A DNA stretch of 64,000 nucleotides, taken from the NCBI GenBank assembly GCA_038245295.1, contig JBBRSP010000025.1, positions 20,562 through 84,561 of the forward strand, written 5' to 3'. Both the position numbers and the translations under genes were made by a program. The DNA is from Candidatus Binatia bacterium (GTDB taxonomy: Bacteria > Desulfobacterota > Binatia > HRBIN30). Of this stretch, positions 1 through 64,000 are shown piece by piece. The notes under the pieces were generated by a model. It worked only from the letters and a program-made list of their open reading frames with translations. It was not told the origin of the DNA and ran no database searches. Positions within the stretch are counted from its first letter, which is position 1. Every line of letters starts with the position of its first letter.

Positions 1-127
1 AGTACTCCGGCGTCTTGTTCTCCTTGGCCGCCGTGTTGACCTTCTCGACCTCGTACGGAACTCCCAATTCTTCGAGCAGCCACAACGGACGTCCCGAGCG
101 CGACTGCGGTGAATGATACAGCTTCAT
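1..127 (-). CDS. Glutathione S-transferase family protein, N-terminal part (runs off window edge)
   Basis: Own translation MKLYHSPQSRSGRPLWLLEELGVPYEVEKVN...KTPEY; GAAGGAGG RBS upstream of ATG at 127. Confidence 0.85.
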   Translation of the reverse strand, partial: MKLYHSPQSRSGRPLWLLEELGVPYEVEKVNTAAKENKTPEY

Positions 128-238
128 CTTCGCCTCCTTCATTGAATTAGTTGTTCGAGGCATGCTGATCGTCTGCATCGTCGCAGTCTAGAGGGGGCGA
201 GGATATTGGTTTCATTTCGCGGTCAACCGTCGTCGCCA

Positions 239-307
239 CCGCAAGCTAGAGCTGCGCCTGCCATTTCGCTGCGTGGCGGATCGGTAGGCGCAAGCTTCAG
301 CTTGCGG
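239..307. repeat. Inverted REP-like doublet (GTAG-type)
   Basis: CCGCAAGCTAGAGCTGCGCCTGCC (239-262) is an imperfect reverse complement of GGTAGGCGCAAGCTTCAGCTTGCGG (283-307); intergenic. Confidence 0.6.
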
Positions 308-337
308 GGTCTAAACGTCCCGACTGCAGGTTGCCAG

Positions 338-832
338 CTACAGCCGCGCCAACTGCTTCGCCGTCATTAGCCAGCGTAAGATCGCGCCGGATCGGGGCGG
401 AAAGCCGCTGACGCGCAGCGCCGCAACGGAAGCTTTCTTGAACTCGACGGGTGCCAGACCGGGCGAGCTGGTCAGAAGATAAGATATAAGCTCGCTGAGA
501 TCGGGTTCATGGCCGACGAGCAGGACTCGGCTCGCCGAGGCCGCACAGTGCAAGGCTCGCACAGTCGCCGGGGCGGCCCCACCGGCGGCAAGCTCCGGCA
601 GTTCTTCGAGGGTGCACTCGGGAAATGCGTGCGCCACGATGCTCGCTGTTTCGACGCTACGCACCAGCGGGCTCGTAAAGATCACGCCGGGTGCAACGCC
701 GAGACGGCTGAGTCCGCGCGCCACCTGAGCCGTGCGTCGGCGACCGCGATCGGTGAGGCGCCGGTCGGCGTCTCTGCCACTCGGCGCCGCTTCTTCGGCC
801 ATTCCGTGCCGCATGATGTAGAGGATCGACAT
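338..832 (-). CDS. sixA: Phosphohistidine phosphatase SixA
   Basis: RHG motif (MRHGMAE), D-R-LT-G, SPLVR, VGHEPD. Confidence 0.9.
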   Translation of the reverse strand: MSILYIMRHGMAEEAAPSGRDADRRLTDRGRRRTAQVARGLSRLGVAPGVIFTSPLVRSVETASIVAHAFPECTLEELPELAAGGAAPATVRALHCAASASRVLLVGHEPDLSELISYLLTSSPGLAPVEFKKASVAALRVSGFPPRSGAILRWLMTAKQLARL

Positions 833-924
833 AGTCCTTCCTTACACCCGAGTGGCGGAGACACAAATGCGTTCAATCGATCGCGAACCCTGGCGTGGGT
901 GATGCCGAGCGCCACGCTCGGGTG

Positions 925-1827
925 TCAGTGCAGCTTGGATCGGACCGCCTCGAGGCGCTTCGCAACCATCGGCGCACACAGCCGGCGAGCCGCCCTGGCC
1001 GCCCGCCGCGTCTGCAGCTTCGCATCGGCTTCCAGCGTTTTCTCGATCTTCGCCAGCCGTGCCGCAGGCAGCGTACCCAGACGTTTCCACTGCTGCGCCC
1101 ACTCGAGGCTCACTGCGGCGTCATGGAACTCCCCCAACCGCTTCTGCGCCTCGGTAAAGTCCTCCAGCAAGCGCGTTCCCGACTTCCCTGCGTTCGGGGC
1201 AACGAGCTCGAGGAGGTAGCGTAGTTGTTTGATCTTGAGACGAACCGGGTGCAGCGCCTCGCTATCGTCGACGCCTTTGTCGATCGCTGCCCTCAGCCGA
1301 TCATACTGTTTACCCAAGGCTTTGCGCGCTTGTTTAAACGCGGAGCGGCCAGCCGCCGGGTGTTTGCCCGCGGCAATCGCCGTTAGCGAAGACAGTAGGC
1401 CCCGATATCGCGCCGAGTCCAACATCGATTGCGCCTGTCTCAACGCGTCGTGGCGACGCTCCTGCTGAGCACGCCGCAGCGCCTCGAACGCCGGTTTTGG
1501 CAATGCCTTCTCCAGCAACCCTGGAAGACGCTCCAACTGAACATCGATGTCGCGCAGCGGCCCCATGCCACGCCCGAGCCAGCGCAGCGCACGACCTAGC
1601 CGTTTGGCATCAAGCGCGTCGACGCCACCGCCGAACACCCGGAGCCCGGAACGCAGTCGTCGTGTCGCCACACGAATCTGATGCGCCCCTTCCGGGTCGC
1701 TGTCGGCGCGTGCGGTCGCCTCGGCCAGGCGCAGGCGTGCCAGCACCGGTGCGACAACCTTGCGCAGAGCGTCGGCACGGGTGTCGCGATTCGACAGCAC
1801 CTCGGCGCTCTGCGTTGGCTGGGTCAT
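925..1827 (-). CDS. CHAD domain protein (polyphosphate-binding)
   Basis: HQIRVATRRLRS, RDIDV, LHPVRLKIKQLRYLLE, QKRLGEFHD; ppx/sixA context. Confidence 0.9.
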   Translation of the reverse strand: MTQPTQSAEVLSNRDTRADALRKVVAPVLARLRLAEATARADSDPEGAHQIRVATRRLRSGLRVFGGGVDALDAKRLGRALRWLGRGMGPLRDIDVQLERLPGLLEKALPKPAFEALRRAQQERRHDALRQAQSMLDSARYRGLLSSLTAIAAGKHPAAGRSAFKQARKALGKQYDRLRAAIDKGVDDSEALHPVRLKIKQLRYLLELVAPNAGKSGTRLLEDFTEAQKRLGEFHDAAVSLEWAQQWKRLGTLPAARLAKIEKTLEADAKLQTRRAARAARRLCAPMVAKRLEAVRSKLH

Positions 1828-2528
1828 TCGGGTTTCGGCTGTTGCAGGTACTCGGCGATGTGGCGCCGCAACTCGTTCTGGATCTTGTCGATCGAACGCC
1901 GTGCATCGACGGTGACGAAGCCGAAGTCGGTCGACAATTGGTTGTACTCACGAATCAAACGTGTCTGGTAGCGGCGGAAACTCTCGAAGATGTCGCTGCC
2001 CAGGGCGAGGTGCATCCCCGACTCCCAATAGTCCATGCCCTTGCCCTCGAGCACGCGCGGGATCAGGTTTTTCAGGTCAATCTTGAGATACAACACGAGA
2101 TCAGGCACCAGCGCCGTACCGAACAGGTCGTAGGTCCATTGGCGCCCGGCGCCCATGACGGCGTTGCGGGCAAACGCCGTATACATGTAACGATCGGCGA
2201 GAACGATGAACCCGGCACGCAGCGCGGGAATGATCTCGTTCTCGAGACGATCGGCGAAGTCAGCGGCGTAGAGCAGACTGAAGGTCGTCACCGTCAACTG
2301 GTGGCCGGCTTTTGCCTCGTTGATCGTTTCCTCGAGCAGCGGCGAACGTGTCCAGCCCGTGCTGGTAACGGCATGCCCCTGCACTTCGAGCCACGACTTC
2401 AGCAGCTCGATCTGCGTGCTGCGACCGACCCCGTCGGTACCCTCGACGACAATCAAGCTGCCGCGCAGCGGCCCAACCTTCAGATAAGGCAGGCCGTAGC
2501 CGAAGAATTTCTTGTCCTGGTCATGCAT
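1824..2528 (-). CDS. Thymidylate-kinase-like protein B (P-loop Lys replaced by Arg)
   Basis: LIVVEGTDGVGRSTQ, IVLADRY, PDLVLYL; start moved to ATG 2528, which overlaps the upstream stop. Confidence 0.85.
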   Translation of the reverse strand: MHDQDKKFFGYGLPYLKVGPLRGSLIVVEGTDGVGRSTQIELLKSWLEVQGHAVTSTGWTRSPLLEETINEAKAGHQLTVTTFSLLYAADFADRLENEIIPALRAGFIVLADRYMYTAFARNAVMGAGRQWTYDLFGTALVPDLVLYLKIDLKNLIPRVLEGKGMDYWESGMHLALGSDIFESFRRYQTRLIREYNQLSTDFGFVTVDARRSIDKIQNELRRHIAEYLQQPKPE

Positions 2529-3228
2529 CGTCTTTGCCCTTACGCCGGCTCGGCAGATCGCGACGGCCCGTGTAATTCTTGAGAACCTGGCTCGCCAAAT
2601 GGCGCACGACTTGCTGCTGCGCGTTGATCGAGCCGGTGGCGTCGACCGCTTGCAGAGCGAACTCATCAACACACTCGTCGTAGCGGCTCAGCACCTGGCC
2701 CTGAAACTTGCGGAAACTCTCGATCGGATCCGTGCTCAGGCGAAGATCCATTCCCGCTTCGTGGTACTTGAGTTTGGCGCGGCCGATCAGCAAGCGATCG
2801 AGCGCCGTCTCGAGCGGCAGGCGGAAGTACATGGCGAGGTCGGGCTTTGGCGCGAAGCCGTAGACGGCGCGCACCCAATCGGGATGGACACCGCGCGCCA
2901 CGTCGCGACTGAATGCCGTGTAGACGTAGCGATCGGCAAGAACGATCATCCCCGCGCGCAGCGGCGGCTCGATCATGTAGGTCAGGCGGTCGGCAAAATC
3001 GACGGCGTGCAGCAAGCAGAAGGTCGACGGCGTCAGGAGATCTTTCTTCTTGCCGCGTTTCATGGACCGTCGCACCAGGGCCGACGAGTTCCACTCGGTG
3101 AAGAAGACACGATACCCCTGCGACACCAGATAGCGGTGCAACAATGCCAGCTGGGTCGACTTTCCGGAGCCGTCGATGCCTTCGACGACGATCAGTTTAC
3201 CGGGATACGGATGCGGCTCTTTCAGCAT
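2521..3228 (-). CDS. Thymidylate-kinase-like protein A
   Basis: GKLIVVEGIDGSGKSTQ P-loop, IVLADRY, PDLAMYF. Confidence 0.88.
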   Translation of the reverse strand: MLKEPHPYPGKLIVVEGIDGSGKSTQLALLHRYLVSQGYRVFFTEWNSSALVRRSMKRGKKKDLLTPSTFCLLHAVDFADRLTYMIEPPLRAGMIVLADRYVYTAFSRDVARGVHPDWVRAVYGFAPKPDLAMYFRLPLETALDRLLIGRAKLKYHEAGMDLRLSTDPIESFRKFQGQVLSRYDECVDEFALQAVDATGSINAQQQVVRHLASQVLKNYTGRRDLPSRRKGKDDA

Positions 3229-4777
3229 GACGTCCTTCTACCTTCGCGATTTCGAACTCGATCTTCGTATCGAGCAGCTCTTCCAGGAGACCGGCACGCC
3301 GCCGCGCCTCCCACATCTCCAACTCGGCAGCGTCGCCATCGGTGTTCAAGCGCAAGACGAGGGCCTTATCCGAGTGGATGACGCTGATGTCATTGACCAC
3401 ACCGTAGTGAGACCGATCAAGACCATCGGCGACTCGCAGCAGCGCGCTGAGAGCTCGCACCGTGCGTCGTCCGGGCTTTGACAAGGCGGAATACCCCGGA
3501 TCGCCGTCGCGTGGCACACCCTTACGGTGGTAGCGCGCCACCAGGCCGATCATTTCGATCTCCTCGCGTTGGAAACCGAGCAGCTCACCGTTGGTGATCA
3601 GGTAGTACGAATGGCGCTGGTGATCGCTGTGGCTGATGTGGTGCCCGACATCGTGCATCAACGCGGCGTATTCCAACAGCTCGGCCGATTCCGGGAAGAG
3701 CCCGAGGAAATCGTGCAGCTGGCCAAACAGCACCAAGGCCAGACGAGCAACGTGCGCCCCGTGTGGCCCGGTCTCACCCAGGTGCCGCGCCAATCGCACC
3801 ACGCTGCGGCGGCGTGGATCCTCAAACCTGTCCGCCTCGTCGATGCTGCTGCCGTGGCGCGCCACGAAGTCCAGCAACACGCCCTCGCGCAACGCCCAGG
3901 TGCAGGCCACCATCCGTTTGGCCCCGGTCGTGCGCAGGACGTACTCGGCCAGACACACACCGGGCACGACGAAGTCGACACGCTTCGTATCCATGCCTTT
4001 GACACGCCCGCGTTCTTCACGATCGGCTTTGATGATCGTACGCCGCACCCGCGCGATGTCTTCGTCGGCGACGGTGTAGTTGTTCAGGGAGCCCTCTGGG
4101 CGATCGGCACGCAGGTAGCCGGCGATCGAAACGATGTTCAGCAACGTGCCCGAGGTGACGACGATGCGCTGCACATTACGCGTCTTGGCAGTCTCCAGAA
4201 TGGTCTTGAGCTGCGTCGCGAAGACGCCTTCCAGTTCCTCCAGAGCACGCGCCGTCGGACGGTCGGCGTCGACATACTTCTCACTGAGGCGCGAAACGCC
4301 GAGCTTGAAGCTTTCCAACGCCACGGCACGATCACCATCATTGACGATCATCTCGACGCTGCCGCCGCCGGCATCGACGATCAGCGTCGGCTCGGTGCGC
4401 AGATCGATGGCGTGGCGCACGCCGAGATGGATGAAACGCGCCTCTTCGCGGCCGGGGATGACTTTCACGCGCAGACCGACTTCATCCTTGATGCGCTGAA
4501 CGAAGTCACCACCGTTGCGCGCTTCACGCACGGCACTGGTTGCCACCGCCACCGTGCGCTGAACGCCGTGACGTTCGGCCAGCTTCTTGAATGTCGAGAG
4601 AGTCTGCACGCCGAGGTTCATGGCGTCGGCGGACAGACGGCCGTTGAGGAGAGAGCGCTGCCCTAGACGAACCATCTCTTTGGCTCGGTCGAGAACCCGC
4701 AAGCGGCCGTCGCGCTCCACCTGCGCCACAACCAGGTGAATCGAGTTGCTGCCAATGTCGATGGCTGCGGCGCGCAT
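3197..4777 (-). CDS. ppx: Exopolyphosphatase Ppx/GppA family with C-terminal HD domain
   Basis: AAIDIGSNSIH, ATSAVREARN, DAGGGSVE, ALREG, MHDVG, LLRVADGLDRSH. Confidence 0.95.
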   Translation of the reverse strand: MRAAAIDIGSNSIHLVVAQVERDGRLRVLDRAKEMVRLGQRSLLNGRLSADAMNLGVQTLSTFKKLAERHGVQRTVAVATSAVREARNGGDFVQRIKDEVGLRVKVIPGREEARFIHLGVRHAIDLRTEPTLIVDAGGGSVEMIVNDGDRAVALESFKLGVSRLSEKYVDADRPTARALEELEGVFATQLKTILETAKTRNVQRIVVTSGTLLNIVSIAGYLRADRPEGSLNNYTVADEDIARVRRTIIKADREERGRVKGMDTKRVDFVVPGVCLAEYVLRTTGAKRMVACTWALREGVLLDFVARHGSSIDEADRFEDPRRRSVVRLARHLGETGPHGAHVARLALVLFGQLHDFLGLFPESAELLEYAALMHDVGHHISHSDHQRHSYYLITNGELLGFQREEIEMIGLVARYHRKGVPRDGDPGYSALSKPGRRTVRALSALLRVADGLDRSHYGVVNDISVIHSDKALVLRLNTDGDAAELEMWEARRRAGLLEELLDTKIEFEIAKVEGRHAERAASVSR

Positions 4778-4831
4778 CGTCGGGATATCGCGGAGGCGTC
4801 GCTCTGGGTCAAGCGAGTGCCTCGGCGGTCG

Positions 4832-5668
4832 CTACTCGGCTGCGACGCGAACTCGACATGTAACGCCGTTCACCGGTTGGCCTTGCAGATCGGTCGCCTG
4901 GGCGACTGTACAAGGGAAGCTCTCACTTACCGGAGGCATCGTGCCCGACTGACAATCAAACTTCACTTCCTCAAAGTCGGCCGCCGGAATCGACGTCGTG
5001 CCGCCGTCGTAGCTTGTCTCCAACTTCGCATCGGCCGGATTCGCGTCGTCGTCATTGAGCTGGAGAAATCCGTTGACTCCGGTCAGGTCGGTGACACGAT
5101 CATACACGCTGGAATCAGCGCCGGTTCCAGGAATCGAAACGGTGGTCGGATAGCCGAGATTCAGGCTCAAGGTGCCGACCTCGGGGACAGCGCTGACATT
5201 GTAGGCCAGCGTCACCGTCACCTTAAGGTTGATACACGCCGCCGGTGGCGTCGGTGTCGCTGTCGGGACAGGTGTCGAGGTTCGCGTCGGCGTCGGTGTG
5301 AATCGAGCGCCGCATGTCGACAAATCAAAGAGACATCCGATCGAGCAATTCGGATTTTGGCCAACGTATCCGAGCGAGGCGCACGTCTCGCCGTTCAGGT
5401 TGCGGGTGTCGCAGTCTTCGTGGGGATTGCCCGTCGAATTGACATAGGTGTCACCGCAGGTGGCCCTCACACAGGTGCTCAGGCAATCGTCGTTGTCCAG
5501 CAAGTTGCCATCGTCGCATTGTTCGCCGGCGTCGAGGTGTCCATTGCCACACTTTGCAAAATCCGGACTGGAAGCAGCGTCGCTGCACCCGGCCAGCAGG
5601 AGCGCCAGGGACGCCGCGGCAAAAAGACGTGGGACCAAAGCGGCGACCGTGTGGGCATAACTCGACAT
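4832..5668 (-). CDS. Lipoprotein with myxobacterial-type Cys-rich repeats, Pro/Thr linker and C-terminal cohesin-like domain
   Basis: Lipobox LLAGC; CGNGHLDAGEQCDDGN repeat; C-terminal ~130 aa similar to those of the 5695 and 12453 genes. Confidence 0.75.
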   Translation of the reverse strand: MSSYAHTVAALVPRLFAAASLALLLAGCSDAASSPDFAKCGNGHLDAGEQCDDGNLLDNDDCLSTCVRATCGDTYVNSTGNPHEDCDTRNLNGETCASLGYVGQNPNCSIGCLFDLSTCGARFTPTPTRTSTPVPTATPTPPAACINLKVTVTLAYNVSAVPEVGTLSLNLGYPTTVSIPGTGADSSVYDRVTDLTGVNGFLQLNDDDANPADAKLETSYDGGTTSIPAADFEEVKFDCQSGTMPPVSESFPCTVAQATDLQGQPVNGVTCRVRVAAE

Positions 5669-5694
5669 GTCGGCATAGCTCCTTGTCTATCGGC

Positions 5695-6696
5695 TCAGAG
5701 AATCGCCACCGAACAGGTGACGCCTTCAATCGGTTGAAAGTTCGTGCCCGAGGCTTCTTTGACGCTGCAGACAAACTCGGATGGCGACGGAGAAGCAGCG
5801 TTCAAACAGGCATCAAACTTCACATCAAAGACCTTGCCCACCGTAAGCGCGCGATTGCCGGCGATGCCGACGCTGAGCGCGTAGTCGAAGTCGAATGACC
5901 CAGCCAGGAACCCGCTTGGCGTGTTGACAACCGATGTCGCAACCGATTCGGCGTCGCCGGTGCCGGGAATCTGCACCGTGCCATCGGGATACTCCAGGAC
6001 GATCGTCATCGAGGCGATTGTCTTCCCGGCCGGAGGTGTAAACGACACGCTCACGGTTCGCTTTGTTCCGGATGGTGTGCAGGTGATTATCGTGCAATCG
6101 CTCGGACACGTGTCACTCGGCGGGTTGCTTACCGTGTTGCCGTCATCGCAGGTTTCGCCGGCTCCGATGATGCGGTCGCCGCAAACCGCCGAGCTCACCG
6201 TCGTGGCAGTGCGCGTGGCCGTTGCCGTGGGTGGCACCAGCATGGTGGTCGGTGTCGCGGTGGGAACATCAGTTGCCGTGCGGGTGGCGGTTGCCGTCGC
6301 CGGCTCTGTCGTGGATGTCGGCGTCAACGTCGGTGTCGCGGTGGCGACCACTTCGACGGTCGGCGTATCACTCGGGACAACTTCCGGTGTGTTCGTCGGT
6401 GTGGGCGCTTGCGTCGGTGTTTCCGTCCGGATCACGGCAGGACAGCCATTGAGGGCATTGTTTACGCCGGCGATGAGCTCATCGATCGTCACCTCGCCGC
6501 TTTGGTCGTTGTCGAAGACCACACATGCATTCACGCCGATGCTGCCGAGGGCGATGTTCACACCGAGGATCAGCTCGTCGACCGTAACCTCACCGTCTCC
6601 GCCGCAGTCGCCAATGCAGGCGCCACGCGCCGGCGCCGAGGTGGTTGTGAGCACGGCGGCGGCAAACAGAACGGACAGCAGAAGTGAACGATTCAT
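5695..6696 (-). CDS. Secreted protein: dockerin-like domain, Thr/Pro linker, Cys-rich repeat, cohesin-like domain
   Basis: Signal peptide; duplicated Ca-loop GDCGGDGEVTVDEL / DNDQSGEVTIDEL; CGDRIIGAGETCDDGN. Confidence 0.75.
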   Translation of the reverse strand: MNRSLLLSVLFAAAVLTTTSAPARGACIGDCGGDGEVTVDELILGVNIALGSIGVNACVVFDNDQSGEVTIDELIAGVNNALNGCPAVIRTETPTQAPTPTNTPEVVPSDTPTVEVVATATPTLTPTSTTEPATATATRTATDVPTATPTTMLVPPTATATRTATTVSSAVCGDRIIGAGETCDDGNTVSNPPSDTCPSDCTIITCTPSGTKRTVSVSFTPPAGKTIASMTIVLEYPDGTVQIPGTGDAESVATSVVNTPSGFLAGSFDFDYALSVGIAGNRALTVGKVFDVKFDACLNAASPSPSEFVCSVKEASGTNFQPIEGVTCSVAIL

Positions 6697-6709
6697 GGGA
6701 GCTCCTTGC

Positions 6710-9574
6710 CTATTGGTAGGTGTACGAGACGCCCAGCGCGAAGCGGACTCCCGTGCGGTAGCGGCGCTGCAGGTTGTCGCCTTGGGAAAACAGGTAGTTG
6801 TCGTTGAGCAGGTTCTCGATGCCGAGCTTCAGATTGAATGGCGTGCCAAATTCTTCGATTTTGCGCGTCAGGACGAAATCCAACTGATCGCGGCGCTCTT
6901 CGTAGATATCAGGGAGGCCGCTGGCGCCGACCTTGTCGATGCGCCGTTCCGCCGTGTTGTAGAGCAAACGTGCCGTACCGAGCTGCTTGGTCGTGTACTC
7001 CAGACCGGCGTTGACGACGAACGGCGCCTGGCCCTGCAACGCGCGCTTCGTCTCGGTCTGTTGCTGGGCGACACCGAGCGGCACGTTGACGGTGGAGTCG
7101 ACGTACGAAACGTTGGTCGACAAGCTGAGTCCGTCGAGCGACGGAGACAGGAAGTCCAAGCCCTTGCGACCTTCGAACTCGAACCCGAGCAAGTCTCCGT
7201 TGTCGGCGTTGCTGAAGGAGTCGATCAGGCTGGAGCCGTTTTGCACCACGGTTTGCTCGATCGGCTTGTCGAGGTGCTTCTGGAACAAGCTGAATGATAC
7301 GATGTCGCTGCCCGAAAGAAACCATTCCCACCGCAGGTCGAGACTGCGGATCTGAGCCTGCACCAGATCCGGATTGCCTTGCTTCGGACGCAGACCACGC
7401 GCCTCGGGGTACAACACCGGCGACAACTCGCGGAACTCCGGTCGAGCGACCGCCTCACTGTACCCAAAACGAACATTCATGTCCTCGCGCGGGCTGTACA
7501 CGAGGTTGATGCCCGGCAGCGCATCCAGGGTATTCTTCTTGGGGAAGTAGGGGCGTCCGCTCTGATCCGTCGTGTTCAGCGCGATATACGAATATTCGGT
7601 GCGTACCCCGGCATTCAGGCGCACGGCGTGTTCGCGCTGCCCCTGGTCGTTGCGAATTCCGGGGAAGAGCGGGAGATCGAACTGCCCATAACCGGCGGCA
7701 ATCTCATGAGTGGCCTTGAAGGTTTCGCCGGGCAGCGTCTCTTCCTTGAAGTCGATGCCACGGCCAAAGCCGATGTTCTCCGGTGCGAGGATCTGTTCCG
7801 TCGGTTCCAAAAGAAGCCCCGGCGGAATGAACTCGGTGTGGCTGAGCTGGTACTGGAAGCGGCGCAGTGAAAAGTCGCGGTCGCGATAGGCGAACGACGG
7901 GCCGAACTTGAACTTCGCCAACATTCCGTCCCACAACTCGGTGTACGGCATCGTGACCTTGAAGGGCACGGTGAAATCAACAGCGGAATCGGTGAGTGTC
8001 TCGTTCAGATTGGCATAGAACCGTGTGCCTCCGGAGCCATCGTTCGAGTACGATCCGTAAGGCGTTTGATCGATCGATTCACGCGTGATGATGCGCGTGT
8101 CCGGCTGATCGCTGGTGGTCTCCGAGAACGCCGTGCGCCAACTCACATCGACCAGCGAGAAGTGATGGTCGCCGGCGAGCTGCCCGAAGGCGAGAAGATC
8201 TTCCTTAAACGTTAGCTTGGTTGTTTGGCGTAATCCCGTCGAGTTCGAACACGCTCCGTTGCCGCATGTTCCGGTGCCGACGGCGACCTCGTCGGTGCTG
8301 TTACGGTTGACGAAGCTGCGCAGGGCGAATTTGTGGTCGTCGGAGAGGTGGTAGGCCGACGTCAGCACTCCACCGAGACGCGTCTCGAAGGTGTCGAAGT
8401 CGTAGGCGAAGTCGTCGTTCTTGAGGATCTCGCCCTGCCCACTCGTGTTGGCGTTGATGAACTGTCGCTCGAGTTGATGATTCCTGGTCTTGTAATTCGT
8501 GCCGTAGATCCCAGACAGCGACGCACCGATTGGGCCCCATTGATTGCCCGCCGAGAAGTTGATGCCGATCCCCGGCACCGCCGACTGCGTGCTTGGCGTC
8601 CAGATATCTTTCAGGGATTGTCCATATGCCTGGCGCTGTGCCGGCGCACCGGCCTGAAGACGATCGGGAAAATTGCTCGGCAGGGCACGCGACGCGGCGC
8701 CGAAGCCGAAATACTCCTCGGTGCCTCCCGCGTGGTACGTCCGGAAGGTCTTGAAGGTGGTTTGCGGGTTGTACTCGGTGTTGAGGCCGATGTTCAACAT
8801 CGGGCTGTCGGGGTGATCGCGCAGACTGATGCTGGCAAGACCGCCCGAGAAATCTCCCGGCAGATCCGGGCTGTAACTTTTCAGGAGCGAAATGGATTCG
8901 ATGAAGCTGGCTGGAAAGAGGTCGAGCGGCACGACGCGGCGTTCCGGGTCCGTACTCGGCAACCGGCTGCCGTTCAGCAAGGCGCTGGTGTAGCGCTCGT
9001 TGAGACCACGCACGACGATGAACTTCGAATCTTTGACGGTAACCGCAGGGACGCGAGCCATCACGTCACCGGCGGTCGAGCCGGTGGATTTCTTGATTGT
9101 TTCGGCGCTGATGTTGTCGCTGACGACGGCGGCGCTCTTGCGCTGAATCATCTGCGTCGCCTCGGCAGCCTTGTCGGCCTGCGCAACAACTTCGACGACC
9201 TGCATCGCCCCTTGTCCTTGCGGGGCCAGGGCGGTGTCGGTCGTGGCTGTCTGCGCCGATTGCACGACAACGTTCTGGATTCGGGTTCCTTGATAGAGCG
9301 GAGCGAAGAAGCGCACCTCGTAGCGACCCGGCGGCAAGCTCACTTTAAACTTGCCGTCGAGGTCGGTGCGGATCTTCTTGCCGGTACCGATCACCTCGAC
9401 ACCCGCATCGATGATCGGTTCGCCGCTCGCTTTATCGATGACCTTGCCGCCAATCGCGCCCGGCGCTGCTGCGGCCGTGTCGGGTGTCTGGGCCGAGGTG
9501 ATGCCCCGCCAGCCAATGATGGTCACACAAACTAGAGCGACGATCATCGCTGCGCTCGCCCGATTGATTCTCAT
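6710..9574 (-). CDS. TonB-dependent receptor with N-terminal carboxypeptidase-regulatory-like domain
   Basis: GKVIDKASGEPI, plug VRGLNERY...LDLFP, RPEFREL, GNPDL, C-terminal GVSYTYQ; GAGGAAG RBS before ATG 9574. Confidence 0.93.
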   Translation of the reverse strand: MRINRASAAMIVALVCVTIIGWRGITSAQTPDTAAAAPGAIGGKVIDKASGEPIIDAGVEVIGTGKKIRTDLDGKFKVSLPPGRYEVRFFAPLYQGTRIQNVVVQSAQTATTDTALAPQGQGAMQVVEVVAQADKAAEATQMIQRKSAAVVSDNISAETIKKSTGSTAGDVMARVPAVTVKDSKFIVVRGLNERYTSALLNGSRLPSTDPERRVVPLDLFPASFIESISLLKSYSPDLPGDFSGGLASISLRDHPDSPMLNIGLNTEYNPQTTFKTFRTYHAGGTEEYFGFGAASRALPSNFPDRLQAGAPAQRQAYGQSLKDIWTPSTQSAVPGIGINFSAGNQWGPIGASLSGIYGTNYKTRNHQLERQFINANTSGQGEILKNDDFAYDFDTFETRLGGVLTSAYHLSDDHKFALRSFVNRNSTDEVAVGTGTCGNGACSNSTGLRQTTKLTFKEDLLAFGQLAGDHHFSLVDVSWRTAFSETTSDQPDTRIITRESIDQTPYGSYSNDGSGGTRFYANLNETLTDSAVDFTVPFKVTMPYTELWDGMLAKFKFGPSFAYRDRDFSLRRFQYQLSHTEFIPPGLLLEPTEQILAPENIGFGRGIDFKEETLPGETFKATHEIAAGYGQFDLPLFPGIRNDQGQREHAVRLNAGVRTEYSYIALNTTDQSGRPYFPKKNTLDALPGINLVYSPREDMNVRFGYSEAVARPEFRELSPVLYPEARGLRPKQGNPDLVQAQIRSLDLRWEWFLSGSDIVSFSLFQKHLDKPIEQTVVQNGSSLIDSFSNADNGDLLGFEFEGRKGLDFLSPSLDGLSLSTNVSYVDSTVNVPLGVAQQQTETKRALQGQAPFVVNAGLEYTTKQLGTARLLYNTAERRIDKVGASGLPDIYEERRDQLDFVLTRKIEEFGTPFNLKLGIENLLNDNYLFSQGDNLQRRYRTGVRFALGVSYTYQ

Positions 9575-9644
9575 GCACCACTTCCTCATTTTCGAAACTG
9601 CCCAAGCGGGCACCGCCGTCAGCATCGGTCGTCCGACGCCGAGA

Positions 9645-9700
9645 TCAATACCGATGGGGCGTGCGGATTCGGTTACGGCGACGTTAACATTCGATGACAG
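9645..9700 (-). promoter_or_regulatory. Pho-box-like array plus -10 element, TBDR promoter
   Basis: Minus strand GTCAT-n6-TTAAC-n6-GTAAC-n6-CGCAC, then 10 nt, then TATTGA. Confidence 0.6.
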
Positions 9701-9756
9701 CGCCCATGCCTCTATTGAGGGATCGTGCCGCGATACGTAACCGCGGCCGATGACAC

Positions 9757-10290
9757 TCAGCCACCCATGAAGGAAACAAATTTGAAGCGGCCGTGGATTT
9801 CGACGATCGAGCCCGTCACGACCTCGACCTCCGCGCCGCTCGGATCGGTGGCCGTAATGCTCAATTTTTCGTGAGCGACGTAGCCCGCATATTCCTTGAG
9901 ACCTTTGCGGAAGGCCACCGATGTGCGCTTCAGGGTCTGCCCACCCCAGCGCCCCAGCAGATCGGTCAACGAATACCGGCTCTTGGTGTCCAACAACTGC
10001 CAGTAGTAGCGGCTCGTCTTGTCGTCGAACTGGCGCAACGGCTTTCCCTTGCCGGCACTGCCAGGGATGATGATGCGACGATACTCTTGTTCGGTCACCC
10101 GCAGAGCATCGATCCGCTTCCAATCCTTCGCTTCAACGCCGAGGAGGAACTCGTCGACCAGAGCATCGATGGATGAGTAGGCACCCTTGAGCTCGAATGA
10201 GCTCGGCTTTGCGTGAGCCGCGCCCTTGGCGAAAGTCGGCGGCGCGGCAAAGGTGATCAAGAGCAGCGTGGCAACGGCGATACGCAACAT
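9757..10290 (-). CDS. Exported hypothetical protein
   Basis: Signal peptide MLRIAVATLLLITFAAPPTFA; co-oriented within the cluster. Confidence 0.7.
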   Translation of the reverse strand: MLRIAVATLLLITFAAPPTFAKGAAHAKPSSFELKGAYSSIDALVDEFLLGVEAKDWKRIDALRVTEQEYRRIIIPGSAGKGKPLRQFDDKTSRYYWQLLDTKSRYSLTDLLGRWGGQTLKRTSVAFRKGLKEYAGYVAHEKLSITATDPSGAEVEVVTGSIVEIHGRFKFVSFMGG

Positions 10291-10315
10291 GGAATGGATT
10301 CCTTGCAGAAACACA

Positions 10316-10412
10316 CCCGCCTTCGCCCCCGCCGTGACCCTCGCCTGCGTTGATCTGGAATCACGAAGATTCCGGCAACGCAGGCGGAGGCACGGGTGGG
10401 GGCGAAGGCGGG
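10316..10412. other. ~97-nt intergenic imperfect hairpin
   Basis: CCCGCCTTCGCCCCC / GGGGGCGAAGGCGGG outer stem, GCCTGCGTTG / CAACGCAGGC middle stem, GGAATC / GATTCC inner stem. Confidence 0.75.
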
Positions 10413-10431
10413 ATGGGATACAGTAACTCTG

Positions 10432-12402
10432 TTACTGGGTTACGTAGCTGATCCAGCCACCGGGGGTCTGCGTCCAGTCAGTGCCGTTCGGATCGAGAGC
10501 GCCCATGTAGTCGGTGCTGTCGAAGAAGCTCGACATGCTGGCGCCGCAGTCGAATCCGGTGTTCATCATGGCAGCCGGATCGTCGGCCACCAACGAAGCG
10601 TTGGTGGGGACGAAGCTGACCGGCGGCCACGTCGGACCAGCCTGGATTCCCGGGTTGTAGGCCGGGTCGTTGGCCACCGCGTTCTCGAAGACGCGCAGCG
10701 TCGGATCGGCAGTCAGCAGAGCATTCCACTCCACCGAGTTGCAGCCGGCGCCGGTGTTGTTGCCGCCGGTCTTGTTGACCGCGTGTGCAATGCCACTCGC
10801 GCCGTTGTTGTAGAAGAGCGAGTTGCGGATGATCAGGTTCTGGCTGAGGTTACAGTCGCTGAAGCCGCCAGGCTGGCCGGCGTCGGGACAATCAGGGTTG
10901 CCCGTGGTGCAGGCCTGACCGACGTTCGTGCCCGTGGCACACACCTTACCGGTGTCGGAAACCAGCGTGAACGGATTCGCCGGGCTCGTGCAGGCGGCAA
11001 CGCCGTCTGTACGAGGCGTCGCGGGGGCCGTGTTACACGCACCCAAACAGGCGTGAGTCGAGGTTGCCGAGTCACGCAATTGGAGGGCGGACGTCTGCAT
11101 GTTGGTGATGATCGTCTTGGCAATGCGGCCGGCGGTGCCGCGGCGTAGGAACGCGCCGACCCACACGCCACCGGTCGGGTGCGTGCCCTGGCCGCGTGAA
11201 CCGACAACCGTCATGTTGCAGAACTGTGGGACCGACAGGGCGAGATTGTTGAAACCGTTCTCGTTGTTGTCACCCTCGAAGCCGTTGTTGCCCTGCGCAT
11301 CGAGGTTGCCGAGGAACTGCGCCGAAGCACCGTACTGCAGCTTGATGTCGCTGCCGAGTTGCCAGTCGAAGTTGTCGTCACGGTTGGCCGTGGCAACGAA
11401 GTACTTCTCACGGATCGTTCCGCCGAACCACTCGAAGCCGTCGTCGAGACCCATGTGTGCTTGGAGGTAGGTAAACTTGGTCTTGGCACCTAGCGCATTC
11501 TGCGTCAGCACGTTGAGCTCGTTGTCGGGTCCGAGTTCGTTACCGGCGAACTCGATGCGCGTGTAGCGCATGAGGCCGCTGGTGTCGTCGCAATTGGCCG
11601 TACCGCCGGCGGGGCCGCCGGTGGCCGGGCTGCATTGCACGCCACCGCCGAAGAGGACGCCATTGAGACCTTCCGAGGTTGCCTGACCGCCGGTCACGTT
11701 GACGCGCGAACAGCCTTGGAAGGACAGACCGCCCCAGTCGCCTGAGCTGCGCGATCCGACCGGCTGGTCACTGGTGAAAACGATCGGTTGGGTCGGCGTT
11801 CCGGACGCGTTGATACGTGCCGAGAACCCGGCGCCGGGGCTCGCGCAGTTGGCGGCTGAGCGGAAGACCAGCGCCGACGGGGTGAGAGCACCCTGCACGC
11901 CCTTGACGACGGCGCCAGGACGCACCGTCAGAACAACGCCCGGCGAGACGAAAACTGTTCCGCGGACGAAGTATTCGCAGTTCGAAAGGACGCGATTCGA
12001 AGTGATGTCGCCGTCGGCGGCGTCGAGGACGCTACCGCACGGCACGGTCGGGCCCTGCGAGGCACAGATCGGCACAACGTTTTTGCCAGGACCGCCGCCG
12101 AGGAGCGGGATTTCGTTGATCAGGAGAATGGCGTCGGCCGTGGTGATCGCGCCGTCTTGGTTCAGGTCGCCACAGTTGAGAATGCCAAGGCCGCCGCACA
12201 AGGGGTTGCAGACGGTGGGGTTGGGGTTCGCGGCCGGGCTCGTGCGCGTCCCGTTGCAGGCGAGGATGGCGCCGACGTCTGCCGTCGTTACCGTGCTGCT
12301 GCCGTTGACGTCGCCGTTGGTACACGCGGCGTGGCCTTTCGCGGCAAAACCGAAGATGCATGCCGCCGCCAAGGCGGACCACATCTGATGTCGAAGCTTC
12401 AT
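10432..12402 (-). CDS. Secreted protein: N-terminal dockerin-like domain plus beta-helix-like domain of the TBDR-associated family (GDWGGL...DDGFEWFGG)
   Basis: Signal peptide; GDVNGSSTVTTAD / GDLNQDGAITTAD; PIVFTS, GDWGGL, EFAG...NELN, DDGFEWFGGT, DDNFDW, GFEGDNN; AAGGAG RBS. Confidence 0.8.
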   Translation of the reverse strand: MKLRHQMWSALAAACIFGFAAKGHAACTNGDVNGSSTVTTADVGAILACNGTRTSPAANPNPTVCNPLCGGLGILNCGDLNQDGAITTADAILLINEIPLLGGGPGKNVVPICASQGPTVPCGSVLDAADGDITSNRVLSNCEYFVRGTVFVSPGVVLTVRPGAVVKGVQGALTPSALVFRSAANCASPGAGFSARINASGTPTQPIVFTSDQPVGSRSSGDWGGLSFQGCSRVNVTGGQATSEGLNGVLFGGGVQCSPATGGPAGGTANCDDTSGLMRYTRIEFAGNELGPDNELNVLTQNALGAKTKFTYLQAHMGLDDGFEWFGGTIREKYFVATANRDDNFDWQLGSDIKLQYGASAQFLGNLDAQGNNGFEGDNNENGFNNLALSVPQFCNMTVVGSRGQGTHPTGGVWVGAFLRRGTAGRIAKTIITNMQTSALQLRDSATSTHACLGACNTAPATPRTDGVAACTSPANPFTLVSDTGKVCATGTNVGQACTTGNPDCPDAGQPGGFSDCNLSQNLIIRNSLFYNNGASGIAHAVNKTGGNNTGAGCNSVEWNALLTADPTLRVFENAVANDPAYNPGIQAGPTWPPVSFVPTNASLVADDPAAMMNTGFDCGASMSSFFDSTDYMGALDPNGTDWTQTPGGWISYVTQ

Positions 12403-12452
12403 GCTTGTTCTCCTTCTGACTGGGTTTGTGTCGACCAGACTGTGGTCCAGCA

Positions 12453-14051
12453 TTACGGTTCGGTAACGTTGATGCTGCAAGTTACGCCGTCGACTTCGTT
12501 GGCGAACTCGTCGAGCGCCGACAGAACCGTGCACGTCGTACGGCTCGACTGCGTGACGCAGTCTTCACCCGGAGGGCAGGCCGCATCGCCGGGCTCGCCG
12601 CACTCTTGCCACTGGCTGACGCTACAGACGTCGTGGCGCGGTACGCATTCTTCGCTCTGCGTGCAAACACCACCCTCGCCGGGTCCAGTACAGTCGGCAT
12701 TCACGCTACAGGCGCTGTTGTCGCCCACGCAGTGCTTCGGCGCACACGTCGGGCAGACACACTTCTGGAGGAGGCCGGGAAGTGGCCCCGAGGCCGGGCA
12801 TTGCGAATCCAGCGTGCAGAAAGAGTTTGCGCTGTTGGCTGTACCGCCCTCAGAGAGCTGCAAGCAGCGCTGGGCGCACTGCGAAGCAACGGTACAAGCC
12901 TGACTGGTGGTGACGCTGCACGTCGACATCGCCAGGGGCTGGCAGGTGTCGAGCTTCAGCTGGAACAGCGCGCCACTGGTGAAGGGCGGCGAGAAGGCAA
13001 GATTGACGTCCGTGTGTCCGTCCTTGTCGTTGGCGTTAACGAAGGCGCCGCCCGGCGTCATGACAACGGCCGATTGCACGGCCGGGTCAACACCGTTCTC
13101 AGGCACACCCGACTGGAACTTCGGGTAGTTGACGCGGACGTCGACACCGCCGAGTTGGACCGGCGAGCTCAACGTAACCGCAACCGTACGTGCCGCCGGG
13201 GTCGCCGACGCGCCGCAATCCTTTGCCGGATAGACCGACAGAGCCAGGTTCTTCGCGTTCGCGAGGGCCGCTTCGGTTACGCAAGTCGGCAACGTGTCGC
13301 ACGAACCGACGGCCGCGCCATTGGGGTAGCCGGTGATCAGGTTGGGCGCCGTGCCGCACTTGGCGGTGATCAGGGTCTGGGCCGCCGTCTTGGTACTCTG
13401 CACGGTGGGCGCGGTGTCAACCAGACAATCGGTGGGCGTCCGCTCCAAACCATGGAAGTCCGCCAAAGTCGCCGCTGTATCCGCTGTCTTCTGGCAGCTC
13501 GTGGCCGCCTTGAGCATCGCATTGGTGACATTCTGACGCGCCTTGGAGATGGCCTTGAGGCAATTGATGGCGACCTTGTCGCCATTGAGATCTTTACCGC
13601 CGAGCGCGAAGTGGGCGCTGGTGTTCAACACCTCATTGATGTTGTCGTACGTCTCCGACGTCTGACCACTCGGATAGTTGTCGAGGGTCTCCGCCGTGGA
13701 GGCAGCGGCGCACTTTGGCGCCGGTCCGGATACCAGCTTCACATCCGTGAGGTTTTGCGACTTGTCGTACTTGCCCCCGTCAATGATGCTGAAGGGGAAA
13801 GTGCCGACGCCATTGCATATGTCGCTCTCGACCGACACCTTGTTTGCCAGCGTGTGGCACTTGTCCTGGCTCGTCATGCCCGTTTTGACGACCCGCGACA
13901 GCTCCAAGCCGACGCTATTGCGGCAGCTTTTGTTAAGGTTGAGATCCTGCGCCAGCACTGGCCTTGTCGAGCCAACCGCCAACGCAAGCATGGATGCGGC
14001 GGCTACCGCAAAGCGGCTGCCGACTGCCCCCATCGTTTGCTTATCTCCCAT
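12453..14051 (-). CDS. Secreted Cys-rich protein with a C-terminal cohesin-like domain split by a Cys-rich insertion
   Basis: Signal peptide; AAAGGAG RBS; TVAVTL...VNYP...P...G...LKLDTC [insert] CTVLSALD...DGVTCSI. Confidence 0.75.
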   Translation of the reverse strand: MGDKQTMGAVGSRFAVAAASMLALAVGSTRPVLAQDLNLNKSCRNSVGLELSRVVKTGMTSQDKCHTLANKVSVESDICNGVGTFPFSIIDGGKYDKSQNLTDVKLVSGPAPKCAAASTAETLDNYPSGQTSETYDNINEVLNTSAHFALGGKDLNGDKVAINCLKAISKARQNVTNAMLKAATSCQKTADTAATLADFHGLERTPTDCLVDTAPTVQSTKTAAQTLITAKCGTAPNLITGYPNGAAVGSCDTLPTCVTEAALANAKNLALSVYPAKDCGASATPAARTVAVTLSSPVQLGGVDVRVNYPKFQSGVPENGVDPAVQSAVVMTPGGAFVNANDKDGHTDVNLAFSPPFTSGALFQLKLDTCQPLAMSTCSVTTSQACTVASQCAQRCLQLSEGGTANSANSFCTLDSQCPASGPLPGLLQKCVCPTCAPKHCVGDNSACSVNADCTGPGEGGVCTQSEECVPRHDVCSVSQWQECGEPGDAACPPGEDCVTQSSRTTCTVLSALDEFANEVDGVTCSINVTEP

Positions 14052-14093
14052 TCTGTTGCTCCTTTCAGTCTGCGGAAAAGTGTGTGGTGCCGC

Positions 14094-14149
14094 ATGATAC
14101 GCGGCGCGTGTGACCGGGTGATGGACGCAATGCGACGATTCGATGAACT
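14094..14149 (-). promoter_or_regulatory. Pho-box-like array plus -10 element at the head of the surface-protein operon
   Basis: Minus strand TTCAT-n6-GTCGC-n6-TCCAT-n6-GTCAC, then 10 nt, then TATCAT. Confidence 0.62.
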
Positions 14150-14369
14150 GCGACACTGAACCGCCCCGGACGACGGCCCGGGACCCGCTGTCATATTCAT
14201 GGAGCCGGCAGAATCTCGCGCCGTGGACGGTTGTTGTTGGCGGCGGAGCCGGTCGTTACGTTATGCGAGGTTGATGTTCACAGAAATTTCACCCGCGACG
14301 GCAACGCAACCAGCTAGTTCTCGTCGCGCTGCGGCAACGCCGGGGCAAAAATATGGAGGATGCGCAAGA

Positions 14370-14735
14370 ATGACCGACTCAGCAGCACCGCGATTATTTC
14401 GCCATGCCACCGATGTGGAAGTGTTTTCGCCGGGACAAGTGGTGTTTCACGATGGCGACCAGGGCGATGCAATGTACGGCATCAAAGAGGGAACTCTCGA
14501 AGTCCTTGTTCACGATCAGGTCGTCGATACGGTGGGTCCGGGCGGGTTCGTTGGCGAAATGGCGCTGCTCGAGCACGCGCCACGTAGCGCCACGGTCGTG
14601 GCGAAAACGGACTGTCAATTGGTGAAGATCGACGAGAAGCGCTTCCTCTTCATGGTACAGCAGACCCCATTCTTCGCGCTCGAGATGCTCCGCGTGTTGG
14701 CGCGGCGTCTGCGGGCGACGAACGAGCGTGTCTGA
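14370..14735 (+). CDS. Stand-alone cyclic-nucleotide-binding domain protein
   Basis: VFHDGDQGDAMY, GFVGEMALLEHAPRSATVVA; GGAGGA RBS. Confidence 0.9.
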   Translation: MTDSAAPRLFRHATDVEVFSPGQVVFHDGDQGDAMYGIKEGTLEVLVHDQVVDTVGPGGFVGEMALLEHAPRSATVVAKTDCQLVKIDEKRFLFMVQQTPFFALEMLRVLARRLRATNERV

Positions 14736-14782
14736 AGCCGCGACCGGCGAAGCCCTGCCGAGCCCCACACTGGGCGCCGCGA

Positions 14783-15688
14783 TCAGCGCGGCGCCGTGCA
14801 GCCGCTCAGGGCGATGTTCACCGCGCTGATGATGTCCGTGATATCGATGTCTCCCGAAGCGTCCACATCACCGGCCACACAGGTCGAGTAGGCCCCCTCC
14901 CCAAGCGCGACGCGCACCAGCTTGATCAATTCATCGATCGTGACCTGACCGCTCCCATCACAATCGCCGGCGCAGACTCGAGGAGTCGGCGTGGCTGTCG
15001 CGGTTGCTGCCAATGTCGGCGTCGCCGTGGATTTCACCGACGGTGTCGGCGTCGCGGTCGGTGTCTCGGACGGCGACGCGATCGATGTCTCCGTTGGTGT
15101 CTCCGTCGGTGCGGCTTCGGCCGGGATCACCTGAACCTCGAACGTGGTGCTGGCCGCCTTATCACCGATGATGCTGCCGGTGTGGTTGGTGCTATTGCCG
15201 GCGCCGTAGAGAATGTACGTCCCCGTTGCCGCAGGGGCCTGCCAGGTGAAGTTCCAAGCAGCAACGCCATTCGCGTCGTTCAGCTTGCCCCCCGGCTGGC
15301 CGTGCGGCGGCGGCGCGTGCGTCAGCTCGCCATCGATCAGGATTTCCTGCTCGCCCTCGATCGTTACCAACTCGCCACCATCAGCAGAGACATCGAGCCC
15401 CGCCGCTACCTGCGTGGCCGGTGCCTGCGACTGGACGACAAAGCGAAACGTAGCCGTCGCCCCGGCCACTACGTGCTCGGGGCCTTCGAAAGACACGAGC
15501 GGAGCGACGGTGGTGGGACGGTAGACATTGTGACACGCCGTGCAGATCGCACCTTCGCCGACTGTAGCGGCGTTGCCGGAGTAGCCGGCAATCCCTTCCG
15601 CAAAGGCAAACGCGCCGGTCGGTCGAATCAGCAATCCCACCAGAGCGAGCACGCCGGAAAGACAAACAAGACCAGCTCGCGAGCACAT
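14783..15688 (-). CDS. Secreted Reeler-like protein with CxxCH motif and C-terminal dockerin-like domain
   Basis: CTACH; ELTH...WNFTWQAP...LYGAGNSTN; CAGDCDGSGQVTIDEL / GDVDASGDIDITD. Confidence 0.72.
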   Translation of the reverse strand: MCSRAGLVCLSGVLALVGLLIRPTGAFAFAEGIAGYSGNAATVGEGAICTACHNVYRPTTVAPLVSFEGPEHVVAGATATFRFVVQSQAPATQVAAGLDVSADGGELVTIEGEQEILIDGELTHAPPPHGQPGGKLNDANGVAAWNFTWQAPAATGTYILYGAGNSTNHTGSIIGDKAASTTFEVQVIPAEAAPTETPTETSIASPSETPTATPTPSVKSTATPTLAATATATPTPRVCAGDCDGSGQVTIDELIKLVRVALGEGAYSTCVAGDVDASGDIDITDIISAVNIALSGCTAPR

Positions 15689-15838
15689 ACAGAAACCTCC
15701 GTCCCCCCGGACGCGCGGGTCTGCTTAGGGCTTGCCTGCTGGTTGGTCAAAAGAAGACTTCACGACAGCGCGATGACGGGACCAAGTCACCGTATCGCAA
15801 TCAGCGTATTGCCGGCTGGCGGGTCGTGGATCCCATCG

Positions 15839-15867
15839 CGGAGGGCGCCACGGAGTGGCGCCCTCCG
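15839..15867. repeat. Perfect 13-bp hairpin, REP-like; related copy at 54897-54921
   Basis: CGGAGGGCGCCAC-GGA-GTGGCGCCCTCCG. Confidence 0.7.
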
Positions 15868-15906
15868 ATTGGAGACCTCGGCGAGCGTGGATGCCGAATT
15901 GAAAAA

Positions 15907-17622
15907 CTACCGTCTCGAACCCGGACACGATGGATTCACCACCGGCAAGGACCCACCGTTGATGCGCACCGCGCCGAAGGTGCTGCCCTCGAGGCGAATC
16001 TGATCGGCAACGCTGCTGCCGAGTACCTGCGCGAAGCCGGTGGCGTAGCCGCAGAAGCCGTCGGCCGAAGTGGCTTTGCCGATAAGATGGAACTCGCCGA
16101 GTTGCAGGAACGGATCGTCGAGCAACGGGAACGACGGGCCTGGCACCGGCTGCATGCCAAGGCTGGCATCGAAGCTACCGTCGGCCGCAACAACGACATT
16201 GGGCGCCGACCATGCCGTTCCGACGGGCTCCTTCGTCATCGCGTCGAGCGGCTGCAGGGAGAGATCCAGAGTCGCTCCATTCAATGCGACACTGGCGCGC
16301 AGGTACAATGACTGCGCCGGCCAGATCACCGGCGCCAAGACCAGATAGTGCTCGCCAGAAATTGCAAAGTTCGCATTGCCCGGCGGCAATGGTGGTGGGA
16401 TACAGGCGCGCTTCGCGGGCGGATGCGTGCAGGTGGTGGGTGCTTGATCAAAGTCGATTGTCGCCAGCCAGATGTCGCTTGGCGTGAACTGCCCCTCCAA
16501 CCAAGGGATATCACGGTCGACGTGACTGCTGTACCACGACAACAGAGATGTGCTGGCGCTGAGCGGCACAACCGCGGTGTACGCGGTGTCTCCCGAGCTC
16601 TTGAGGTCCTCGATCTCACACACTTCGATCGGCGCCGCCGGATCGCTGAGATCGCCGCGCAGTTCGTACGCCGTCGTGCGCTTGTACGTACACGGCAGAT
16701 GTTTGCGGGCGAAGACGAAACTGCGCGTCTGCGTACCGTTGGGACGCAGCACCCACGTCGGACCGTCCAGTCGTGCTTCGATGCGCCGGCCGCACTCCCA
16801 CGTGGTGAACGGCTCGTGCGCCGTGCAGATGGCGGTCTGCCCATCGGCGATGATGTCTTGATTGTCGAGGCGCACCAGCGACACGGCGATCTCGCTATTG
16901 GCACCGAAGAACTGCAACTCCGCTTCACTCGGAACATCGCGCGGCGAGCTGATGATGACGCTGCGCTTCTGCCACGTTACGCCGTCGTCGGAGGCGAAAA
17001 ACCCGACCTTGCTGTCGCCGTCATTGTAGCCCGTCGCAAACACCGTCGTGCGGGGGATGCCGCCATCACTGTAGGTGCGTTTGGTGAAGCGCCAGAAGCC
17101 CCAATAGGTCTCGTTGCCACCGGCGGTAACGTCGGTGAATGTCTTCTCGGGCAACGACCACGTGTGGCCGCCGTCCGTCGACTCGGCGCGCACCGTCCAC
17201 GCCTCGCCGAAGAGATCGCGGTAATGCGCCCCCGGAACACGACTGATGCAATAGAGGAAGAGCCGGCCACCCATCTCCACCAGTTTCGGATCGCGGATGT
17301 CACGCCCGCCCGGCAGCATGCTGCCGCTCACTTCGCTGATCTTGGTGAACGACTTGCCGTTGTCCGTCGATTCGAAGACGTTGATGTGAGCCCGCGCCGA
17401 ACCGGTCTGACCCGTCTCGCCGCCGCGGAAGACGAGCAGAATGCGCTCGCCGAGCTTGATCATCTCGGTATTCTCGCTGTGTAAGCCGTCGGAGTAGACA
17501 ATGCGCTGTTTGCTGACAAAGCCCGTCGCAGCGGCGCTGCCGCCTGGGCTTTCACCGTCGTCACCACACCCCGCGGCCACGAGCACTGCACACAAGAACA
17601 AAAGCAGTTGTACGCGTGTCAT
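15907..17622 (-). CDS. Lipoprotein with BNR/Asp-box beta-propeller (sialidase-like fold)
   Basis: Lipobox VAAGC; Asp-boxes STDNGKSF, STDGGHTW, SDDGVTW; DIRDPKL. Confidence 0.75.
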   Translation of the reverse strand: MTRVQLLLFLCAVLVAAGCGDDGESPGGSAAATGFVSKQRIVYSDGLHSENTEMIKLGERILLVFRGGETGQTGSARAHINVFESTDNGKSFTKISEVSGSMLPGGRDIRDPKLVEMGGRLFLYCISRVPGAHYRDLFGEAWTVRAESTDGGHTWSLPEKTFTDVTAGGNETYWGFWRFTKRTYSDGGIPRTTVFATGYNDGDSKVGFFASDDGVTWQKRSVIISSPRDVPSEAELQFFGANSEIAVSLVRLDNQDIIADGQTAICTAHEPFTTWECGRRIEARLDGPTWVLRPNGTQTRSFVFARKHLPCTYKRTTAYELRGDLSDPAAPIEVCEIEDLKSSGDTAYTAVVPLSASTSLLSWYSSHVDRDIPWLEGQFTPSDIWLATIDFDQAPTTCTHPPAKRACIPPPLPPGNANFAISGEHYLVLAPVIWPAQSLYLRASVALNGATLDLSLQPLDAMTKEPVGTAWSAPNVVVAADGSFDASLGMQPVPGPSFPLLDDPFLQLGEFHLIGKATSADGFCGYATGFAQVLGSSVADQIRLEGSTFGAVRINGGSLPVVNPSCPGSRR

Positions 17623-17677
17623 TGTGGATCCTCAGAGACCACAGCGGCAGGGTGACTTCCAGATCGCCGAACGACCT

Positions 17678-17884
17678 TCAGAGCAGGGTGAGTCCCCGGT
17701 CGGTCAACCAGTACTCGCCGTCCGCGAGCCGTGCCAGGATGCCCTTTTTCACCAGGGCTCGGGTGGCTACCAAACGTTCTTCCGTGTGGAGAAGTGCCCC
17801 GGCGATCTGCTGGAATCGGACCTGTGGAACGAAAGCTTGATCGAAGATGCGCAGGATCGCGCGTTCCTGGGCCGTGAGAACCAT
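17678..17884 (-). CDS. Small hypothetical protein (winged-helix-like)
   Basis: MVLTAQERAILRIF...LVKKGIL...YWLTDRG; GGGAG RBS; fills the intergenic gap. Confidence 0.55.
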   Translation of the reverse strand: MVLTAQERAILRIFDQAFVPQVRFQQIAGALLHTEERLVATRALVKKGILARLADGEYWLTDRGLTLL

Positions 17885-17934
17885 CGAACCACTCCCCTTC
17901 CAGCGACGCGAGTCGGCCTTGCTTCGTCTAAAAA

Positions 17935-19581
17935 TCAGTGCACGTTGAAATCCACCGACGCGGTGGCCGTGTAGCCATTGTTGGGCAGGTAATAGGCGAT
18001 GTAGCCGCCCGGGGCGAGAGGCCAACCTTTGCCCGCCGCAACCTTGGTCATGTCGAGGCTCACCGTCCCCGTTGCGGGAGCTGTGGTGCCGGCCTGCGTG
18101 CCACCGATATAACTCCACAAGAGGGTCGCCTCCGCGCTCGGCAACGTCGCTCCTGACGGCGGGTACGTGTACACCGCGATCTTGTCGCGCGGATTGGTGC
18201 CGGGCCCATGGCTGAACGTCACCTGGATCGGGTCTCCGGCGAGATAGTTCGGCTTGTCGAGAGACAGCACCAACTCCTGGCAACCGCCGCTACCTGCTTC
18301 GGGAGCCGCCGGTGGAGTGAGCAGTTGCGGTGATTGGAAATCGAACATGTCGAGCATCGCATCGCTGTTGGCATCACGTGCCGTCAGCGCCGGCAGATCG
18401 AACAGAGTCTCCAGAAACCGGGGGATCGACGTGTGATCCTGTACCACGTGCGAGACGTAGTGCGTGCGGGCCCAGGGAGAAATCACTACGAGCGGCACAC
18501 GCACACCGGCCTCGAAGAAATCGGCATCCTGAGGACGCGCTATACACACGTGGGCTGGTGGCGGCACGTGATCGAAGAAGCCGCCGGCTTCGTCGTAGGT
18601 CCAGATGAGCGCCATGTCGTTCCAGTATCGGCTGGCGCGCGCGTGTTCGTAGACATTACGGGTCCACTCTTCGCCGCGCTGCATATCACCGGTTGGGTGC
18701 TCGTCCTCGACGTTGTCGATGCCATCGACGAAGGTAACCTGCGGCAGTCGGCCGCCATCGAGCGCGCTGATGAAGTCAGCGAAGTGGCCGGTGTTCTTGT
18801 GGCTGTAGTCCCAATTGAGCGTTTCAGAGAGCAGACCGCCGTCGCTGTAGACGCCCCAGGTGACGCCGGCCTTGTCGAAGGCATCAAAGATCGTCGGTGT
18901 CTCCGGCTTCGGGTAACCGTCGCCGGTCGCCGTTACTCCATCGGAGGTGCCAAGCAGCAGGTAGTCGCGATTCGGGAAGGTACCGCTGGCGACCGACGGG
19001 AAGTGACGATCATTCAGGGCAAAGGTAGAAGCCAACCAATAGTAAAAGGGAATGTCGGACTTTTCGTAGTAACTCATCACAAAGCTGCCATCGCCGGTGG
19101 TGCTGAGTTTGCCGTTCAAGACGAAGCCGTCCATGAGTCCGTTGTTGATCGACAGATGCATGGACGCCCACTGATGGCCCGGATCCTGGGTCCAACAGGT
19201 CGTAGGGGCACGGAATGGTGCGACGAACTTATTGTGAGCGCTGGAGGTTGGATTCTGAAAGTCAGCTGGGATCGCATCGGTTCCCGGCTGCCCTTGCTCG
19301 TGCAATTTACCGAGGACATGGTCGAAGGAGCGGTTCTCCTTCATCAAGATCACCACATGTTTGATCGGAATGTTGGCACGCGCCGCCTCGCTGATCCCAA
19401 GGGTGTCTGTGACCTTCGCACCACCGGTGAACGTGCAGGCCTCGCGCGCCGCCTGAAAGCGTGGATCAGTCGGCGCTGAGGCATCGGCGGTCGGCGTGTG
19501 GGACTCGCCGTCGTCACCGCAACCACCCAAGGAGAGAATCACCAGAACCAGGGGCAGTGATCGACGTAGAAGCTTTCCCAT
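17935..19581 (-). CDS. Phosphoesterase family lipoprotein (non-specific phospholipase C / acid phosphatase AcpA type)
   Basis: IKHVVILMKENRSFDH, DPGH, TFPNR, DEHP, TYDEAGGFFDHVPPP, GVRVP, DHTSI. Confidence 0.92.
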   Translation of the reverse strand: MGKLLRRSLPLVLVILSLGGCGDDGESHTPTADASAPTDPRFQAAREACTFTGGAKVTDTLGISEAARANIPIKHVVILMKENRSFDHVLGKLHEQGQPGTDAIPADFQNPTSSAHNKFVAPFRAPTTCWTQDPGHQWASMHLSINNGLMDGFVLNGKLSTTGDGSFVMSYYEKSDIPFYYWLASTFALNDRHFPSVASGTFPNRDYLLLGTSDGVTATGDGYPKPETPTIFDAFDKAGVTWGVYSDGGLLSETLNWDYSHKNTGHFADFISALDGGRLPQVTFVDGIDNVEDEHPTGDMQRGEEWTRNVYEHARASRYWNDMALIWTYDEAGGFFDHVPPPAHVCIARPQDADFFEAGVRVPLVVISPWARTHYVSHVVQDHTSIPRFLETLFDLPALTARDANSDAMLDMFDFQSPQLLTPPAAPEAGSGGCQELVLSLDKPNYLAGDPIQVTFSHGPGTNPRDKIAVYTYPPSGATLPSAEATLLWSYIGGTQAGTTAPATGTVSLDMTKVAAGKGWPLAPGGYIAYYLPNNGYTATASVDFNVH

Positions 19582-19671
19582 GGGCGCATACCGTAACATC
19601 TTGCCCCCGCCGCTGAGTGAACTCTCGATGAATCTTTGGCGAAGCCTCTTGGCCGCGTCTCCAACCGTCCG

Positions 19672-20244
19672 TTACGAAGGCCACTCGCAGGGAAACCCTC
19701 CGTGGACATGCGCTTCGAGGTAGGCGCCGACGACGTAGTAGAACGTCTCGAGCGCCGGCAGTACGTACCAGTCCTGTTGCGGGAATCGCATCGCTAGGAA
19801 GAATCCCCAGATGGACAAGACGGCGCCGACGTACTGCGGATGCTTGAGGACGTTGAACGGGAAGGCCTCACACCACGGCACACGGTGACCGAAGCGGTTG
19901 CCATAGAAAACACCGACCTTGCCGAGCCGGCGAAAGACGATGAGGTTTAGCGACTGCCCGATAGCCAGGAGAACGCCCGCCAAGACAAACACCACGCCTT
20001 GCTGCGACGGCGGCCACAACACCCCGGCGCCATGGAACCAACACCACGCGACGAAGACGCCGAACTGTAATACTTTGAAGAAGCCGAACAGCTTTTCGAG
20101 AGCGTCGACGGGATCCGTCAAGCCAGCGATCGACCAACGTCCGCACCAGGAGGCGAACTGGCGTGGCCGATACCAGACGGCCACATAGGCAATACGCTCG
20201 AGGCTGAGCAACCCGGCAACCACAAGGAGACTCTGGAAGCTCAT
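19672..20244 (-). CDS. Phospholipid N-methyltransferase (PEMT/PLMT family)
   Basis: GQSLN...LGKVGVFYGNRFG...PW...FPF...HPQYVGAVLS; multi-TM. Confidence 0.82.
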   Translation of the reverse strand: MSFQSLLVVAGLLSLERIAYVAVWYRPRQFASWCGRWSIAGLTDPVDALEKLFGFFKVLQFGVFVAWCWFHGAGVLWPPSQQGVVFVLAGVLLAIGQSLNLIVFRRLGKVGVFYGNRFGHRVPWCEAFPFNVLKHPQYVGAVLSIWGFFLAMRFPQQDWYVLPALETFYYVVGAYLEAHVHGGFPCEWPS

Positions 20245-20478
20245 CGATCAATGCCCTCCATGACGCGGGATGCGTCAACACCACCATTCCATCCGCAAGA
20301 AATGTTATCTGCCGACGATGACACGGCGGCGACCGCAGATTGATGGTACCGCTACAGGATGATGTTCGTGCCGCAACAGCGGCGTGACGGGAGTGTTGCG
20401 GCATTAGACTGATATGATTTCGCTCCTCGCGTCCCGGCCGTTGGCCGGAACCAACTCAGGCCAACCAGCCCTACCTCC

Positions 20479-20557
20479 GTCATTCCGGCGAAAGCCGGGA
20501 TCTCCCAAGCATTCCGCAGCTTCCAATCGAGGAGATCCCGGCTTTCGCCGGGATGAC
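20479..20557. repeat. REP/palindromic element doublet
   Basis: GTCATTCCGGCGAAAGCCGGGATCTCC ... GGAGATCCCGGCTTTCGCCGGGATGAC, 27-bp inverted pair with 1 mismatch. Confidence 0.85.
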
Positions 20558-20625
20558 AGGTCGGGGTGACAAAATACGGCACCGAGAAAATCTTCGCCCG
20601 CCGACAAGATTTGGAACGTTTGCAA

Positions 20626-20765
20626 CGCAGATGAACGCGGACCGAACCGGAGCAAAGGGGAGCACCCAACAAGCCCGCTCTTAATAGACGGCACCGTGCA
20701 CGGAGGAGAGGCACGACCGACTACGTTCGATCACCTGGTTGTCGCACTATCCGCGTTCATCTGCG
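20626..20765. repeat. 16-bp perfect inverted repeat pair
   Basis: CGCAGATGAACGCGGA (20626-20641) / TCCGCGTTCATCTGCG (20750-20765). Confidence 0.7.
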
Positions 20766-20897
20766 GATAACACGCCCGACTGTTCGGGCTCCGCAGGGCT
20801 CAGGGGGTCTCCGGTCTGCGACCTATGTTGGGTTTCGGGCAAAGCTCGCGTTGTGGTCTTTGTAGGACTGACGTTCGAAATCGCTTCCAATGTGGTT

Positions 20898-21434
20898 TCA
20901 GCTCGCCTCGACGAAACATCTGCGGAGGAGCGCCTCGGTGCGGGTGCGCGCCTCAGCATCGATGTTGGGTACGGCATCGAGCCGCTGCAGCAGAATTTCT
21001 TGGCTCGCCAGTCGGTGCCCAATAGCAGTGCGCAGGAACGCGATATCCTTGGGGCGGCCGGCGATCGCCTTCGCGATCAAGAGGTCATGAATCTCGAGGC
21101 AGAGGCCGGTAATGCCGCGTGTGTTTGCGTTGTTGATCCTGATCAGCCTGTCGTGCCAACCGCTGGGCAGCACGGCGGTCGCCTCGCCAACTCCTTGGGC
21201 GTAGTAGCCGAACGTCTCATGGAACGGAGATAACTCGCCGATTGTCCCGTCGATCAGGTCGGCGCGTTCCGGATGTTGCCGCGGATACACGTCGGCTTCG
21301 GCTGACACGCACAGATCCTTCGGTGCGTCGGGAAACTGCCCAAGGATCGACTGGCTGCCGACGACGACGATCTCGTCGCAATCAGCAATCTCGCCAGCGG
21401 CGCGCAGGATATGCTCGAGATCGCTTCGTTTCAC
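20898..21434 (-). CDS. Nucleotidyltransferase-fold protein (DUF6036-like)
   Basis: VVVGSQSI...SAEADVY, DLLIAKAIAGRPKD; GTG start overlaps the upstream TGA. Confidence 0.8.
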   Translation of the reverse strand: MKRSDLEHILRAAGEIADCDEIVVVGSQSILGQFPDAPKDLCVSAEADVYPRQHPERADLIDGTIGELSPFHETFGYYAQGVGEATAVLPSGWHDRLIRINNANTRGITGLCLEIHDLLIAKAIAGRPKDIAFLRTAIGHRLASQEILLQRLDAVPNIDAEARTRTEALLRRCFVEAS

Positions 21435-21769
21435 ACGGACCTCCGCCATCGCTCGCCGACTTCGCCCCAGACCGTCCAACGCTCTCGCGGCGACAACACG
21501 CCGGCGAACGGAGTCGATTGGCGCAGTTCGTCCCCCAGGGGTGAACGTTCCACCAGAAACGTCGCGATGGCCGGCAAAGGCCGCTGGAGGATCTCCTGCC
21601 ACTTTAGGGCGTAGCGCGGGGCTGGGGTGGTGCCGCGCACCCATGCGTCGATCCGCTCGCGAGCCCGATCGAGAACTGCCGAATCCTGCAACAGGCGCTC
21701 GGCAACAATCTGATGGTAGGCGACGCTGCGCTCCTCGGCGAGCCGATGGGCGTCGATGGCAACCGGCAT
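21431..21769 (-). CDS. Small helical protein coupled to the nucleotidyltransferase (putative antitoxin)
   Basis: EERSVAYHQIVAERL...LRQSTPFAGVLSPRER; GGAG RBS; GTGA overlap. Confidence 0.7.
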   Translation of the reverse strand: MPVAIDAHRLAEERSVAYHQIVAERLLQDSAVLDRARERIDAWVRGTTPAPRYALKWQEILQRPLPAIATFLVERSPLGDELRQSTPFAGVLSPRERWTVWGEVGERWRRSV

Positions 21770-21938
21770 AGTGCTGCATCCTACTCCAGGCGACGTTGCC
21801 GCTCCACCCGTCACATCACGTTTCACCCCCCGGGAGTTCCTCTCCCGCTTTGGTCCTTTGTGAACATTTGGTTTCCCGCTGCCCATTCGGGCGGAACCCA
21901 GGCTATGGATGGGCGTCGGATCGACGCGGCCGACTTCC

Positions 21939-23234
21939 ATGAAACGGCGACAAGTCTGGCAGGCTCTGACCGTCTCCCTCCTGGTGACCGGCTACTCCGG
22001 GTACTACCTGTGCCGCTCGAATCTCTCCGTTGCGATGCCGTTGATCCTCGATGAGTTGGTGGCGCAGGGGTGGACGCGCGAGGTGGCGACCGTGCGTCTG
22101 GGCTCGCTGGTCTCTGTGGGAACCCTGGCATACGCGCTCGGCAAGTTCGTCAGCGGCATGCTTGCCGACCGGTTCGGCGGACGCACCAACTTCCTCGGCG
22201 GCATGCTCGGTTCGGTCGTCATGACCGTTCTCTTCGCACTCGGCGGCGGCTTTCCCTTGTTCACGACCGCGTGGATCCTCAACCGCTTCGTGCAGTCGCT
22301 CGGCTGGGTCGGCATGGTGAAACTCACGTCGCGCTGGTTCAGCTACTCGTCCTACGGCGCCGCCATGGGTGTCATCAGCCTGAGCTACCTGTTCGGCGAC
22401 GCCCTGGCGCGTCGCTTCATGGGCGATCTGATCAACGCCGGATATGGTTGGCGCGGCGTGTTCGCGATTGCGGCCGGCACACTGGGCTCGATTTTCCTCG
22501 TTGCGTTGGCGCTCTTGCGTGAGTCACCCGCGGCCATCGGCGAAGCGGAAGGTGAGGCAAGCCCACATGCGCTGGCGGTGCCGTTCGAGGAGCATGCATC
22601 CGACGGATGGCGGGCGTCGCTGCGGCCTCTGCTGCGACATCCCACATTCCTCTCGATCTGCTTGCTATCGCTGGCCCTGACGATCGTGCGCGAAACGTTC
22701 AACACCTGGACCCCAACGTATTTTCGCGACGGACTTGGATACACGGCAGCCGCGGCGGCCAACGCCAGCGCCTGGTTTCCGCTTGCCGGCGGCATATCGG
22801 TTCTGCTCGCGGGGTATGCGTCGGACCGTCTAGGCGGGCGCGGACGCGCCATCATCATCACTTTCGGCCTGGCAACGGCAACTGTCGCCTTGCTGCTGCT
22901 GGGCAGCACCGAGGCCGCGGGCCTGGCGGTCTCGCCCGTGCTGTTGGTCGCAACAATCGCCTTCCTGTTACTCGGCCCCTACTCCTACCTGGCCGGCGCG
23001 ATCGCCCTCGATCTCGGCGGCAAACGCAGCGCCGCCTCGGCCGCCGGGTTCATCGATGGCGTCGGGTATCTCGGCGGGATGCTCGCCGGCGACACGATGG
23101 CGCGTATTGGCGTGGGCTTTGGTTGGCAAGGCGTATTCCGAACCCTGGCGCTCCTGACCGCGGCGGGTGCGGTAGCCGGGGGCTTCTATCTGCGCAGCGT
23201 CAACGAGGCGGCACCGTCTTCGCCCCCACATTGA
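21939..23234 (+). CDS. MFS transporter, organophosphate:Pi antiporter (GlpT/UhpT-like) family
   Basis: YSGYYLCRSNLSVAMP, YALGKFVSGMLADR, AAGFIDGVGYLG. Confidence 0.85.
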   Translation: MKRRQVWQALTVSLLVTGYSGYYLCRSNLSVAMPLILDELVAQGWTREVATVRLGSLVSVGTLAYALGKFVSGMLADRFGGRTNFLGGMLGSVVMTVLFALGGGFPLFTTAWILNRFVQSLGWVGMVKLTSRWFSYSSYGAAMGVISLSYLFGDALARRFMGDLINAGYGWRGVFAIAAGTLGSIFLVALALLRESPAAIGEAEGEASPHALAVPFEEHASDGWRASLRPLLRHPTFLSICLLSLALTIVRETFNTWTPTYFRDGLGYTAAAAANASAWFPLAGGISVLLAGYASDRLGGRGRAIIITFGLATATVALLLLGSTEAAGLAVSPVLLVATIAFLLLGPYSYLAGAIALDLGGKRSAASAAGFIDGVGYLGGMLAGDTMARIGVGFGWQGVFRTLALLTAAGAVAGGFYLRSVNEAAPSSPPH

Positions 23235-24288
23235 GAGCGACACGGTAGGCCGTCATGTCGATGCCCTGGGCGGCATAACGCGCCGCCACGGCGTCGATGG
23301 TTTCGACAGTCCAGTAGGCGTGGCCGGGGGGCGGGAAGCCGAGGACTGTGCGCTGCTCAACGGAAGCATCGGCGATGAGCCGCTCCATCACTCGAGACGG
23401 CCGATACATGGCCCATGCCCAGCCCGGGCTGAGAGTGCTGATCCATTCACTCTCCGCCTTTCGGAACGTCATATTCATCGTCAGTCGCAGCGCCCCGAGG
23501 TCGATCGGCGTGCCGCGATGCCAGATGTCGTGGCGATAAAAAAGAACGCTGCCGTTGCGGTACTTCACCGGACGCTCGCGCCGATACAGATGCGTGGCGC
23601 GCCACGCGGCCACCGCCGGCGCTCGTTCGGCCAGAGTCGCCTCGGCCGTGGCGCGGTCATTGATCCACTCATGCTCGCCGACGCCAGGCATGTTTACCAT
23701 CGGCCAGGCGTACGCCGGGTCGTCGTCGCCGCGACGCGGAACCACCGCAGTGGCCCCACCGCACGATTCGACGTCACTCAGGTAGAGGAGAATCTCGACA
23801 GCTTCGGGCCGCTCCCACGGCGGCGGATGTGTCAGATAGTGGTTCGGATAGTCGAGGTGCATGCGCTGGTCGGCGTTGTCGCCACTGCCTCCGGTGCGCT
23901 CGTGCCGGCCATACTTCGGCCACAGGTCGGACTGCGTCAGCCGCAGCCGCCGCACATCGACGTCGAGCAACTGCGCTACGGCGCGCAGCAGCCGCGGATG
24001 TAGGGTTAGCGCGTTGGCGGCGGCGCTCTCCGACGGGAACGCCATCTTCCCCGAACTTCCGAAATCGGTGACGTGCTCCGCCTCGCCGCTTCCAGCGTTC
24101 GGAAACAACGCCAATGAGTCGGCGCGCGCCTGGGCCAGGAGCTCCGCCGGCAACACCCCGTCGACAAACGCGAAGCCGTGGCGGCGCCATGAGGCCACCT
24201 GGCCCGATGTCAGTACTCCCCCTGCGCCACTGGTCTCAGGCAGACAGGGAGCTGGATCTATCCAATTGCGCGAGGGCGAAATGTCCAT
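23200..24288 (-). CDS. Phytanoyl-CoA dioxygenase (PhyH) family Fe(II)/2-oxoglutarate enzyme
   Basis: HLD motif (QRMHLDYPNH), LLYLSDV...GGATAVVP, DIWHRGT. Confidence 0.82.
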   Translation of the reverse strand: MDISPSRNWIDPAPCLPETSGAGGVLTSGQVASWRRHGFAFVDGVLPAELLAQARADSLALFPNAGSGEAEHVTDFGSSGKMAFPSESAAANALTLHPRLLRAVAQLLDVDVRRLRLTQSDLWPKYGRHERTGGSGDNADQRMHLDYPNHYLTHPPPWERPEAVEILLYLSDVESCGGATAVVPRRGDDDPAYAWPMVNMPGVGEHEWINDRATAEATLAERAPAVAAWRATHLYRRERPVKYRNGSVLFYRHDIWHRGTPIDLGALRLTMNMTFRKAESEWISTLSPGWAWAMYRPSRVMERLIADASVEQRTVLGFPPPGHAYWTVETIDAVAARYAAQGIDMTAYRVALNVGAKTVPPR

Positions 24289-24326
24289 AACAGTGTCGTC
24301 ATTTGGCTGCTCCTTTCGATGGGTGA

Positions 24327-24382
24327 ACGGTAACACCCTCGGATGACAGCCAGGTGCGGACCGTGCGAACGCTGTGTGACGT
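24327..24382 (-). promoter_or_regulatory. Pho-box-like array plus -10 element upstream of the PhyH gene
   Basis: Minus strand GTCAC-n6-TTCGC-n6-CGCAC-n6-GTCAT, then 10 nt, then TACCGT. Confidence 0.55.
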
Positions 24383-24683
24383 GGGACGTACACGTCGCAC
24401 GCCGTCCTGCAACGGTCCAGCCACGCTATTGTCTTGATGAAAGACGCGTCAGCCCCCGAACGGAAAGCGCACAGCCGCAGGCTCATGCGGTACAGTTTCG
24501 CGCTTGCAAGCTCGACGGAACCGACAACGCTGGTTCGGGGGGCACCGCTGACATCATGGTCGCCGCCTGATGGTCATGTCGGTCACTGGACATACGATTC
24601 GCACGCGGCTTGCTGTTACCAAGTCCACCCCGCCATGGCGAGGTAGCCGGTATGCCTATCGCAAGAGTTCGCGGTTTCGAAAC

Positions 24684-25064
24684 CTAACTGTAATGTGCCT
24701 CCGTACTCAGCAACTCGACGATCGCGGCCACGTCAACCGGACCGTACGTGATGGCGTCGGCTCCCATGCGCAGGGCCAGGCGCTGCGCCGCCAATTCCTC
24801 CCAGACCAATCGTGCCACCAGGCGGACGTCGGCGCGCCGCATCCCTAGGCTCAGATGCAGATTGTGCAGAATCTCGTAACCATCCGCTCCGCAGAGCTCG
24901 AAGTCCAGAACCACGATCACGTAGTTCCTCATCTCAGCCCGCATCCAGGGATCCGGCGGCACGACCGCGACACCGCGAGTCCGGCCCAGCTGTGCGGCAA
25001 TGGTTGCGGTGATGTCTTCGCGACGCGATGGAGCCAAGCTTGTCACGTCATAACCCTCCTGCAC
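24684..25064 (-). CDS. Degenerate response-regulator receiver-like protein
   Basis: VVLDFELCGADGYEIL...ALRMGADAITYGPVD; lacks the N-terminal acidic pair and the conserved Lys. Confidence 0.55.
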   Translation of the reverse strand: MQEGYDVTSLAPSRREDITATIAAQLGRTRGVAVVPPDPWMRAEMRNYVIVVLDFELCGADGYEILHNLHLSLGMRRADVRLVARLVWEELAAQRLALRMGADAITYGPVDVAAIVELLSTEAHYS

Positions 25065-25212
25065 GCACTAATACTCACCGACGTTGACGCTACGATTGCA
25101 GGGGGATGAACCTGTGACACTAATGTCGCCGCCTACTCGCTCCATCGTTGCACGCCGTGTAGGAGCGAAGTGGGTGAACGGTGATGAATCACCACACCCC
25201 GAGGGAACGACC

Positions 25213-25644
25213 ATGAGAATCATGGGAAAGCGAAAGCGCATCGCGCTGATCGCACACGATAACCGGAAGGCAGACCTCCTCGACTGGGCGCGCTACAACC
25301 GCGACACCCTGGCGCGACACGATCTCTTCGCCACCGGCACCACCGGTGGATTGCTGGCGCGCGAGCTCGGCCTGGAGGTCACCCGCTACTTGAGCGGCCC
25401 TCTGGGTGGCGACCAGCAAGTCGGCGCCGGCATTGCCGAAGGTCGCATCGATATCGTCATCTTCTTCTGGGATCCGCTCGAGCCCCATCCACACGACGTC
25501 GATGTAAAGGCGCTATTGCGGATCGCCGTCGTCTACAACACGCCGATCGCGTGCAACCGCTCCACCGCCGACTTCGTCTTGTCGAATCCTCTCATGGACG
25601 AGGAGTACTCGCGTTGGATGTTTGATCAGACCAGCGGATCGTAG
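25213..25644 (+). CDS. mgsA: Methylglyoxal synthase
   Basis: IALIAHD, ATGTTG, SGPLGGDQQ, FFWDPL...HDVDVKALLR. Confidence 0.97.
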   Translation: MRIMGKRKRIALIAHDNRKADLLDWARYNRDTLARHDLFATGTTGGLLARELGLEVTRYLSGPLGGDQQVGAGIAEGRIDIVIFFWDPLEPHPHDVDVKALLRIAVVYNTPIACNRSTADFVLSNPLMDEEYSRWMFDQTSGS

Positions 25645-25707
25645 ATTCAGCGCGCCCCAAGACACAGATACGCTCCATCAACACGCAGTCAGACGACCCG
25701 AACCCGC

Positions 25708-25856
25708 CGCTCGCCCTGAGGAGCGGCCTCCTGAGGAGGCACCTTCCGTTGGTGCCGTCTCGAAGGCATTTTAGGCCGCGTCTCGAAGGGTACTCCGCCG
25801 GGCCCAAGCTTGCTTCTAGAGCCCTTCGAGACAGCCCCGAAAAAACGGGGCCTCCT
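25708..25856. repeat. Nested REP-like cluster (CCTGAGGAG...GTCTCGAAGG family)
   Basis: Outer CCTGAGGAGCGGCCT...AGGCCGCGTCTCGAAGGG encloses inner CCTGAGGAGGCACC...GGTGCCGTCTCGAAGG; inverted copy CCCTTCGAGAC at 25821. Confidence 0.7.
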
Positions 25857-25879
25857 GCCCATGAACCCCGGTTAATCGG

Positions 25880-25986
25880 TTCTCGTTCTGGATTCTGGGT
25901 TCGCGGTTCTCCATGCGTTCCGACTGCTCACAGGACTCACCGGCCCAACGCATCGAGAATGGAAAATCGAGAACCCAGAACGAGAA
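25880..25986. repeat. Inverted pair of heptamer tandem arrays
   Basis: TTCTCG TTCTGGA TTCTGGG TTCGCGG TTCTCCA ... TCGAGAA TGGAAAA TCGAGAA CCCAGAA CGAGAA. Confidence 0.7.
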
Positions 25987-26167
25987 GCGGCCATCCAAAC
26001 TCGATGAGCATCCGTTCAAGGACTCGCTAAGCCGGCTCTTCCGCCGGTCGGGTTCTCCGGGCGAACGGGCTTTGTTGCTCCACAGGTATGGAGCTTTGGT
26101 TCGTCGACCTACCCGGCGGTCCGGGGGCACTTCCATCGTGCGCCCAACTGGGCGAGAACAGCGAGCG

Positions 26168-27166
26168 ATGGCGGACCCAACAATCGACCTGCGCCCTTTC
26201 CTACGCGACGTGCAGACGATTGTTCAGCGCCACGAATTGTCGAGACCCGGCGCCTATTGCCGCTGGCTTGGTGAAGATCGTAGCCGCGAGTCCAACCCCT
26301 ACGGCTGCGCCGACGCCGCTAACCTTCTCTACACACTGGGTTCATTTCCGGAACGCACCGCGTGGGACGCGTGGACGGCGGAGTTGCAACGCTTCCAAGA
26401 TGCCGGAGACGGTCTCTTTCACGAATCAACCCACGATCCGCTGCACACGACGGCACACGTTGCCGGCGCGTTGCAACTGTTCGAGGCGCGGCCGGCGCAC
26501 CGCCTGGTGGCACTCGACCCGTGGAAGGAGCCTGCGGCCGTTGATCGCTTCCTCGGCCAATTGGATTGGAGCTGGAATCCATGGGGCGGGTCGCATCGCG
26601 GCGACGGACTGTTCGCCGCCCTGGTCCTCGCCGGAGAAGTCGGAGCAGATTGGGAGGAGCGCTACTTTTCCTGGCTGGCGAACGAAGCGGATCCACAGAC
26701 GGGATTCTGGCGACGCGGCCACGTCGCGGTCGGCGGTGAGGCGATTCTCTTCCATCACCTGGCCGGCTCGTTCCACTACCTGTTCAACCACGAATACCGC
26801 CGACGGCCGTTGCGCTACCCCGAGGCGATGCTCGACTCCTGCCTGCGCATCCGTCGCGACGGCCTGTTCCCGCCGCTCGGTTTGACTGTCGGGTTCGCCG
26901 AGCTCGACTGGATCTACTGCGTACACCGCGCGGCACGACAGTGCCCGACGCGTTTACACGAGGCGCGCCACGCGCTCGCTCAATTCGCCAGTGCCTACAC
27001 ATCCTACCTCTTCACGCTCGATGCCTGCGATGATCCCGGTCTGAACGACTTGCACCAGCTTCTCGGCGCTGTCAGCGCTCTTGCGGAGCTGCAGCAGGTG
27101 CTACCGGACCTCCTGCGCTCGGAGCAGCCGCTGCGCCTTGTACTCGATCGGCGGCCATTCGCTTGA
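26168..27166 (+). CDS. Hypothetical protein, probable alpha/alpha-barrel (prenyltransferase-like repeats)
   Basis: LQRFQDAGDGLF and LANEADPQTGFW QW-like repeats. Confidence 0.6.
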   Translation: MADPTIDLRPFLRDVQTIVQRHELSRPGAYCRWLGEDRSRESNPYGCADAANLLYTLGSFPERTAWDAWTAELQRFQDAGDGLFHESTHDPLHTTAHVAGALQLFEARPAHRLVALDPWKEPAAVDRFLGQLDWSWNPWGGSHRGDGLFAALVLAGEVGADWEERYFSWLANEADPQTGFWRRGHVAVGGEAILFHHLAGSFHYLFNHEYRRRPLRYPEAMLDSCLRIRRDGLFPPLGLTVGFAELDWIYCVHRAARQCPTRLHEARHALAQFASAYTSYLFTLDACDDPGLNDLHQLLGAVSALAELQQVLPDLLRSEQPLRLVLDRRPFA

Positions 27167-27226
27167 GTCAGATTGGGCGCGGCACGAGCGGGATCAGACG
27201 GGCATGATGAAGCAAGGTGCGATCCT

Positions 27227-27904
27227 ATGAAGATCAAGCGGACCCGTAGTGGTCGGGCGACTCTGCCGGGCGTTCTCGGCGATGAGTCCGTGCGCAGCCG
27301 GATCATCCGAGGTGCCGCGGCAGCATTTGCGCGACGTGGCGTTTCAGACTGCACGGTCCAACACATTCTGCACGAAGCGACGATTTCGCGCCGCACGTTC
27401 TACCAGTACTTCGATGACAAGGAGCATGTGTTGGACGCACTTTTCGGGGTTGCGACCGATCTCCTCGTCCAACGCGTGCGCGCCGCCGTGCTCAGCGTTG
27501 CCGATCCGGTTGAGAGGCTCGAGCGCGGCGTCGAGGCCTACCTCGAGTTGCAGCAGCACGGTGGGCCGCTGGTCTCCGTGCTGCACGCTGAGGCCATCCA
27601 TCCTGAGTCGCGCCTCGCCTCTCGCCGCGAACACACCCGGAATGAGCTCGCCCAGCTGTTCGCCGAACACGTTCAGGAGACGCAAGCGCATACGGTCGAT
27701 CCACTGGTCTTTCACGGCTTGCTGCTGGCGATGGAGGGGCTGATGCTCCACATGTGTCAGCATGGCGCATTCGATGCAGTGGCGGCGGCTCGCCTGCAGA
27801 GGGTCATTGTCCCGTTGATGGTGCGCGTCGTTGCCGCCCCCGGGGCGAAGTTGCCGGCGCTGCCACGGCCACCAAGTGGTACACAGCGGACGAAGAGGGC
27901 ATGA
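27227..27904 (+). CDS. TetR/AcrR family transcriptional regulator
   Basis: RIIRGAAAAFARRG...ISRRTFYQYFDDKE. Confidence 0.9.
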   Translation: MKIKRTRSGRATLPGVLGDESVRSRIIRGAAAAFARRGVSDCTVQHILHEATISRRTFYQYFDDKEHVLDALFGVATDLLVQRVRAAVLSVADPVERLERGVEAYLELQQHGGPLVSVLHAEAIHPESRLASRREHTRNELAQLFAEHVQETQAHTVDPLVFHGLLLAMEGLMLHMCQHGAFDAVAAARLQRVIVPLMVRVVAAPGAKLPALPRPPSGTQRTKRA

Positions 27905-27964
27905 GGAACGGCAATGACATGATCCGACGCCGGCCCGTCGCGATCAGCGTGCCCGCATGGCGCG

Positions 27965-28963
27965 TCAGTATTGGACCAGCGCCACCGATGTGGCTGAACT
28001 CGTCAAGTTTCGATACGCCGCATCGGCCACGAGGATGCCGGCAAGATCGCTAGTGGCCGTGCCTGGCGCAGGCACAAAGATCACGGTCAAATCCTGCCAC
28101 AACGGCTTCTGTAGAAACGGCTCGCGGGCACCGTCGTCGCCTTCCGAGAGCACATCGGCAACCGTCCAGCCGGCATAACCGATGGTTAGATCGCTGCGGC
28201 CTTTCACCTCGGCAAGAAAGACTTCGGCGGCGGAACGTGAGACCGCCGCGTGCAGGATCAAGACAGGCGGCTGCAGTTGCGGGGTGAAAAGCGCCCGCAG
28301 GCCGTCGTAGCTGGACTTCACAAGCCGCTCGCAATTCACCAGGCATTCTTGAAACCCGAAGTATCCATCCTCGCCGATGGCCCGGCGCTTGATGTCGATC
28401 TCGTCGAAGTAGCGATCGCGGCTGGCGTCGACCATATGGAGAATCGCTTTGGCGGAAGGATAGAACGGCATCGTCATGCCTTGATGCACCCAGGGTTGGT
28501 TCCATTCTCTTCCGCGAGTTGGCCCGGCTTGGGGCGGTGTCGAAACAATCGTCGGGCCTGAACCCCGAAACACCAGCGCCGTTGCCATGGCGACGTGTGC
28601 TACCTTTTGTGCCGCAAAAAGCTGATAGCGGTACATCAAGATCGTCGAGGGAACGTCGCGCAGCGTGAACCAATTGAAGGCTACGAGTGGTCGGTCGAGA
28701 TCCATGCAGCGGTCGCGCGCGACGACCAGGCTGGCAGCGGCGGGCTTGCCCGAGGCCAGCATTCGCCCTTCGCCGCGCAGATCAATACGTAGCTCCGCAT
28801 TGACGCTGCACCCCGGCTTGAGAGGCGCCGCCAACGCTTGAACGCCGCGCGGCGGCTTGACCGAGGGCGCGTCGGCTCGAATCACAGGCCACAAGAACCA
28901 CAGCACCGCCCCGACGACGACGACCAGGAACACCATCAACGCCCGCAACATCCATCTCAGCAT
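27965..28963 (-). CDS. Hypothetical protein with N-terminal membrane anchor
   Basis: 332-aa ORF, hydrophobic N-terminus, GGAG RBS. Confidence 0.6.
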   Translation of the reverse strand: MLRWMLRALMVFLVVVVGAVLWFLWPVIRADAPSVKPPRGVQALAAPLKPGCSVNAELRIDLRGEGRMLASGKPAAASLVVARDRCMDLDRPLVAFNWFTLRDVPSTILMYRYQLFAAQKVAHVAMATALVFRGSGPTIVSTPPQAGPTRGREWNQPWVHQGMTMPFYPSAKAILHMVDASRDRYFDEIDIKRRAIGEDGYFGFQECLVNCERLVKSSYDGLRALFTPQLQPPVLILHAAVSRSAAEVFLAEVKGRSDLTIGYAGWTVADVLSEGDDGAREPFLQKPLWQDLTVIFVPAPGTATSDLAGILVADAAYRNLTSSATSVALVQY

Positions 28964-29017
28964 GCGCGCACTCCACTCCCGCTCCGAATCAGCCGACGCT
29001 GAAAACGAAGCACACGA

Positions 29018-29947
29018 TCACCTCTCCGGTGCGGATCCACCCGCGGCTACACCATCGGCCGCGTCGCCCGCAAGCCAGCGGCGCAGCTCGGTGCGAAAGC
29101 GCGGGTTCATCGGTGTGCTGCGATGCGTGCCGCCGTCAATGACGATGATTTTGTGGTGTGGCAGGACGCCGGCCAGCGCGTCGACGCCGGAGCGCATGGC
29201 ATCGGCGCTGCCGATGAGGCTGAGCACCGGCACGTCGACGGCGCGCAACTCGGACTCCGTCACCGTCAGCGCGCCTAGCGACTGAGCAAGGGCACCGACA
29301 GCGCGCGTGTCCAACAGTGACCTGGCGCCGAAATCCACAATAGCTGCTCGCAGGGGCCCGACGTCACTGCCGGGATTCAGGAACCCGACGAGTGCCGAGA
29401 ACCCGATGCCATGGCGGAAGGCACTGCCAAGCACGTCGTAAACATTGAGCGCACTGGGGTCGGGGCGCTGCCAGCCGAAACCGCAGACGGCGGCCCGCAG
29501 CACGCGTTCCGGATGTCGGGTCAACAGTTTCAGCGTGATGAATCCGCCCATGCTGTAGCCCACCACATGGGCGCGCGTGATGCGCAGATGATCCAGAAGG
29601 CGAACGACGTCCTCTACCATTTCCTCGCCATAGGCCGCCGTGTCCGTTGGCTTACCGGATCGGCCATGGCCGCGCGCGTCGATCGTGATGACTCGGAACT
29701 GCTTGGCGAGCTCGTCGACGACGCCAGTGAAGCGCCAGTTCAGGTTACCGGTTGCCGCAAAGCCGTGGACCAACACGACGGGTTCACCGGCTCCTTCGTC
29801 GGTGTAATGGATCGCGACGCCGGCGGAGTCGAAGTAGTGCCCCTCAGGCCCGAGCCAGAACGGCCCCGAGAACCAGCGCCACCCGGCGCCCAACGCAACC
29901 GCTACGACGAGCCCTGCCCCGATCAACCACCAGCGGAGCCGCGACAT
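29018..29947 (-). CDS. Alpha/beta hydrolase
   Basis: VVLVHGF, DARGHGRS, GYSMGG nucleophile elbow. Confidence 0.9.
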   Translation of the reverse strand: MSRLRWWLIGAGLVVAVALGAGWRWFSGPFWLGPEGHYFDSAGVAIHYTDEGAGEPVVLVHGFAATGNLNWRFTGVVDELAKQFRVITIDARGHGRSGKPTDTAAYGEEMVEDVVRLLDHLRITRAHVVGYSMGGFITLKLLTRHPERVLRAAVCGFGWQRPDPSALNVYDVLGSAFRHGIGFSALVGFLNPGSDVGPLRAAIVDFGARSLLDTRAVGALAQSLGALTVTESELRAVDVPVLSLIGSADAMRSGVDALAGVLPHHKIIVIDGGTHRSTPMNPRFRTELRRWLAGDAADGVAAGGSAPER

Positions 29948-29949
29948 GA

Positions 29950-30381
29950 TCAGGCCGGTTCGAACCAGCTTTGCATCACCATGGCAACCGTGATGTCGCC
30001 ACCGAGCTTGAGCTTGCCGGTCATGAACGCCTCCTGGCCGTTGAGCTTGCCGGCAACGAGTCGAATAAAGCTCGGCACGGATAACGTCAGGGTCACGTTG
30101 GCAACGGCCGGCGTCCCCTTCGAGAGTGAACAAGCACCGTTGGCGACCGTGATCTGGTAGCTGCGCGTGACATCCGGGGCGGTCACGTCGTACTGGATTA
30201 CCGTGCTCTTGCCGGCAGCTTTTGCGGGCTGAAACGCCGCTACCATTCCCTCAAACACGGTGGCGAGAACCGCGTCGACTCCGCCCTGGGCTTCAAGGCC
30301 GCTCTTGATCTCCTCATCCGATCGTCCCTCGATCATGGTCGCGAGCTCGGCGCGTCGCTGCTGTGCGTTGCCGTCAATCAT
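29950..30381 (-). CDS. SCP2 sterol-binding domain protein
   Basis: GKLNGQEAFMTGKLKLGGD; GAAGGAG RBS. Confidence 0.9.
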   Translation of the reverse strand: MIDGNAQQRRAELATMIEGRSDEEIKSGLEAQGGVDAVLATVFEGMVAAFQPAKAAGKSTVIQYDVTAPDVTRSYQITVANGACSLSKGTPAVANVTLTLSVPSFIRLVAGKLNGQEAFMTGKLKLGGDITVAMVMQSWFEPA

Positions 30382-30650
30382 CTTCGTGTCTCCTTCCTTC
30401 GCCAAAACGATCCCGCCCTCTTTTCTCGTCGCGCGGTATACACAGCGTATACTTCAACGAAAGGGACTTCAAGGGGACGGCTAGCGGTGCATGCTGGAGG
30501 AACCTGAACAGCAACGACGCCGAAGCCTTCCGCGGGAGCCTGGGAGTTGCTGTTCACGCTTGGACCGTCAGACATCACCGGCGCCGCGCAAGGGATCATC
30601 AATCCGATTGCCATCAAGTAGGATGCGGCGACGGGTCAGGTGCCTAGACC

Positions 30651-30692
30651 GATTCATCAACGCGACACCGGGCCGTCAAGCAACTGTCACTT
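30651..30692 (+). promoter_or_regulatory. Pho-box-like array upstream of the aminotransferase/GT/psd operon
   Basis: GATTCATCAAC GCGACACCGGG CCGTCAAGCAA CTGTCAC: four units in 11-bp register. Confidence 0.6.
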
Positions 30693-30785
30693 GAAGCGTC
30701 CCTCTATGTCTGCGTCCGGTAACCGCGCGTTCATCGTTTGGCGTTACCCTCCGCACAAGGCTGTTGCCTTGGGAGGCGCGAGACG

Positions 30786-32501
30786 ATGTTGTTTTCCTCG
30801 TCCTATGTCCTGTCGATCCCGGCGTTTGTTGCGTTGGCACCGCGATTCTATCGACGCCTGCAGCTCTCCCGCGCCAAACATCCCTCTCTAACCGGCCACG
30901 CCAAATGGTCGCGCCGCATGGCGCGTCTGGTTCCCTTCTTCGAATACGACGAGGATTCGTTCTTCGTCAGTGACGCGGCACCGGATGCGATCGGGCACAT
31001 GCGTCGCGCCGGCCTCGAGCAGCTGCGCCGCGGGGTTCGCGAGAGCTCGCCGACGTCGGTGCGGATGAACGAGTCGCTGCAAGATGACATCTCCGACGTG
31101 CGTTTCACGACCGCCTACCGCGTGCCGTTTCCGTACCGCAATCGTGTCCCGAAGGAGCTTCGGTACGGCTCGATCGCCGACGAGACGCGCGGCGTGCAGA
31201 TCAAGGATATCGACGGCAACTGGCGCTACGACCTGTCGGGATCGTACGGCGTCAACGTCTTCGGCTACGACTTCTACAAAGACTGTATCGCCAAGGGGAG
31301 TGCCAAGGTTGCAGCCCTCGGCCCCGTGCTTGGGCCCTACCACCCACTGATCCGCGACAACGTCGAGCGGCTGAAGTCGATCTCCGGCCTCGATGAAGTG
31401 TCGTTCCACATGTCGGGGACCGAGGCGGTCATGCAAGCCGTCCGTCTGGCGCGCTACCACACACGTCGCACCCATCTCGTGCGTTTCTGCGGCGCCTACC
31501 ACGGCTGGTGGGATGGGGTTCAGCCCGGCGTCGGGAACGCGCGTAAAGTCGACGACGTCTACACGTTGGCCGATCTCAGTGATCGTTCGCTGCGTGTTCT
31601 GGAAACGCGTGATGACATCGCCTGCGTCTTGATCAATCCGCTGCAAGCGCTGCACCCGAATGCCGACAGCCCCGGCGATGGCACACTCATCGCCAGTGAT
31701 CGCACCGCCACTTTCGACCGCACCCGTTACACCGAGTGGCTCCTGCGGATCCGCGACGTGTGCAGCCGCAAGAACATTGTCCTGATCTTCGACGAGGTCT
31801 TCACGGGCTTTCGTCTGGCCCGCCGCGGCGCTCAGCAATACTTCGGCATCGAGGCCGACATGGTGACGTACGGCAAGACGCTGGGCGGCGGGTTGCCCGT
31901 CGGCGTCCTGTGCGGTCGCCACGATCTCATGGAGCGCTTTCGCGAGGATGCTCCGGCCGACATCTCCTTCGCTCGCGGCACCTTCAATTCCCACCCATAC
32001 GTCCTGGGGGCGATGAACGAGTTCCTCGAGCGTCTCGACTCTCCGGAGATCCGCCAGCGCTACAGCGATCTCGATAGCGTGTGGAAGGCGCGAGTCGCCG
32101 AGCTCAATCGGCGGCTCAAAGTAGCCGACCTGCCGGTTCAGGTAGCCAACATGCAGACCGTGCTGACGGTCCTCTACGAGACGCCGAGTCGTTACAACTG
32201 GATGTTCCAATTTTACCTGCGAGCCGCCGGGCTCGAGCTGGGTTGGATCGGCAGCGGACGTTTCATCATGAGCCTCGACTACTCGGAGGACGATTTCCGC
32301 GAGGTCATGGAGCGGTTCGTGCGCGCCGCCGCGCGCATGAAGCAGGATCAGTGGTGGTGGCATTCTCCGGGTCTCACCAACAAGGCGATCAAAAGAATGA
32401 TGACGCGAGACATGCTCAAGGCGCGCTTTCCGTGGCTGCGGAACCTGCTTTCGCCACCCGCGGTACCTGGTCGGGTGCGGCATGTCGGAGAGGTTGATTA
32501 G
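30786..32501 (+). CDS. Class III PLP-dependent aminotransferase (GSA-aminomutase-like, with long N-terminal extension)
   Basis: SGTEAVM, YHGW, LIFDEVFTGFR, TYGKTLGGGLPVG, GTFNSHP; GGAGG RBS. Confidence 0.9.
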   Translation: MLFSSSYVLSIPAFVALAPRFYRRLQLSRAKHPSLTGHAKWSRRMARLVPFFEYDEDSFFVSDAAPDAIGHMRRAGLEQLRRGVRESSPTSVRMNESLQDDISDVRFTTAYRVPFPYRNRVPKELRYGSIADETRGVQIKDIDGNWRYDLSGSYGVNVFGYDFYKDCIAKGSAKVAALGPVLGPYHPLIRDNVERLKSISGLDEVSFHMSGTEAVMQAVRLARYHTRRTHLVRFCGAYHGWWDGVQPGVGNARKVDDVYTLADLSDRSLRVLETRDDIACVLINPLQALHPNADSPGDGTLIASDRTATFDRTRYTEWLLRIRDVCSRKNIVLIFDEVFTGFRLARRGAQQYFGIEADMVTYGKTLGGGLPVGVLCGRHDLMERFREDAPADISFARGTFNSHPYVLGAMNEFLERLDSPEIRQRYSDLDSVWKARVAELNRRLKVADLPVQVANMQTVLTVLYETPSRYNWMFQFYLRAAGLELGWIGSGRFIMSLDYSEDDFREVMERFVRAAARMKQDQWWWHSPGLTNKAIKRMMTRDMLKARFPWLRNLLSPPAVPGRVRHVGEVD

Positions 32502-35307
32502 GATGGTCAGTATCGTCGACGACCTCGGCACCGGGCGATTTCGCCGCGCTCTCAAAGACGAATTCCGCCGCTTTTTGCAAATGGAATCAGCGCGCTTTCC
32601 CGCCGACCAATGCCTGCGCGTCGATCTGCACTGCCACGACCACAACAGCGACATTCCCGACGAGCTCTGGGGCAGGATCCTGCGATTGCCCGAGACCTGG
32701 CTGGAGACAAAGCGGCTCGTCGAAGTGTTGCAGCGCAATGGCTCGGACGTGATCACGATCACCAACCATAACAACGCGCGATCATGCTGGGACCTACAGG
32801 ATGCCGGACACGACGTCTTGACGGGCAGCGAGTTCACCTGCCACTTCACAGAATACGACCTCTTTCTGCACGTGCTGACGTATGGCTTCGATCGTCGGCA
32901 GGAGGTCGAGCTGAACAGCAAGCGCCGCGACATCTTCTCCTTCCTGCGCTACGCGCACGAGAACAACCTGCCCGTCGTCCTGCCTCACCCCCTCTACTTC
33001 TACACGTCCGTCGAGCGGATCGATCTCGAGCTCTTCGAGAAGCTCGCCGTGATGTTCCAGCGCTTTGAGGTCCTCAACGGCCAACGCGATCTGTGGCAGA
33101 GCATCCTGACGCTCAACTGGGCGCAAACCCTCACGGCGGAGAAGATCGATCATTACGCCAGGAAGCATCGACTCAACCCCGGCGAATTCGGTGTCGACCC
33201 GGCTCTCCCCAAGGTGCTCACCGGCGGATCAGATGACCACTTCGGCGTGTTTGCGGGGACCTGCGGGTCGCGGCTGTACGTCCCAAACCTGAAAGAGCGA
33301 CTGCGCACCGAGCGGCGATCCGCCCTGGCGCTGGAGGCCCTTCGTGCCGGACGCGTCGCGCCGTTCGGTCACGTCGCCGAAAACCAGAAGCTTACCATCG
33401 CGCTGCTCGACTACTTTTCGCAGGTCGCCACGAAGATCGAAGACCCCGGCCTGCTGCGTGTCGCTCTGCATCGCGGCGAGACCTCGGACAAGTTGGCGTG
33501 TCTCGCGATCGGCAATCTTCTCCTCGAAGTGCGCAAGCACCGGCACACGCGCAAGTTCTTCAACTTGATCCACGATGCCCTGCGGGGCAAACGACCGAGC
33601 CGGCTGCTGCGATGGCAGGTTTCGAAGGACTACCGCTTCTGTCTCGATCACCTCGACCGCATCGCCGTGAGCACCCAGGGCTCTCCGGAGCATTACATCG
33701 AAACGGTGAACAGCGCCTTGTCACAGCTGTTCACCGAACTGACTTCTCTCATCATTAAGCGGGTGCAGAAGGCAACGGCGGAGAACCCGTCTAAGCGCCT
33801 CGAGAAACTCTCCACGGAGGAGCTCATTCGCAAGTTCGAGGTGCCGAGCCAACTGACCTCTCTCTTCGTGGGTGATGCCAGCCGGCGCCCCGACATGAGC
33901 GACTTCGACGTCACGAAGATCCTCGAGAGCCTGTCGTTTCCCGTCTTCATGAACCTTATTGTCGCCGGTGCGACGGTTGCCAGCACGCGGGTTCTCTATA
34001 CGAACCGGCGCTTCCTCAACGAGTTCGCCCAACACCTCGGCATGGGCCATCACGAGAAGCGGGCTCTGTATCTGACCGACACGCTACGTGACAGAAATGG
34101 CGTCTCGAATTCTCTCTCCGGCAAGCTGGCGGAGATTCAACGACTCGACCTGCCGGTCGACTTCCTGATCTGTGACGCGAAGGCCGCCGAGGAGCCGCAT
34201 CTACGGGTCGTTCGGCCGCTGATGACCTTCACGGTGAGCGAGTATGGTGAGCAGGAGTTCCGCGTCCCCGACCCGATGGAGATAGCCGCCATCTTCTATC
34301 GCGGCGGCTACGATCGCATCGTCTGCTCCACCGAGGGGCCGATGGCATGTGTCGCCCTCTTCCTGAAGTTCATGTTCAACGCCCCGAGCTACTTCTTCAT
34401 GCACACCGACTGGATCGACTTCGCCAAGCACAACACCGATCTCGACCATCACGAACGCGACCGTATTCGTCGTCTGCTGCGGGCGTTGTACAAGCAATTC
34501 GAAGGGGTGTTCGTTCTCAACAGCGATCACCGCGAGTGGTTGACCGGACACGAGATGCAATTGGATGCGGACAAGGTTCTCCTCACCGCGCACCACGCGC
34601 AACCGCGCCACCCGACCGCGCAGCCGATCAACAAGGCGGAGCTCTTCCCTGACGCCACCGCCGCTACGCCGATCCTCTTCACTGCCTGTCGACTCAGCCG
34701 CGAGAAAGGCATCTTCGAGTTGCCGGAGATCGTGGCGCGAGCCAGAAAATCTCTGCCCAACCTGAAGATCGTCATCGCCGGCACCGGACCGGCGGAAGCC
34801 GAATTGAAAGCCACCCTGCCGGACGCGCGCTTTCTTGGATGGGTCGATCGGCAGCGCCTCGCGGAGCTCTACCTCGGGCTTGATCTATTCGTGTTCCCGT
34901 CGCGCTTCGATACCTTCGGCAACGTCGTCCTCGAAGCGCTGGCGCACGGCATGCCCGCCATCGCGTACAACTGCAAAGGACCGAAGGACATCCTCGAAGA
35001 CGGACACAGCGGTTACCTTGTCGACACCATCGAGGCGATGGGTGACCGCATCGCGTACCATTTCCTGGTTCCCGAGGGACAAGGGACCATGCGGCAAAAC
35101 GCGATGGCACGTGCCGCGGCGTATCAGGCTGAGCCGATCATGCGGCGGTTCATGGATGATCTTGGGCTTGGCGAGAGCTTGGTCGGGCAATCGGCGCCGT
35201 TCGTCGCTGCGCACTCTGATGGGACCAATAAGACCGATGAGACTGATGGGACCGATGATGAGCTCGGGTTCATCAGCGCGCCGATGCGGGAGAGATCGGT
35301 TGCCTGA
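32482..35307 (+). CDS. Fusion of PHP-type metallophosphoesterase domain and GT4 glycosyltransferase
   Basis: DLHCHD, ITNHN, GSEF, PHP, GGSDDH; C-terminal RLSREKG, FPSRFDTFGNVVLEALAHG. Confidence 0.88.
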   Translation: MSERLIRMVSIVDDLGTGRFRRALKDEFRRFLQMESARFPADQCLRVDLHCHDHNSDIPDELWGRILRLPETWLETKRLVEVLQRNGSDVITITNHNNARSCWDLQDAGHDVLTGSEFTCHFTEYDLFLHVLTYGFDRRQEVELNSKRRDIFSFLRYAHENNLPVVLPHPLYFYTSVERIDLELFEKLAVMFQRFEVLNGQRDLWQSILTLNWAQTLTAEKIDHYARKHRLNPGEFGVDPALPKVLTGGSDDHFGVFAGTCGSRLYVPNLKERLRTERRSALALEALRAGRVAPFGHVAENQKLTIALLDYFSQVATKIEDPGLLRVALHRGETSDKLACLAIGNLLLEVRKHRHTRKFFNLIHDALRGKRPSRLLRWQVSKDYRFCLDHLDRIAVSTQGSPEHYIETVNSALSQLFTELTSLIIKRVQKATAENPSKRLEKLSTEELIRKFEVPSQLTSLFVGDASRRPDMSDFDVTKILESLSFPVFMNLIVAGATVASTRVLYTNRRFLNEFAQHLGMGHHEKRALYLTDTLRDRNGVSNSLSGKLAEIQRLDLPVDFLICDAKAAEEPHLRVVRPLMTFTVSEYGEQEFRVPDPMEIAAIFYRGGYDRIVCSTEGPMACVALFLKFMFNAPSYFFMHTDWIDFAKHNTDLDHHERDRIRRLLRALYKQFEGVFVLNSDHREWLTGHEMQLDADKVLLTAHHAQPRHPTAQPINKAELFPDATAATPILFTACRLSREKGIFELPEIVARARKSLPNLKIVIAGTGPAEAELKATLPDARFLGWVDRQRLAELYLGLDLFVFPSRFDTFGNVVLEALAHGMPAIAYNCKGPKDILEDGHSGYLVDTIEAMGDRIAYHFLVPEGQGTMRQNAMARAAAYQAEPIMRRFMDDLGLGESLVGQSAPFVAAHSDGTNKTDETDGTDDELGFISAPMRERSVA
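35218..35256. repeat. 9-bp tandem array inside the GT tail
   Basis: GATGGGACC AATAAGACC GATGAGACT GATGGGACC, encoding DGTNKTDETDGT. Confidence 0.65.
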
Positions 35308-36196
35308 GGTCGCGGCACATAAGTTGATCAGTTCGTGGACCCAGCAGGAGCAGCTGAACTTCCTGCTGACCAACCGCATCCCGCGCCGTCTGCTGACGCG
35401 CTTCATGGGTTGGTACAGCGCCATCGAGAGTCCGACCTTAACGCGTTTGTCGATCGCGGTGTGGAAACTCTTCTCGGATGATCTGAACTTCGAAGAATCC
35501 CGAAGGCGGACCTTTCGAAGCCTGCAAGAATGCTTCATCCGCGAATTGAAGGAGGGGGCACGACCGATCGACCCGCGCCGTGACATTGCGGTGAGTCCGT
35601 GCGACGCCATCGTCGGGGCGTGCGGTAGAGTCGAAGGAACGCGTATCTTTCAGGCCAAAGGTTTTCCCTACGATCTTGCCGATCTCATTCCGGATCCGCG
35701 GCTGCGATCCAAATATCGCGACGGCATCTACGTGACGTTGCGCCTCCGGTCGAGCATGTATCATCGCTTCCACGCACCAGTGGACTGCCGCGTCGAAGAG
35801 ATCGCGTACATCTCGGGTGACACCTGGAACGTCAATCCGATCGCGCTGCAGAGGATCGAGAAGCTCTATTGCAAGAACGAACGCGCGGTTGTCGAGCTGA
35901 AGCTGGATGCCGCCGAGCACGACGGCAGATCTCGCAGCATGGCGCTCGTTCCGGTGGCGGCGATCCTGGTGGCCAGCATGAAGTTCCACTGCCTGCTCGA
36001 GCCATTGGATCTCCAATACCGCGGCCCGACCCGTATCCCCTGTAGCGCCAGATATCGCCGCGGCGAGGAACTCGGGTACTTCCAACAGGGCTCGACCATC
36101 ATCGTGTTTGCAACGGACAACTATCGACTGGCCGATGGCGTGACGACAGGCAGTCATATCGCCATGGGGCAGGCGCTTTTGGAGGAAGAGAAATGA
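35300..36196 (+). CDS. psd: Phosphatidylserine decarboxylase family proenzyme
   Basis: FIRELK.GARPID, SPCD, YHRFHAP, NER, GYFQQGST cleavage motif; TTG start overlapping the GT stop is inferred. Confidence 0.9.
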   Translation: MPEVAAHKLISSWTQQEQLNFLLTNRIPRRLLTRFMGWYSAIESPTLTRLSIAVWKLFSDDLNFEESRRRTFRSLQECFIRELKEGARPIDPRRDIAVSPCDAIVGACGRVEGTRIFQAKGFPYDLADLIPDPRLRSKYRDGIYVTLRLRSSMYHRFHAPVDCRVEEIAYISGDTWNVNPIALQRIEKLYCKNERAVVELKLDAAEHDGRSRSMALVPVAAILVASMKFHCLLEPLDLQYRGPTRIPCSARYRRGEELGYFQQGSTIIVFATDNYRLADGVTTGSHIAMGQALLEEEK

Positions 36197-36240
36197 ACAT
36201 CGATGCGAAACGAAACGCTCGCGAAAGGGAGGAGGAGGCC

Positions 36241-36867
36241 ATGGGCTTTATCGAGGAGTTGCATCAACAGCGTTGGGACGATCACCGCTTCTATCATCAC
36301 AATCGCGTCAACCAGTCACTGCACCTGTTGAGTGCGATGTGTTTCGTGACCAGTTATGTCCTGCTGTTCATCCATCCCGCCGCCGCGGTGTTCATCGGAT
36401 GGTTGCTGGCCATGGTCTTGCGCCAGGCGGGACATTTCTTCTTCGAGCCGCAGGGCTATGACGAGGTCAACCAGATGACACACGCGCACAAGGAGAGCGT
36501 CAAGGTCGGCTACAATCTCCAGCGCAAGGTAGTATTGCTGTCGATCTGGATCGCCGCGCCCGTCGTCCTCTACTTCGAGCCGACCCTCTTCCGCCTGTTG
36601 CGCGCGCCGAGCGATGCCTGGGCCTTCCTCGACAATCTGGCATCTGTGTGGCTCGTGATCGGTATGGGTGCGGTCGTCTTCCGCACCGTCCATCTGTTCT
36701 TTCTAAAGAGTGTGCAGTCGGGCCTCGTCTGGTGCACCAAGATTCTCACCGACCCGTTCCACGACATCAAGATTTATCACAAGGCGCCGTACTATATGCT
36801 GCGTGGTGAGATGTACGACGATATGTCGGATTGGTACGACGGGTCGGTGCACGCCGGCGCGAGATAG
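36241..36867 (+). CDS. Mpo1/DUF962-like membrane protein
   Basis: YHHNRVNQSLH...QAGHFFFE His motifs, TM helices; GGAGGAGG RBS. Confidence 0.7.
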   Translation: MGFIEELHQQRWDDHRFYHHNRVNQSLHLLSAMCFVTSYVLLFIHPAAAVFIGWLLAMVLRQAGHFFFEPQGYDEVNQMTHAHKESVKVGYNLQRKVVLLSIWIAAPVVLYFEPTLFRLLRAPSDAWAFLDNLASVWLVIGMGAVVFRTVHLFFLKSVQSGLVWCTKILTDPFHDIKIYHKAPYYMLRGEMYDDMSDWYDGSVHAGAR

Positions 36868-36898
36868 GACGTATGGGTCCTAGGGGTCCAATGGCCCG
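36863..36898. repeat. 9-bp tandem array at the 3' flank of the four-helix-bundle gene
   Basis: GATAGGACG TATGGGTCC TAGGGGTCC AATGGCCCG. Confidence 0.65.
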
Positions 36899-36906
36899 AG
36901 GGGATC

Positions 36907-37473
36907 TCAGCCGCCTTTTGTCTGAGATCGTACCTGGAGTCGGGCTCGCGTCATACGCTCGCGCAGGCCACCTTCTTCCAGGAAGGCTCTTTCGAGTTGC
37001 CTGATCTGCCGATCCAGCAGGTAATTTGCCTGGTGGATCAGGCAGATGATGATGTTGGCGGCGACTTCTGGCGGACGCGTTTCGATCAACCGGCGATAGG
37101 TCTCATAGGTCATATCGGACCCGTGGGATCTATCTAGCCGCCGCACATACAATGCCTCCCGGCTGTTCTTGTCCCAGGCCTTCACCCGGCGTACCCTGAG
37201 GAAGTCCTCGTAGTCCTCCAGCAGTTCTTCGAGACTGGCGCGAGCCACGTTCATGAGCTTGATTTCCATCTCCTTGGAAGTGCCAGACGCCTTGCTGCCT
37301 TCGACGATGTTTTGCTTCCCCGATCGCGCTGCCTGCACCATTTGATCGTAGGTGCGGTCGCGCTTCTCGACGCAGCGGCGACAGAAATAGACGGTCGCAT
37401 CGAAGACGATTCGGGACTTTTGATACGACAGTAGTTTCTTGTAGCCGCCATGCTTCGGGATGAAGCCGTTCAT
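36907..37473 (-). CDS. Four-helix-bundle protein (23S rRNA IVS protein / Avd-like fold) with suffix domain
   Basis: GGYKKLLSYQK, DQMVQAARSGKQNIVEGS, NVARASLEELLEDYEDFL, FLEEGGLRERM. Confidence 0.9.
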   Translation of the reverse strand: MNGFIPKHGGYKKLLSYQKSRIVFDATVYFCRRCVEKRDRTYDQMVQAARSGKQNIVEGSKASGTSKEMEIKLMNVARASLEELLEDYEDFLRVRRVKAWDKNSREALYVRRLDRSHGSDMTYETYRRLIETRPPEVAANIIICLIHQANYLLDRQIRQLERAFLEEGGLRERMTRARLQVRSQTKGG

Positions 37474-37585
37474 TCTAAGGAGACAGCGCAAGAAGCGCGC
37501 CACCGAAGAACCACTGAGGCGGTTTGGCAAACGGCAGAGGCAAGTACTCAGAGTGAGCGCAGGGGCGCCTCAGAGTGAATGACTG

Positions 37586-37620
37586 CATAGGACCTACAGG
37601 CCACATAGGTCTCATGGGAG
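37586..37620. repeat. 9-bp tandem array at the 5' flank of the four-helix-bundle gene
   Basis: CATAGGACC TACAGGCCA CATAGGTCT CATGGGAGG. Confidence 0.65.
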
Positions 37621-38238
37621 GCGATTGAATGTCACGTGGGCCGCAAACATCTCGCCCGGCGCCAGATACACGCCGCGAATCGCCTCCTGCGCCCCTTCGG
37701 TTTCATTGCGGCCTTCGCTGAAGGAATCGATCGTCGCATCCTGTGCGAGCAGCGCCAGGGTCACGTCATGCTTGCCGTCGCGCGTGCGGTCGGCGAAGTC
37801 GAGCTTGTAGTCCTGTGCCGGCGCCAGGCTTGCTTCGAGTACGAGATCGATGCCCACCGGCACTGAGTCGCGCGTGTTGCCTTCCAGGCCGTCGGCTGTC
37901 CTGGCGGTGATGGCCCACACCACGGGTGAGCCGTTGACCGTCAGCTTGATACCGTGTTGCGCTTCGTTGGCGAGGTACTTCTCGAGCTGTGCGATCTCAT
38001 CGCCGGCGATGTGATGATCGGCGTTGCTGTCGAAGCGGTCGCGGATGGTCACCGACTCGTCGCCGGGATCGAAGTCGAGACGGACTGCCAGGGTCACCTT
38101 CCCGGGGCGAATGCTCAACGTATCCCGCTTCGGATAGTGGAGCCCGTGGGCCCATACACCCGAAGCGAATAGTAGAGACGAAAGGGACAGGGCAGCTCCC
38201 CTCAGGAGGCTGCCCTGCCAGCGGCGAGGTCGCATCAC
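37612..38238 (-). CDS. Exported hypothetical protein coupled to the giant hydrolase
   Basis: Signal peptide ending VWA-HGLH; FDSNADHHIAGDE EF-like loop; 4-nt overlap with the upstream stop. Confidence 0.7.
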   Translation of the reverse strand: MMRPRRWQGSLLRGAALSLSSLLFASGVWAHGLHYPKRDTLSIRPGKVTLAVRLDFDPGDESVTIRDRFDSNADHHIAGDEIAQLEKYLANEAQHGIKLTVNGSPVVWAITARTADGLEGNTRDSVPVGIDLVLEASLAPAQDYKLDFADRTRDGKHDVTLALLAQDATIDSFSEGRNETEGAQEAIRGVYLAPGEMFAAHVTFNRLP

Positions 38239-41200
38239 GGCTCCCGATCAGTGAAGGTCGGGAAGACATCCTTCTTGAATGGCAGGCCGAACTGCGACTC
38301 CCAGCATTCCGGCCCACTGCCGGGGTTCTTGAGGACCTGTACCCGCAGCGAAGTGGGCGCCAGCGGCACGGTGGGCACCTGCAGGGACGAGCCTTTACCG
38401 CTGACTTGGATCTTGGCATTGCCTGCACCGGCGGCGAGCTTCAGCTTGACGATCCCGTCGGTGTTGCCCGTGCGGTTGCTGTAGCGGAAACCTGTCTTCG
38501 TCGGCTTCCAGAAGGCGCCTGCCAGCACCTGCGGCTGCATGATCAGAGAGCCGTCCTTGTACACGCAGATGGTGAAGTTCGTCAGCCGCGTAATCGGATT
38601 GCCGAAGGGCTCGGCCGCGGTGGTGCCCTTCGTCCACTTGAACGTGAATTGGTTCTTCGTCGCGACACCGGTGTTCTTGATGAGCACCGACTGCGCAGCG
38701 GGTGTGGCGCAGCCGCTCACTGGCGTCGCAGCGCAGATGGATACCGCGGGGGTGAGCGTCGGTGACGCGGTTCGCGTCTGCGTATGCGTCGGTGTCGCTG
38801 TCGCAGTGACGGTTACTGTCCGCGTCGCGGTTGGCGGCAGGGTGGCACTCACTGTCGGTGTCGCCGTGCCAGTCGGTGTAGGCGTCGAGGTCGGTGTCGA
38901 GGTCGGTGTCGACGATGTCGTGGCAGTCAGAGTGGGCGTCGCCGGCAGCGTGGGCGTGATGGTCGGTGTGCTGCTCGGCGTCGGTGTCGGCGTGCTGCCC
39001 GCGTCGATGATGTCGACGCGTTGTCGCGGCATCAACTGATAGAAGCCATTGTAGGGGGCGGAGAAGTTGAACTGGCCAACCGCCGCGATCAGATCGAAGG
39101 GTTGCGTCGGCGCCGTCGACCCGTCGATGTCGGTGTCCGCATCGATACGCATGGTAATCGTCTGCGAGCCTGAGCCGTCCTTGATGGTGATGTTGGCGTT
39201 GCTACCGGCAGCCGGCCAGGTTCCGGCGGTGATGGTGACGCCGCTCAGGCGAACCAACATGCCCTCCCACTGCTCGGCATTATTTGGATCGCGCAGTTGA
39301 GCCACGGTGAGAGGAATCGGCGTCGGTGCCGGCCCACCGTGATTCAGCACAGTGACTGAGACGCCGGCGAGCTCGCTCAGACCGCTGAAGAACGTCATCG
39401 TGCCCGTCACCTCGATCTGATCGCCTAGCTCGAGGACCGGGTTGATCAGACTGCTCTGGAAAATCACCAGGCCACCCGAACGCTTCGGCGAGCTCAGCGT
39501 ATCGAGGCTGGCATCCTGGAAGTAGACCAGATTGTTGCGGTGATCGAAGGTATACGAAGGTACGGTAACGGTACCACGCACGGTAACGACCTGATTGAGG
39601 TTGTCGGGAGAGTAGTCGGCCAGCACGCCGCGGACGGAAGAAATATGCTGGACGACGACACCCGGAGTGCCCGGGGCGTCGAATTGTGAGTTACCGTTGA
39701 AGTCGACGAATACGGCGTTGGTGTGGGCGTATGGACAGACAGGATCGGTTCCATATTGGGGCGGGATCACCGGATCCATGCGCCCGGGGCAACCGGCCGT
39801 CAGGCAGTTGTTCGAAGCGTCGGTGTCACAGGCACCGCCCTTCACCTCGACGGCAATCCAACTGTCCTTGGTAAGCGTGACCGGATACGTGGCGTTCAGG
39901 CGATCGACCGTACCGGTGTTCGGGACGGTGATCGTCTGGACCGTCTTGCCGTTGACCACGAGGTTGAACGTATCGACGGTGATCCAGGTTGGCGCTTGAA
40001 TGTGAATCGCTGCCGTTACCGTGCCACTGCCATCCGTAAACTGATCACCAACGGCGTGCCCATTGACCGTGAGCTCGACGAACGGACCGTTCGTGAAGAA
40101 CGAGTGCTGACCCTTGAGGGCGGACTTGAACCCAGCCTCACTGAGCGCCGACGGGGTGTCGGTGCCGAGGGCGATGAAGTTACGCGGGTAGCCGATCTCC
40201 TGCGAGAAGACGGTGTGAGTATCCGTGTTGCCGACACCGGTGACCTTCTGGCCCTTGTTCATCAGGTTGTACCAATCGTTGAGAACGGTCGGGACCTGAT
40301 ACAGGCGTTTGCCGTTGAATACTTCGACCGCGTCGAAGTCGGACGAGAAGTTTGGATTCGGCGAAGTGCCCGATAGCGGGTTGAGCGAGGTGAGATCGAA
40401 GTATCCCAGGCCGCCGGCACGCGGGTGATTCACCTCGACCACGGGGTTGCGAGGGTCGCTGCGCAGGGCGGAGAAGATCTGCCCCGGCGTCAGACCGGTG
40501 TGATCGAGTGCGCCGTTGCGTGGAAGCGCGGTGTTTACCGTGAGTGGGAAGGCGTTGAAGTGGCCCCATTCGTTCGTGGTCACTTCATCACCCGGCAGTG
40601 TCGTCACCCAGGAGGAGAGGCCGGTCGAGGTAATGGCCGATTGCATATCAGAGTGGAAGTCGTGATCGGTCGGCACAACGATTTCCAACCCTTCGCAGGC
40701 GGCTTCCTGGGCGCGCGTTTCGAAGGTAATCCCGGAGTCGGCCGAGTTGAGGGCATGGACATGCATGTCGGAGGACAGGTAACCGGTCGAGTCGACGACG
40801 CGATGGAGGGTGGCGTTGACCGTCGCCGTGTTGCCCGCGGTGACTGTCACGTTCTGCGTCGTGACATCGTACTCAATGCCACGCGACACCCAGACCTGGT
40901 AGGTCCCTGGCGGCACCGCCGTAGAGCCTGTGCCGCTCGGTGACAGGATGGCATAGCCACCGACCAGCGTGTGGTAATCGCCGAGCTCAGGGCCTTCAAA
41001 TTTGGCTGTCAGAGGATAGTACAGAATGGAAACCTTGGCGGGAATCGGCTGCGCCGCGGTATCAGTTGCGTTCCAGGCAATGAAGCCCTGTTGGCCGAGT
41101 GCCTGATTGAGCGTTACCGTCCCACCGGCGCCGACGCTGACCGAGAGGCACGACGACTTCACGCGCCCGACCGCTTCGATCAACACCTTGTACGAGCCGG

Positions 41201-44200
41201 GCTCGAGATTGGCCGAGAACTGGCCCGCAGCGTCGGACGTCGCCACGGTGTAGGAGACGGCCCCGCTCGTACCGAGACATTGGGTCTTCGTGATCGAGAT
41301 CGTTGCGTTCGAGATCGGCGCCAGGCTGCCGGTTTCGGAGATGGTTCCGACGAGAGCTCCCGTAGATGTTCCGCGGATTGCGAAGGCGGTGTCCGATACC
41401 GAAGACAGCGAGCCGCCACCGATGAGGAAGTAGCGGGTATACGCACCGCTACCACCACCGGCTGCAATATCCAGATAGGCGTCGTTGGCATCGGACCACG
41501 ACGAGCCGTTCGACATTTCGAGCGTACTGCTGAGCTTGGTGTAGCCGTACGAGGAGCCCTGCCCGTCGCCCCCCACCCAGGGAGCGTTCAGAGTAACGCC
41601 GCCGATGTCGTGTCCGTCGCCGGCGATGTTGCGATTGTTGTTGTTCCAGCCCGGAGCGAAGTGGGTCGTGAGACCCCACTGGATCGCATCACCCACCTGC
41701 ATCTGATGGATGAGGCCGGCACCATTGTTCGTGAACTGCGTGCTGATCGTCACGAAGCGATCGTACGGCCCGAGCGCATAATCAGTCGTGATGAGCAGAC
41801 TCGGATCGGTCGAGTCGACGCCGGTGACGCGGATCAGAGCCGTATTGGAACCGCCTCCCGGGTTGATCACGTTGATCGAGCTGTACAGCGCCTGTTGCCC
41901 GAAGGTGTTGTTGAAGTAGGTGAACAACGACGCGAAGCGGTCCTCGCCGGTCGCGGTTGCCGCGTCGATGATGTTGCCGCCCGTCTCGGCAAACCCGTGG
42001 GCGTTGGGGATGTCATCGATCACGGCGCGCACGAAGCCGTTCTGTAGGAGGTAGTCTCCGACCTGGCCTTGCGCGCTGATTCCAGGAATCAGCTGGGCAG
42101 AGCTGCTGATCTTCGCCGCTGCCGCCGTTTGCACCGCCGTCGGCGAGGGGGACGGCGTCTGCGTCACGCTCGGTGTCGTGGTCTTTGTCGCGGTCGGTGT
42201 GGCGGGTACCGCGGTTTGCGTCGGTGTCGCCGTTGCAACATTCGACGTGATGGTGGGTGTGGACGTCACCCCCGCCGGAAGATCAGTGGCCGTTGGGGAG
42301 GCCGTTGGGGTAGGAGTTGACGCCGATGGCGCAACCGGCGCGAGAGCGACGCCGCGGAAAGCTTTGTTGGTGGAAGCCGTGGCCAGATCGGTCACAGTCG
42401 TCGTGCTCGGCGCGGCGTTGTAACCCGCCGCGTCGGTGACCGTGGCGAGCTTCGATGCGGACGAATACGTGACGTAGAGGGTGACCGTCGACGAGCTCGC
42501 CGTGGCAGTCAGGCCACGTGCGCTCGTCGCGGTGATCGAGCCGTTTGATGTCCAGCTCGAACCGACAAGTGAATACTTGAGAATCGCCCCGGCGGTTTCG
42601 TCGGCGAAGTAAAGCGTATCGACACCGGCAACCCCGGCATCCAGATCGGCCAGGAAGAAGGCATTGGGCGCCGCCGTCGTGGGGAAACCAGGAAGGTTCG
42701 TGATCGTCTGGCCACTGGTCGTAGGAAGTCCCGAGCCGACGGTACCGACGCGGACCGACGTACCCGACTGCGTCGAGGTGTACAGCTGGCCGTCATAGAT
42801 CTCGACCGCTCGCATGTTGCTGACCGTGGTCGAAAGTTGCGTCGAGGTGGTCGCGCCGAGCGTCGTGTAGCGAACCCCTCCGGCGCCGCCGCTCATCCAG
42901 AGATCGGTTCCGTTCGTCGACGCCACGCCACGCGGGCTGGAGCCGCTGGCGGCATCCGTAAGCGCGGTTGTGGTATCGAGCGTCGCGCTCGATCCGATGC
43001 CGCCGATCACGCGGTTGACGCTCGCTGACGTGGTCCCGGAGAGAGACGCGGTGCCCAACGCCGCGTCGTAGCCGGCGAGTACCAAAGAAATGCCGTCGAC
43101 GGTGCGCGTGAGCTGCCCCTCCGTCGTCGAGTTGCCGGTCGCAACCAGCCGCCGGTTGGCACCCGTCGTCGTGGTCGGCATGGATATACTCTGCACGAGG
43201 GCGCCCGCGGGCGTGTACTCATCCAGGAAGACGGCGGTGGCGGCCGACGAGAGCGCCGCCGAGCCGTCGCCGACCCGATAGATCACGAGGTTACCCGGAG
43301 TGAACGCCGCTGGCCCCGCTGGAGCCGTTGGGGTGGCTGTGGCGGTCGCGATAGCCGTATTGGTTGCCGTGACGGTGGCGGTGTCCACCGGCGTCGCCGT
43401 CGTCGTGTCCACCGCTGTGGCGGTCGCGGTATTCACCGGCGTCGCCGTCGCAGTGCCTGTGTTCGTCGGTGTGGCAGTGGGCGCAGGCACGGCGGCGCCG
43501 AGGGTGATCCACTCGCTGCGCGACTTCTTCCATTCGTTGTGGCTCAGATCTTTGGCGATGGTTCCGTCGCCGTAGTAGACGCTGTCACCATTATCGACGA
43601 GCAGCTGGATCTGACTGGAGTCGGTGAGCGGGTCGGGCAGGTCGACGATCGACTCGAAGCCGCCGTCGCTGGCCAGCGCAGTCAGGTTGGCGGTGCGCAG
43701 AACCGGCGCATCAGCGGCGTTGCCGGTCCACGTGTAGAGACGGAAGTCCTTTGGTGCGATGCCCGTGTCGGCGTCGGCGGGACCGGCGATGATCAAATAT
43801 TGGTGACTCGCGTTGCGTTCGATGCTGCGGATGCCGCGACCGCCGAGATCGAGCTCCATTGGTGCGCCAAACGTCGCGGGCCCGGCGCTCGGGTTGCCAG
43901 TCACCAACGAGGTGAAGTTGGTGACCGGGACGATCAGTGCCTTGGTGCGGTTGGCCACTGGCACGTTGGGGGCCCGGAAGCCAAGGTAGGCGGTCGTGTC
44001 GTCTGGTGCGATCGTCAGTCCTTCGATGTTGAACCCGTCGAGGGCCGGATCTTCGGGTGTCTTGGCGGCGGCCGCGCTCGCGGTCAGTCCGTAGTAGTCG
44101 GCGCCCAGGCCATGACCACTGGTATGATCCCAGTTCAACAGGTCGGCACGCAGACCGTCGTAACGGCCGACGTAGGTCAGCGTCGTCGACGCTCCGCTGC

Positions 44201-46172
44201 CGCTGATATCCGTGGCGAACACCCGGTAGCGGTTGGGGCGCAGGTTGCCGCTCGACGAGTTGTCGTGCGAGCCGCTCCAGTAGATGCGATTGCCGATCCG
44301 GGTTGACGCCTCGATATCCACTTCGCGCGGGATGCCGGCGGAGAGCTGTGTCAGTCCCAACGGTGGATCGCCGGCACCGTTGGTCGGCATGAAGTTGAAC
44401 GAGGCCTGTGGCAGGCCCGACTGATCTCGGTGATACAGTCGAATGACCTGGTTCTCGTCGTCGCCAACCAACATGTAGTTGGCGTCGACAGCAATGGCGG
44501 TCGAGGCGTCGCTGCTTCCGGTCTGGAAGCGCGTCGTGCTCGGGTTGGCGGACGGCAAGGATGCCGCATAATGAATCAGGTAGCTGGCGCTCAGAGAGCC
44601 ATCGCTGACCGTGATCGTAATGTCGGTGTAACCCGTGCCTGTCGGCAGGATCTTCAGATTTCTCACCGCGCCGCTGCCCGACAACACCAAGCGCGCCGAC
44701 GAGTTCGGAACCACGGCGGTGTTGCTGCTGACGGCGGTGAGAGTCAGGGCGCTCGCGGCCGTCTCCGCATCATTTAAAGTGAAGTCGATACCGAACGTGG
44801 CGCCTGGATCGGTCGGATCGAACAAGACGCCACTGACATACGCTGGCCCGCTGCTCGGGATGCTCAGGTAAACGTTCGGTGAAGCACCACTGAGACTGGG
44901 CGACGTGTTTGGGGTCGGAGTACCAGTCGGGGTCTGCGTGACGCTCGGGCTATCGGTGGCTGCAATGGCTGGTGTGAAGGTCGAAGTCGTAGTTGGTGTC
45001 GGCGGTACAGGAGTCACGGTTGCCGTCGCGGTTGCCGTCACTGTCGGCACCGAGGGGTCGAAAGGAGCGAGGGCAACACCGCGAAATGCTTTGTTGGTGG
45101 CAGCCGTAGCGAGAAGAGTCGGCGTGCCCGCAAAGGCGCCGTTGTAGCCCGACGAATCGACCAGCGAGACGAGCTCGCCGCCGCCGCTCGCCGTGCCACC
45201 GCCCTTGCGCGTGGCGAAGAGTGTCACCGTGTTTCCTGACACGCTGCCCGCAAGGCCGCGGTAGTCGTCGGCATCGACGCCGATGGTGCCGTTGCTCGTC
45301 CAGGCTGCGCCGACGAGTGAATACTTCGTCAAGGCTCCCGTGCCGTCATCCGCAATATAAACGGTGTCGAGGCCCGCGACGGCGCCGCTGAGGTCGGCGA
45401 AGAAGTAAGAGTAGGTGCTCGGGTTCGACGTATCGGTCAAACCGGTCAGTCGCGTGATCGTTTGTGCCCCAGATGTCGGGAGCGCGGAGCCAACCGTGTC
45501 GACACCCTTGAAGGTATTGGTGCCACTGCCGGTCGAGGCATAGAGCTGGCCTGCAAAAATGTTGAGCTGGCGGACGTTCGCAAAGCTGCCGCTGGCGGCC
45601 GTGCTGCTCAGATCGGTGGAGGTGGTAGTGCCGAGGGCGCTTACGTAGCGCACTCCGGCCGCACCGCCACCCGCCCAAAAGGCAGTGCCATCAACACTGG
45701 TGGCGCTGCGCGGATTGTTGGTCGATGCGAAGTCGGTCAAGCCGGTGGTGGTATCGACGCTTGCATTGTAGTCGACGCGCCCGATGACACGATTGACGGT
45801 CGCTCCCGTCGTGGTGGCCAAGCCTGCCGTTGGCATCGCCGCATCGTAACCAGTCAAGAGCAGATACTGGCCATCGGTTGACCGCGTCAGCAATCCCTCC
45901 GACGATGCGGTGCCGCTGGCAATCAGTCGCTTGTTGGCCCCGCTCAGTGCGGTGGGCAGCGGTATCGACTGCACCAGAGTCCCGGCGCTGGTGTATTCGT
46001 CGAGGAACACCGGACTCCCGGTATTCACCAATCCCGTCGAACCGTCACCAACTCGATAGAGGACAACGTTGCCGGATTGGAACGGCGCGGCGACGACGGA
46101 ATGGGCCGTGGCGAGCACCGCCATGAGCGCGACTGACATCTGCAGAATGATCTTGGATCCGGTTCGTTGCAT
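38235..46172 (-). CDS. 2646-aa secreted multidomain protein: two copies of a ~330-aa domain, DUF3616-like domain, CehA/McbA-type PHP metallohydrolase, OB-fold-like domains, Pro/Thr linkers
   Basis: Signal peptide; GNVVLYRVGDG...AFRGVALAP and GNLVIYRVGDG...AFRGVALAP; DIEAS...WSGSH...FNIEGL...LGFRAP; SDMHVH, TDHD, GHFNAFP, NHPR, GNTDTH; QLMPR; GAAGGAGG RBS. Confidence 0.85.
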   Translation of the reverse strand: MQRTGSKIILQMSVALMAVLATAHSVVAAPFQSGNVVLYRVGDGSTGLVNTGSPVFLDEYTSAGTLVQSIPLPTALSGANKRLIASGTASSEGLLTRSTDGQYLLLTGYDAAMPTAGLATTTGATVNRVIGRVDYNASVDTTTGLTDFASTNNPRSATSVDGTAFWAGGGAAGVRYVSALGTTTSTDLSSTAASGSFANVRQLNIFAGQLYASTGSGTNTFKGVDTVGSALPTSGAQTITRLTGLTDTSNPSTYSYFFADLSGAVAGLDTVYIADDGTGALTKYSLVGAAWTSNGTIGVDADDYRGLAGSVSGNTVTLFATRKGGGTASGGGELVSLVDSSGYNGAFAGTPTLLATAATNKAFRGVALAPFDPSVPTVTATATATVTPVPPTPTTTSTFTPAIAATDSPSVTQTPTGTPTPNTSPSLSGASPNVYLSIPSSGPAYVSGVLFDPTDPGATFGIDFTLNDAETAASALTLTAVSSNTAVVPNSSARLVLSGSGAVRNLKILPTGTGYTDITITVSDGSLSASYLIHYAASLPSANPSTTRFQTGSSDASTAIAVDANYMLVGDDENQVIRLYHRDQSGLPQASFNFMPTNGAGDPPLGLTQLSAGIPREVDIEASTRIGNRIYWSGSHDNSSSGNLRPNRYRVFATDISGSGASTTLTYVGRYDGLRADLLNWDHTSGHGLGADYYGLTASAAAAKTPEDPALDGFNIEGLTIAPDDTTAYLGFRAPNVPVANRTKALIVPVTNFTSLVTGNPSAGPATFGAPMELDLGGRGIRSIERNASHQYLIIAGPADADTGIAPKDFRLYTWTGNAADAPVLRTANLTALASDGGFESIVDLPDPLTDSSQIQLLVDNGDSVYYGDGTIAKDLSHNEWKKSRSEWITLGAAVPAPTATPTNTGTATATPVNTATATAVDTTTATPVDTATVTATNTAIATATATPTAPAGPAAFTPGNLVIYRVGDGSAALSSAATAVFLDEYTPAGALVQSISMPTTTTGANRRLVATGNSTTEGQLTRTVDGISLVLAGYDAALGTASLSGTTSASVNRVIGGIGSSATLDTTTALTDAASGSSPRGVASTNGTDLWMSGGAGGVRYTTLGATTSTQLSTTVSNMRAVEIYDGQLYTSTQSGTSVRVGTVGSGLPTTSGQTITNLPGFPTTAAPNAFFLADLDAGVAGVDTLYFADETAGAILKYSLVGSSWTSNGSITATSARGLTATASSSTVTLYVTYSSASKLATVTDAAGYNAAPSTTTVTDLATASTNKAFRGVALAPVAPSASTPTPTASPTATDLPAGVTSTPTITSNVATATPTQTAVPATPTATKTTTPSVTQTPSPSPTAVQTAAAAKISSSAQLIPGISAQGQVGDYLLQNGFVRAVIDDIPNAHGFAETGGNIIDAATATGEDRFASLFTYFNNTFGQQALYSSINVINPGGGSNTALIRVTGVDSTDPSLLITTDYALGPYDRFVTISTQFTNNGAGLIHQMQVGDAIQWGLTTHFAPGWNNNNRNIAGDGHDIGGVTLNAPWVGGDGQGSSYGYTKLSSTLEMSNGSSWSDANDAYLDIAAGGGSGAYTRYFLIGGGSLSSVSDTAFAIRGTSTGALVGTISETGSLAPISNATISITKTQCLGTSGAVSYTVATSDAAGQFSANLEPGSYKVLIEAVGRVKSSCLSVSVGAGGTVTLNQALGQQGFIAWNATDTAAQPIPAKVSILYYPLTAKFEGPELGDYHTLVGGYAILSPSGTGSTAVPPGTYQVWVSRGIEYDVTTQNVTVTAGNTATVNATLHRVVDSTGYLSSDMHVHALNSADSGITFETRAQEAACEGLEIVVPTDHDFHSDMQSAITSTGLSSWVTTLPGDEVTTNEWGHFNAFPLTVNTALPRNGALDHTGLTPGQIFSALRSDPRNPVVEVNHPRAGGLGYFDLTSLNPLSGTSPNPNFSSDFDAVEVFNGKRLYQVPTVLNDWYNLMNKGQKVTGVGNTDTHTVFSQEIGYPRNFIALGTDTPSALSEAGFKSALKGQHSFFTNGPFVELTVNGHAVGDQFTDGSGTVTAAIHIQAPTWITVDTFNLVVNGKTVQTITVPNTGTVDRLNATYPVTLTKDSWIAVEVKGGACDTDASNNCLTAGCPGRMDPVIPPQYGTDPVCPYAHTNAVFVDFNGNSQFDAPGTPGVVVQHISSVRGVLADYSPDNLNQVVTVRGTVTVPSYTFDHRNNLVYFQDASLDTLSSPKRSGGLVIFQSSLINPVLELGDQIEVTGTMTFFSGLSELAGVSVTVLNHGGPAPTPIPLTVAQLRDPNNAEQWEGMLVRLSGVTITAGTWPAAGSNANITIKDGSGSQTITMRIDADTDIDGSTAPTQPFDLIAAVGQFNFSAPYNGFYQLMPRQRVDIIDAGSTPTPTPSSTPTITPTLPATPTLTATTSSTPTSTPTSTPTPTGTATPTVSATLPPTATRTVTVTATATPTHTQTRTASPTLTPAVSICAATPVSGCATPAAQSVLIKNTGVATKNQFTFKWTKGTTAAEPFGNPITRLTNFTICVYKDGSLIMQPQVLAGAFWKPTKTGFRYSNRTGNTDGIVKLKLAAGAGNAKIQVSGKGSSLQVPTVPLAPTSLRVQVLKNPGSGPECWESQFGLPFKKDVFPTFTDREP

Positions 46173-46200
46173 CGGGCGAGCCTCCTTCACTGACTCGCCG

Positions 46201-46245
46201 GTTCTACTCGCGTGGTGTTAGGAGCCGGTGTCTCCGGTGTGACGG
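46201..46245 (-). promoter_or_regulatory. Pho-box-like array plus -10 element for the giant protein gene
   Basis: Minus strand GTCAC-n6-GACAC-n6-CTAAC, then 10 nt, then TAGAAC. Confidence 0.58.
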
Positions 46246-46306
46246 TTTGCGGGGAAACATGTTGCGAGACCAAGTCACGTCTCGTGTCGGCAGCGCGCCG
46301 TCGCAC

Positions 46307-46362
46307 GAGTCACGAAGTTGCCACGCGGCAGTAATGGGTGCGCAATCGCATGGTGTCATGCT
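46307..46362 (+). promoter_or_regulatory. Pho-box-like array for the pstS-ompA / phnZ / phnY genes
   Basis: GTCAC-n6-GCCAC-n6-GTAAT-n6-GCAAT, then 10 nt, then CATGCT. Confidence 0.6.
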
Positions 46363-46411
46363 GGAGGATGTCACCGCCTCTCACTTTGAGCGGGGCAACA
46401 GGAGACCGCGC

Positions 46412-48175
46412 ATGACACCCAACGCACACCAGGAATCAGGGCATCTCGTTGATGTCGACTTGTTATGGAACTTCAAGCGCACCTACGAACGCTTTACCGG
46501 TGGTCTGCTGCGCATCTCGGAGCTGCAAGCAAATCGCTCGACGCTCGAAGCAGCACTCGCCAACGCCGAGAGCTCGGACTCCGAGGATCTCCGGGAAGCG
46601 GCGCGCGCGCTGCGACAGTGGCAGCCACTGCAGAATGCGAATGCCCGACCGGTCGCCGCGAAGGCAACCCCAGCGGCGGTGGAGCAGGTCGAGGCGGCTG
46701 TCGAACGGCACGCGACTGTGTCGCCACTCGCCATTGGAGCCGCGGCGCTCGTCTGCATTGTATTGGCTCTATTGAGCTGGTGGAAATTTAGTGAACCCGC
46801 CGCGGCCCCGGTTGCCGTCGCCAAGCCGCCCATCAAACAGGCAGTGGAGAAGGATGCGGGGCGCGCCGTTGCAGCTGCCGCACCAGTGCCCGTGGCCGCG
46901 GCAGTGCTTCCGGTCCCTGTGGCCTTGCGGATTCACGGCTCGAACACGGTCGGCGAGAAGCTGACGCCGGCGCTCCTCGAGGCATACTTCAAGCAACGCG
47001 GCGCGACCGAGGTCACGCGAACACCCGGGAACGTCGCCGAGGAACAGTATGTTCGCGCGCAGTTGCCCAATACGAGCGCAGCAACGGTGGTCGAGGTTCA
47101 TGCGCACGGCTCCGGTACGGCATTTGCCGACATGGCCGGCGGGGCGACCGACATCGGCCAGGCATCGCGACCGATCAAGCCGGAAGAATTGGACCGTCTG
47201 CGGCCGGTCGTCGGTGATCTGACGGCCGCCGGCAGCGAACACGTCATCGGCTTGGACGGCTTGGCCGTGATCGTTCACCCCAGCAACCCGATGGCCTCGC
47301 TCACGACCGCACAGATTGCCAAATTGTTCAGTGGCGACACCCAGGACTGGTCAGCGGTCGGTGTCGCCAGCGGCGGCAGAGTCAACGTGTACGCGCGCGA
47401 CGATAAGTCGGGGACCTACGACAGCTTCAAGTCGATGGTACTAGAACGATTCACCCTGAAGCTATCGCCTGCCGCCAAGCGTTTCGAATCGAGCACGGAG
47501 TTGTCGGATGCCGTTGCGAGTGACCCGCAGGGCATCGGGTTCATCGGCCTGCCCTACGTCCGAACCGCCAAGGCATTGGCCATCGCAGATCACGATGGGG
47601 CCCAGCCGATCCTGCCCACCGCATTCACCGTCGGCACCGAGGATTACCCGTTGTCACGACGACTGTACTTCTACATGTCGAGCAAGACGGCGACACCGAT
47701 GATCACCGATTTCGTCGACTTTGTCCTCTCCGACGCCGGCCAGGATGTCGTACGCAGCATCGGCTTCGTGTCGCAGAATCTGCAAGCGGCACCGCCGGCA
47801 GCGCTTTCCGACGCACCGCCCGAGTACGCCGCGATCGCGAGCGGCGCCCGGCGCTTGTCCTTGAATATTCGCTTCCGTCCCAACAGCGACGATATGGATA
47901 CCAAGGCGCAGCGCGATTTGAAGCGTATCGTCGACTACCTCGCGGCGCATGGAACAAACCGCGTGACCCTCCTCGGCTTCACCGATACCAGCGGGGACGC
48001 GAAGCAAAACCGTGTGCTCTCGGCGCGACGCGCCAAAGCCGTCGCTGAGGCTCTAACGGCGCGCGGCGTGAATCCGGCGACGGTTCGGGGACTCGGCGCG
48101 ATCATGCCTGTGGCCTCGAACGACAACGACACAGGACGCACTCGCAACCGCCGCGTCGAGGTCTGGCTCAGCTAA
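46412..48175 (+). CDS. PstS-like phosphate-binding domain fused to OmpA peptidoglycan-binding domain, with N-terminal domain and TM helix
   Basis: IHGSNTVG, HGSGTAF, ASRPIK, GLDGLAVIVHP, SGTYDSF, YPLSRRLY; GFTD...LSARRA...NRRVE. Confidence 0.9.
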   Translation: MTPNAHQESGHLVDVDLLWNFKRTYERFTGGLLRISELQANRSTLEAALANAESSDSEDLREAARALRQWQPLQNANARPVAAKATPAAVEQVEAAVERHATVSPLAIGAAALVCIVLALLSWWKFSEPAAAPVAVAKPPIKQAVEKDAGRAVAAAAPVPVAAAVLPVPVALRIHGSNTVGEKLTPALLEAYFKQRGATEVTRTPGNVAEEQYVRAQLPNTSAATVVEVHAHGSGTAFADMAGGATDIGQASRPIKPEELDRLRPVVGDLTAAGSEHVIGLDGLAVIVHPSNPMASLTTAQIAKLFSGDTQDWSAVGVASGGRVNVYARDDKSGTYDSFKSMVLERFTLKLSPAAKRFESSTELSDAVASDPQGIGFIGLPYVRTAKALAIADHDGAQPILPTAFTVGTEDYPLSRRLYFYMSSKTATPMITDFVDFVLSDAGQDVVRSIGFVSQNLQAAPPAALSDAPPEYAAIASGARRLSLNIRFRPNSDDMDTKAQRDLKRIVDYLAAHGTNRVTLLGFTDTSGDAKQNRVLSARRAKAVAEALTARGVNPATVRGLGAIMPVASNDNDTGRTRNRRVEVWLS

Positions 48176-48198
48176 AATCGACCATGGCTCACGGACTG

Positions 48199-48234
48199 CA
48201 TGGGACCTATCGGCCCTATGGGTCCCATAGGTCC
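48199..48234. repeat. Solo 9-bp tandem array
   Basis: CATGGGACC TATCGGCCC TATGGGTCC CATAGGTCC. Confidence 0.7.
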
Positions 48235-48280
48235 CAGCGACCGCCTCGACATCGAAAGCCCACTTTGCCAAGGAGACATC

Positions 48281-48850
48281 GTGGCCGTACCGGAAGAAAC
48301 CGTTGATCGCCTGCTCGCCTTGCTCGGCAATGCCGGCCAGGGCGACTACATCGGCGAGCCGGTATCGCAGGTGGAGCATGCTCTGCAGTGCGCCCACTTC
48401 GCGCGCGCAACCAATGCCGATATCCCGCTCGTGCTTGCGGCTCTGCTGCACGACGTTGGCCACATCTGCGTCGGACCCGAGGCGCCCAGCATGGATGGGC
48501 TCGGTGTCGTCGAGCATGAGGTCATTGGCTCCCGCTATTTGGACGACTTGGGATTCTTCACTGATGTCACCGAGCTGGTCGCCGCCCATGTCCCAGCCAA
48601 ACGCTACCTGTGTTCGAAGAAGAGCGCCTACCTGGCCAATCTTTCCGACGCGAGCCGCCGCACACTGGCACTGCAGGGTGGCGTGATGAGCGAAGCCGAG
48701 GCCGCGGCGTTCGAACAGCATCCCCGTTTCCGCGATATGTTGCGCGTGCGGCAGTGGGACGAGATGGGCAAGGAACCGGATCTTAAGGTGGAGGGACTCG
48801 AGTTCTACCGGCCGATCCTGCTCGCCTACCTGTCGCGCGCCGCGCGATGA
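48281..48850 (+). CDS. phnZ: HD-domain phosphonate oxygenase PhnZ-like
   Basis: YIGEPVSQVEHALQCA, ALLHDVGH, HEVIG, HVPAKRYL, LQGGVMS, WDEMGK; AGGAG RBS before GTG. Confidence 0.85.
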   Translation: MAVPEETVDRLLALLGNAGQGDYIGEPVSQVEHALQCAHFARATNADIPLVLAALLHDVGHICVGPEAPSMDGLGVVEHEVIGSRYLDDLGFFTDVTELVAAHVPAKRYLCSKKSAYLANLSDASRRTLALQGGVMSEAEAAAFEQHPRFRDMLRVRQWDEMGKEPDLKVEGLEFYRPILLAYLSRAAR

Positions 48851-48863
48851 GAGGAGACGTCCA

Positions 48864-49649
48864 ATGCGGCAACTCACCGACCAACAACATCGTGACTGGC
48901 GACAGCACGGCTACGTAGTCATGCCGGGTTACCTGCGCGGGACAAGGTTGACTGAGTTGCTCGACTGGAGCGAACAACTCGAGGCGTGGCCCGAGACACC
49001 CGGCAAGTGGATGAAGTATTTCGAAAAGGGTCCGGCCGACGAGCGCCTGTTGTGTCGTGTCGAGAACTTCATCCCCTATCACGACGGCCTGAACGAACTG
49101 ATCTGCGGCGCTCGCACTTACGATCTGGTCAGCGAACTGATGGACGAGCCGGCCGTGCTGTTCAAAGAGAAGATCAACTTCAAGATGCCAGGCGGTGCCG
49201 GGTTTACGCCTCATCAGGACGCGCCCGCGTTCACGTCGTTCGATCAGACGTATCACATCACGATGCTCATCGCGGTGGATGCGTCGACGGTGGAAAACGG
49301 CTGTCTCGAGATCGTCGACGATCACGCCGCCTGCGAGATGCTGCCGCAAGCGGCCGATGGAACGATTGCGCCCGAAGTCGTCGAGCGGCTCGCGTGGCAT
49401 CCGCTGCCGACGTCGCCCGGCGACATGGTTCTCTTCCACTCCTACGTGCCGCACCGCTCCGGCCCGAATCGCAGCAAAGGTCCGCGACGCGCCTACTACA
49501 TTACATACAATCGCAAATCCGAAGGTGAGCGACGCGACGACTACTACCGCCACAAGCGCAGCGTCTTCCCACCCGATTGTGAACGCCAGCCCGGGGTTGA
49601 TTACTCGGCCGGCGCCGGCGTGTACAACCTCGGCAACCCGATTCACTAA
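48864..49649 (+). CDS. phnY: PhnY-like Fe(II)/2-oxoglutarate dioxygenase (phosphonate hydroxylase)
   Basis: LFKEKINFKMPGGAGFTPHQD, ENGCL, PHRSGPN, YITYN; adjacent to phnZ. Confidence 0.8.
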   Translation: MRQLTDQQHRDWRQHGYVVMPGYLRGTRLTELLDWSEQLEAWPETPGKWMKYFEKGPADERLLCRVENFIPYHDGLNELICGARTYDLVSELMDEPAVLFKEKINFKMPGGAGFTPHQDAPAFTSFDQTYHITMLIAVDASTVENGCLEIVDDHAACEMLPQAADGTIAPEVVERLAWHPLPTSPGDMVLFHSYVPHRSGPNRSKGPRRAYYITYNRKSEGERRDDYYRHKRSVFPPDCERQPGVDYSAGAGVYNLGNPIH

Positions 49650-49676
49650 CCCGCGGCGCACGAGGGAGGAGTCGTC

Positions 49677-50636
49677 ATGTCCGCAGCACGGAGTCGGCGC
49701 ATCCGGATTGTGTTGATCGCGTTACCCATCATTGTGGTGGGCGCTTTGTTGACCGCAATTGTGTTTGGCACGTCGGTGCCGCCGACACCGTTGCCACGTC
49801 GCAACCTTGATCGCAGCGGCCTACCACCGTTGAACCTGTATCGCGCTCGCGATGGTGCGGCGTTGGCCTACCGCTCGTATCCCGGCAACCCTGACCGAGT
49901 GGCGGTCCTCATTCACGGCTCCGGCACCGCAGGCAGTGTCATGAACGGCATTGGCTAGACGCTGCAAGCGGCGAACGCGACGGCCTATGACGTCGATCTC
50001 CGCGGCCACGGCAGCTCGGGGCGGCGCGGTGATATTGACTACATCGGCCAGCTCGATGACGACCTCGCCGACTTCATGGCAACGATTCGTCCGGCACACC
50101 CGAATGCCACGTTCACGCTGATCGGCTTCTCCGCCGGTGGCGCCTTCACCCTGCGCATCGCCGGCAGTCCCACCGGGGACCTCTTCGATCGGTACATCGT
50201 GATTTCCCCAGCGATCACCTTTCCGGCGCAGATCCAGCGTCCCGACGGCGGCGGCTGGGCTACACCTCATCTGCCGCGCATCATTGCTCTCGTCGTCCTC
50301 AACCAAGTTGGAATTCACTTGTTCGACGGACTCGAGGCGATCGCCTTTGCGGTGCCGCCTGGAAATAATGATATGACCGCGGCCTACTCGTTCCGTCTCG
50401 CGATGAACATCGGCAGCCGCGGCTTCGAAAGCGCTTTGGCGCGGACCAATAAGCCGATGACTCTTCTTGCCGGTAGCAAGGACGATCAATTCTTTGCCGA
50501 TCGTTATGAGCCCACTCTCAAACCTCATAAGCCCGACCTTGTGGTGGAGCTCGTCCCCGGTCTCGGCCACGTCGACATGCTCGCCGACCCGGCGTCGCTG
50601 GCAACAATCCGCCGGACGTTCGAGCGCCCCTCGTAG
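49677..50636 (+). pseudogene. Alpha/beta hydrolase interrupted by a single in-frame TAG at 49956-49958
   Basis: LIHGSG...MNGIG*TLQAANATAYDVDLRGHGSS...GFSAGG continues in the same frame. Confidence 0.8.
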
Positions 50637-50733
50637 TCTGGGCAACATCAAAGCAGCGCGTATCTGCTTGTCTTCTCGGTGGATCGGCGCACAATCAACC
50701 TCAGCAGTTCGACAGACAGGGAGGATTACTCCG

Positions 50734-52635
50734 ATGACGACTAACGCACTTCGTCGTGGTCTCGTCGTGGTGATTGTTGCGATCATCACGTTGGCATTCC
50801 AGCACGCCGTACAAGCCGATCAATGCCGGCTGAGTTGCACCAGCGGCCATCCCGTCTGTTCCATGCAGGCGATGGCGGCGGCCAAGGGTTGCCTTCAAGA
50901 CTGCGCCGCCGACCCTACGAACAAGCAGTGCAAGCTGAGCTGCATGACGTCGTTTCGTGACACCCGTAAGGCATGTCGCGCCAGTCGCACCGATTGCATG
51001 ACCAACTGCCCCGCCGTGCCGTCGGTGAGTGGCGATGCATGCACTGGCGATTGCGGAAGCGTCGGCAAATCGTGTTTCGGCGGCACCTTCGACGACGGCA
51101 AGAGGTGTGTCGACAACTGCATCAGTGGCGTCGGTCCCGGCGCCGAACTGGCGACGTGCCTGACACGTTGCGCTGCGGCATTGCGCGGCAGCGGGGCCGC
51201 ATGCCTGGCGCACCTGCAGGGTTGCCTCGCCGAGTGCTCCGGCCCGGTGAGTGGCGCCTGCTTCGACACCATCGCGATGCAGTGCACCACCGAAGCCTGC
51301 GGGCCCGATCAGCCCTGTACACAGCCGAATCAGTTTTGCTCGCCGCGATGTTCCACCACTCCACCGAGCGGTGTCTGCTTCAACTCATCATCTATGGAAT
51401 GTACCCAGGTCGCGTGCTCCTCGGCGCAACCGTGTCCATCGGAAAAACAGAGCTGTGTCCCGGAGTGTCCGATCTTGCCGCCGACCGGCCGATGTGTTGA
51501 TCCGGCAACCAACCAGTGCACCGATCAGCCCTGTGGACCGGGCCGCCGCTGCGCCGCCGAAAACCTGAAGTGTACGTTGCAGTGCCCGCCACCACCCCCG
51601 CCACCGACGCAAGCACCACCATGCAGCGCCGTTCCGTGTGGCGGTCAATGCGTGATCAACCCGCCCTGTCCGAACGGCGAGCCGTGCTCGAAGCGGCCGA
51701 GCTTTCCAGGGCAATGCGCGATCGACGCGTCAGGCGCCTGTCAGTGCGTCCCAGCCTCGCCTCCGCCAACGCCAACGCGGCCAGTCAGGCCGACTCCCAC
51801 ACCCCAGTGTGCTGACGTTCCTTGCGGCGGACGCTGTCTCATCTCGGTACCATGTCCGAATGGCGAGCCGTGCCCAGAGGCACCGGTTCGGATTGGCCAG
51901 TGCACGTCCGACTCCAGCACCGGCACCTGCCAATGCGTCCCGTTCGTGCCACCGACACAACCGCCGAAGCCGACGCCGACACCGCAATGTAGCGGGCTCA
52001 CGTGCGGCGGTGCCTGCCTGCTCGCCCCGAATTGCCCGAACGGAACGGTGTGCCCTGATTTTGTAGTCCGCGGCGAGTGCCGCACCGACTCCGCCGGCGA
52101 GTGCCAGTGTGTGCCCGCCATGCCTCCAACGCCGAAGCCGACGCCGCAAACCACACCGAAGTGCGCGACGGATGCCGACTGCGCCGACAATTCCGGATGC
52201 ACAGCGGATCGTTGTGTCGAGGGTCGGTGTGAGCATGCCTGCCTGTGTGTCAGAGCGGCGGATGCGTCGTGTTGCCCGGGACCGGCGGCATTCTGTGTCC
52301 GGCCGTGTGGCGCTGACGCCGCTGGCTCGTGTGGCGGTGCTTGCCCGTTCGGCACGACGTGTGAAAGCCAACCCAACACGGCAACCGGCTGTGGTTGTGT
52401 GTCCGAAGAGGGCGGTCCGTGCGGCGGCAATATCCTGAATCCGCGGCCGGTGTGCGCCGACGGCCTGGTATGCAAGCAGGTTCTGCCCGACATCGTCGGG
52501 GTCTGCGTCAAACCACAGACGAACTGCATTCCGTTCTTCGCACCCGGCTGCTCGCAGACATCCGACTGCTGTGAACCCTGCGGCCACGCCCCGTGTGCCG
52601 TTTGCATCGGGGGGACGTGCGTCGGCGCGCCGTGA
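50734..52635 (+). CDS. Secreted, extremely Cys-rich repeat protein
   Basis: Signal peptide; three CGG.C....CPNG..C...G.C..D..G.CQCVP modules with PT linkers; GGAGGA RBS. Confidence 0.75.
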   Translation: MTTNALRRGLVVVIVAIITLAFQHAVQADQCRLSCTSGHPVCSMQAMAAAKGCLQDCAADPTNKQCKLSCMTSFRDTRKACRASRTDCMTNCPAVPSVSGDACTGDCGSVGKSCFGGTFDDGKRCVDNCISGVGPGAELATCLTRCAAALRGSGAACLAHLQGCLAECSGPVSGACFDTIAMQCTTEACGPDQPCTQPNQFCSPRCSTTPPSGVCFNSSSMECTQVACSSAQPCPSEKQSCVPECPILPPTGRCVDPATNQCTDQPCGPGRRCAAENLKCTLQCPPPPPPPTQAPPCSAVPCGGQCVINPPCPNGEPCSKRPSFPGQCAIDASGACQCVPASPPPTPTRPVRPTPTPQCADVPCGGRCLISVPCPNGEPCPEAPVRIGQCTSDSSTGTCQCVPFVPPTQPPKPTPTPQCSGLTCGGACLLAPNCPNGTVCPDFVVRGECRTDSAGECQCVPAMPPTPKPTPQTTPKCATDADCADNSGCTADRCVEGRCEHACLCVRAADASCCPGPAAFCVRPCGADAAGSCGGACPFGTTCESQPNTATGCGCVSEEGGPCGGNILNPRPVCADGLVCKQVLPDIVGVCVKPQTNCIPFFAPGCSQTSDCCEPCGHAPCAVCIGGTCVGAP

Positions 52636-52772
52636 ACCGCATGGCATGTGACGACCGGTGAGTTGATCCACCGGGATCTCGCCTCGGCCGTCGCCCAGTC
52701 TTCGCCTGCGTTATCCTGGATGCGCGCGAGATGCGTCGAACCCATTTCACAGGCAAACGTAGGGGCGACGGG

Positions 52773-53240
52773 CTAGGCGGAGGAAGCGGCGACCCGGAAT
52801 ACCGGATACAACGCGGCAACCTTTTCGAACTCCGGGAGCGCTGCATCCTTGTCGACGCACACGTGCGGGCGGGCGCCCGGTGCATTCTGGAGGTAAACTT
52901 TTAGGATCGGGGCACGCTCTTCGGTTGGAACGTCGACGAGGTAGACCTCTTCTCGGCGCCCGTGAACGAGAACGGCCTTGCCCCCGCCGGCACGCACGTT
53001 GCGCACCCAGGCGACCTCTTCGCCGAGCATCGACACCAGGTATCGCTGCCCGTCGACTACGGCCATCACCAAGGGAAAGCTGCTGACCCGGCCGGTTTTG
53101 CGTCCTCGCACTTCCAACGTGACGAAGTTGGAGACGGCACCCGTTGCATGAACCAGCGCCCAGGCTCGATTGAGAATCCTCGCCAGAAGGTTCGGATGCT
53201 GTCCATGATACAACCAGCGATGGAAGTCGCCACGGGCCAT
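52773..53240 (-). CDS. Deazaflavin(F420)-dependent nitroreductase/quinone-reductase-like protein
   Basis: LEVRGRKTG...PL, WVRNVRAGG, YPVFRV. Confidence 0.8.
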   Translation of the reverse strand: MARGDFHRWLYHGQHPNLLARILNRAWALVHATGAVSNFVTLEVRGRKTGRVSSFPLVMAVVDGQRYLVSMLGEEVAWVRNVRAGGGKAVLVHGRREEVYLVDVPTEERAPILKVYLQNAPGARPHVCVDKDAALPEFEKVAALYPVFRVAASSA

Positions 53241-53451
53241 CTCCGTACCACCATGCGACCGCGCCAGTGCTAACTCAACCCGGACCTTGCAAGAGGAGGC
53301 CAAACACCATGCCCAATGCGTCACAGAAGCCGGCGGCGCCCTGCCCTGCTCCCGACCGCGACAAGATCCGGCTCGCAGTTACGACGCCTGGTTCGGGCGC
53401 TGACGTCGCGGACTATTCAGGTTTGAGCTACCCGCCCGGGGCTCGGCCTCA

Positions 53452-53805
53452 CTAGGGTGCGGTCGACCAGACCGGGCGTACTTCGACGATGCCGTGGCTC
53501 GCGCCGGGGCAACGCGCCGCCCATGCCAGCGCCGTGTCCTGATCCGGCACGTCGATGAGGTAATAGCCCCCGAGTTGCTCGCGTGTTTCCGGGTAGGGGC
53601 CGTTGAGCACTTCGGTCTTACCGGCCTGCAGTCGCACGGTGGCAGCAGTGCGCCCCGGTTGCAGTCGGTTGCTGCCACATAACAGGTTGGCCTTGCGTAG
53701 TGCTTCGGTATAGGCGCCGTAGGCCGCAATCCACCCGTCCATCTCGTCGCGGCTCATCGTTTCGAAGCGCCCTTCTTCAGAGTAGAGCAACAGCAGGTAT
53801 TGCAT
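53452..53805 (-). CDS. YciI/DGPF family protein
   Basis: NGPYPETREQLGGYYLIDV...WAARCP...VEVRP. Confidence 0.9.
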   Translation of the reverse strand: MQYLLLLYSEEGRFETMSRDEMDGWIAAYGAYTEALRKANLLCGSNRLQPGRTAATVRLQAGKTEVLNGPYPETREQLGGYYLIDVPDQDTALAWAARCPGASHGIVEVRPVWSTAP

Positions 53806-53977
53806 CGTGAGACTTCTCCCTGGTTGTCGGACGCGGCACCATGCCACGCCTCATAACAATGACGCACGAGAGACGCTGATTTCGACACGCCGCGGCCCGG
53901 GCGAGTTTTTCCAAGCGTCGAAAATCGCGACGCGATGCTCGCCACGCATCCGACACTATGCAACGGGTGCCGCCAAC

Positions 53978-54886
53978 ATGAACCCGCGCGATATCGCCCT
54001 CGCTCTTCTCGTGGCCGTCGTCTGGGGTCTGGCCTTCGTGGCAATCCGTCTTGGACTGAACGGTTTCTCTCCGCCCCAGCTCATGGCGTTGCGGTTTGTG
54101 ATCGCCGCGTTGCCGGCGCTCGTCGTGGCACGGCCAAAGATTTCGTGGGCGATGTTGCTGGCCCTCGGTATGGCGCTGTTCACCGGACAGTTTCTGTTTG
54201 GCTTCTTCGCCATGGCCAACGGCATGCCGCCGGGGTTGGCTTCCGTGGTTGTGCAGACACAAGCATTGTTCACCGTATTATTCGCCGCCGTTCTCTTCGG
54301 TGAGCGACCAGCGCCGCGACAACTCGGTGGACTGCTTACCGCGGTTGTCGGACTCACATTGATTGGTCTAACCGTCGGACGCGGCCTCACCGCCATCGGC
54401 CTGGCGCTTAGCCTCGCGTCGGCAGTCAGTTGGAGTATCGGCAACGTACTTCTCAAGCGCCTTCCCAAGATTCCCAAGGTCGACATGCTGCCGCTGATGG
54501 TTTGGCTAAGCCTGGTGCCGCCCCTGCCCGGCTTGGCGCTGTCGAGTGTTCTCGACGGCGTGTGGGCGTTGCCGGTAGCGTTTACCCACGCCTCCTGGTC
54601 TAGCCTCGGTGCCGTGCTCTATCTCGGCGTCGTCGCCACCGTCGGCGCCTATGCCGTCTGGGGACACCTCTTGCACAAGTATCCGGCCGCATCGGTCACT
54701 CCCTTTGCGATGTTGGTCCCGTGTGTCGCCGCGTTGTCGTCGGCGATCGTTTTCGGCGAGCGTTTCGAGTCGCTGCGGCTGGCGGGAATGGCGACGATGC
54801 TGGTCGGCGTCGGTGTTGCGATACTACCGTTTGGTCCTGGGCGCGGCATCAGAGAGCGTCGCTCGGCGACGCCCATTGTTGATTGA
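53978..54886 (+). CDS. EamA/DMT family transporter
   Basis: WGLAFVAIRLGL...PP..MALRF, ten hydrophobic segments. Confidence 0.9.
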   Translation: MNPRDIALALLVAVVWGLAFVAIRLGLNGFSPPQLMALRFVIAALPALVVARPKISWAMLLALGMALFTGQFLFGFFAMANGMPPGLASVVVQTQALFTVLFAAVLFGERPAPRQLGGLLTAVVGLTLIGLTVGRGLTAIGLALSLASAVSWSIGNVLLKRLPKIPKVDMLPLMVWLSLVPPLPGLALSSVLDGVWALPVAFTHASWSSLGAVLYLGVVATVGAYAVWGHLLHKYPAASVTPFAMLVPCVAALSSAIVFGERFESLRLAGMATMLVGVGVAILPFGPGRGIRERRSATPIVD

Positions 54887-54896
54887 GCGATTTCAC

Positions 54897-54921
54897 GCGC
54901 CACGGAGTGGCGCGCTCCGAT
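54897..54921. repeat. Second copy of the GCGCCACGGAGTGGCGC hairpin, between convergent genes
   Basis: Matches 15845-15869 apart from one base. Confidence 0.65.
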
Positions 54922-55745
54922 CAACGAATAGGCAGGCCAAGACGATCCCAGCGGGTACCGTCTTTGCCGGCCGAGAAGTAGACGCTGCCGGCACGGGCAA
55001 GGATCTGGTCGCGCAGCACAGGGCCAAACTGCCGGCTATCGAGGCTATCGTCGCGATTGTCCCCGAGGACAAAATACAGATCGGCTCCCAGAGTCACCGC
55101 CTCCAGGTTGTCGCGGATGTTCTTGTCGTCTTTGCCGTCACTGAAATACTCGGCGGGGGCCGGTAGAGCCGTGCCGTTGACGAAAACAATCTTCTGGTGG
55201 ATCTCGATCGTCTCGCCGGGTAGTCCCACAACGCGTTTGATCAACAACGGCTCATCCTCGCGAGGCGATTCCAGGAGCACCACCTCGCCGCGCGCCGGCC
55301 CGCGGAAGCGATAGGTCAGCTTGTCGAAGAGGATGAAATCGCCCTGCGGAATCGTCGGCTCCATGGCAAGTGACGGAACCCACAGGCGATCGACGACCAG
55401 GCGAGTCGTCGCCGCCGACACACTCACGGCGAGGAAGATCAGCGCTCCATAGGTGTACCAGCGGTGCAGCCCCGGCACGCCGGGCGGCGACGGGCGCGAT
55501 GCGCCGCGCGCCGCATCGATGAGGCAGACTGGGTACACCGCAAACAGCATGACGAGGAGCGGTAGCGCCATCCACTGCGGTGGACCGAACGCGAGGCACA
55601 CACTTAGAACGATGGGCAGAGCGAAGAAGGCGATGCCACGCGTGTACTGCCGATTGTAGAACTGCCCCACACCTCGGCCGCCAAGGCTCAGCAGCAGCGC
55701 GACCCACCAGGCCCGCGGCCGTTCCGTTTCAATGTACTCGCGCAT
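54921..55745 (-). CDS. lepB: Signal peptidase I
   Basis: VPSLAMEPTI, IKRVVGLPGE, FVLGDNRDDSLDSR. Confidence 0.9.
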   Translation of the reverse strand: MREYIETERPRAWWVALLLSLGGRGVGQFYNRQYTRGIAFFALPIVLSVCLAFGPPQWMALPLLVMLFAVYPVCLIDAARGASRPSPPGVPGLHRWYTYGALIFLAVSVSAATTRLVVDRLWVPSLAMEPTIPQGDFILFDKLTYRFRGPARGEVVLLESPREDEPLLIKRVVGLPGETIEIHQKIVFVNGTALPAPAEYFSDGKDDKNIRDNLEAVTLGADLYFVLGDNRDDSLDSRQFGPVLRDQILARAGSVYFSAGKDGTRWDRLGLPIR

Positions 55746-55926
55746 CGGCGCTATGTACGCATCTGTTCGCCGCGCTGCCAGTACATCACCAGGCTCTATG
55801 TATAAATCGCACCGCAGCACGCCGCAGGCTGAGCTGCGCCCACCTCCGAATGGACAGATGGGGAACATGTGGGTAGGCGCAGGCTTCGGCCTGCGCTGGC
55901 GGAATCGACTCGGCCACGATCGAAAA

Positions 55927-56706
55927 TCAGTGGAAGAAGTGCCCGCCGTTTACGTCCAACGCCTGCCCCGTCACCGCACGCGACATATCGGAAGCGAAGA
56001 ACACCACTGTGTCGGCGATCTCCTCGGAGTCGGGGATGTGGTGCAACGCGGTGCGCTCGCTGATCTCTTTGTGCACCTCTTCGTAGGTGCGGCCCTGCTG
56101 CTTCGCCAGGTAGCGGAAATAGCCGGCGAGCTTGTCGCTCCAGATGTAGCCGGGGACGACGCTGTTGACGCGAATCTTGTACGGGCCGAGCTCCTTGGCC
56201 AACGTCTGCGAGGCGATCATCAGTGCCCCTTTCGACGCCGCGTAGCCGCCCATGCTGGCTTCGATGATGCGCATCGACATGGAGTTGATGAACACGACGG
56301 AGCCGCCACCCTGCTTCTTCATGTGCGGCACAACCGCCTGCGTGAGTTGCAGCGAGCCAAAGACGTTGACGTCGAAGATCTTGCGCCAGTCGTCCATCGT
56401 CGCCTGCTCGAAGAGAGGCTCGACACCGCCCTTGAAGGCGTTGTTGACCAGCACATCGACGCGCCCGAATTCCTTGATCGCTGCATCGACGAGGCGTTTG
56501 CAGTCGTCGGGTTTGGCAATGTCGGTCGGTATGCCCAACGCCCGACGCCCTAGCTTCGCAACATCCGCCGCCACTTCATCGAGTGGCCCGGCACTACGTG
56601 CGGCCAGAACGATGTCGGCCCCCTCGCGGGCGCAGGCGAGTGAAATGTCGCGTCCCATCCCAGGGCCGATACCCGACACGATTGCAACACGATCCTTTAG
56701 AAGCAT
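55927..56706 (-). CDS. SDR family oxidoreductase
   Basis: SGIGPGMG, VNNA, YAASK, RVNSVVPG. Confidence 0.93.
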   Translation of the reverse strand: MLLKDRVAIVSGIGPGMGRDISLACAREGADIVLAARSAGPLDEVAADVAKLGRRALGIPTDIAKPDDCKRLVDAAIKEFGRVDVLVNNAFKGGVEPLFEQATMDDWRKIFDVNVFGSLQLTQAVVPHMKKQGGGSVVFINSMSMRIIEASMGGYAASKGALMIASQTLAKELGPYKIRVNSVVPGYIWSDKLAGYFRYLAKQQGRTYEEVHKEISERTALHHIPDSEEIADTVVFFASDMSRAVTGQALDVNGGHFFH

Positions 56707-56731
56707 GGGTCCATCCTTGTAGAGACTTCAG

Positions 56732-56828
56732 CTCCGCGCCGCCGCGTCTCCGCGTGAGACGATCCGCCGACCCGGCCCTCACCCTACCCTCTCCCAGGCG
56801 CTGCAAACTCATTTGAGCTGGGAGAGGG
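56732..56828. repeat. Octamer repeats plus CCCTCACCC-type palindromic element
   Basis: CTCCGCGC CGCCGCGT CTCCGCGT GAGA; CCCTCACCCTACCCTCTCCCAG...CTGGGAGAGGG. Confidence 0.65.
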
Positions 56829-56831
56829 AAC

Positions 56832-57782
56832 TTACAGCAGCGGTCCAACTTCCAACCCGAAGCGCTCAACCTGCTCGACGAATTCGTCGCACGACCGCGC
56901 CCGAAAGCGCACTCCCATATGACTGACCCCGAGCTTTTTGCGTTCGCGCAACGTAGCGGCGATCGATTCGGCGGAACCGCTCAAGGCGTTGGCGCCGAGA
57001 TCGAAGGTCGCATTGCCGACATACAACCACGGGCTGTTCATGCCGATCTCGATCGGCGCATCGCCACGAGTCTTGGCGCGGTGCTCGTGGATGAAGGCGA
57101 TCGCTTTCTCCATGCCCATCTCGGGAACACCCTGCGGCAACCAGCCATCGCCGCGCTCGGCGGCGCGCTTGAGAGCCGCCGGTGTCGAGCCGCCGATCCA
57201 GATCGGCGGGCGCGGTTTCTGCACCGGACGCGGCCGTAGGCCGAGCTCGTTGAACTTCCAGTGTGCTCCGCTGTGTGTCGGGTACTCTTCGGTGAACGCG
57301 GCCTGGATCGCTTCAATCGCTTCATCGAGCAACTTGCCGCGCTTTTTGAAGTCGACCCCGAGCATCTCGAACTCGCCCTGAAGATGACCGGCACCAACAC
57401 CGAGAATGACGCGCCCGCCGGACAGCGTGTCGACCGTGGCAAACGCCTTGGCGGTCATCAGCGGATGGCGATACGGCGCCACGTAGACATAGGACAGCAA
57501 GCGGACACGTTGTGTCGTCGCCGCGAGAAAACCCAGTGTGGCGATCGTGTCGTACCAGGTTGTCGACATCACGGCCGCCGCGGCCCGCGGCACGGCGACG
57601 TGATCACACACGGCAACATAGAAGAAGCCGCTGCGATCGCAGGCCTGAGCGATACGCGTGATCTCAGCTGTGCCGGCACCGGCTTCCCACTCTTGCGCGA
57701 AGCTCTTGCTCTGCGCCGTGATCGGCAGCTGCAGACCAAAGACCAGCTTGCCGGGTGGGCATATTTGCACCGCCGTGTTCAT
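56832..57782 (-). CDS. LLM-class, probably F420-dependent oxidoreductase
   Basis: CDHVAVP, YRHPLMTAK...LSGGRVILGVGAG, PVQKPRPPIWIGG. Confidence 0.9.
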   Translation of the reverse strand: MNTAVQICPPGKLVFGLQLPITAQSKSFAQEWEAGAGTAEITRIAQACDRSGFFYVAVCDHVAVPRAAAAVMSTTWYDTIATLGFLAATTQRVRLLSYVYVAPYRHPLMTAKAFATVDTLSGGRVILGVGAGHLQGEFEMLGVDFKKRGKLLDEAIEAIQAAFTEEYPTHSGAHWKFNELGLRPRPVQKPRPPIWIGGSTPAALKRAAERGDGWLPQGVPEMGMEKAIAFIHEHRAKTRGDAPIEIGMNSPWLYVGNATFDLGANALSGSAESIAATLRERKKLGVSHMGVRFRARSCDEFVEQVERFGLEVGPLL

Positions 57783-58924
57783 GCGCTGCGGCGTGCCGCG
57801 TTCGCCACGGCGGCTTCGCGATAACGTGTCGTGCTGTGCACGGGGTCCTTGTCAAAACGCGGGATCACGTGTTTGCCGAAAAGCTCCACCGAGTGGCGCG
57901 CGACTTCCTGCGTCTGCGTCGATGCGAGAATGCCGAAGATGATCTGATCGCAACCAACGTCGGTATACTGTTGCACGTTGCGCGCGCACTCTTCCGGATC
58001 ACCGACGATCCGTTGGCCCGATTGAATGCGTTGCTCGAGCTGCTCGGGTGTCGGCTCCGGGATCAGGGTGGGCCATTGCGGCACGCCGGCCGGGCGCGGG
58101 AAGGTATCGAGATAACGGAAGACCAGGCTCGTATGATAGGCGTTGCCCATGTGCAGCGCCTGCTCGCGCGCCTTCTTGCCATCTTCCATACACACGAGCT
58201 GGGTTACACAGGCGACGTTGTCGTTGACGAACTCGCCGACCGGCTCGGCGTGTTTGATGTTGTCCTTGTAAATCTTGATCAGCGGCTCGAAGTCCTTCGG
58301 CGAGCCCAGGCTGAAACACAACGCGCCGAGTCCGAGCCGTCCCGCCTTCTCGAAGGTCGACGGGCTGCCACACGCCACCCAGATCGGCGGGTGCGGCTTG
58401 CTGTACGGTTTCGGAAGCACATTGCGCTCGGGCATCGAGAAGTATTTGCCGTCGTAGCTGTACTTGGTCTCTTTCCACATGCGCAGGATCTGCGGCAGCG
58501 ACTCGTCGTACATGGCGCGCGTCGTGTCGCCGTCGGGAATGCCGAAGCCTTTGAACTCGGTGCTCGACGAACCGCGGCCGGTACCGAACTCGAAACGTCC
58601 TTCGCTCAGATGGTCGAGCATCGCCACACGTTCGGCCATACGCGCCGGGTGATTCACCGGCGGTGTGATGTTGTAGATCGCCGAGCCGACGTGGATCTGC
58701 TTGGTGCGCGCCGCAACATACGGCAGGAACGTTTCCGAGGCGGAGATGTGCGAGTACTCTTCGAGGAAGTGGTGCTCGACCGACCACACGTATTTGAACT
58801 TGTGGGCATCGCAATGGATCGCCAGGTCGAGCTCGTTCATCAGACGCTTGTGCTCGGCGTCGACCGGATCCGTCTCCATCTCGTGCTTGGGAACGTGCGC
58901 CTGAACGAATAGTCCGAATTCCAT
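57779..58924 (-). CDS. LLM-class flavin-dependent oxidoreductase
   Basis: WSVEHHF, HPARMAERVAMLDHLSEGRFEFGTGRG, PKPYSKPHPPIW. Confidence 0.92.
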   Translation of the reverse strand: MEFGLFVQAHVPKHEMETDPVDAEHKRLMNELDLAIHCDAHKFKYVWSVEHHFLEEYSHISASETFLPYVAARTKQIHVGSAIYNITPPVNHPARMAERVAMLDHLSEGRFEFGTGRGSSSTEFKGFGIPDGDTTRAMYDESLPQILRMWKETKYSYDGKYFSMPERNVLPKPYSKPHPPIWVACGSPSTFEKAGRLGLGALCFSLGSPKDFEPLIKIYKDNIKHAEPVGEFVNDNVACVTQLVCMEDGKKAREQALHMGNAYHTSLVFRYLDTFPRPAGVPQWPTLIPEPTPEQLEQRIQSGQRIVGDPEECARNVQQYTDVGCDQIIFGILASTQTQEVARHSVELFGKHVIPRFDKDPVHSTTRYREAAVANAARRSA

Positions 58925-58933
58925 GATCTCTCC

Positions 58934-60430
58934 TTAAGCTTTTGGTTCGTCGACCCGTCCGGCGCGCCGCCCGCGCGCCGCACGAATCCGTGTCGGGGCG
59001 CGCCGCGCAGCAATCGGCGGATCTTCCCCCGCACGCTGCAACTCCGCGAACGACTCGCGCAGCGCGATTACAAACTCACCCAGGTCGGGAACGATATCCC
59101 AATCGGCATTCAGGCCCATGAACAACTTGCCATCGTAGCTAAACGTCGCCACACCCAACCCCTGGTACTCGAAAAGCGGCACAATCGGATACCCTTCGAG
59201 CAAGCGCGAGCCGAGCAGATAGAGCGGGAACTGCGGCCCGGGAACGTTCGAGATGATGAGGTTGTACGGATGGATGGTCGCCGCAAGACGAACCCCGAGC
59301 GTCAGGATCGTGTCGAAGTACTCGGCCACCTGGGACAGCGCCGAGATGCCACGTACCTGCTGCGATTCCTTCAGCCGCGTCGTCGTCTCGCGAACGATCT
59401 GGTAGCGTTTATGCGCCTCGGGCTCGCCGAGCGGCAACGTCAGCAGCCACGCGGCGACGCGATTCCCCACCTGGCCGATCTCGTCGCCGGTGCGGACATT
59501 CACCGGCACGACCGTCTTGAAATCGATGCTTTCCACATCGCAGCCGCGGGCGCGCAGATAACGACGCAGGGCGCCGGCCACCGTCGTCAAGATCACATCA
59601 TTGATGGTGCCGCCGAGGCGATTCTTGATCGCCTTTGCATCGGCCAGCGCCACCGAGTGGTAATCGAAGCGCCGGTGCGGGCCGATGGGCTGGTTCAGCG
59701 GTGTCGCGGCCGGCGGCTTGAGGCCGGCGGAAACGAACTCGAAGGCGCTCGACATCTGGTCGCGCAGCTGGTCGGGCCAGACGTTGAAATCGAGACCGTT
59801 GGCCCATGATTGCGCCAAACGTAGGAACTCCAGCGGTTGGGTGACACGGCGCAGGACTTCGTCGCGAAACAGTTCCTGCGTCGACGGGGTCGGGCGTGGA
59901 ATCCAGTTGGGCGACGCTTCGAAGTTGTCATCGGCTTCGGGCCGCAGCAGCACCGACATGAGATCGACGCCCGAGACGCCGTCGACGACGCAATGGTGCG
60001 TCTTCAGAATCATCGCCAGACGGTCGTCTTCGAGGCCCTCGACCATCCAAACTTCCCAAAGCGGACGGCGACGATCGAGCCGTTGCGACATGATGCGCGC
60101 CGACAGGCGCTTGAGCTGAGCGACGTCACCCGGACGTGGCAGGCTGGTATGGCGCACGTGGTAGTGCAGGTTCAACCGGTCGTCGTCGACCCACACCGGC
60201 GAGCCGTCGATCGGCACATGCATCAACCGCTGCCGATAGCGTGGGATCAAATGCAGGCGTGAGCCGATGTAGGTGCGGACCCTTTCGATATCGATGCCGC
60301 CATGGGGTAAGCGCAGCGGCGCCGCATCGAAGATCGTCGTGCCGCCCACGTGCATATGCGTATGGTGTTGTTCGAACACCAGAAACGGCCGATCCGTGGC
60401 GGCCATCCGCTCGTACCAATATTGCGCCAT
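58934..60430 (-). CDS. Wax ester synthase / diacylglycerol acyltransferase (WS/DGAT)
   Basis: HHCVVDG catalytic motif, LDRRRPLWE, TINDV, ISNVPGPQ. Confidence 0.95.
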   Translation of the reverse strand: MAQYWYERMAATDRPFLVFEQHHTHMHVGGTTIFDAAPLRLPHGGIDIERVRTYIGSRLHLIPRYRQRLMHVPIDGSPVWVDDDRLNLHYHVRHTSLPRPGDVAQLKRLSARIMSQRLDRRRPLWEVWMVEGLEDDRLAMILKTHHCVVDGVSGVDLMSVLLRPEADDNFEASPNWIPRPTPSTQELFRDEVLRRVTQPLEFLRLAQSWANGLDFNVWPDQLRDQMSSAFEFVSAGLKPPAATPLNQPIGPHRRFDYHSVALADAKAIKNRLGGTINDVILTTVAGALRRYLRARGCDVESIDFKTVVPVNVRTGDEIGQVGNRVAAWLLTLPLGEPEAHKRYQIVRETTTRLKESQQVRGISALSQVAEYFDTILTLGVRLAATIHPYNLIISNVPGPQFPLYLLGSRLLEGYPIVPLFEYQGLGVATFSYDGKLFMGLNADWDIVPDLGEFVIALRESFAELQRAGEDPPIAARRAPTRIRAARGRRAGRVDEPKA

Positions 60431-60446
60431 GCGAGATTCTCGAGAG

Positions 60447-60462
60447 ACAAACGAACGTTTGT
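60447..60462. promoter_or_regulatory. Palindromic operator candidate (TetR-family, PsrA-like)
   Basis: ACAAACG-AA-CGTTTGT, 16 nt upstream of the WS/DGAT start. Confidence 0.55.
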
Positions 60463-60616
60463 TCTTAGCGGTAGCTCGTTGACGAAGTCAAACCGTTTTC
60501 CGCCGCCGCACCCTGGCCACGATCGAATGTCACGGCTGTCACAGTTCGCATAGCTGCATTGCAGCTATGCGACGCAGCGATCGAATCGAGTGAGTCGCTT
60601 CTGGTACTCGCCGCAC

Positions 60617-60985
60617 ATGCCCAATGCGCAGGAAATGAGTCAGCGGGTGCAGGAATTCACGGCGGCGGTAGCGAAGTATGTCGAGGCGCCGCTGCCGACG
60701 CCGGAGGAGCGCCATGCGGCGCAGCAATTGCAACACGCCGCGCGAAGCCTCGTCGAGGGATATGAAGCCTCATGCGGCATGACGTCGCGCACGCATCTCG
60801 CGACCAAGCTGGCGCGTGTCGTGGAGGAGACGGAAGACTGTTGCTTCTGGATTCGTATGCTTGTCGAGCTGTCGCTCAAGCCACCGGCCACGCTGACTCA
60901 GCTGGCCAAACAAGCCGAGGAAATCTTCAAGGCTCTCTCACACAGCATCGCCACGGCGCGGCATCGGTGCCGCCCGGCGAGATAG
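60617..60985 (+). CDS. Divergent four-helix-bundle protein (23S rRNA IVS protein family)
   Basis: QLQHAARSLVEGYEASC...SR...TKLARVVEETEDCCFWIRML pattern; start uncertain (60590 or 60617). Confidence 0.65.
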   Translation: MPNAQEMSQRVQEFTAAVAKYVEAPLPTPEERHAAQQLQHAARSLVEGYEASCGMTSRTHLATKLARVVEETEDCCFWIRMLVELSLKPPATLTQLAKQAEEIFKALSHSIATARHRCRPAR

Positions 60986-61027
60986 GCGCAGGCTTTGGTG
61001 GCCTGCGCGGTTTTGCACACACACACC

Positions 61028-61185
61028 CCGCAGGCTGAAGAGGCTGTCTCAAAACATAGGCTCACCCTTCGACGGGCTCAGGGCGAGCGGACAAAATGTC
61101 TTTAAAAATCAACCAAGCACCCGCTCAGGCTGAGCCTGTCGAAGCCGGCTCCGCAAGGTTTTGAGACAGCCTCTTCAGCCTGCGG
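61028..61185. mobile_element. MITE-like element: perfect 28-bp terminal inverted repeats enclosing a REP doublet
   Basis: CCGCAGGCTGAAGAGGCTGTCTCAAAAC / GTTTTGAGACAGCCTCTTCAGCCTGCGG; inner CTTCGACGGGCTCAGGGCGAGCGG / CCGCTCAGGCTGAGCCTGTCGAAG. Confidence 0.75.
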
Positions 61186-61192
61186 ATCGACG

Positions 61193-61660
61193 CTACGCCG
61201 CCTTGAGCAGCGCCAGCACCTGATCCGGATGTTTCTCGGCGCTGGCGATGCGGGCCCAGTGCTTCTTGACGACACCGTCCGCGCCGATCCACACGGTCGA
61301 GCGAATGACACCGACGGTTTTCTTGCCGTACATCATCTTCTCGCCGTAGGCGCCGTAGGTTTTCATCATCTTGCGATCGGGATCGGACAGCAGCGGAAAC
61401 GGCAGCTTGTACTTCGAAATGAATTTCTGGTGCGACTCACCGCTGTCCGCCGATACACCGACGACAATGGCGCCAAGCTTCTTGAGCTCGGACCAGCCGT
61501 CACGGAAACCGCAGGCTTCCTTGGTGCACCCTGGGGTATCGTCCTTCGGATAGAAGTACAGGATCAAGTTCTTGCCGGCGAAGTCGGCGAGCGAGACGCT
61601 CTTGCCATTGGCGTCGGTGAGTGTGAAGTCGGGGGCCGGCTTGCCTTCTTTGATTGCCAT
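61193..61660 (-). CDS. bcp: Peroxiredoxin BCP/PrxQ
   Basis: LYFYPKDDTPGCTKEACGFRD; GAGGAGG RBS. Confidence 0.93.
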   Translation of the reverse strand: MAIKEGKPAPDFTLTDANGKSVSLADFAGKNLILYFYPKDDTPGCTKEACGFRDGWSELKKLGAIVVGVSADSGESHQKFISKYKLPFPLLSDPDRKMMKTYGAYGEKMMYGKKTVGVIRSTVWIGADGVVKKHWARIASAEKHPDQVLALLKAA

Positions 61661-61769
61661 CGTTGCTGTCCTCCTCGGTTGTCGAAGCCGCCAACCTGTC
61701 ATAGCCGCCGAGCGAATCAAGCCCGCGTCGAAAGACAAGCCGTAGACGCCGGCGTCAGACGGCGGGGCT

Positions 61770-63176
61770 TCACAACACCTTGCCTGGATTCATGATGCCA
61801 AGCGGATCAAGAGCCGCCTTCACCTGACGCATCAGCGCCATCTCTACCGGCGACTTGTACCGCAAGATCTCTTCCCGCCGCAGCTGCCCAATCCCGTGTT
61901 CGGCACTGATCGAGCCGCCGAATTGGTCGACGCTGTCATGCACCAGGCGATTGATCGCCGCCTGGTTTTCCAAGAATACCTCCGCATCGCTGCCGACAGG
62001 CGACGAGATATTGTAATGCAGATTGCCGTCGCCGAGATGGCCAAAACACACGACGCGAATCCCCGGGTAGGCCCGATCCAAAGCCGCGCCCGTGATGGCA
62101 ATGAACTCCGCAATCGCCGAGATCGGCAGCGACACATCGTGTTTGATGTTCTTGCCCGCACGCGCTTGCGCCTCGGAAATGTTCTCGCGCAAGCTCCACA
62201 GCGCGGAGGCTTGCGCGTCACTGGTGGCGATCACGGCGTCGCCCACGAGTCCGCATTCAAAGCCACCCGCAAGGCCCGCCTCGAGGAGAGCCCGCACTTG
62301 CTGCGGCGCCTGGCTGTCGGAGAGCTCGAGCAGGACATAGTGCGGATGACGCTGCGCCAACGGCGCACGGCAGTCGGGGAAGTAGCGGAGGACCAGATCG
62401 AGACAGAAATCGGAAAACAACTCGAACGTCGTCAGACGCGCGCCAAACTCCGACTGTGCCCGCTCCAGGAGCTCAAGAGCGCGCCGCGGCGACTCGACGG
62501 CCACCAACCCCGTCGACTGGCCGCGCAGCAGAGGAAACAACTTGAGCACTGCCGCCGTGATGATGCCCAGAGTCCCTTCGGCGCCGATGAACAATTGCTT
62601 CAGATCGTAACCGGTGTTGTTTTTGCGCAAGCCCCGCAAACCGTCCCACACTTCACCGTTCGCGAGCACCACTTCGAGACCAAGGGTCAGCTCACGCGTA
62701 TTGCCGTACCGCAGCACTGCCGTGCCACCGGCATTGGTAGAAAGGTTGCCGCCGATCTCGCAGCTGCCCTCAGCGGCAAGGCTGAGTGGGAACAAACGCT
62801 CGGCGTCGAGCGCCGCCTGTTGTACCGCGGCGAGTGTGCACCCGGCTTCCACGGTCAGCGTGCTGTTGGCGCGATCAACCTGGCGCACGCGATTCATCCG
62901 CGACAGGTTGAGGATGATCTGGCTTGCCGATGTGTCGGGTGTGGCGCCACCCGCCAAGCCGGTATTGCCACCCTGCGGAACGATCCCGATCCGTTCGGCG
63001 GCACACAGCCGCACGACGTCGGCAACCTCGCTGGTTGATGCCGGCATGACGACGGCTTGCGCCTTGCCGACGTAGCGTCTGCGCCAATCGATGAGGAACG
63101 GCGCCATCGACGCCTCGTCGTCGAATAATCCATGCGTTCCGACGATGGCGCGAAGCCTGTCCCGGAGGTCTTTCAT
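61770..63176 (-). CDS. FAD-binding oxidoreductase (D-2-hydroxyacid dehydrogenase type)
   Basis: PQGGNTGL, IGGNLSTNAGG, GHLGDGNLH, SISAEHGIG, DPLGIMNPGK. Confidence 0.93.
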   Translation of the reverse strand: MKDLRDRLRAIVGTHGLFDDEASMAPFLIDWRRRYVGKAQAVVMPASTSEVADVVRLCAAERIGIVPQGGNTGLAGGATPDTSASQIILNLSRMNRVRQVDRANSTLTVEAGCTLAAVQQAALDAERLFPLSLAAEGSCEIGGNLSTNAGGTAVLRYGNTRELTLGLEVVLANGEVWDGLRGLRKNNTGYDLKQLFIGAEGTLGIITAAVLKLFPLLRGQSTGLVAVESPRRALELLERAQSEFGARLTTFELFSDFCLDLVLRYFPDCRAPLAQRHPHYVLLELSDSQAPQQVRALLEAGLAGGFECGLVGDAVIATSDAQASALWSLRENISEAQARAGKNIKHDVSLPISAIAEFIAITGAALDRAYPGIRVVCFGHLGDGNLHYNISSPVGSDAEVFLENQAAINRLVHDSVDQFGGSISAEHGIGQLRREEILRYKSPVEMALMRQVKAALDPLGIMNPGKVL

Positions 63177-63402
63177 GAGTGTCCCACGGCTGCCTTACAC
63201 CACGGCGGCTGTGGCGGCTCAATCGGCGGCACGGCGGGTGGGCACGGGCCTGTGCCTGAACGTGTCCGGGCCTCAGTCTATTTCGGAACGAATATCAGCC
63301 GCCGCCGGACGTCCGTTCCGGCGGCAGGTCGGCGCCGCATGGCCATCGTGTCTGTAATGGTTGGTCATCCGTCGGCATCGTGCTTGCCCTTGGGAGGGAG
63401 TC

Positions 63403-63891
63403 ATGGTCGCAAATGGGAAACGAATTCAACCGGGTCTGGTGCTGGTGCTGGCAATGGTGCTGGTTGTCCTGACTCCCATGGGTGCCGACGCGCAAGTCGT
63501 CGTCGATAGCGTTACCTCGAGTAGTGCCGACGGATTGACCATGACGTTCCCACACACGGTAGGTGTCGGCGACCATACGCTACTAATGGTCGGCATCGCC
63601 GTGCACGCGCAGGCAAAGGTCAGCGGCATCAATTGGGGCACCGGAACGACGGCGTGCTCCGGAGTGTGTACGCCAGTCGCCTGCCAATGTGTGCTGTCCC
63701 AAGTCGCCACGGTTACCGACGGCGGCAAGAATGTCACCGTGCAGCTGTGGAAGCTGCTTAATCCACCGCCCGGAACCGCACCGATCACCGTTATCCTGCC
63801 GTCGAGTCATCGCATGGCGGCCGGCGCTACCTCGTTCTTCGGCGTCGACCACAACTCACCGCTAGCCCGGATAATTCACGTGGAGATCTAA
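63403..63891 (+). pseudogene. Secreted protein gene, apparently truncated by IS insertion at 63866
   Basis: Signal peptide, GGAGGGAG RBS; the last residues (RIIHVEI*) are read from the IS end. Confidence 0.6.
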
Positions 63892-64000
63892 AGCATCGGC
63901 CCCATCCGTGATAACCACTGCAACTGACTAAGGTTTTGGCGGTTGGACGCGGGGAGGGGCCGATGACAGAGTGTGTTCCACAACTGAGCTTAGATTTCCA
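63866..64000 (+). mobile_element. Left end of an IS1380-family-like insertion sequence, transposase start at 63963 (partial)
   Basis: CCCGGATAATTCACG end after CTAG; GGGGAGGGG RBS; MTECVPQLSLDF N-terminus recalled as typical of IS1380 transposases; local drop in GC. Confidence 0.7.

Follow-up and report, generated by a model that had tools for sequence, protein, structure and literature searches.

A candidate phosphate-starvation uptake locus in Candidatus Binatia predicted to tether a TonB receptor partner by cohesin-dockerin binding

In a 64,000-nucleotide stretch of Candidatus Binatia DNA (the window), we analysed six genes that we interpret as a phosphate-starvation uptake module. Protein D is the beta-helix partner of a TonB-dependent receptor, and we predict that its dockerin keeps it at the cell surface by binding a cohesin-fold domain, X, a role that a lipid anchor plays in many of its homologues. 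We estimate the probability of this reading at roughly 0.6. The locus is two known systems joined in a new way. The overall interpretation given in a preliminary description of this DNA, a cellulosome-like scaffold next to an outer-membrane receptor, is partly supported.

Organization of the locus

The preliminary description reported six co-oriented envelope genes, and six minus-strand ORFs were indeed confirmed at 4832-14051, in the order E, D, U, receptor, B and A. They split into two units, E-D-U and receptor-B-A, and a separate Pho-box-like array lies upstream of each; a single six-gene operon was ruled out. In 19 of 20 related loci the two units point away from each other. The features are as follows.

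14110..14148, minus strand: Pho-box-like array upstream of E, four half-sites with 11-bp spacing
12453..14051, minus strand: gene E, 532 aa; signal peptide, Cys-containing N-terminal region, C-terminal domain X
about 12456-13220, minus strand: domain X of E, cohesin-fold, with a 125-aa Cys-rich insert at 12546-12920
10432..12402, minus strand: gene D, 656 aa; signal peptide, D-type dockerin-like domain (12112-12327), right-handed beta-helix
9757..10290, minus strand: gene U, 177 aa; signal-peptide-like N-terminus, probable start at 10290
9672..9699, minus strand: Pho-box-like array upstream of the receptor, three half-sites with 11-bp spacing
6710..9574, minus strand: TonB-dependent receptor; N-terminal carboxypeptidase-regulatory-like domain, plug, barrel; start uncertain, near 9574 or 9547
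5695..6696, minus strand: gene B, 333 aa; signal peptide, dockerin-like domain of the generic Binatia type (6442-6621), Thr-rich linker, Cys-rich acidic repeat, domain X (5698-6084); predicted adaptor
4832..5668, minus strand: gene A, 278 aa; lipobox LLAGC (5585-5599, residues 24-28), Cys-rich acidic repeats (TIGR02232), Pro/Thr linker, domain X (4835-5236); predicted lipid anchor

Start codons were trimmed for E (14051) and D (12402), and clear ribosome-binding sites precede E, D, A and B; the starts of U and of the receptor are our choice. The assignments of A as a lipoprotein and of D as a protein without a lipobox were both confirmed. No known family was found for U or for the N-terminal region of E: an atlas look-up returned unnamed clusters only for U (0.94) and a best value of 0.83 for E, in both cases without a function. 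U comes after D in 20/20 related loci, and an X gene lies directly upstream of D in most of them.

Predicted cohesin fold of domain X

The C-terminal domains of A, B and E (about 128 aa) share 30-33% identity in an alignment with 21 invariant columns. A profile built from the three matches only these three among the 62,861 stop-to-stop ORFs of the genome; therefore the shared domain, already recognized in the preliminary description, is not due to chance. To compare its fold with solved structures we used a model of X from B alone (pLDDT 97.6). In the VIA comparison, entries for cohesins or cellulosomes took every rank from 1 to 21 (Z 10.5 to 7.8, rmsd 2.7-4.1, 108-119 residues aligned), and the first non-cohesin fold followed at Z 7.0. 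Cohesin or cellulosome entries also filled 38 of the 40 rows listed by Foldseek, with a best E of 1.3e-3 and no match at E ≤ 0.001. The earlier proposal of a cohesin fold is thus supported at the level of the model, which fits solved cohesins more closely than it fits other folds.

At the level of sequence the similarity is faint. X is 7-20% identical to solved cohesins, none of A, B and E matches PF00963, and a search of PDB sequences gave nothing below E 2.4, the value at which LptE, the best match, was rejected as a relative. The X profile does weakly match one Pfam-positive cohesin of the genome (E 0.001), and X appears to be a remote clade of cohesins. X-type modules fall into about 1,000 clusters at 50% identity. 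A fold common to cohesins and X does not by itself show a function.

X carries a conserved exposed motif, N-D-x-D-Y-A-L-R. Across 325 domains the conserved positions (B numbering) are T27 (60%), L/F29 (60%), N64 (67%), D65 (95%), A69 (62%) and R71 (67%), and they occupy two neighbouring strands, alternating with hydrophobic-core residues. We take the face that bears them to be the dockerin-binding face.

Two types of dockerin-like domains

B (residues 26-85) and D (residues 26-97) open with duplicated Ca-loop-plus-helix motifs, as the preliminary description had noted, and the two domains are of different types. That of D narrowly passes the Pfam cut-off for Dockerin_1 (23.1 vs 22.9 bits) and has the two Ca loops with helices that characterize dockerins: Asp 31, 42, 79 and 90 are invariant in 74/74 sequences, and the model places helices at 40-48 and 88-97. 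It is present in 20/20 related loci, where D consists of a signal peptide followed by the dockerin. Its putative recognition positions vary widely. The motif of B was read from sequence alone; B does not reach the PF00404 cut-off and scores as an EF-hand only, below cut-off, while two of its relatives carry a precomputed PF00404 label. The B dockerin is of a generic type that about 120 further proteins carry, and the generic and D-type profiles barely cross-score (the generic profile does not find D and the D profile does not find B). A complex prediction for the X domain of B with the dockerin of D scored 0.23 against a mark of 0.32, a neutral result from one of six pairings with no folded controls.

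D as a partner of the TonB-dependent receptor

Receptor-lid pairs are described as BT4055/BT4056, as Fjoh_0545/Fjoh_0546 in Flavobacterium and as Cc0171/ElpS in Caulobacter. A receptor with an adjacent pectin-lyase-fold partner is reported from 621 genera (10.1101/2023.03.17.533168), and such a pair is strongly phosphate-induced and lies in a PhoBR operon (PMC8115612; PMC2996285). D likewise combines a pectin-lyase-like beta-helix with an adjacent TonB-dependent receptor. Its structure model (pLDDT 87.0) has beta-helix matches up to Z 22.4; Foldseek gave no match at E ≤ 0.001, a sequence search of solved structures gave nothing, and PF28492 on the beta-helix is a precomputed label only. The receptor adjoins D in 71/79 D loci across bacteria. 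Many D homologues elsewhere are lipoproteins or have T9SS tails, while D lacks an N-terminal lipobox in the window and in 20/20 related loci. A lipoprotein of Flavobacterium fontis shares 36% identity with D over 305 columns, and the locus of this lipoprotein (L106) reads phoR/phoB-like, receptor, lipoprotein. D therefore likely belongs to the BT4056/Fjoh_0546/ElpS family, an assignment made through synteny, fold and a congeneric homologue. On these grounds the earlier view of D as a receptor partner with phosphate-induced homologues holds, its claim about the substrate aside.

Pho-type control

We searched the genome with matrices of 11-bp direct repeats. A matrix trained on 18 relatives found the receptor site to be the best of the genome, at 29.6 bits vs 19.0 for the next. 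Using a half-site model trained only on the receptor promoters of relatives (L039, the lowest-scoring of the 18 sites, was excluded), three repeats ranked porin-pstS 1st, the receptor 3rd and tonB 7th of 13.26 million positions. The E site ranked 10 with four repeats and was weak, at rank 319, with three. A simple regular expression for boxes of the E. coli type matched five times across 20 regions and did not match in the window. Pho control of the E, receptor, tonB and porin-pstS promoters, suggested earlier for the locus, is well supported by these repeat patterns because a relatives-only model puts all four in the top 10.

The preliminary description also linked the locus to a polyphosphate operon. 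The genes downstream are ppx, two dTMP-kinase-like genes, CHAD and a His-phosphatase, and no ppk1 (PF02503) was found in the genome, which is 96.6% complete. This neighbourhood turned out to be local only: ppx lies beside 1/20 related loci and 3/79 wider D loci, and the half-site model finds no Pho-type box upstream of it, so a functional tie was ruled out.

Co-occurrence of X with the dockerin of D

The locus is conserved in Ca. Binatia, the class of the source genome, in line with the synteny check proposed for it. D and X were found in the same 25 of 41 genomes; at the level of the phylum X matched 3/401 genomes, all within the class. Among 301 genomes, with presence of X called at 1e-12, X occurred in 60/60 genomes with a dockerin-bearing D vs 1/13 with a dockerin-less D; weaker X-like matches (E 1e-8 to 1e-9) lie below this threshold in at least two of the dockerin-less-D genomes. 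Because 9 of the 12 genomes that lack both dockerin and X belong to two families, the pattern represents few independent events. Two genomes (G566 and G464) have two D copies each, with X neighbours only beside the dockerin-bearing copy; at one locus (L177) an X gene adjoins a dockerin-less D. Of the 79 D loci, only four contain X, and these are also the only four with the D-type dockerin. Meanwhile generic dockerins still number 42-57 in four relatives that lack X. Thus, X tracks the dockerin of D and not the beta-helix, and it does not track generic dockerins. This close coupling supports the earlier interpretation with evidence that the preliminary description lacked. There is also one domain swap: G523 has a tandem domain attached directly to the beta-helix, and in G691 this domain (72% over 216 aa) is joined to X next to the receptor.

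The arrangement of anchor, adaptor and cargo is less constant than first proposed. B-type proteins, with a generic dockerin and X, come after the receptor in most related loci, yet the lipoprotein lacks X in four of them and lipid-anchored X is absent from one genus. Together with the generic type of the B dockerin, this weakens the claim of a fixed chain.

Alternative explanations

X could be a cohesin-fold domain for C-terminal sorting, secretion or self-assembly that binds no dockerin, the dockerin-like domains being Ca-binding stabilisers or binding something else, and the co-occurrence coming from one inherited cluster. As expected of sorting domains, the end of 263/325 X domains lies no more than 5 residues from the C-terminus, and X is joined to many unrelated N-terminal domains. 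Eleven of the 301 genomes have X without a D match, so that X has other uses or the assemblies are incomplete, and plugs are in excess in this genome, with 121 generic dockerin-like ORFs vs 19 Pfam cohesin matches and 3 X domains. Against this, X is gone beside D once the dockerin of D is replaced, even between two copies in the same genome; 51/325 domains lie more than 20 residues from the end, and tandem copies exist, with up to 3 X per protein, as in scaffoldins; and the best structural matches of X are cohesins and not sorting domains. We consider this explanation unlikely.

Alternatively, X may be promiscuous and bind mainly generic dockerins, making a phosphate-induced hub that gathers many of the ~120 tagged proteins round the receptor, with D as one client. 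The B-type proteins after the receptor could chain, there are several X per locus and 1-9 per genome, more than one cargo needs, and X domains form two or more groups, perhaps with different specificities. Since generic dockerins are abundant in genomes without X, have separate Pfam cohesins in this one and score apart from the D type, we regard such a hub as improbable. A third option is that X binds the beta-helix, U or the outer loops of the receptor directly, with the X proteins serving the transporter as additional lids or as subunits for substrate binding. The exposed N-D-x-D-Y-A-L-R motif and the receptor-B adjacency fit it, but receptor and beta-helix occur without X in 75/79 sampled loci and in dockerin-less Binatia loci, and X follows the dockerin, which leaves little probability for direct binding.

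Proposed mechanism

In the reading we prefer, tethering of D through X, PhoB would turn on E-D-U, receptor-B-A, tonB-exbB-exbD and porin-pstSCAB at low phosphate. Sec would carry the proteins over the inner membrane, and they would reach the surface possibly by a type II secretion system. There D would dock with Ca2+ on X, offered on the lipid anchor A, on the adaptor B and on E, while the generic dockerin of B would bind the general cohesin scaffolds of the cell. As a lid over the receptor, D would bind or cut an anionic phosphorus source, contacted by its conserved Asp, Glu and Arg residues, and TonB would drive import.

We tentatively propose, at slightly less than even odds, that a Gram-negative cohesin-dockerin display operates across the class Binatia, with dozens to over 100 dockerin-tagged proteins per genome and two or more orthogonal specificities. 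Within it, the phosphate locus would form a PhoB-induced sub-scaffold, whose Pfam-invisible cohesins capture the lid through a private dockerin and whose adaptors plug into the general scaffold.

Relation to known systems

Like BT4056-type pairs, the locus has a receptor adjoining a beta-helix partner. Described partners are lipoproteins, whereas D has an N-terminal dockerin and is accompanied by several cohesin-fold proteins and U. The claim of total novelty is weakened, as the receptor-plus-beta-helix pair is already part of the published account (10.1101/2023.03.17.533168).

With cellulosomes the locus shares the cohesin fold, the duplicated Ca-loop dockerin motif, anchor, adaptor and cargo layouts, and two dockerin types that may be orthogonal. 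It differs in that the host is a diderm, the domains are rich in disulfides and most cohesins stand singly at the C-terminus; the cargo is a transporter partner, control is of the Pho type and X has low identity to solved cohesins. A cellulosome is recognized by a multi-cohesin scaffoldin with dockerin-bearing glycoside hydrolases; this window has a single X per protein, and none of the six proteins matched a glycoside hydrolase family.

Non-cellulosomal systems include the planctosome, whose model includes anchor and adaptor proteins (PMC6461901), and the cohesin/dockerin adhesins of syntrophic sulfate reducers; both are diderm systems with no cellulose-breakdown role (PMC6461901; PMC10553843). 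The mucinolysome and amylosome are named beside such non-cellulosomal systems. Cohesin and dockerin modules in diderms are the common ground, but the available parts of these accounts propose peptidases or adhesion and mention no TonB receptor or phosphate-starvation link. No earlier description of a cohesin-dockerin tether for a receptor lid was found in the literature searched.

Implications

If the binding is true, the small, disulfide-stabilised and divergent modules would be candidate orthogonal pairs for designer scaffolds. For the D family, one kind of cargo would have interchangeable tethers: lipid, T9SS tail and, as predicted here, dockerin. Such an exchange bears on how receptor lids are displayed outside Bacteroidota, a question raised by 10.1101/2023.03.17.533168. 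D would be a first case of a lid on a TonB transporter whose attachment is a cohesin-dockerin bond and not a lipid, and cohesin-dockerin assembly would extend beyond enzyme complexes that degrade polymers to phosphate-controlled nutrient transport at the outer membrane, in a bacterial class without cultured members.

Gene set and fold of the shared domain

Six minus-strand genes occupy 4832–14051 and read in the order:

12453–14051 (–): E, ending in domain X
10432–12402 (–): D, beginning with a dockerin-like domain
9757–10290 (–): U
6710–9574 (–): TonB-dependent receptor
5695–6696 (–): B, dockerin-like N-terminus, ending in X
4832–5668 (–): A, with a lipobox, ending in X

The preliminary description had claimed one common C-terminal domain on three envelope genes, and the copies in A, B and E indeed align at 30–33% identity; its dockerin-like starts on B and D were likewise found, as was the lipobox in A, with none in D. 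A profile built from the three X copies matched no further ORF among the 62,861 of the genome. The closest homologues bear source names that assign the organism to Candidatus Binatia.

The predicted model of B's X (78 aligned sequences as input) reached a pLDDT of 97.6. A search of 48,161 chains with it placed only cohesin or cellulosome entries at ranks 1–21 (Z 10.5 to 7.8), against Z 7.0 for the best non-cohesin fold. The cohesin fold proposed earlier is thus borne out by the model. Of the 40 rows listed by Foldseek, 38 belong to cohesins or cellulosomes, but no row reaches E 0.001. Since Pfam does not recognise X as a cohesin, X is, as modelled, a remote clade of cohesin-fold domains; its profile matches about 1,000 clusters at the 50% identity level. 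On two strands, positions alternating with the hydrophobic core show conservation across 325 domains; by analogy with cohesin structures, we take these to form the putative dockerin-binding face.

Conservation and Pho-type promoters

Twenty related loci were compared, drawn from 24 relatives that have a D match. U follows D in all of them, and the receptor is present in 19, with one fragment at a contig end. Genes resembling exbB were found in 18, pstS in 9, phoU in 4 and ppx in one. E-D-U and receptor-B-A are divergent in 19 of the 20 and head to tail in the window's genome. Contig C2 of this genome carries tonB-exbB-exbD-exbD, pstSCAB and phoU, as well as phoB/phoR-like genes and a putative porin whose label comes from relatives only. 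U is the most constant Binatia neighbour of D and also adjoins it in two Acidobacteriota loci; family look-up assigned it no family.

An 11-bp-periodic motif lies 5′ of the receptor in the 18 relatives examined, weakly in one. A promoter matrix built without the window's genome placed window position 9699 first of 13.26 million positions. A half-site model trained on 17 of the 18 relatives' sites ranked, with three repeats, the porin-pstS promoter 1, the receptor 3 and tonB 7 among 13.26 million positions; the site 5′ of E ranked 10 with four repeats and was weak with three (rank 319). The scored regions were hand-picked; the ranks are genome-wide.

Further genes at 14783–24486 are compatible with phosphate scavenging, and the surroundings contain:

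338–4777: ppx, two dTMP-kinase-like genes, CHAD and His-phosphatase cluster
14199–14735 (+): stand-alone cNMP-binding protein, divergent from E
14783–15688: choice-of-anchor V protein with a dockerin of the generic Binatia type
15907–17622: BNR-repeat protein
17935–19599: phospholipase C-like phosphoesterase
19644: Pho-box-like site by this phosphoesterase (rank 28)
within 14783–24486: phospholipid methyltransferase, MFS transporter, PhyH dioxygenase
38235–46190 (–): 2,651-aa ORF with CehA/McbA metallohydrolase and ExeM/NucH nuclease-like regions
44884 (–) and 46308 (+): Pho-box-like sites
46247–48175 (+): PstS-like/OmpA fusion, divergent from the 2,651-aa ORF

The site at 44884 suggests that the true start of the 2,651-aa ORF is internal to the listed one. 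Despite the ppx cluster, a search of the genome yielded no ppk1. A homologue of the cNMP-binding protein adjoins ppx only in the closest related locus.

D and its relatives

D is predicted to fold as a right-handed beta-helix in which many acidic residues are invariant. When named genomes were scanned, the best 80 of 650 relatives were retained, giving 79 loci, and the D homologue has a receptor-like neighbour in 71 of these; a crude pattern flagged a lipobox in 31 of the 75 X-less loci, and other homologues bear T9SS tails (PF18962 labels). Flavobacterium fontis encodes a lipoprotein, sharing 36% identity with D, that follows the receptor and lies opposite phoB- and phoR-like genes. This arrangement agrees with the receptor-partner pair Fjoh_0545/Fjoh_0546, described as phosphate-induced in PMC8115612 and grouped with BT4055/BT4056 and Caulobacter ElpS (10.1101/2023.03.17.533168, PMC2996285). 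Via the F. fontis homologue, rather than the named sequences themselves, we infer that D belongs to the BT4056/Fjoh_0546/ElpS family.

D variants without a dockerin (L177–L180, L186, L188; L181–L185) have other N-terminal regions instead. These N-termini include two domain types of about 250–300 aa matching no family and, in some variants, a longer region resembling a second beta-helix unit.

Coupling of X to the dockerin of D

Our preferred reading, to which we give a probability of about 0.6, is a PhoB-induced uptake module in which D is held on X through its dockerin; the folds are predicted, and binding, location and substrate are what we infer. PhoB would turn on E-D-U and receptor-B-A together with the TonB motor and the Pst transporter. 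D would arrive at the cell surface and dock on X, presented in three ways: on A as lipid anchor, on B as adaptor, and on E. As lid or enzyme, D would serve a phosphorus source that the receptor imports.

Of 41 genomes, the 25 with D are also the 25 with X. Among 301 genomes of the class, D is found in 73 and X, at a threshold of 1e-12, in 72. X accompanies dockerin-bearing D in 60 of 60 genomes (two assigned by eye, one of them frameshifted) and dockerin-less D in 1 of 13; 11 genomes have X without D and 217 have neither. The significance of this association is overstated, because 9 of the 12 genomes with dockerin-less D and no X come from two families only and at least two genomes whose D lacks the dockerin contain weaker, sub-threshold X matches. 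The within-genome comparison is a better control: G566 and G464 each have two D copies, with X genes near the dockerin-bearing copy only. At one exceptional locus, L177, an X gene adjoins a dockerin-less D. X and the D-type dockerin also share the same 4 of the 79 wider loci (best 80 of 650 relatives). One swap, seen for one of the two N-terminal domain types examined, fits a linker role: in G523 a tandem domain is joined to the beta-helix, and in G691, next to the receptor, it is joined to X.

That X is instead a C-terminal sorting domain with no dockerin binding is unlikely in our estimation, even with X forming the protein's C-terminal end in 263 of 325 domains. We think it less probable still that X is a promiscuous dockerin hub, and give very little weight to direct binding of X to the receptor or the beta-helix.

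In one genus the lipoprotein lacks X (4 loci), and A's X clusters with a protein, present in those loci and in L025, that combines a dockerin with X (FastTree support 0.985, 67 sequences); together these suggest that lipid and dockerin anchors are interchangeable.

Receptor-lid pairs and non-cellulosomal cohesin-dockerin modules are each already known, the latter from PMC6461901, PMC10553843 and PMC11557425. Their union was not found in the literature searched, including Binatota/dockerin and Binatia/cohesin, with most subscription papers outside coverage; within that literature it appears new.

Dockerin types and a possible wider display system

B's dockerin is of the generic type. This type occurs on 121 ORFs of the genome, and its loop positions 10–12 are in most cases I/V-D-E. 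The D-type dockerin, present in all 20 related loci, has four invariant Asp and reads x-A/G-D there in its first repeat, the second being more variable; the two profiles show almost no cross-scoring. Four X-less relatives have 42–57 generic matches each (G013, G015, G021, G031). Elsewhere the genome has 19 Pfam cohesin matches, on separate proteins of which some are multi-cohesin (C21:56979–59993, C12:33298–35220); one ends in a MYXO-CTERM-like tail, below cut-off (17 vs 20 bits). A type II secretin is also encoded.

Two genomes without D (G450, G479; L163, L164, L168, L169) carry X on other secreted proteins, one of which combines a D-type dockerin with X, and in their family the pair may serve other cargo. 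Taken with the separate cohesins, the generic dockerins of this genome and its four relatives point to a possible class-wide surface display system.
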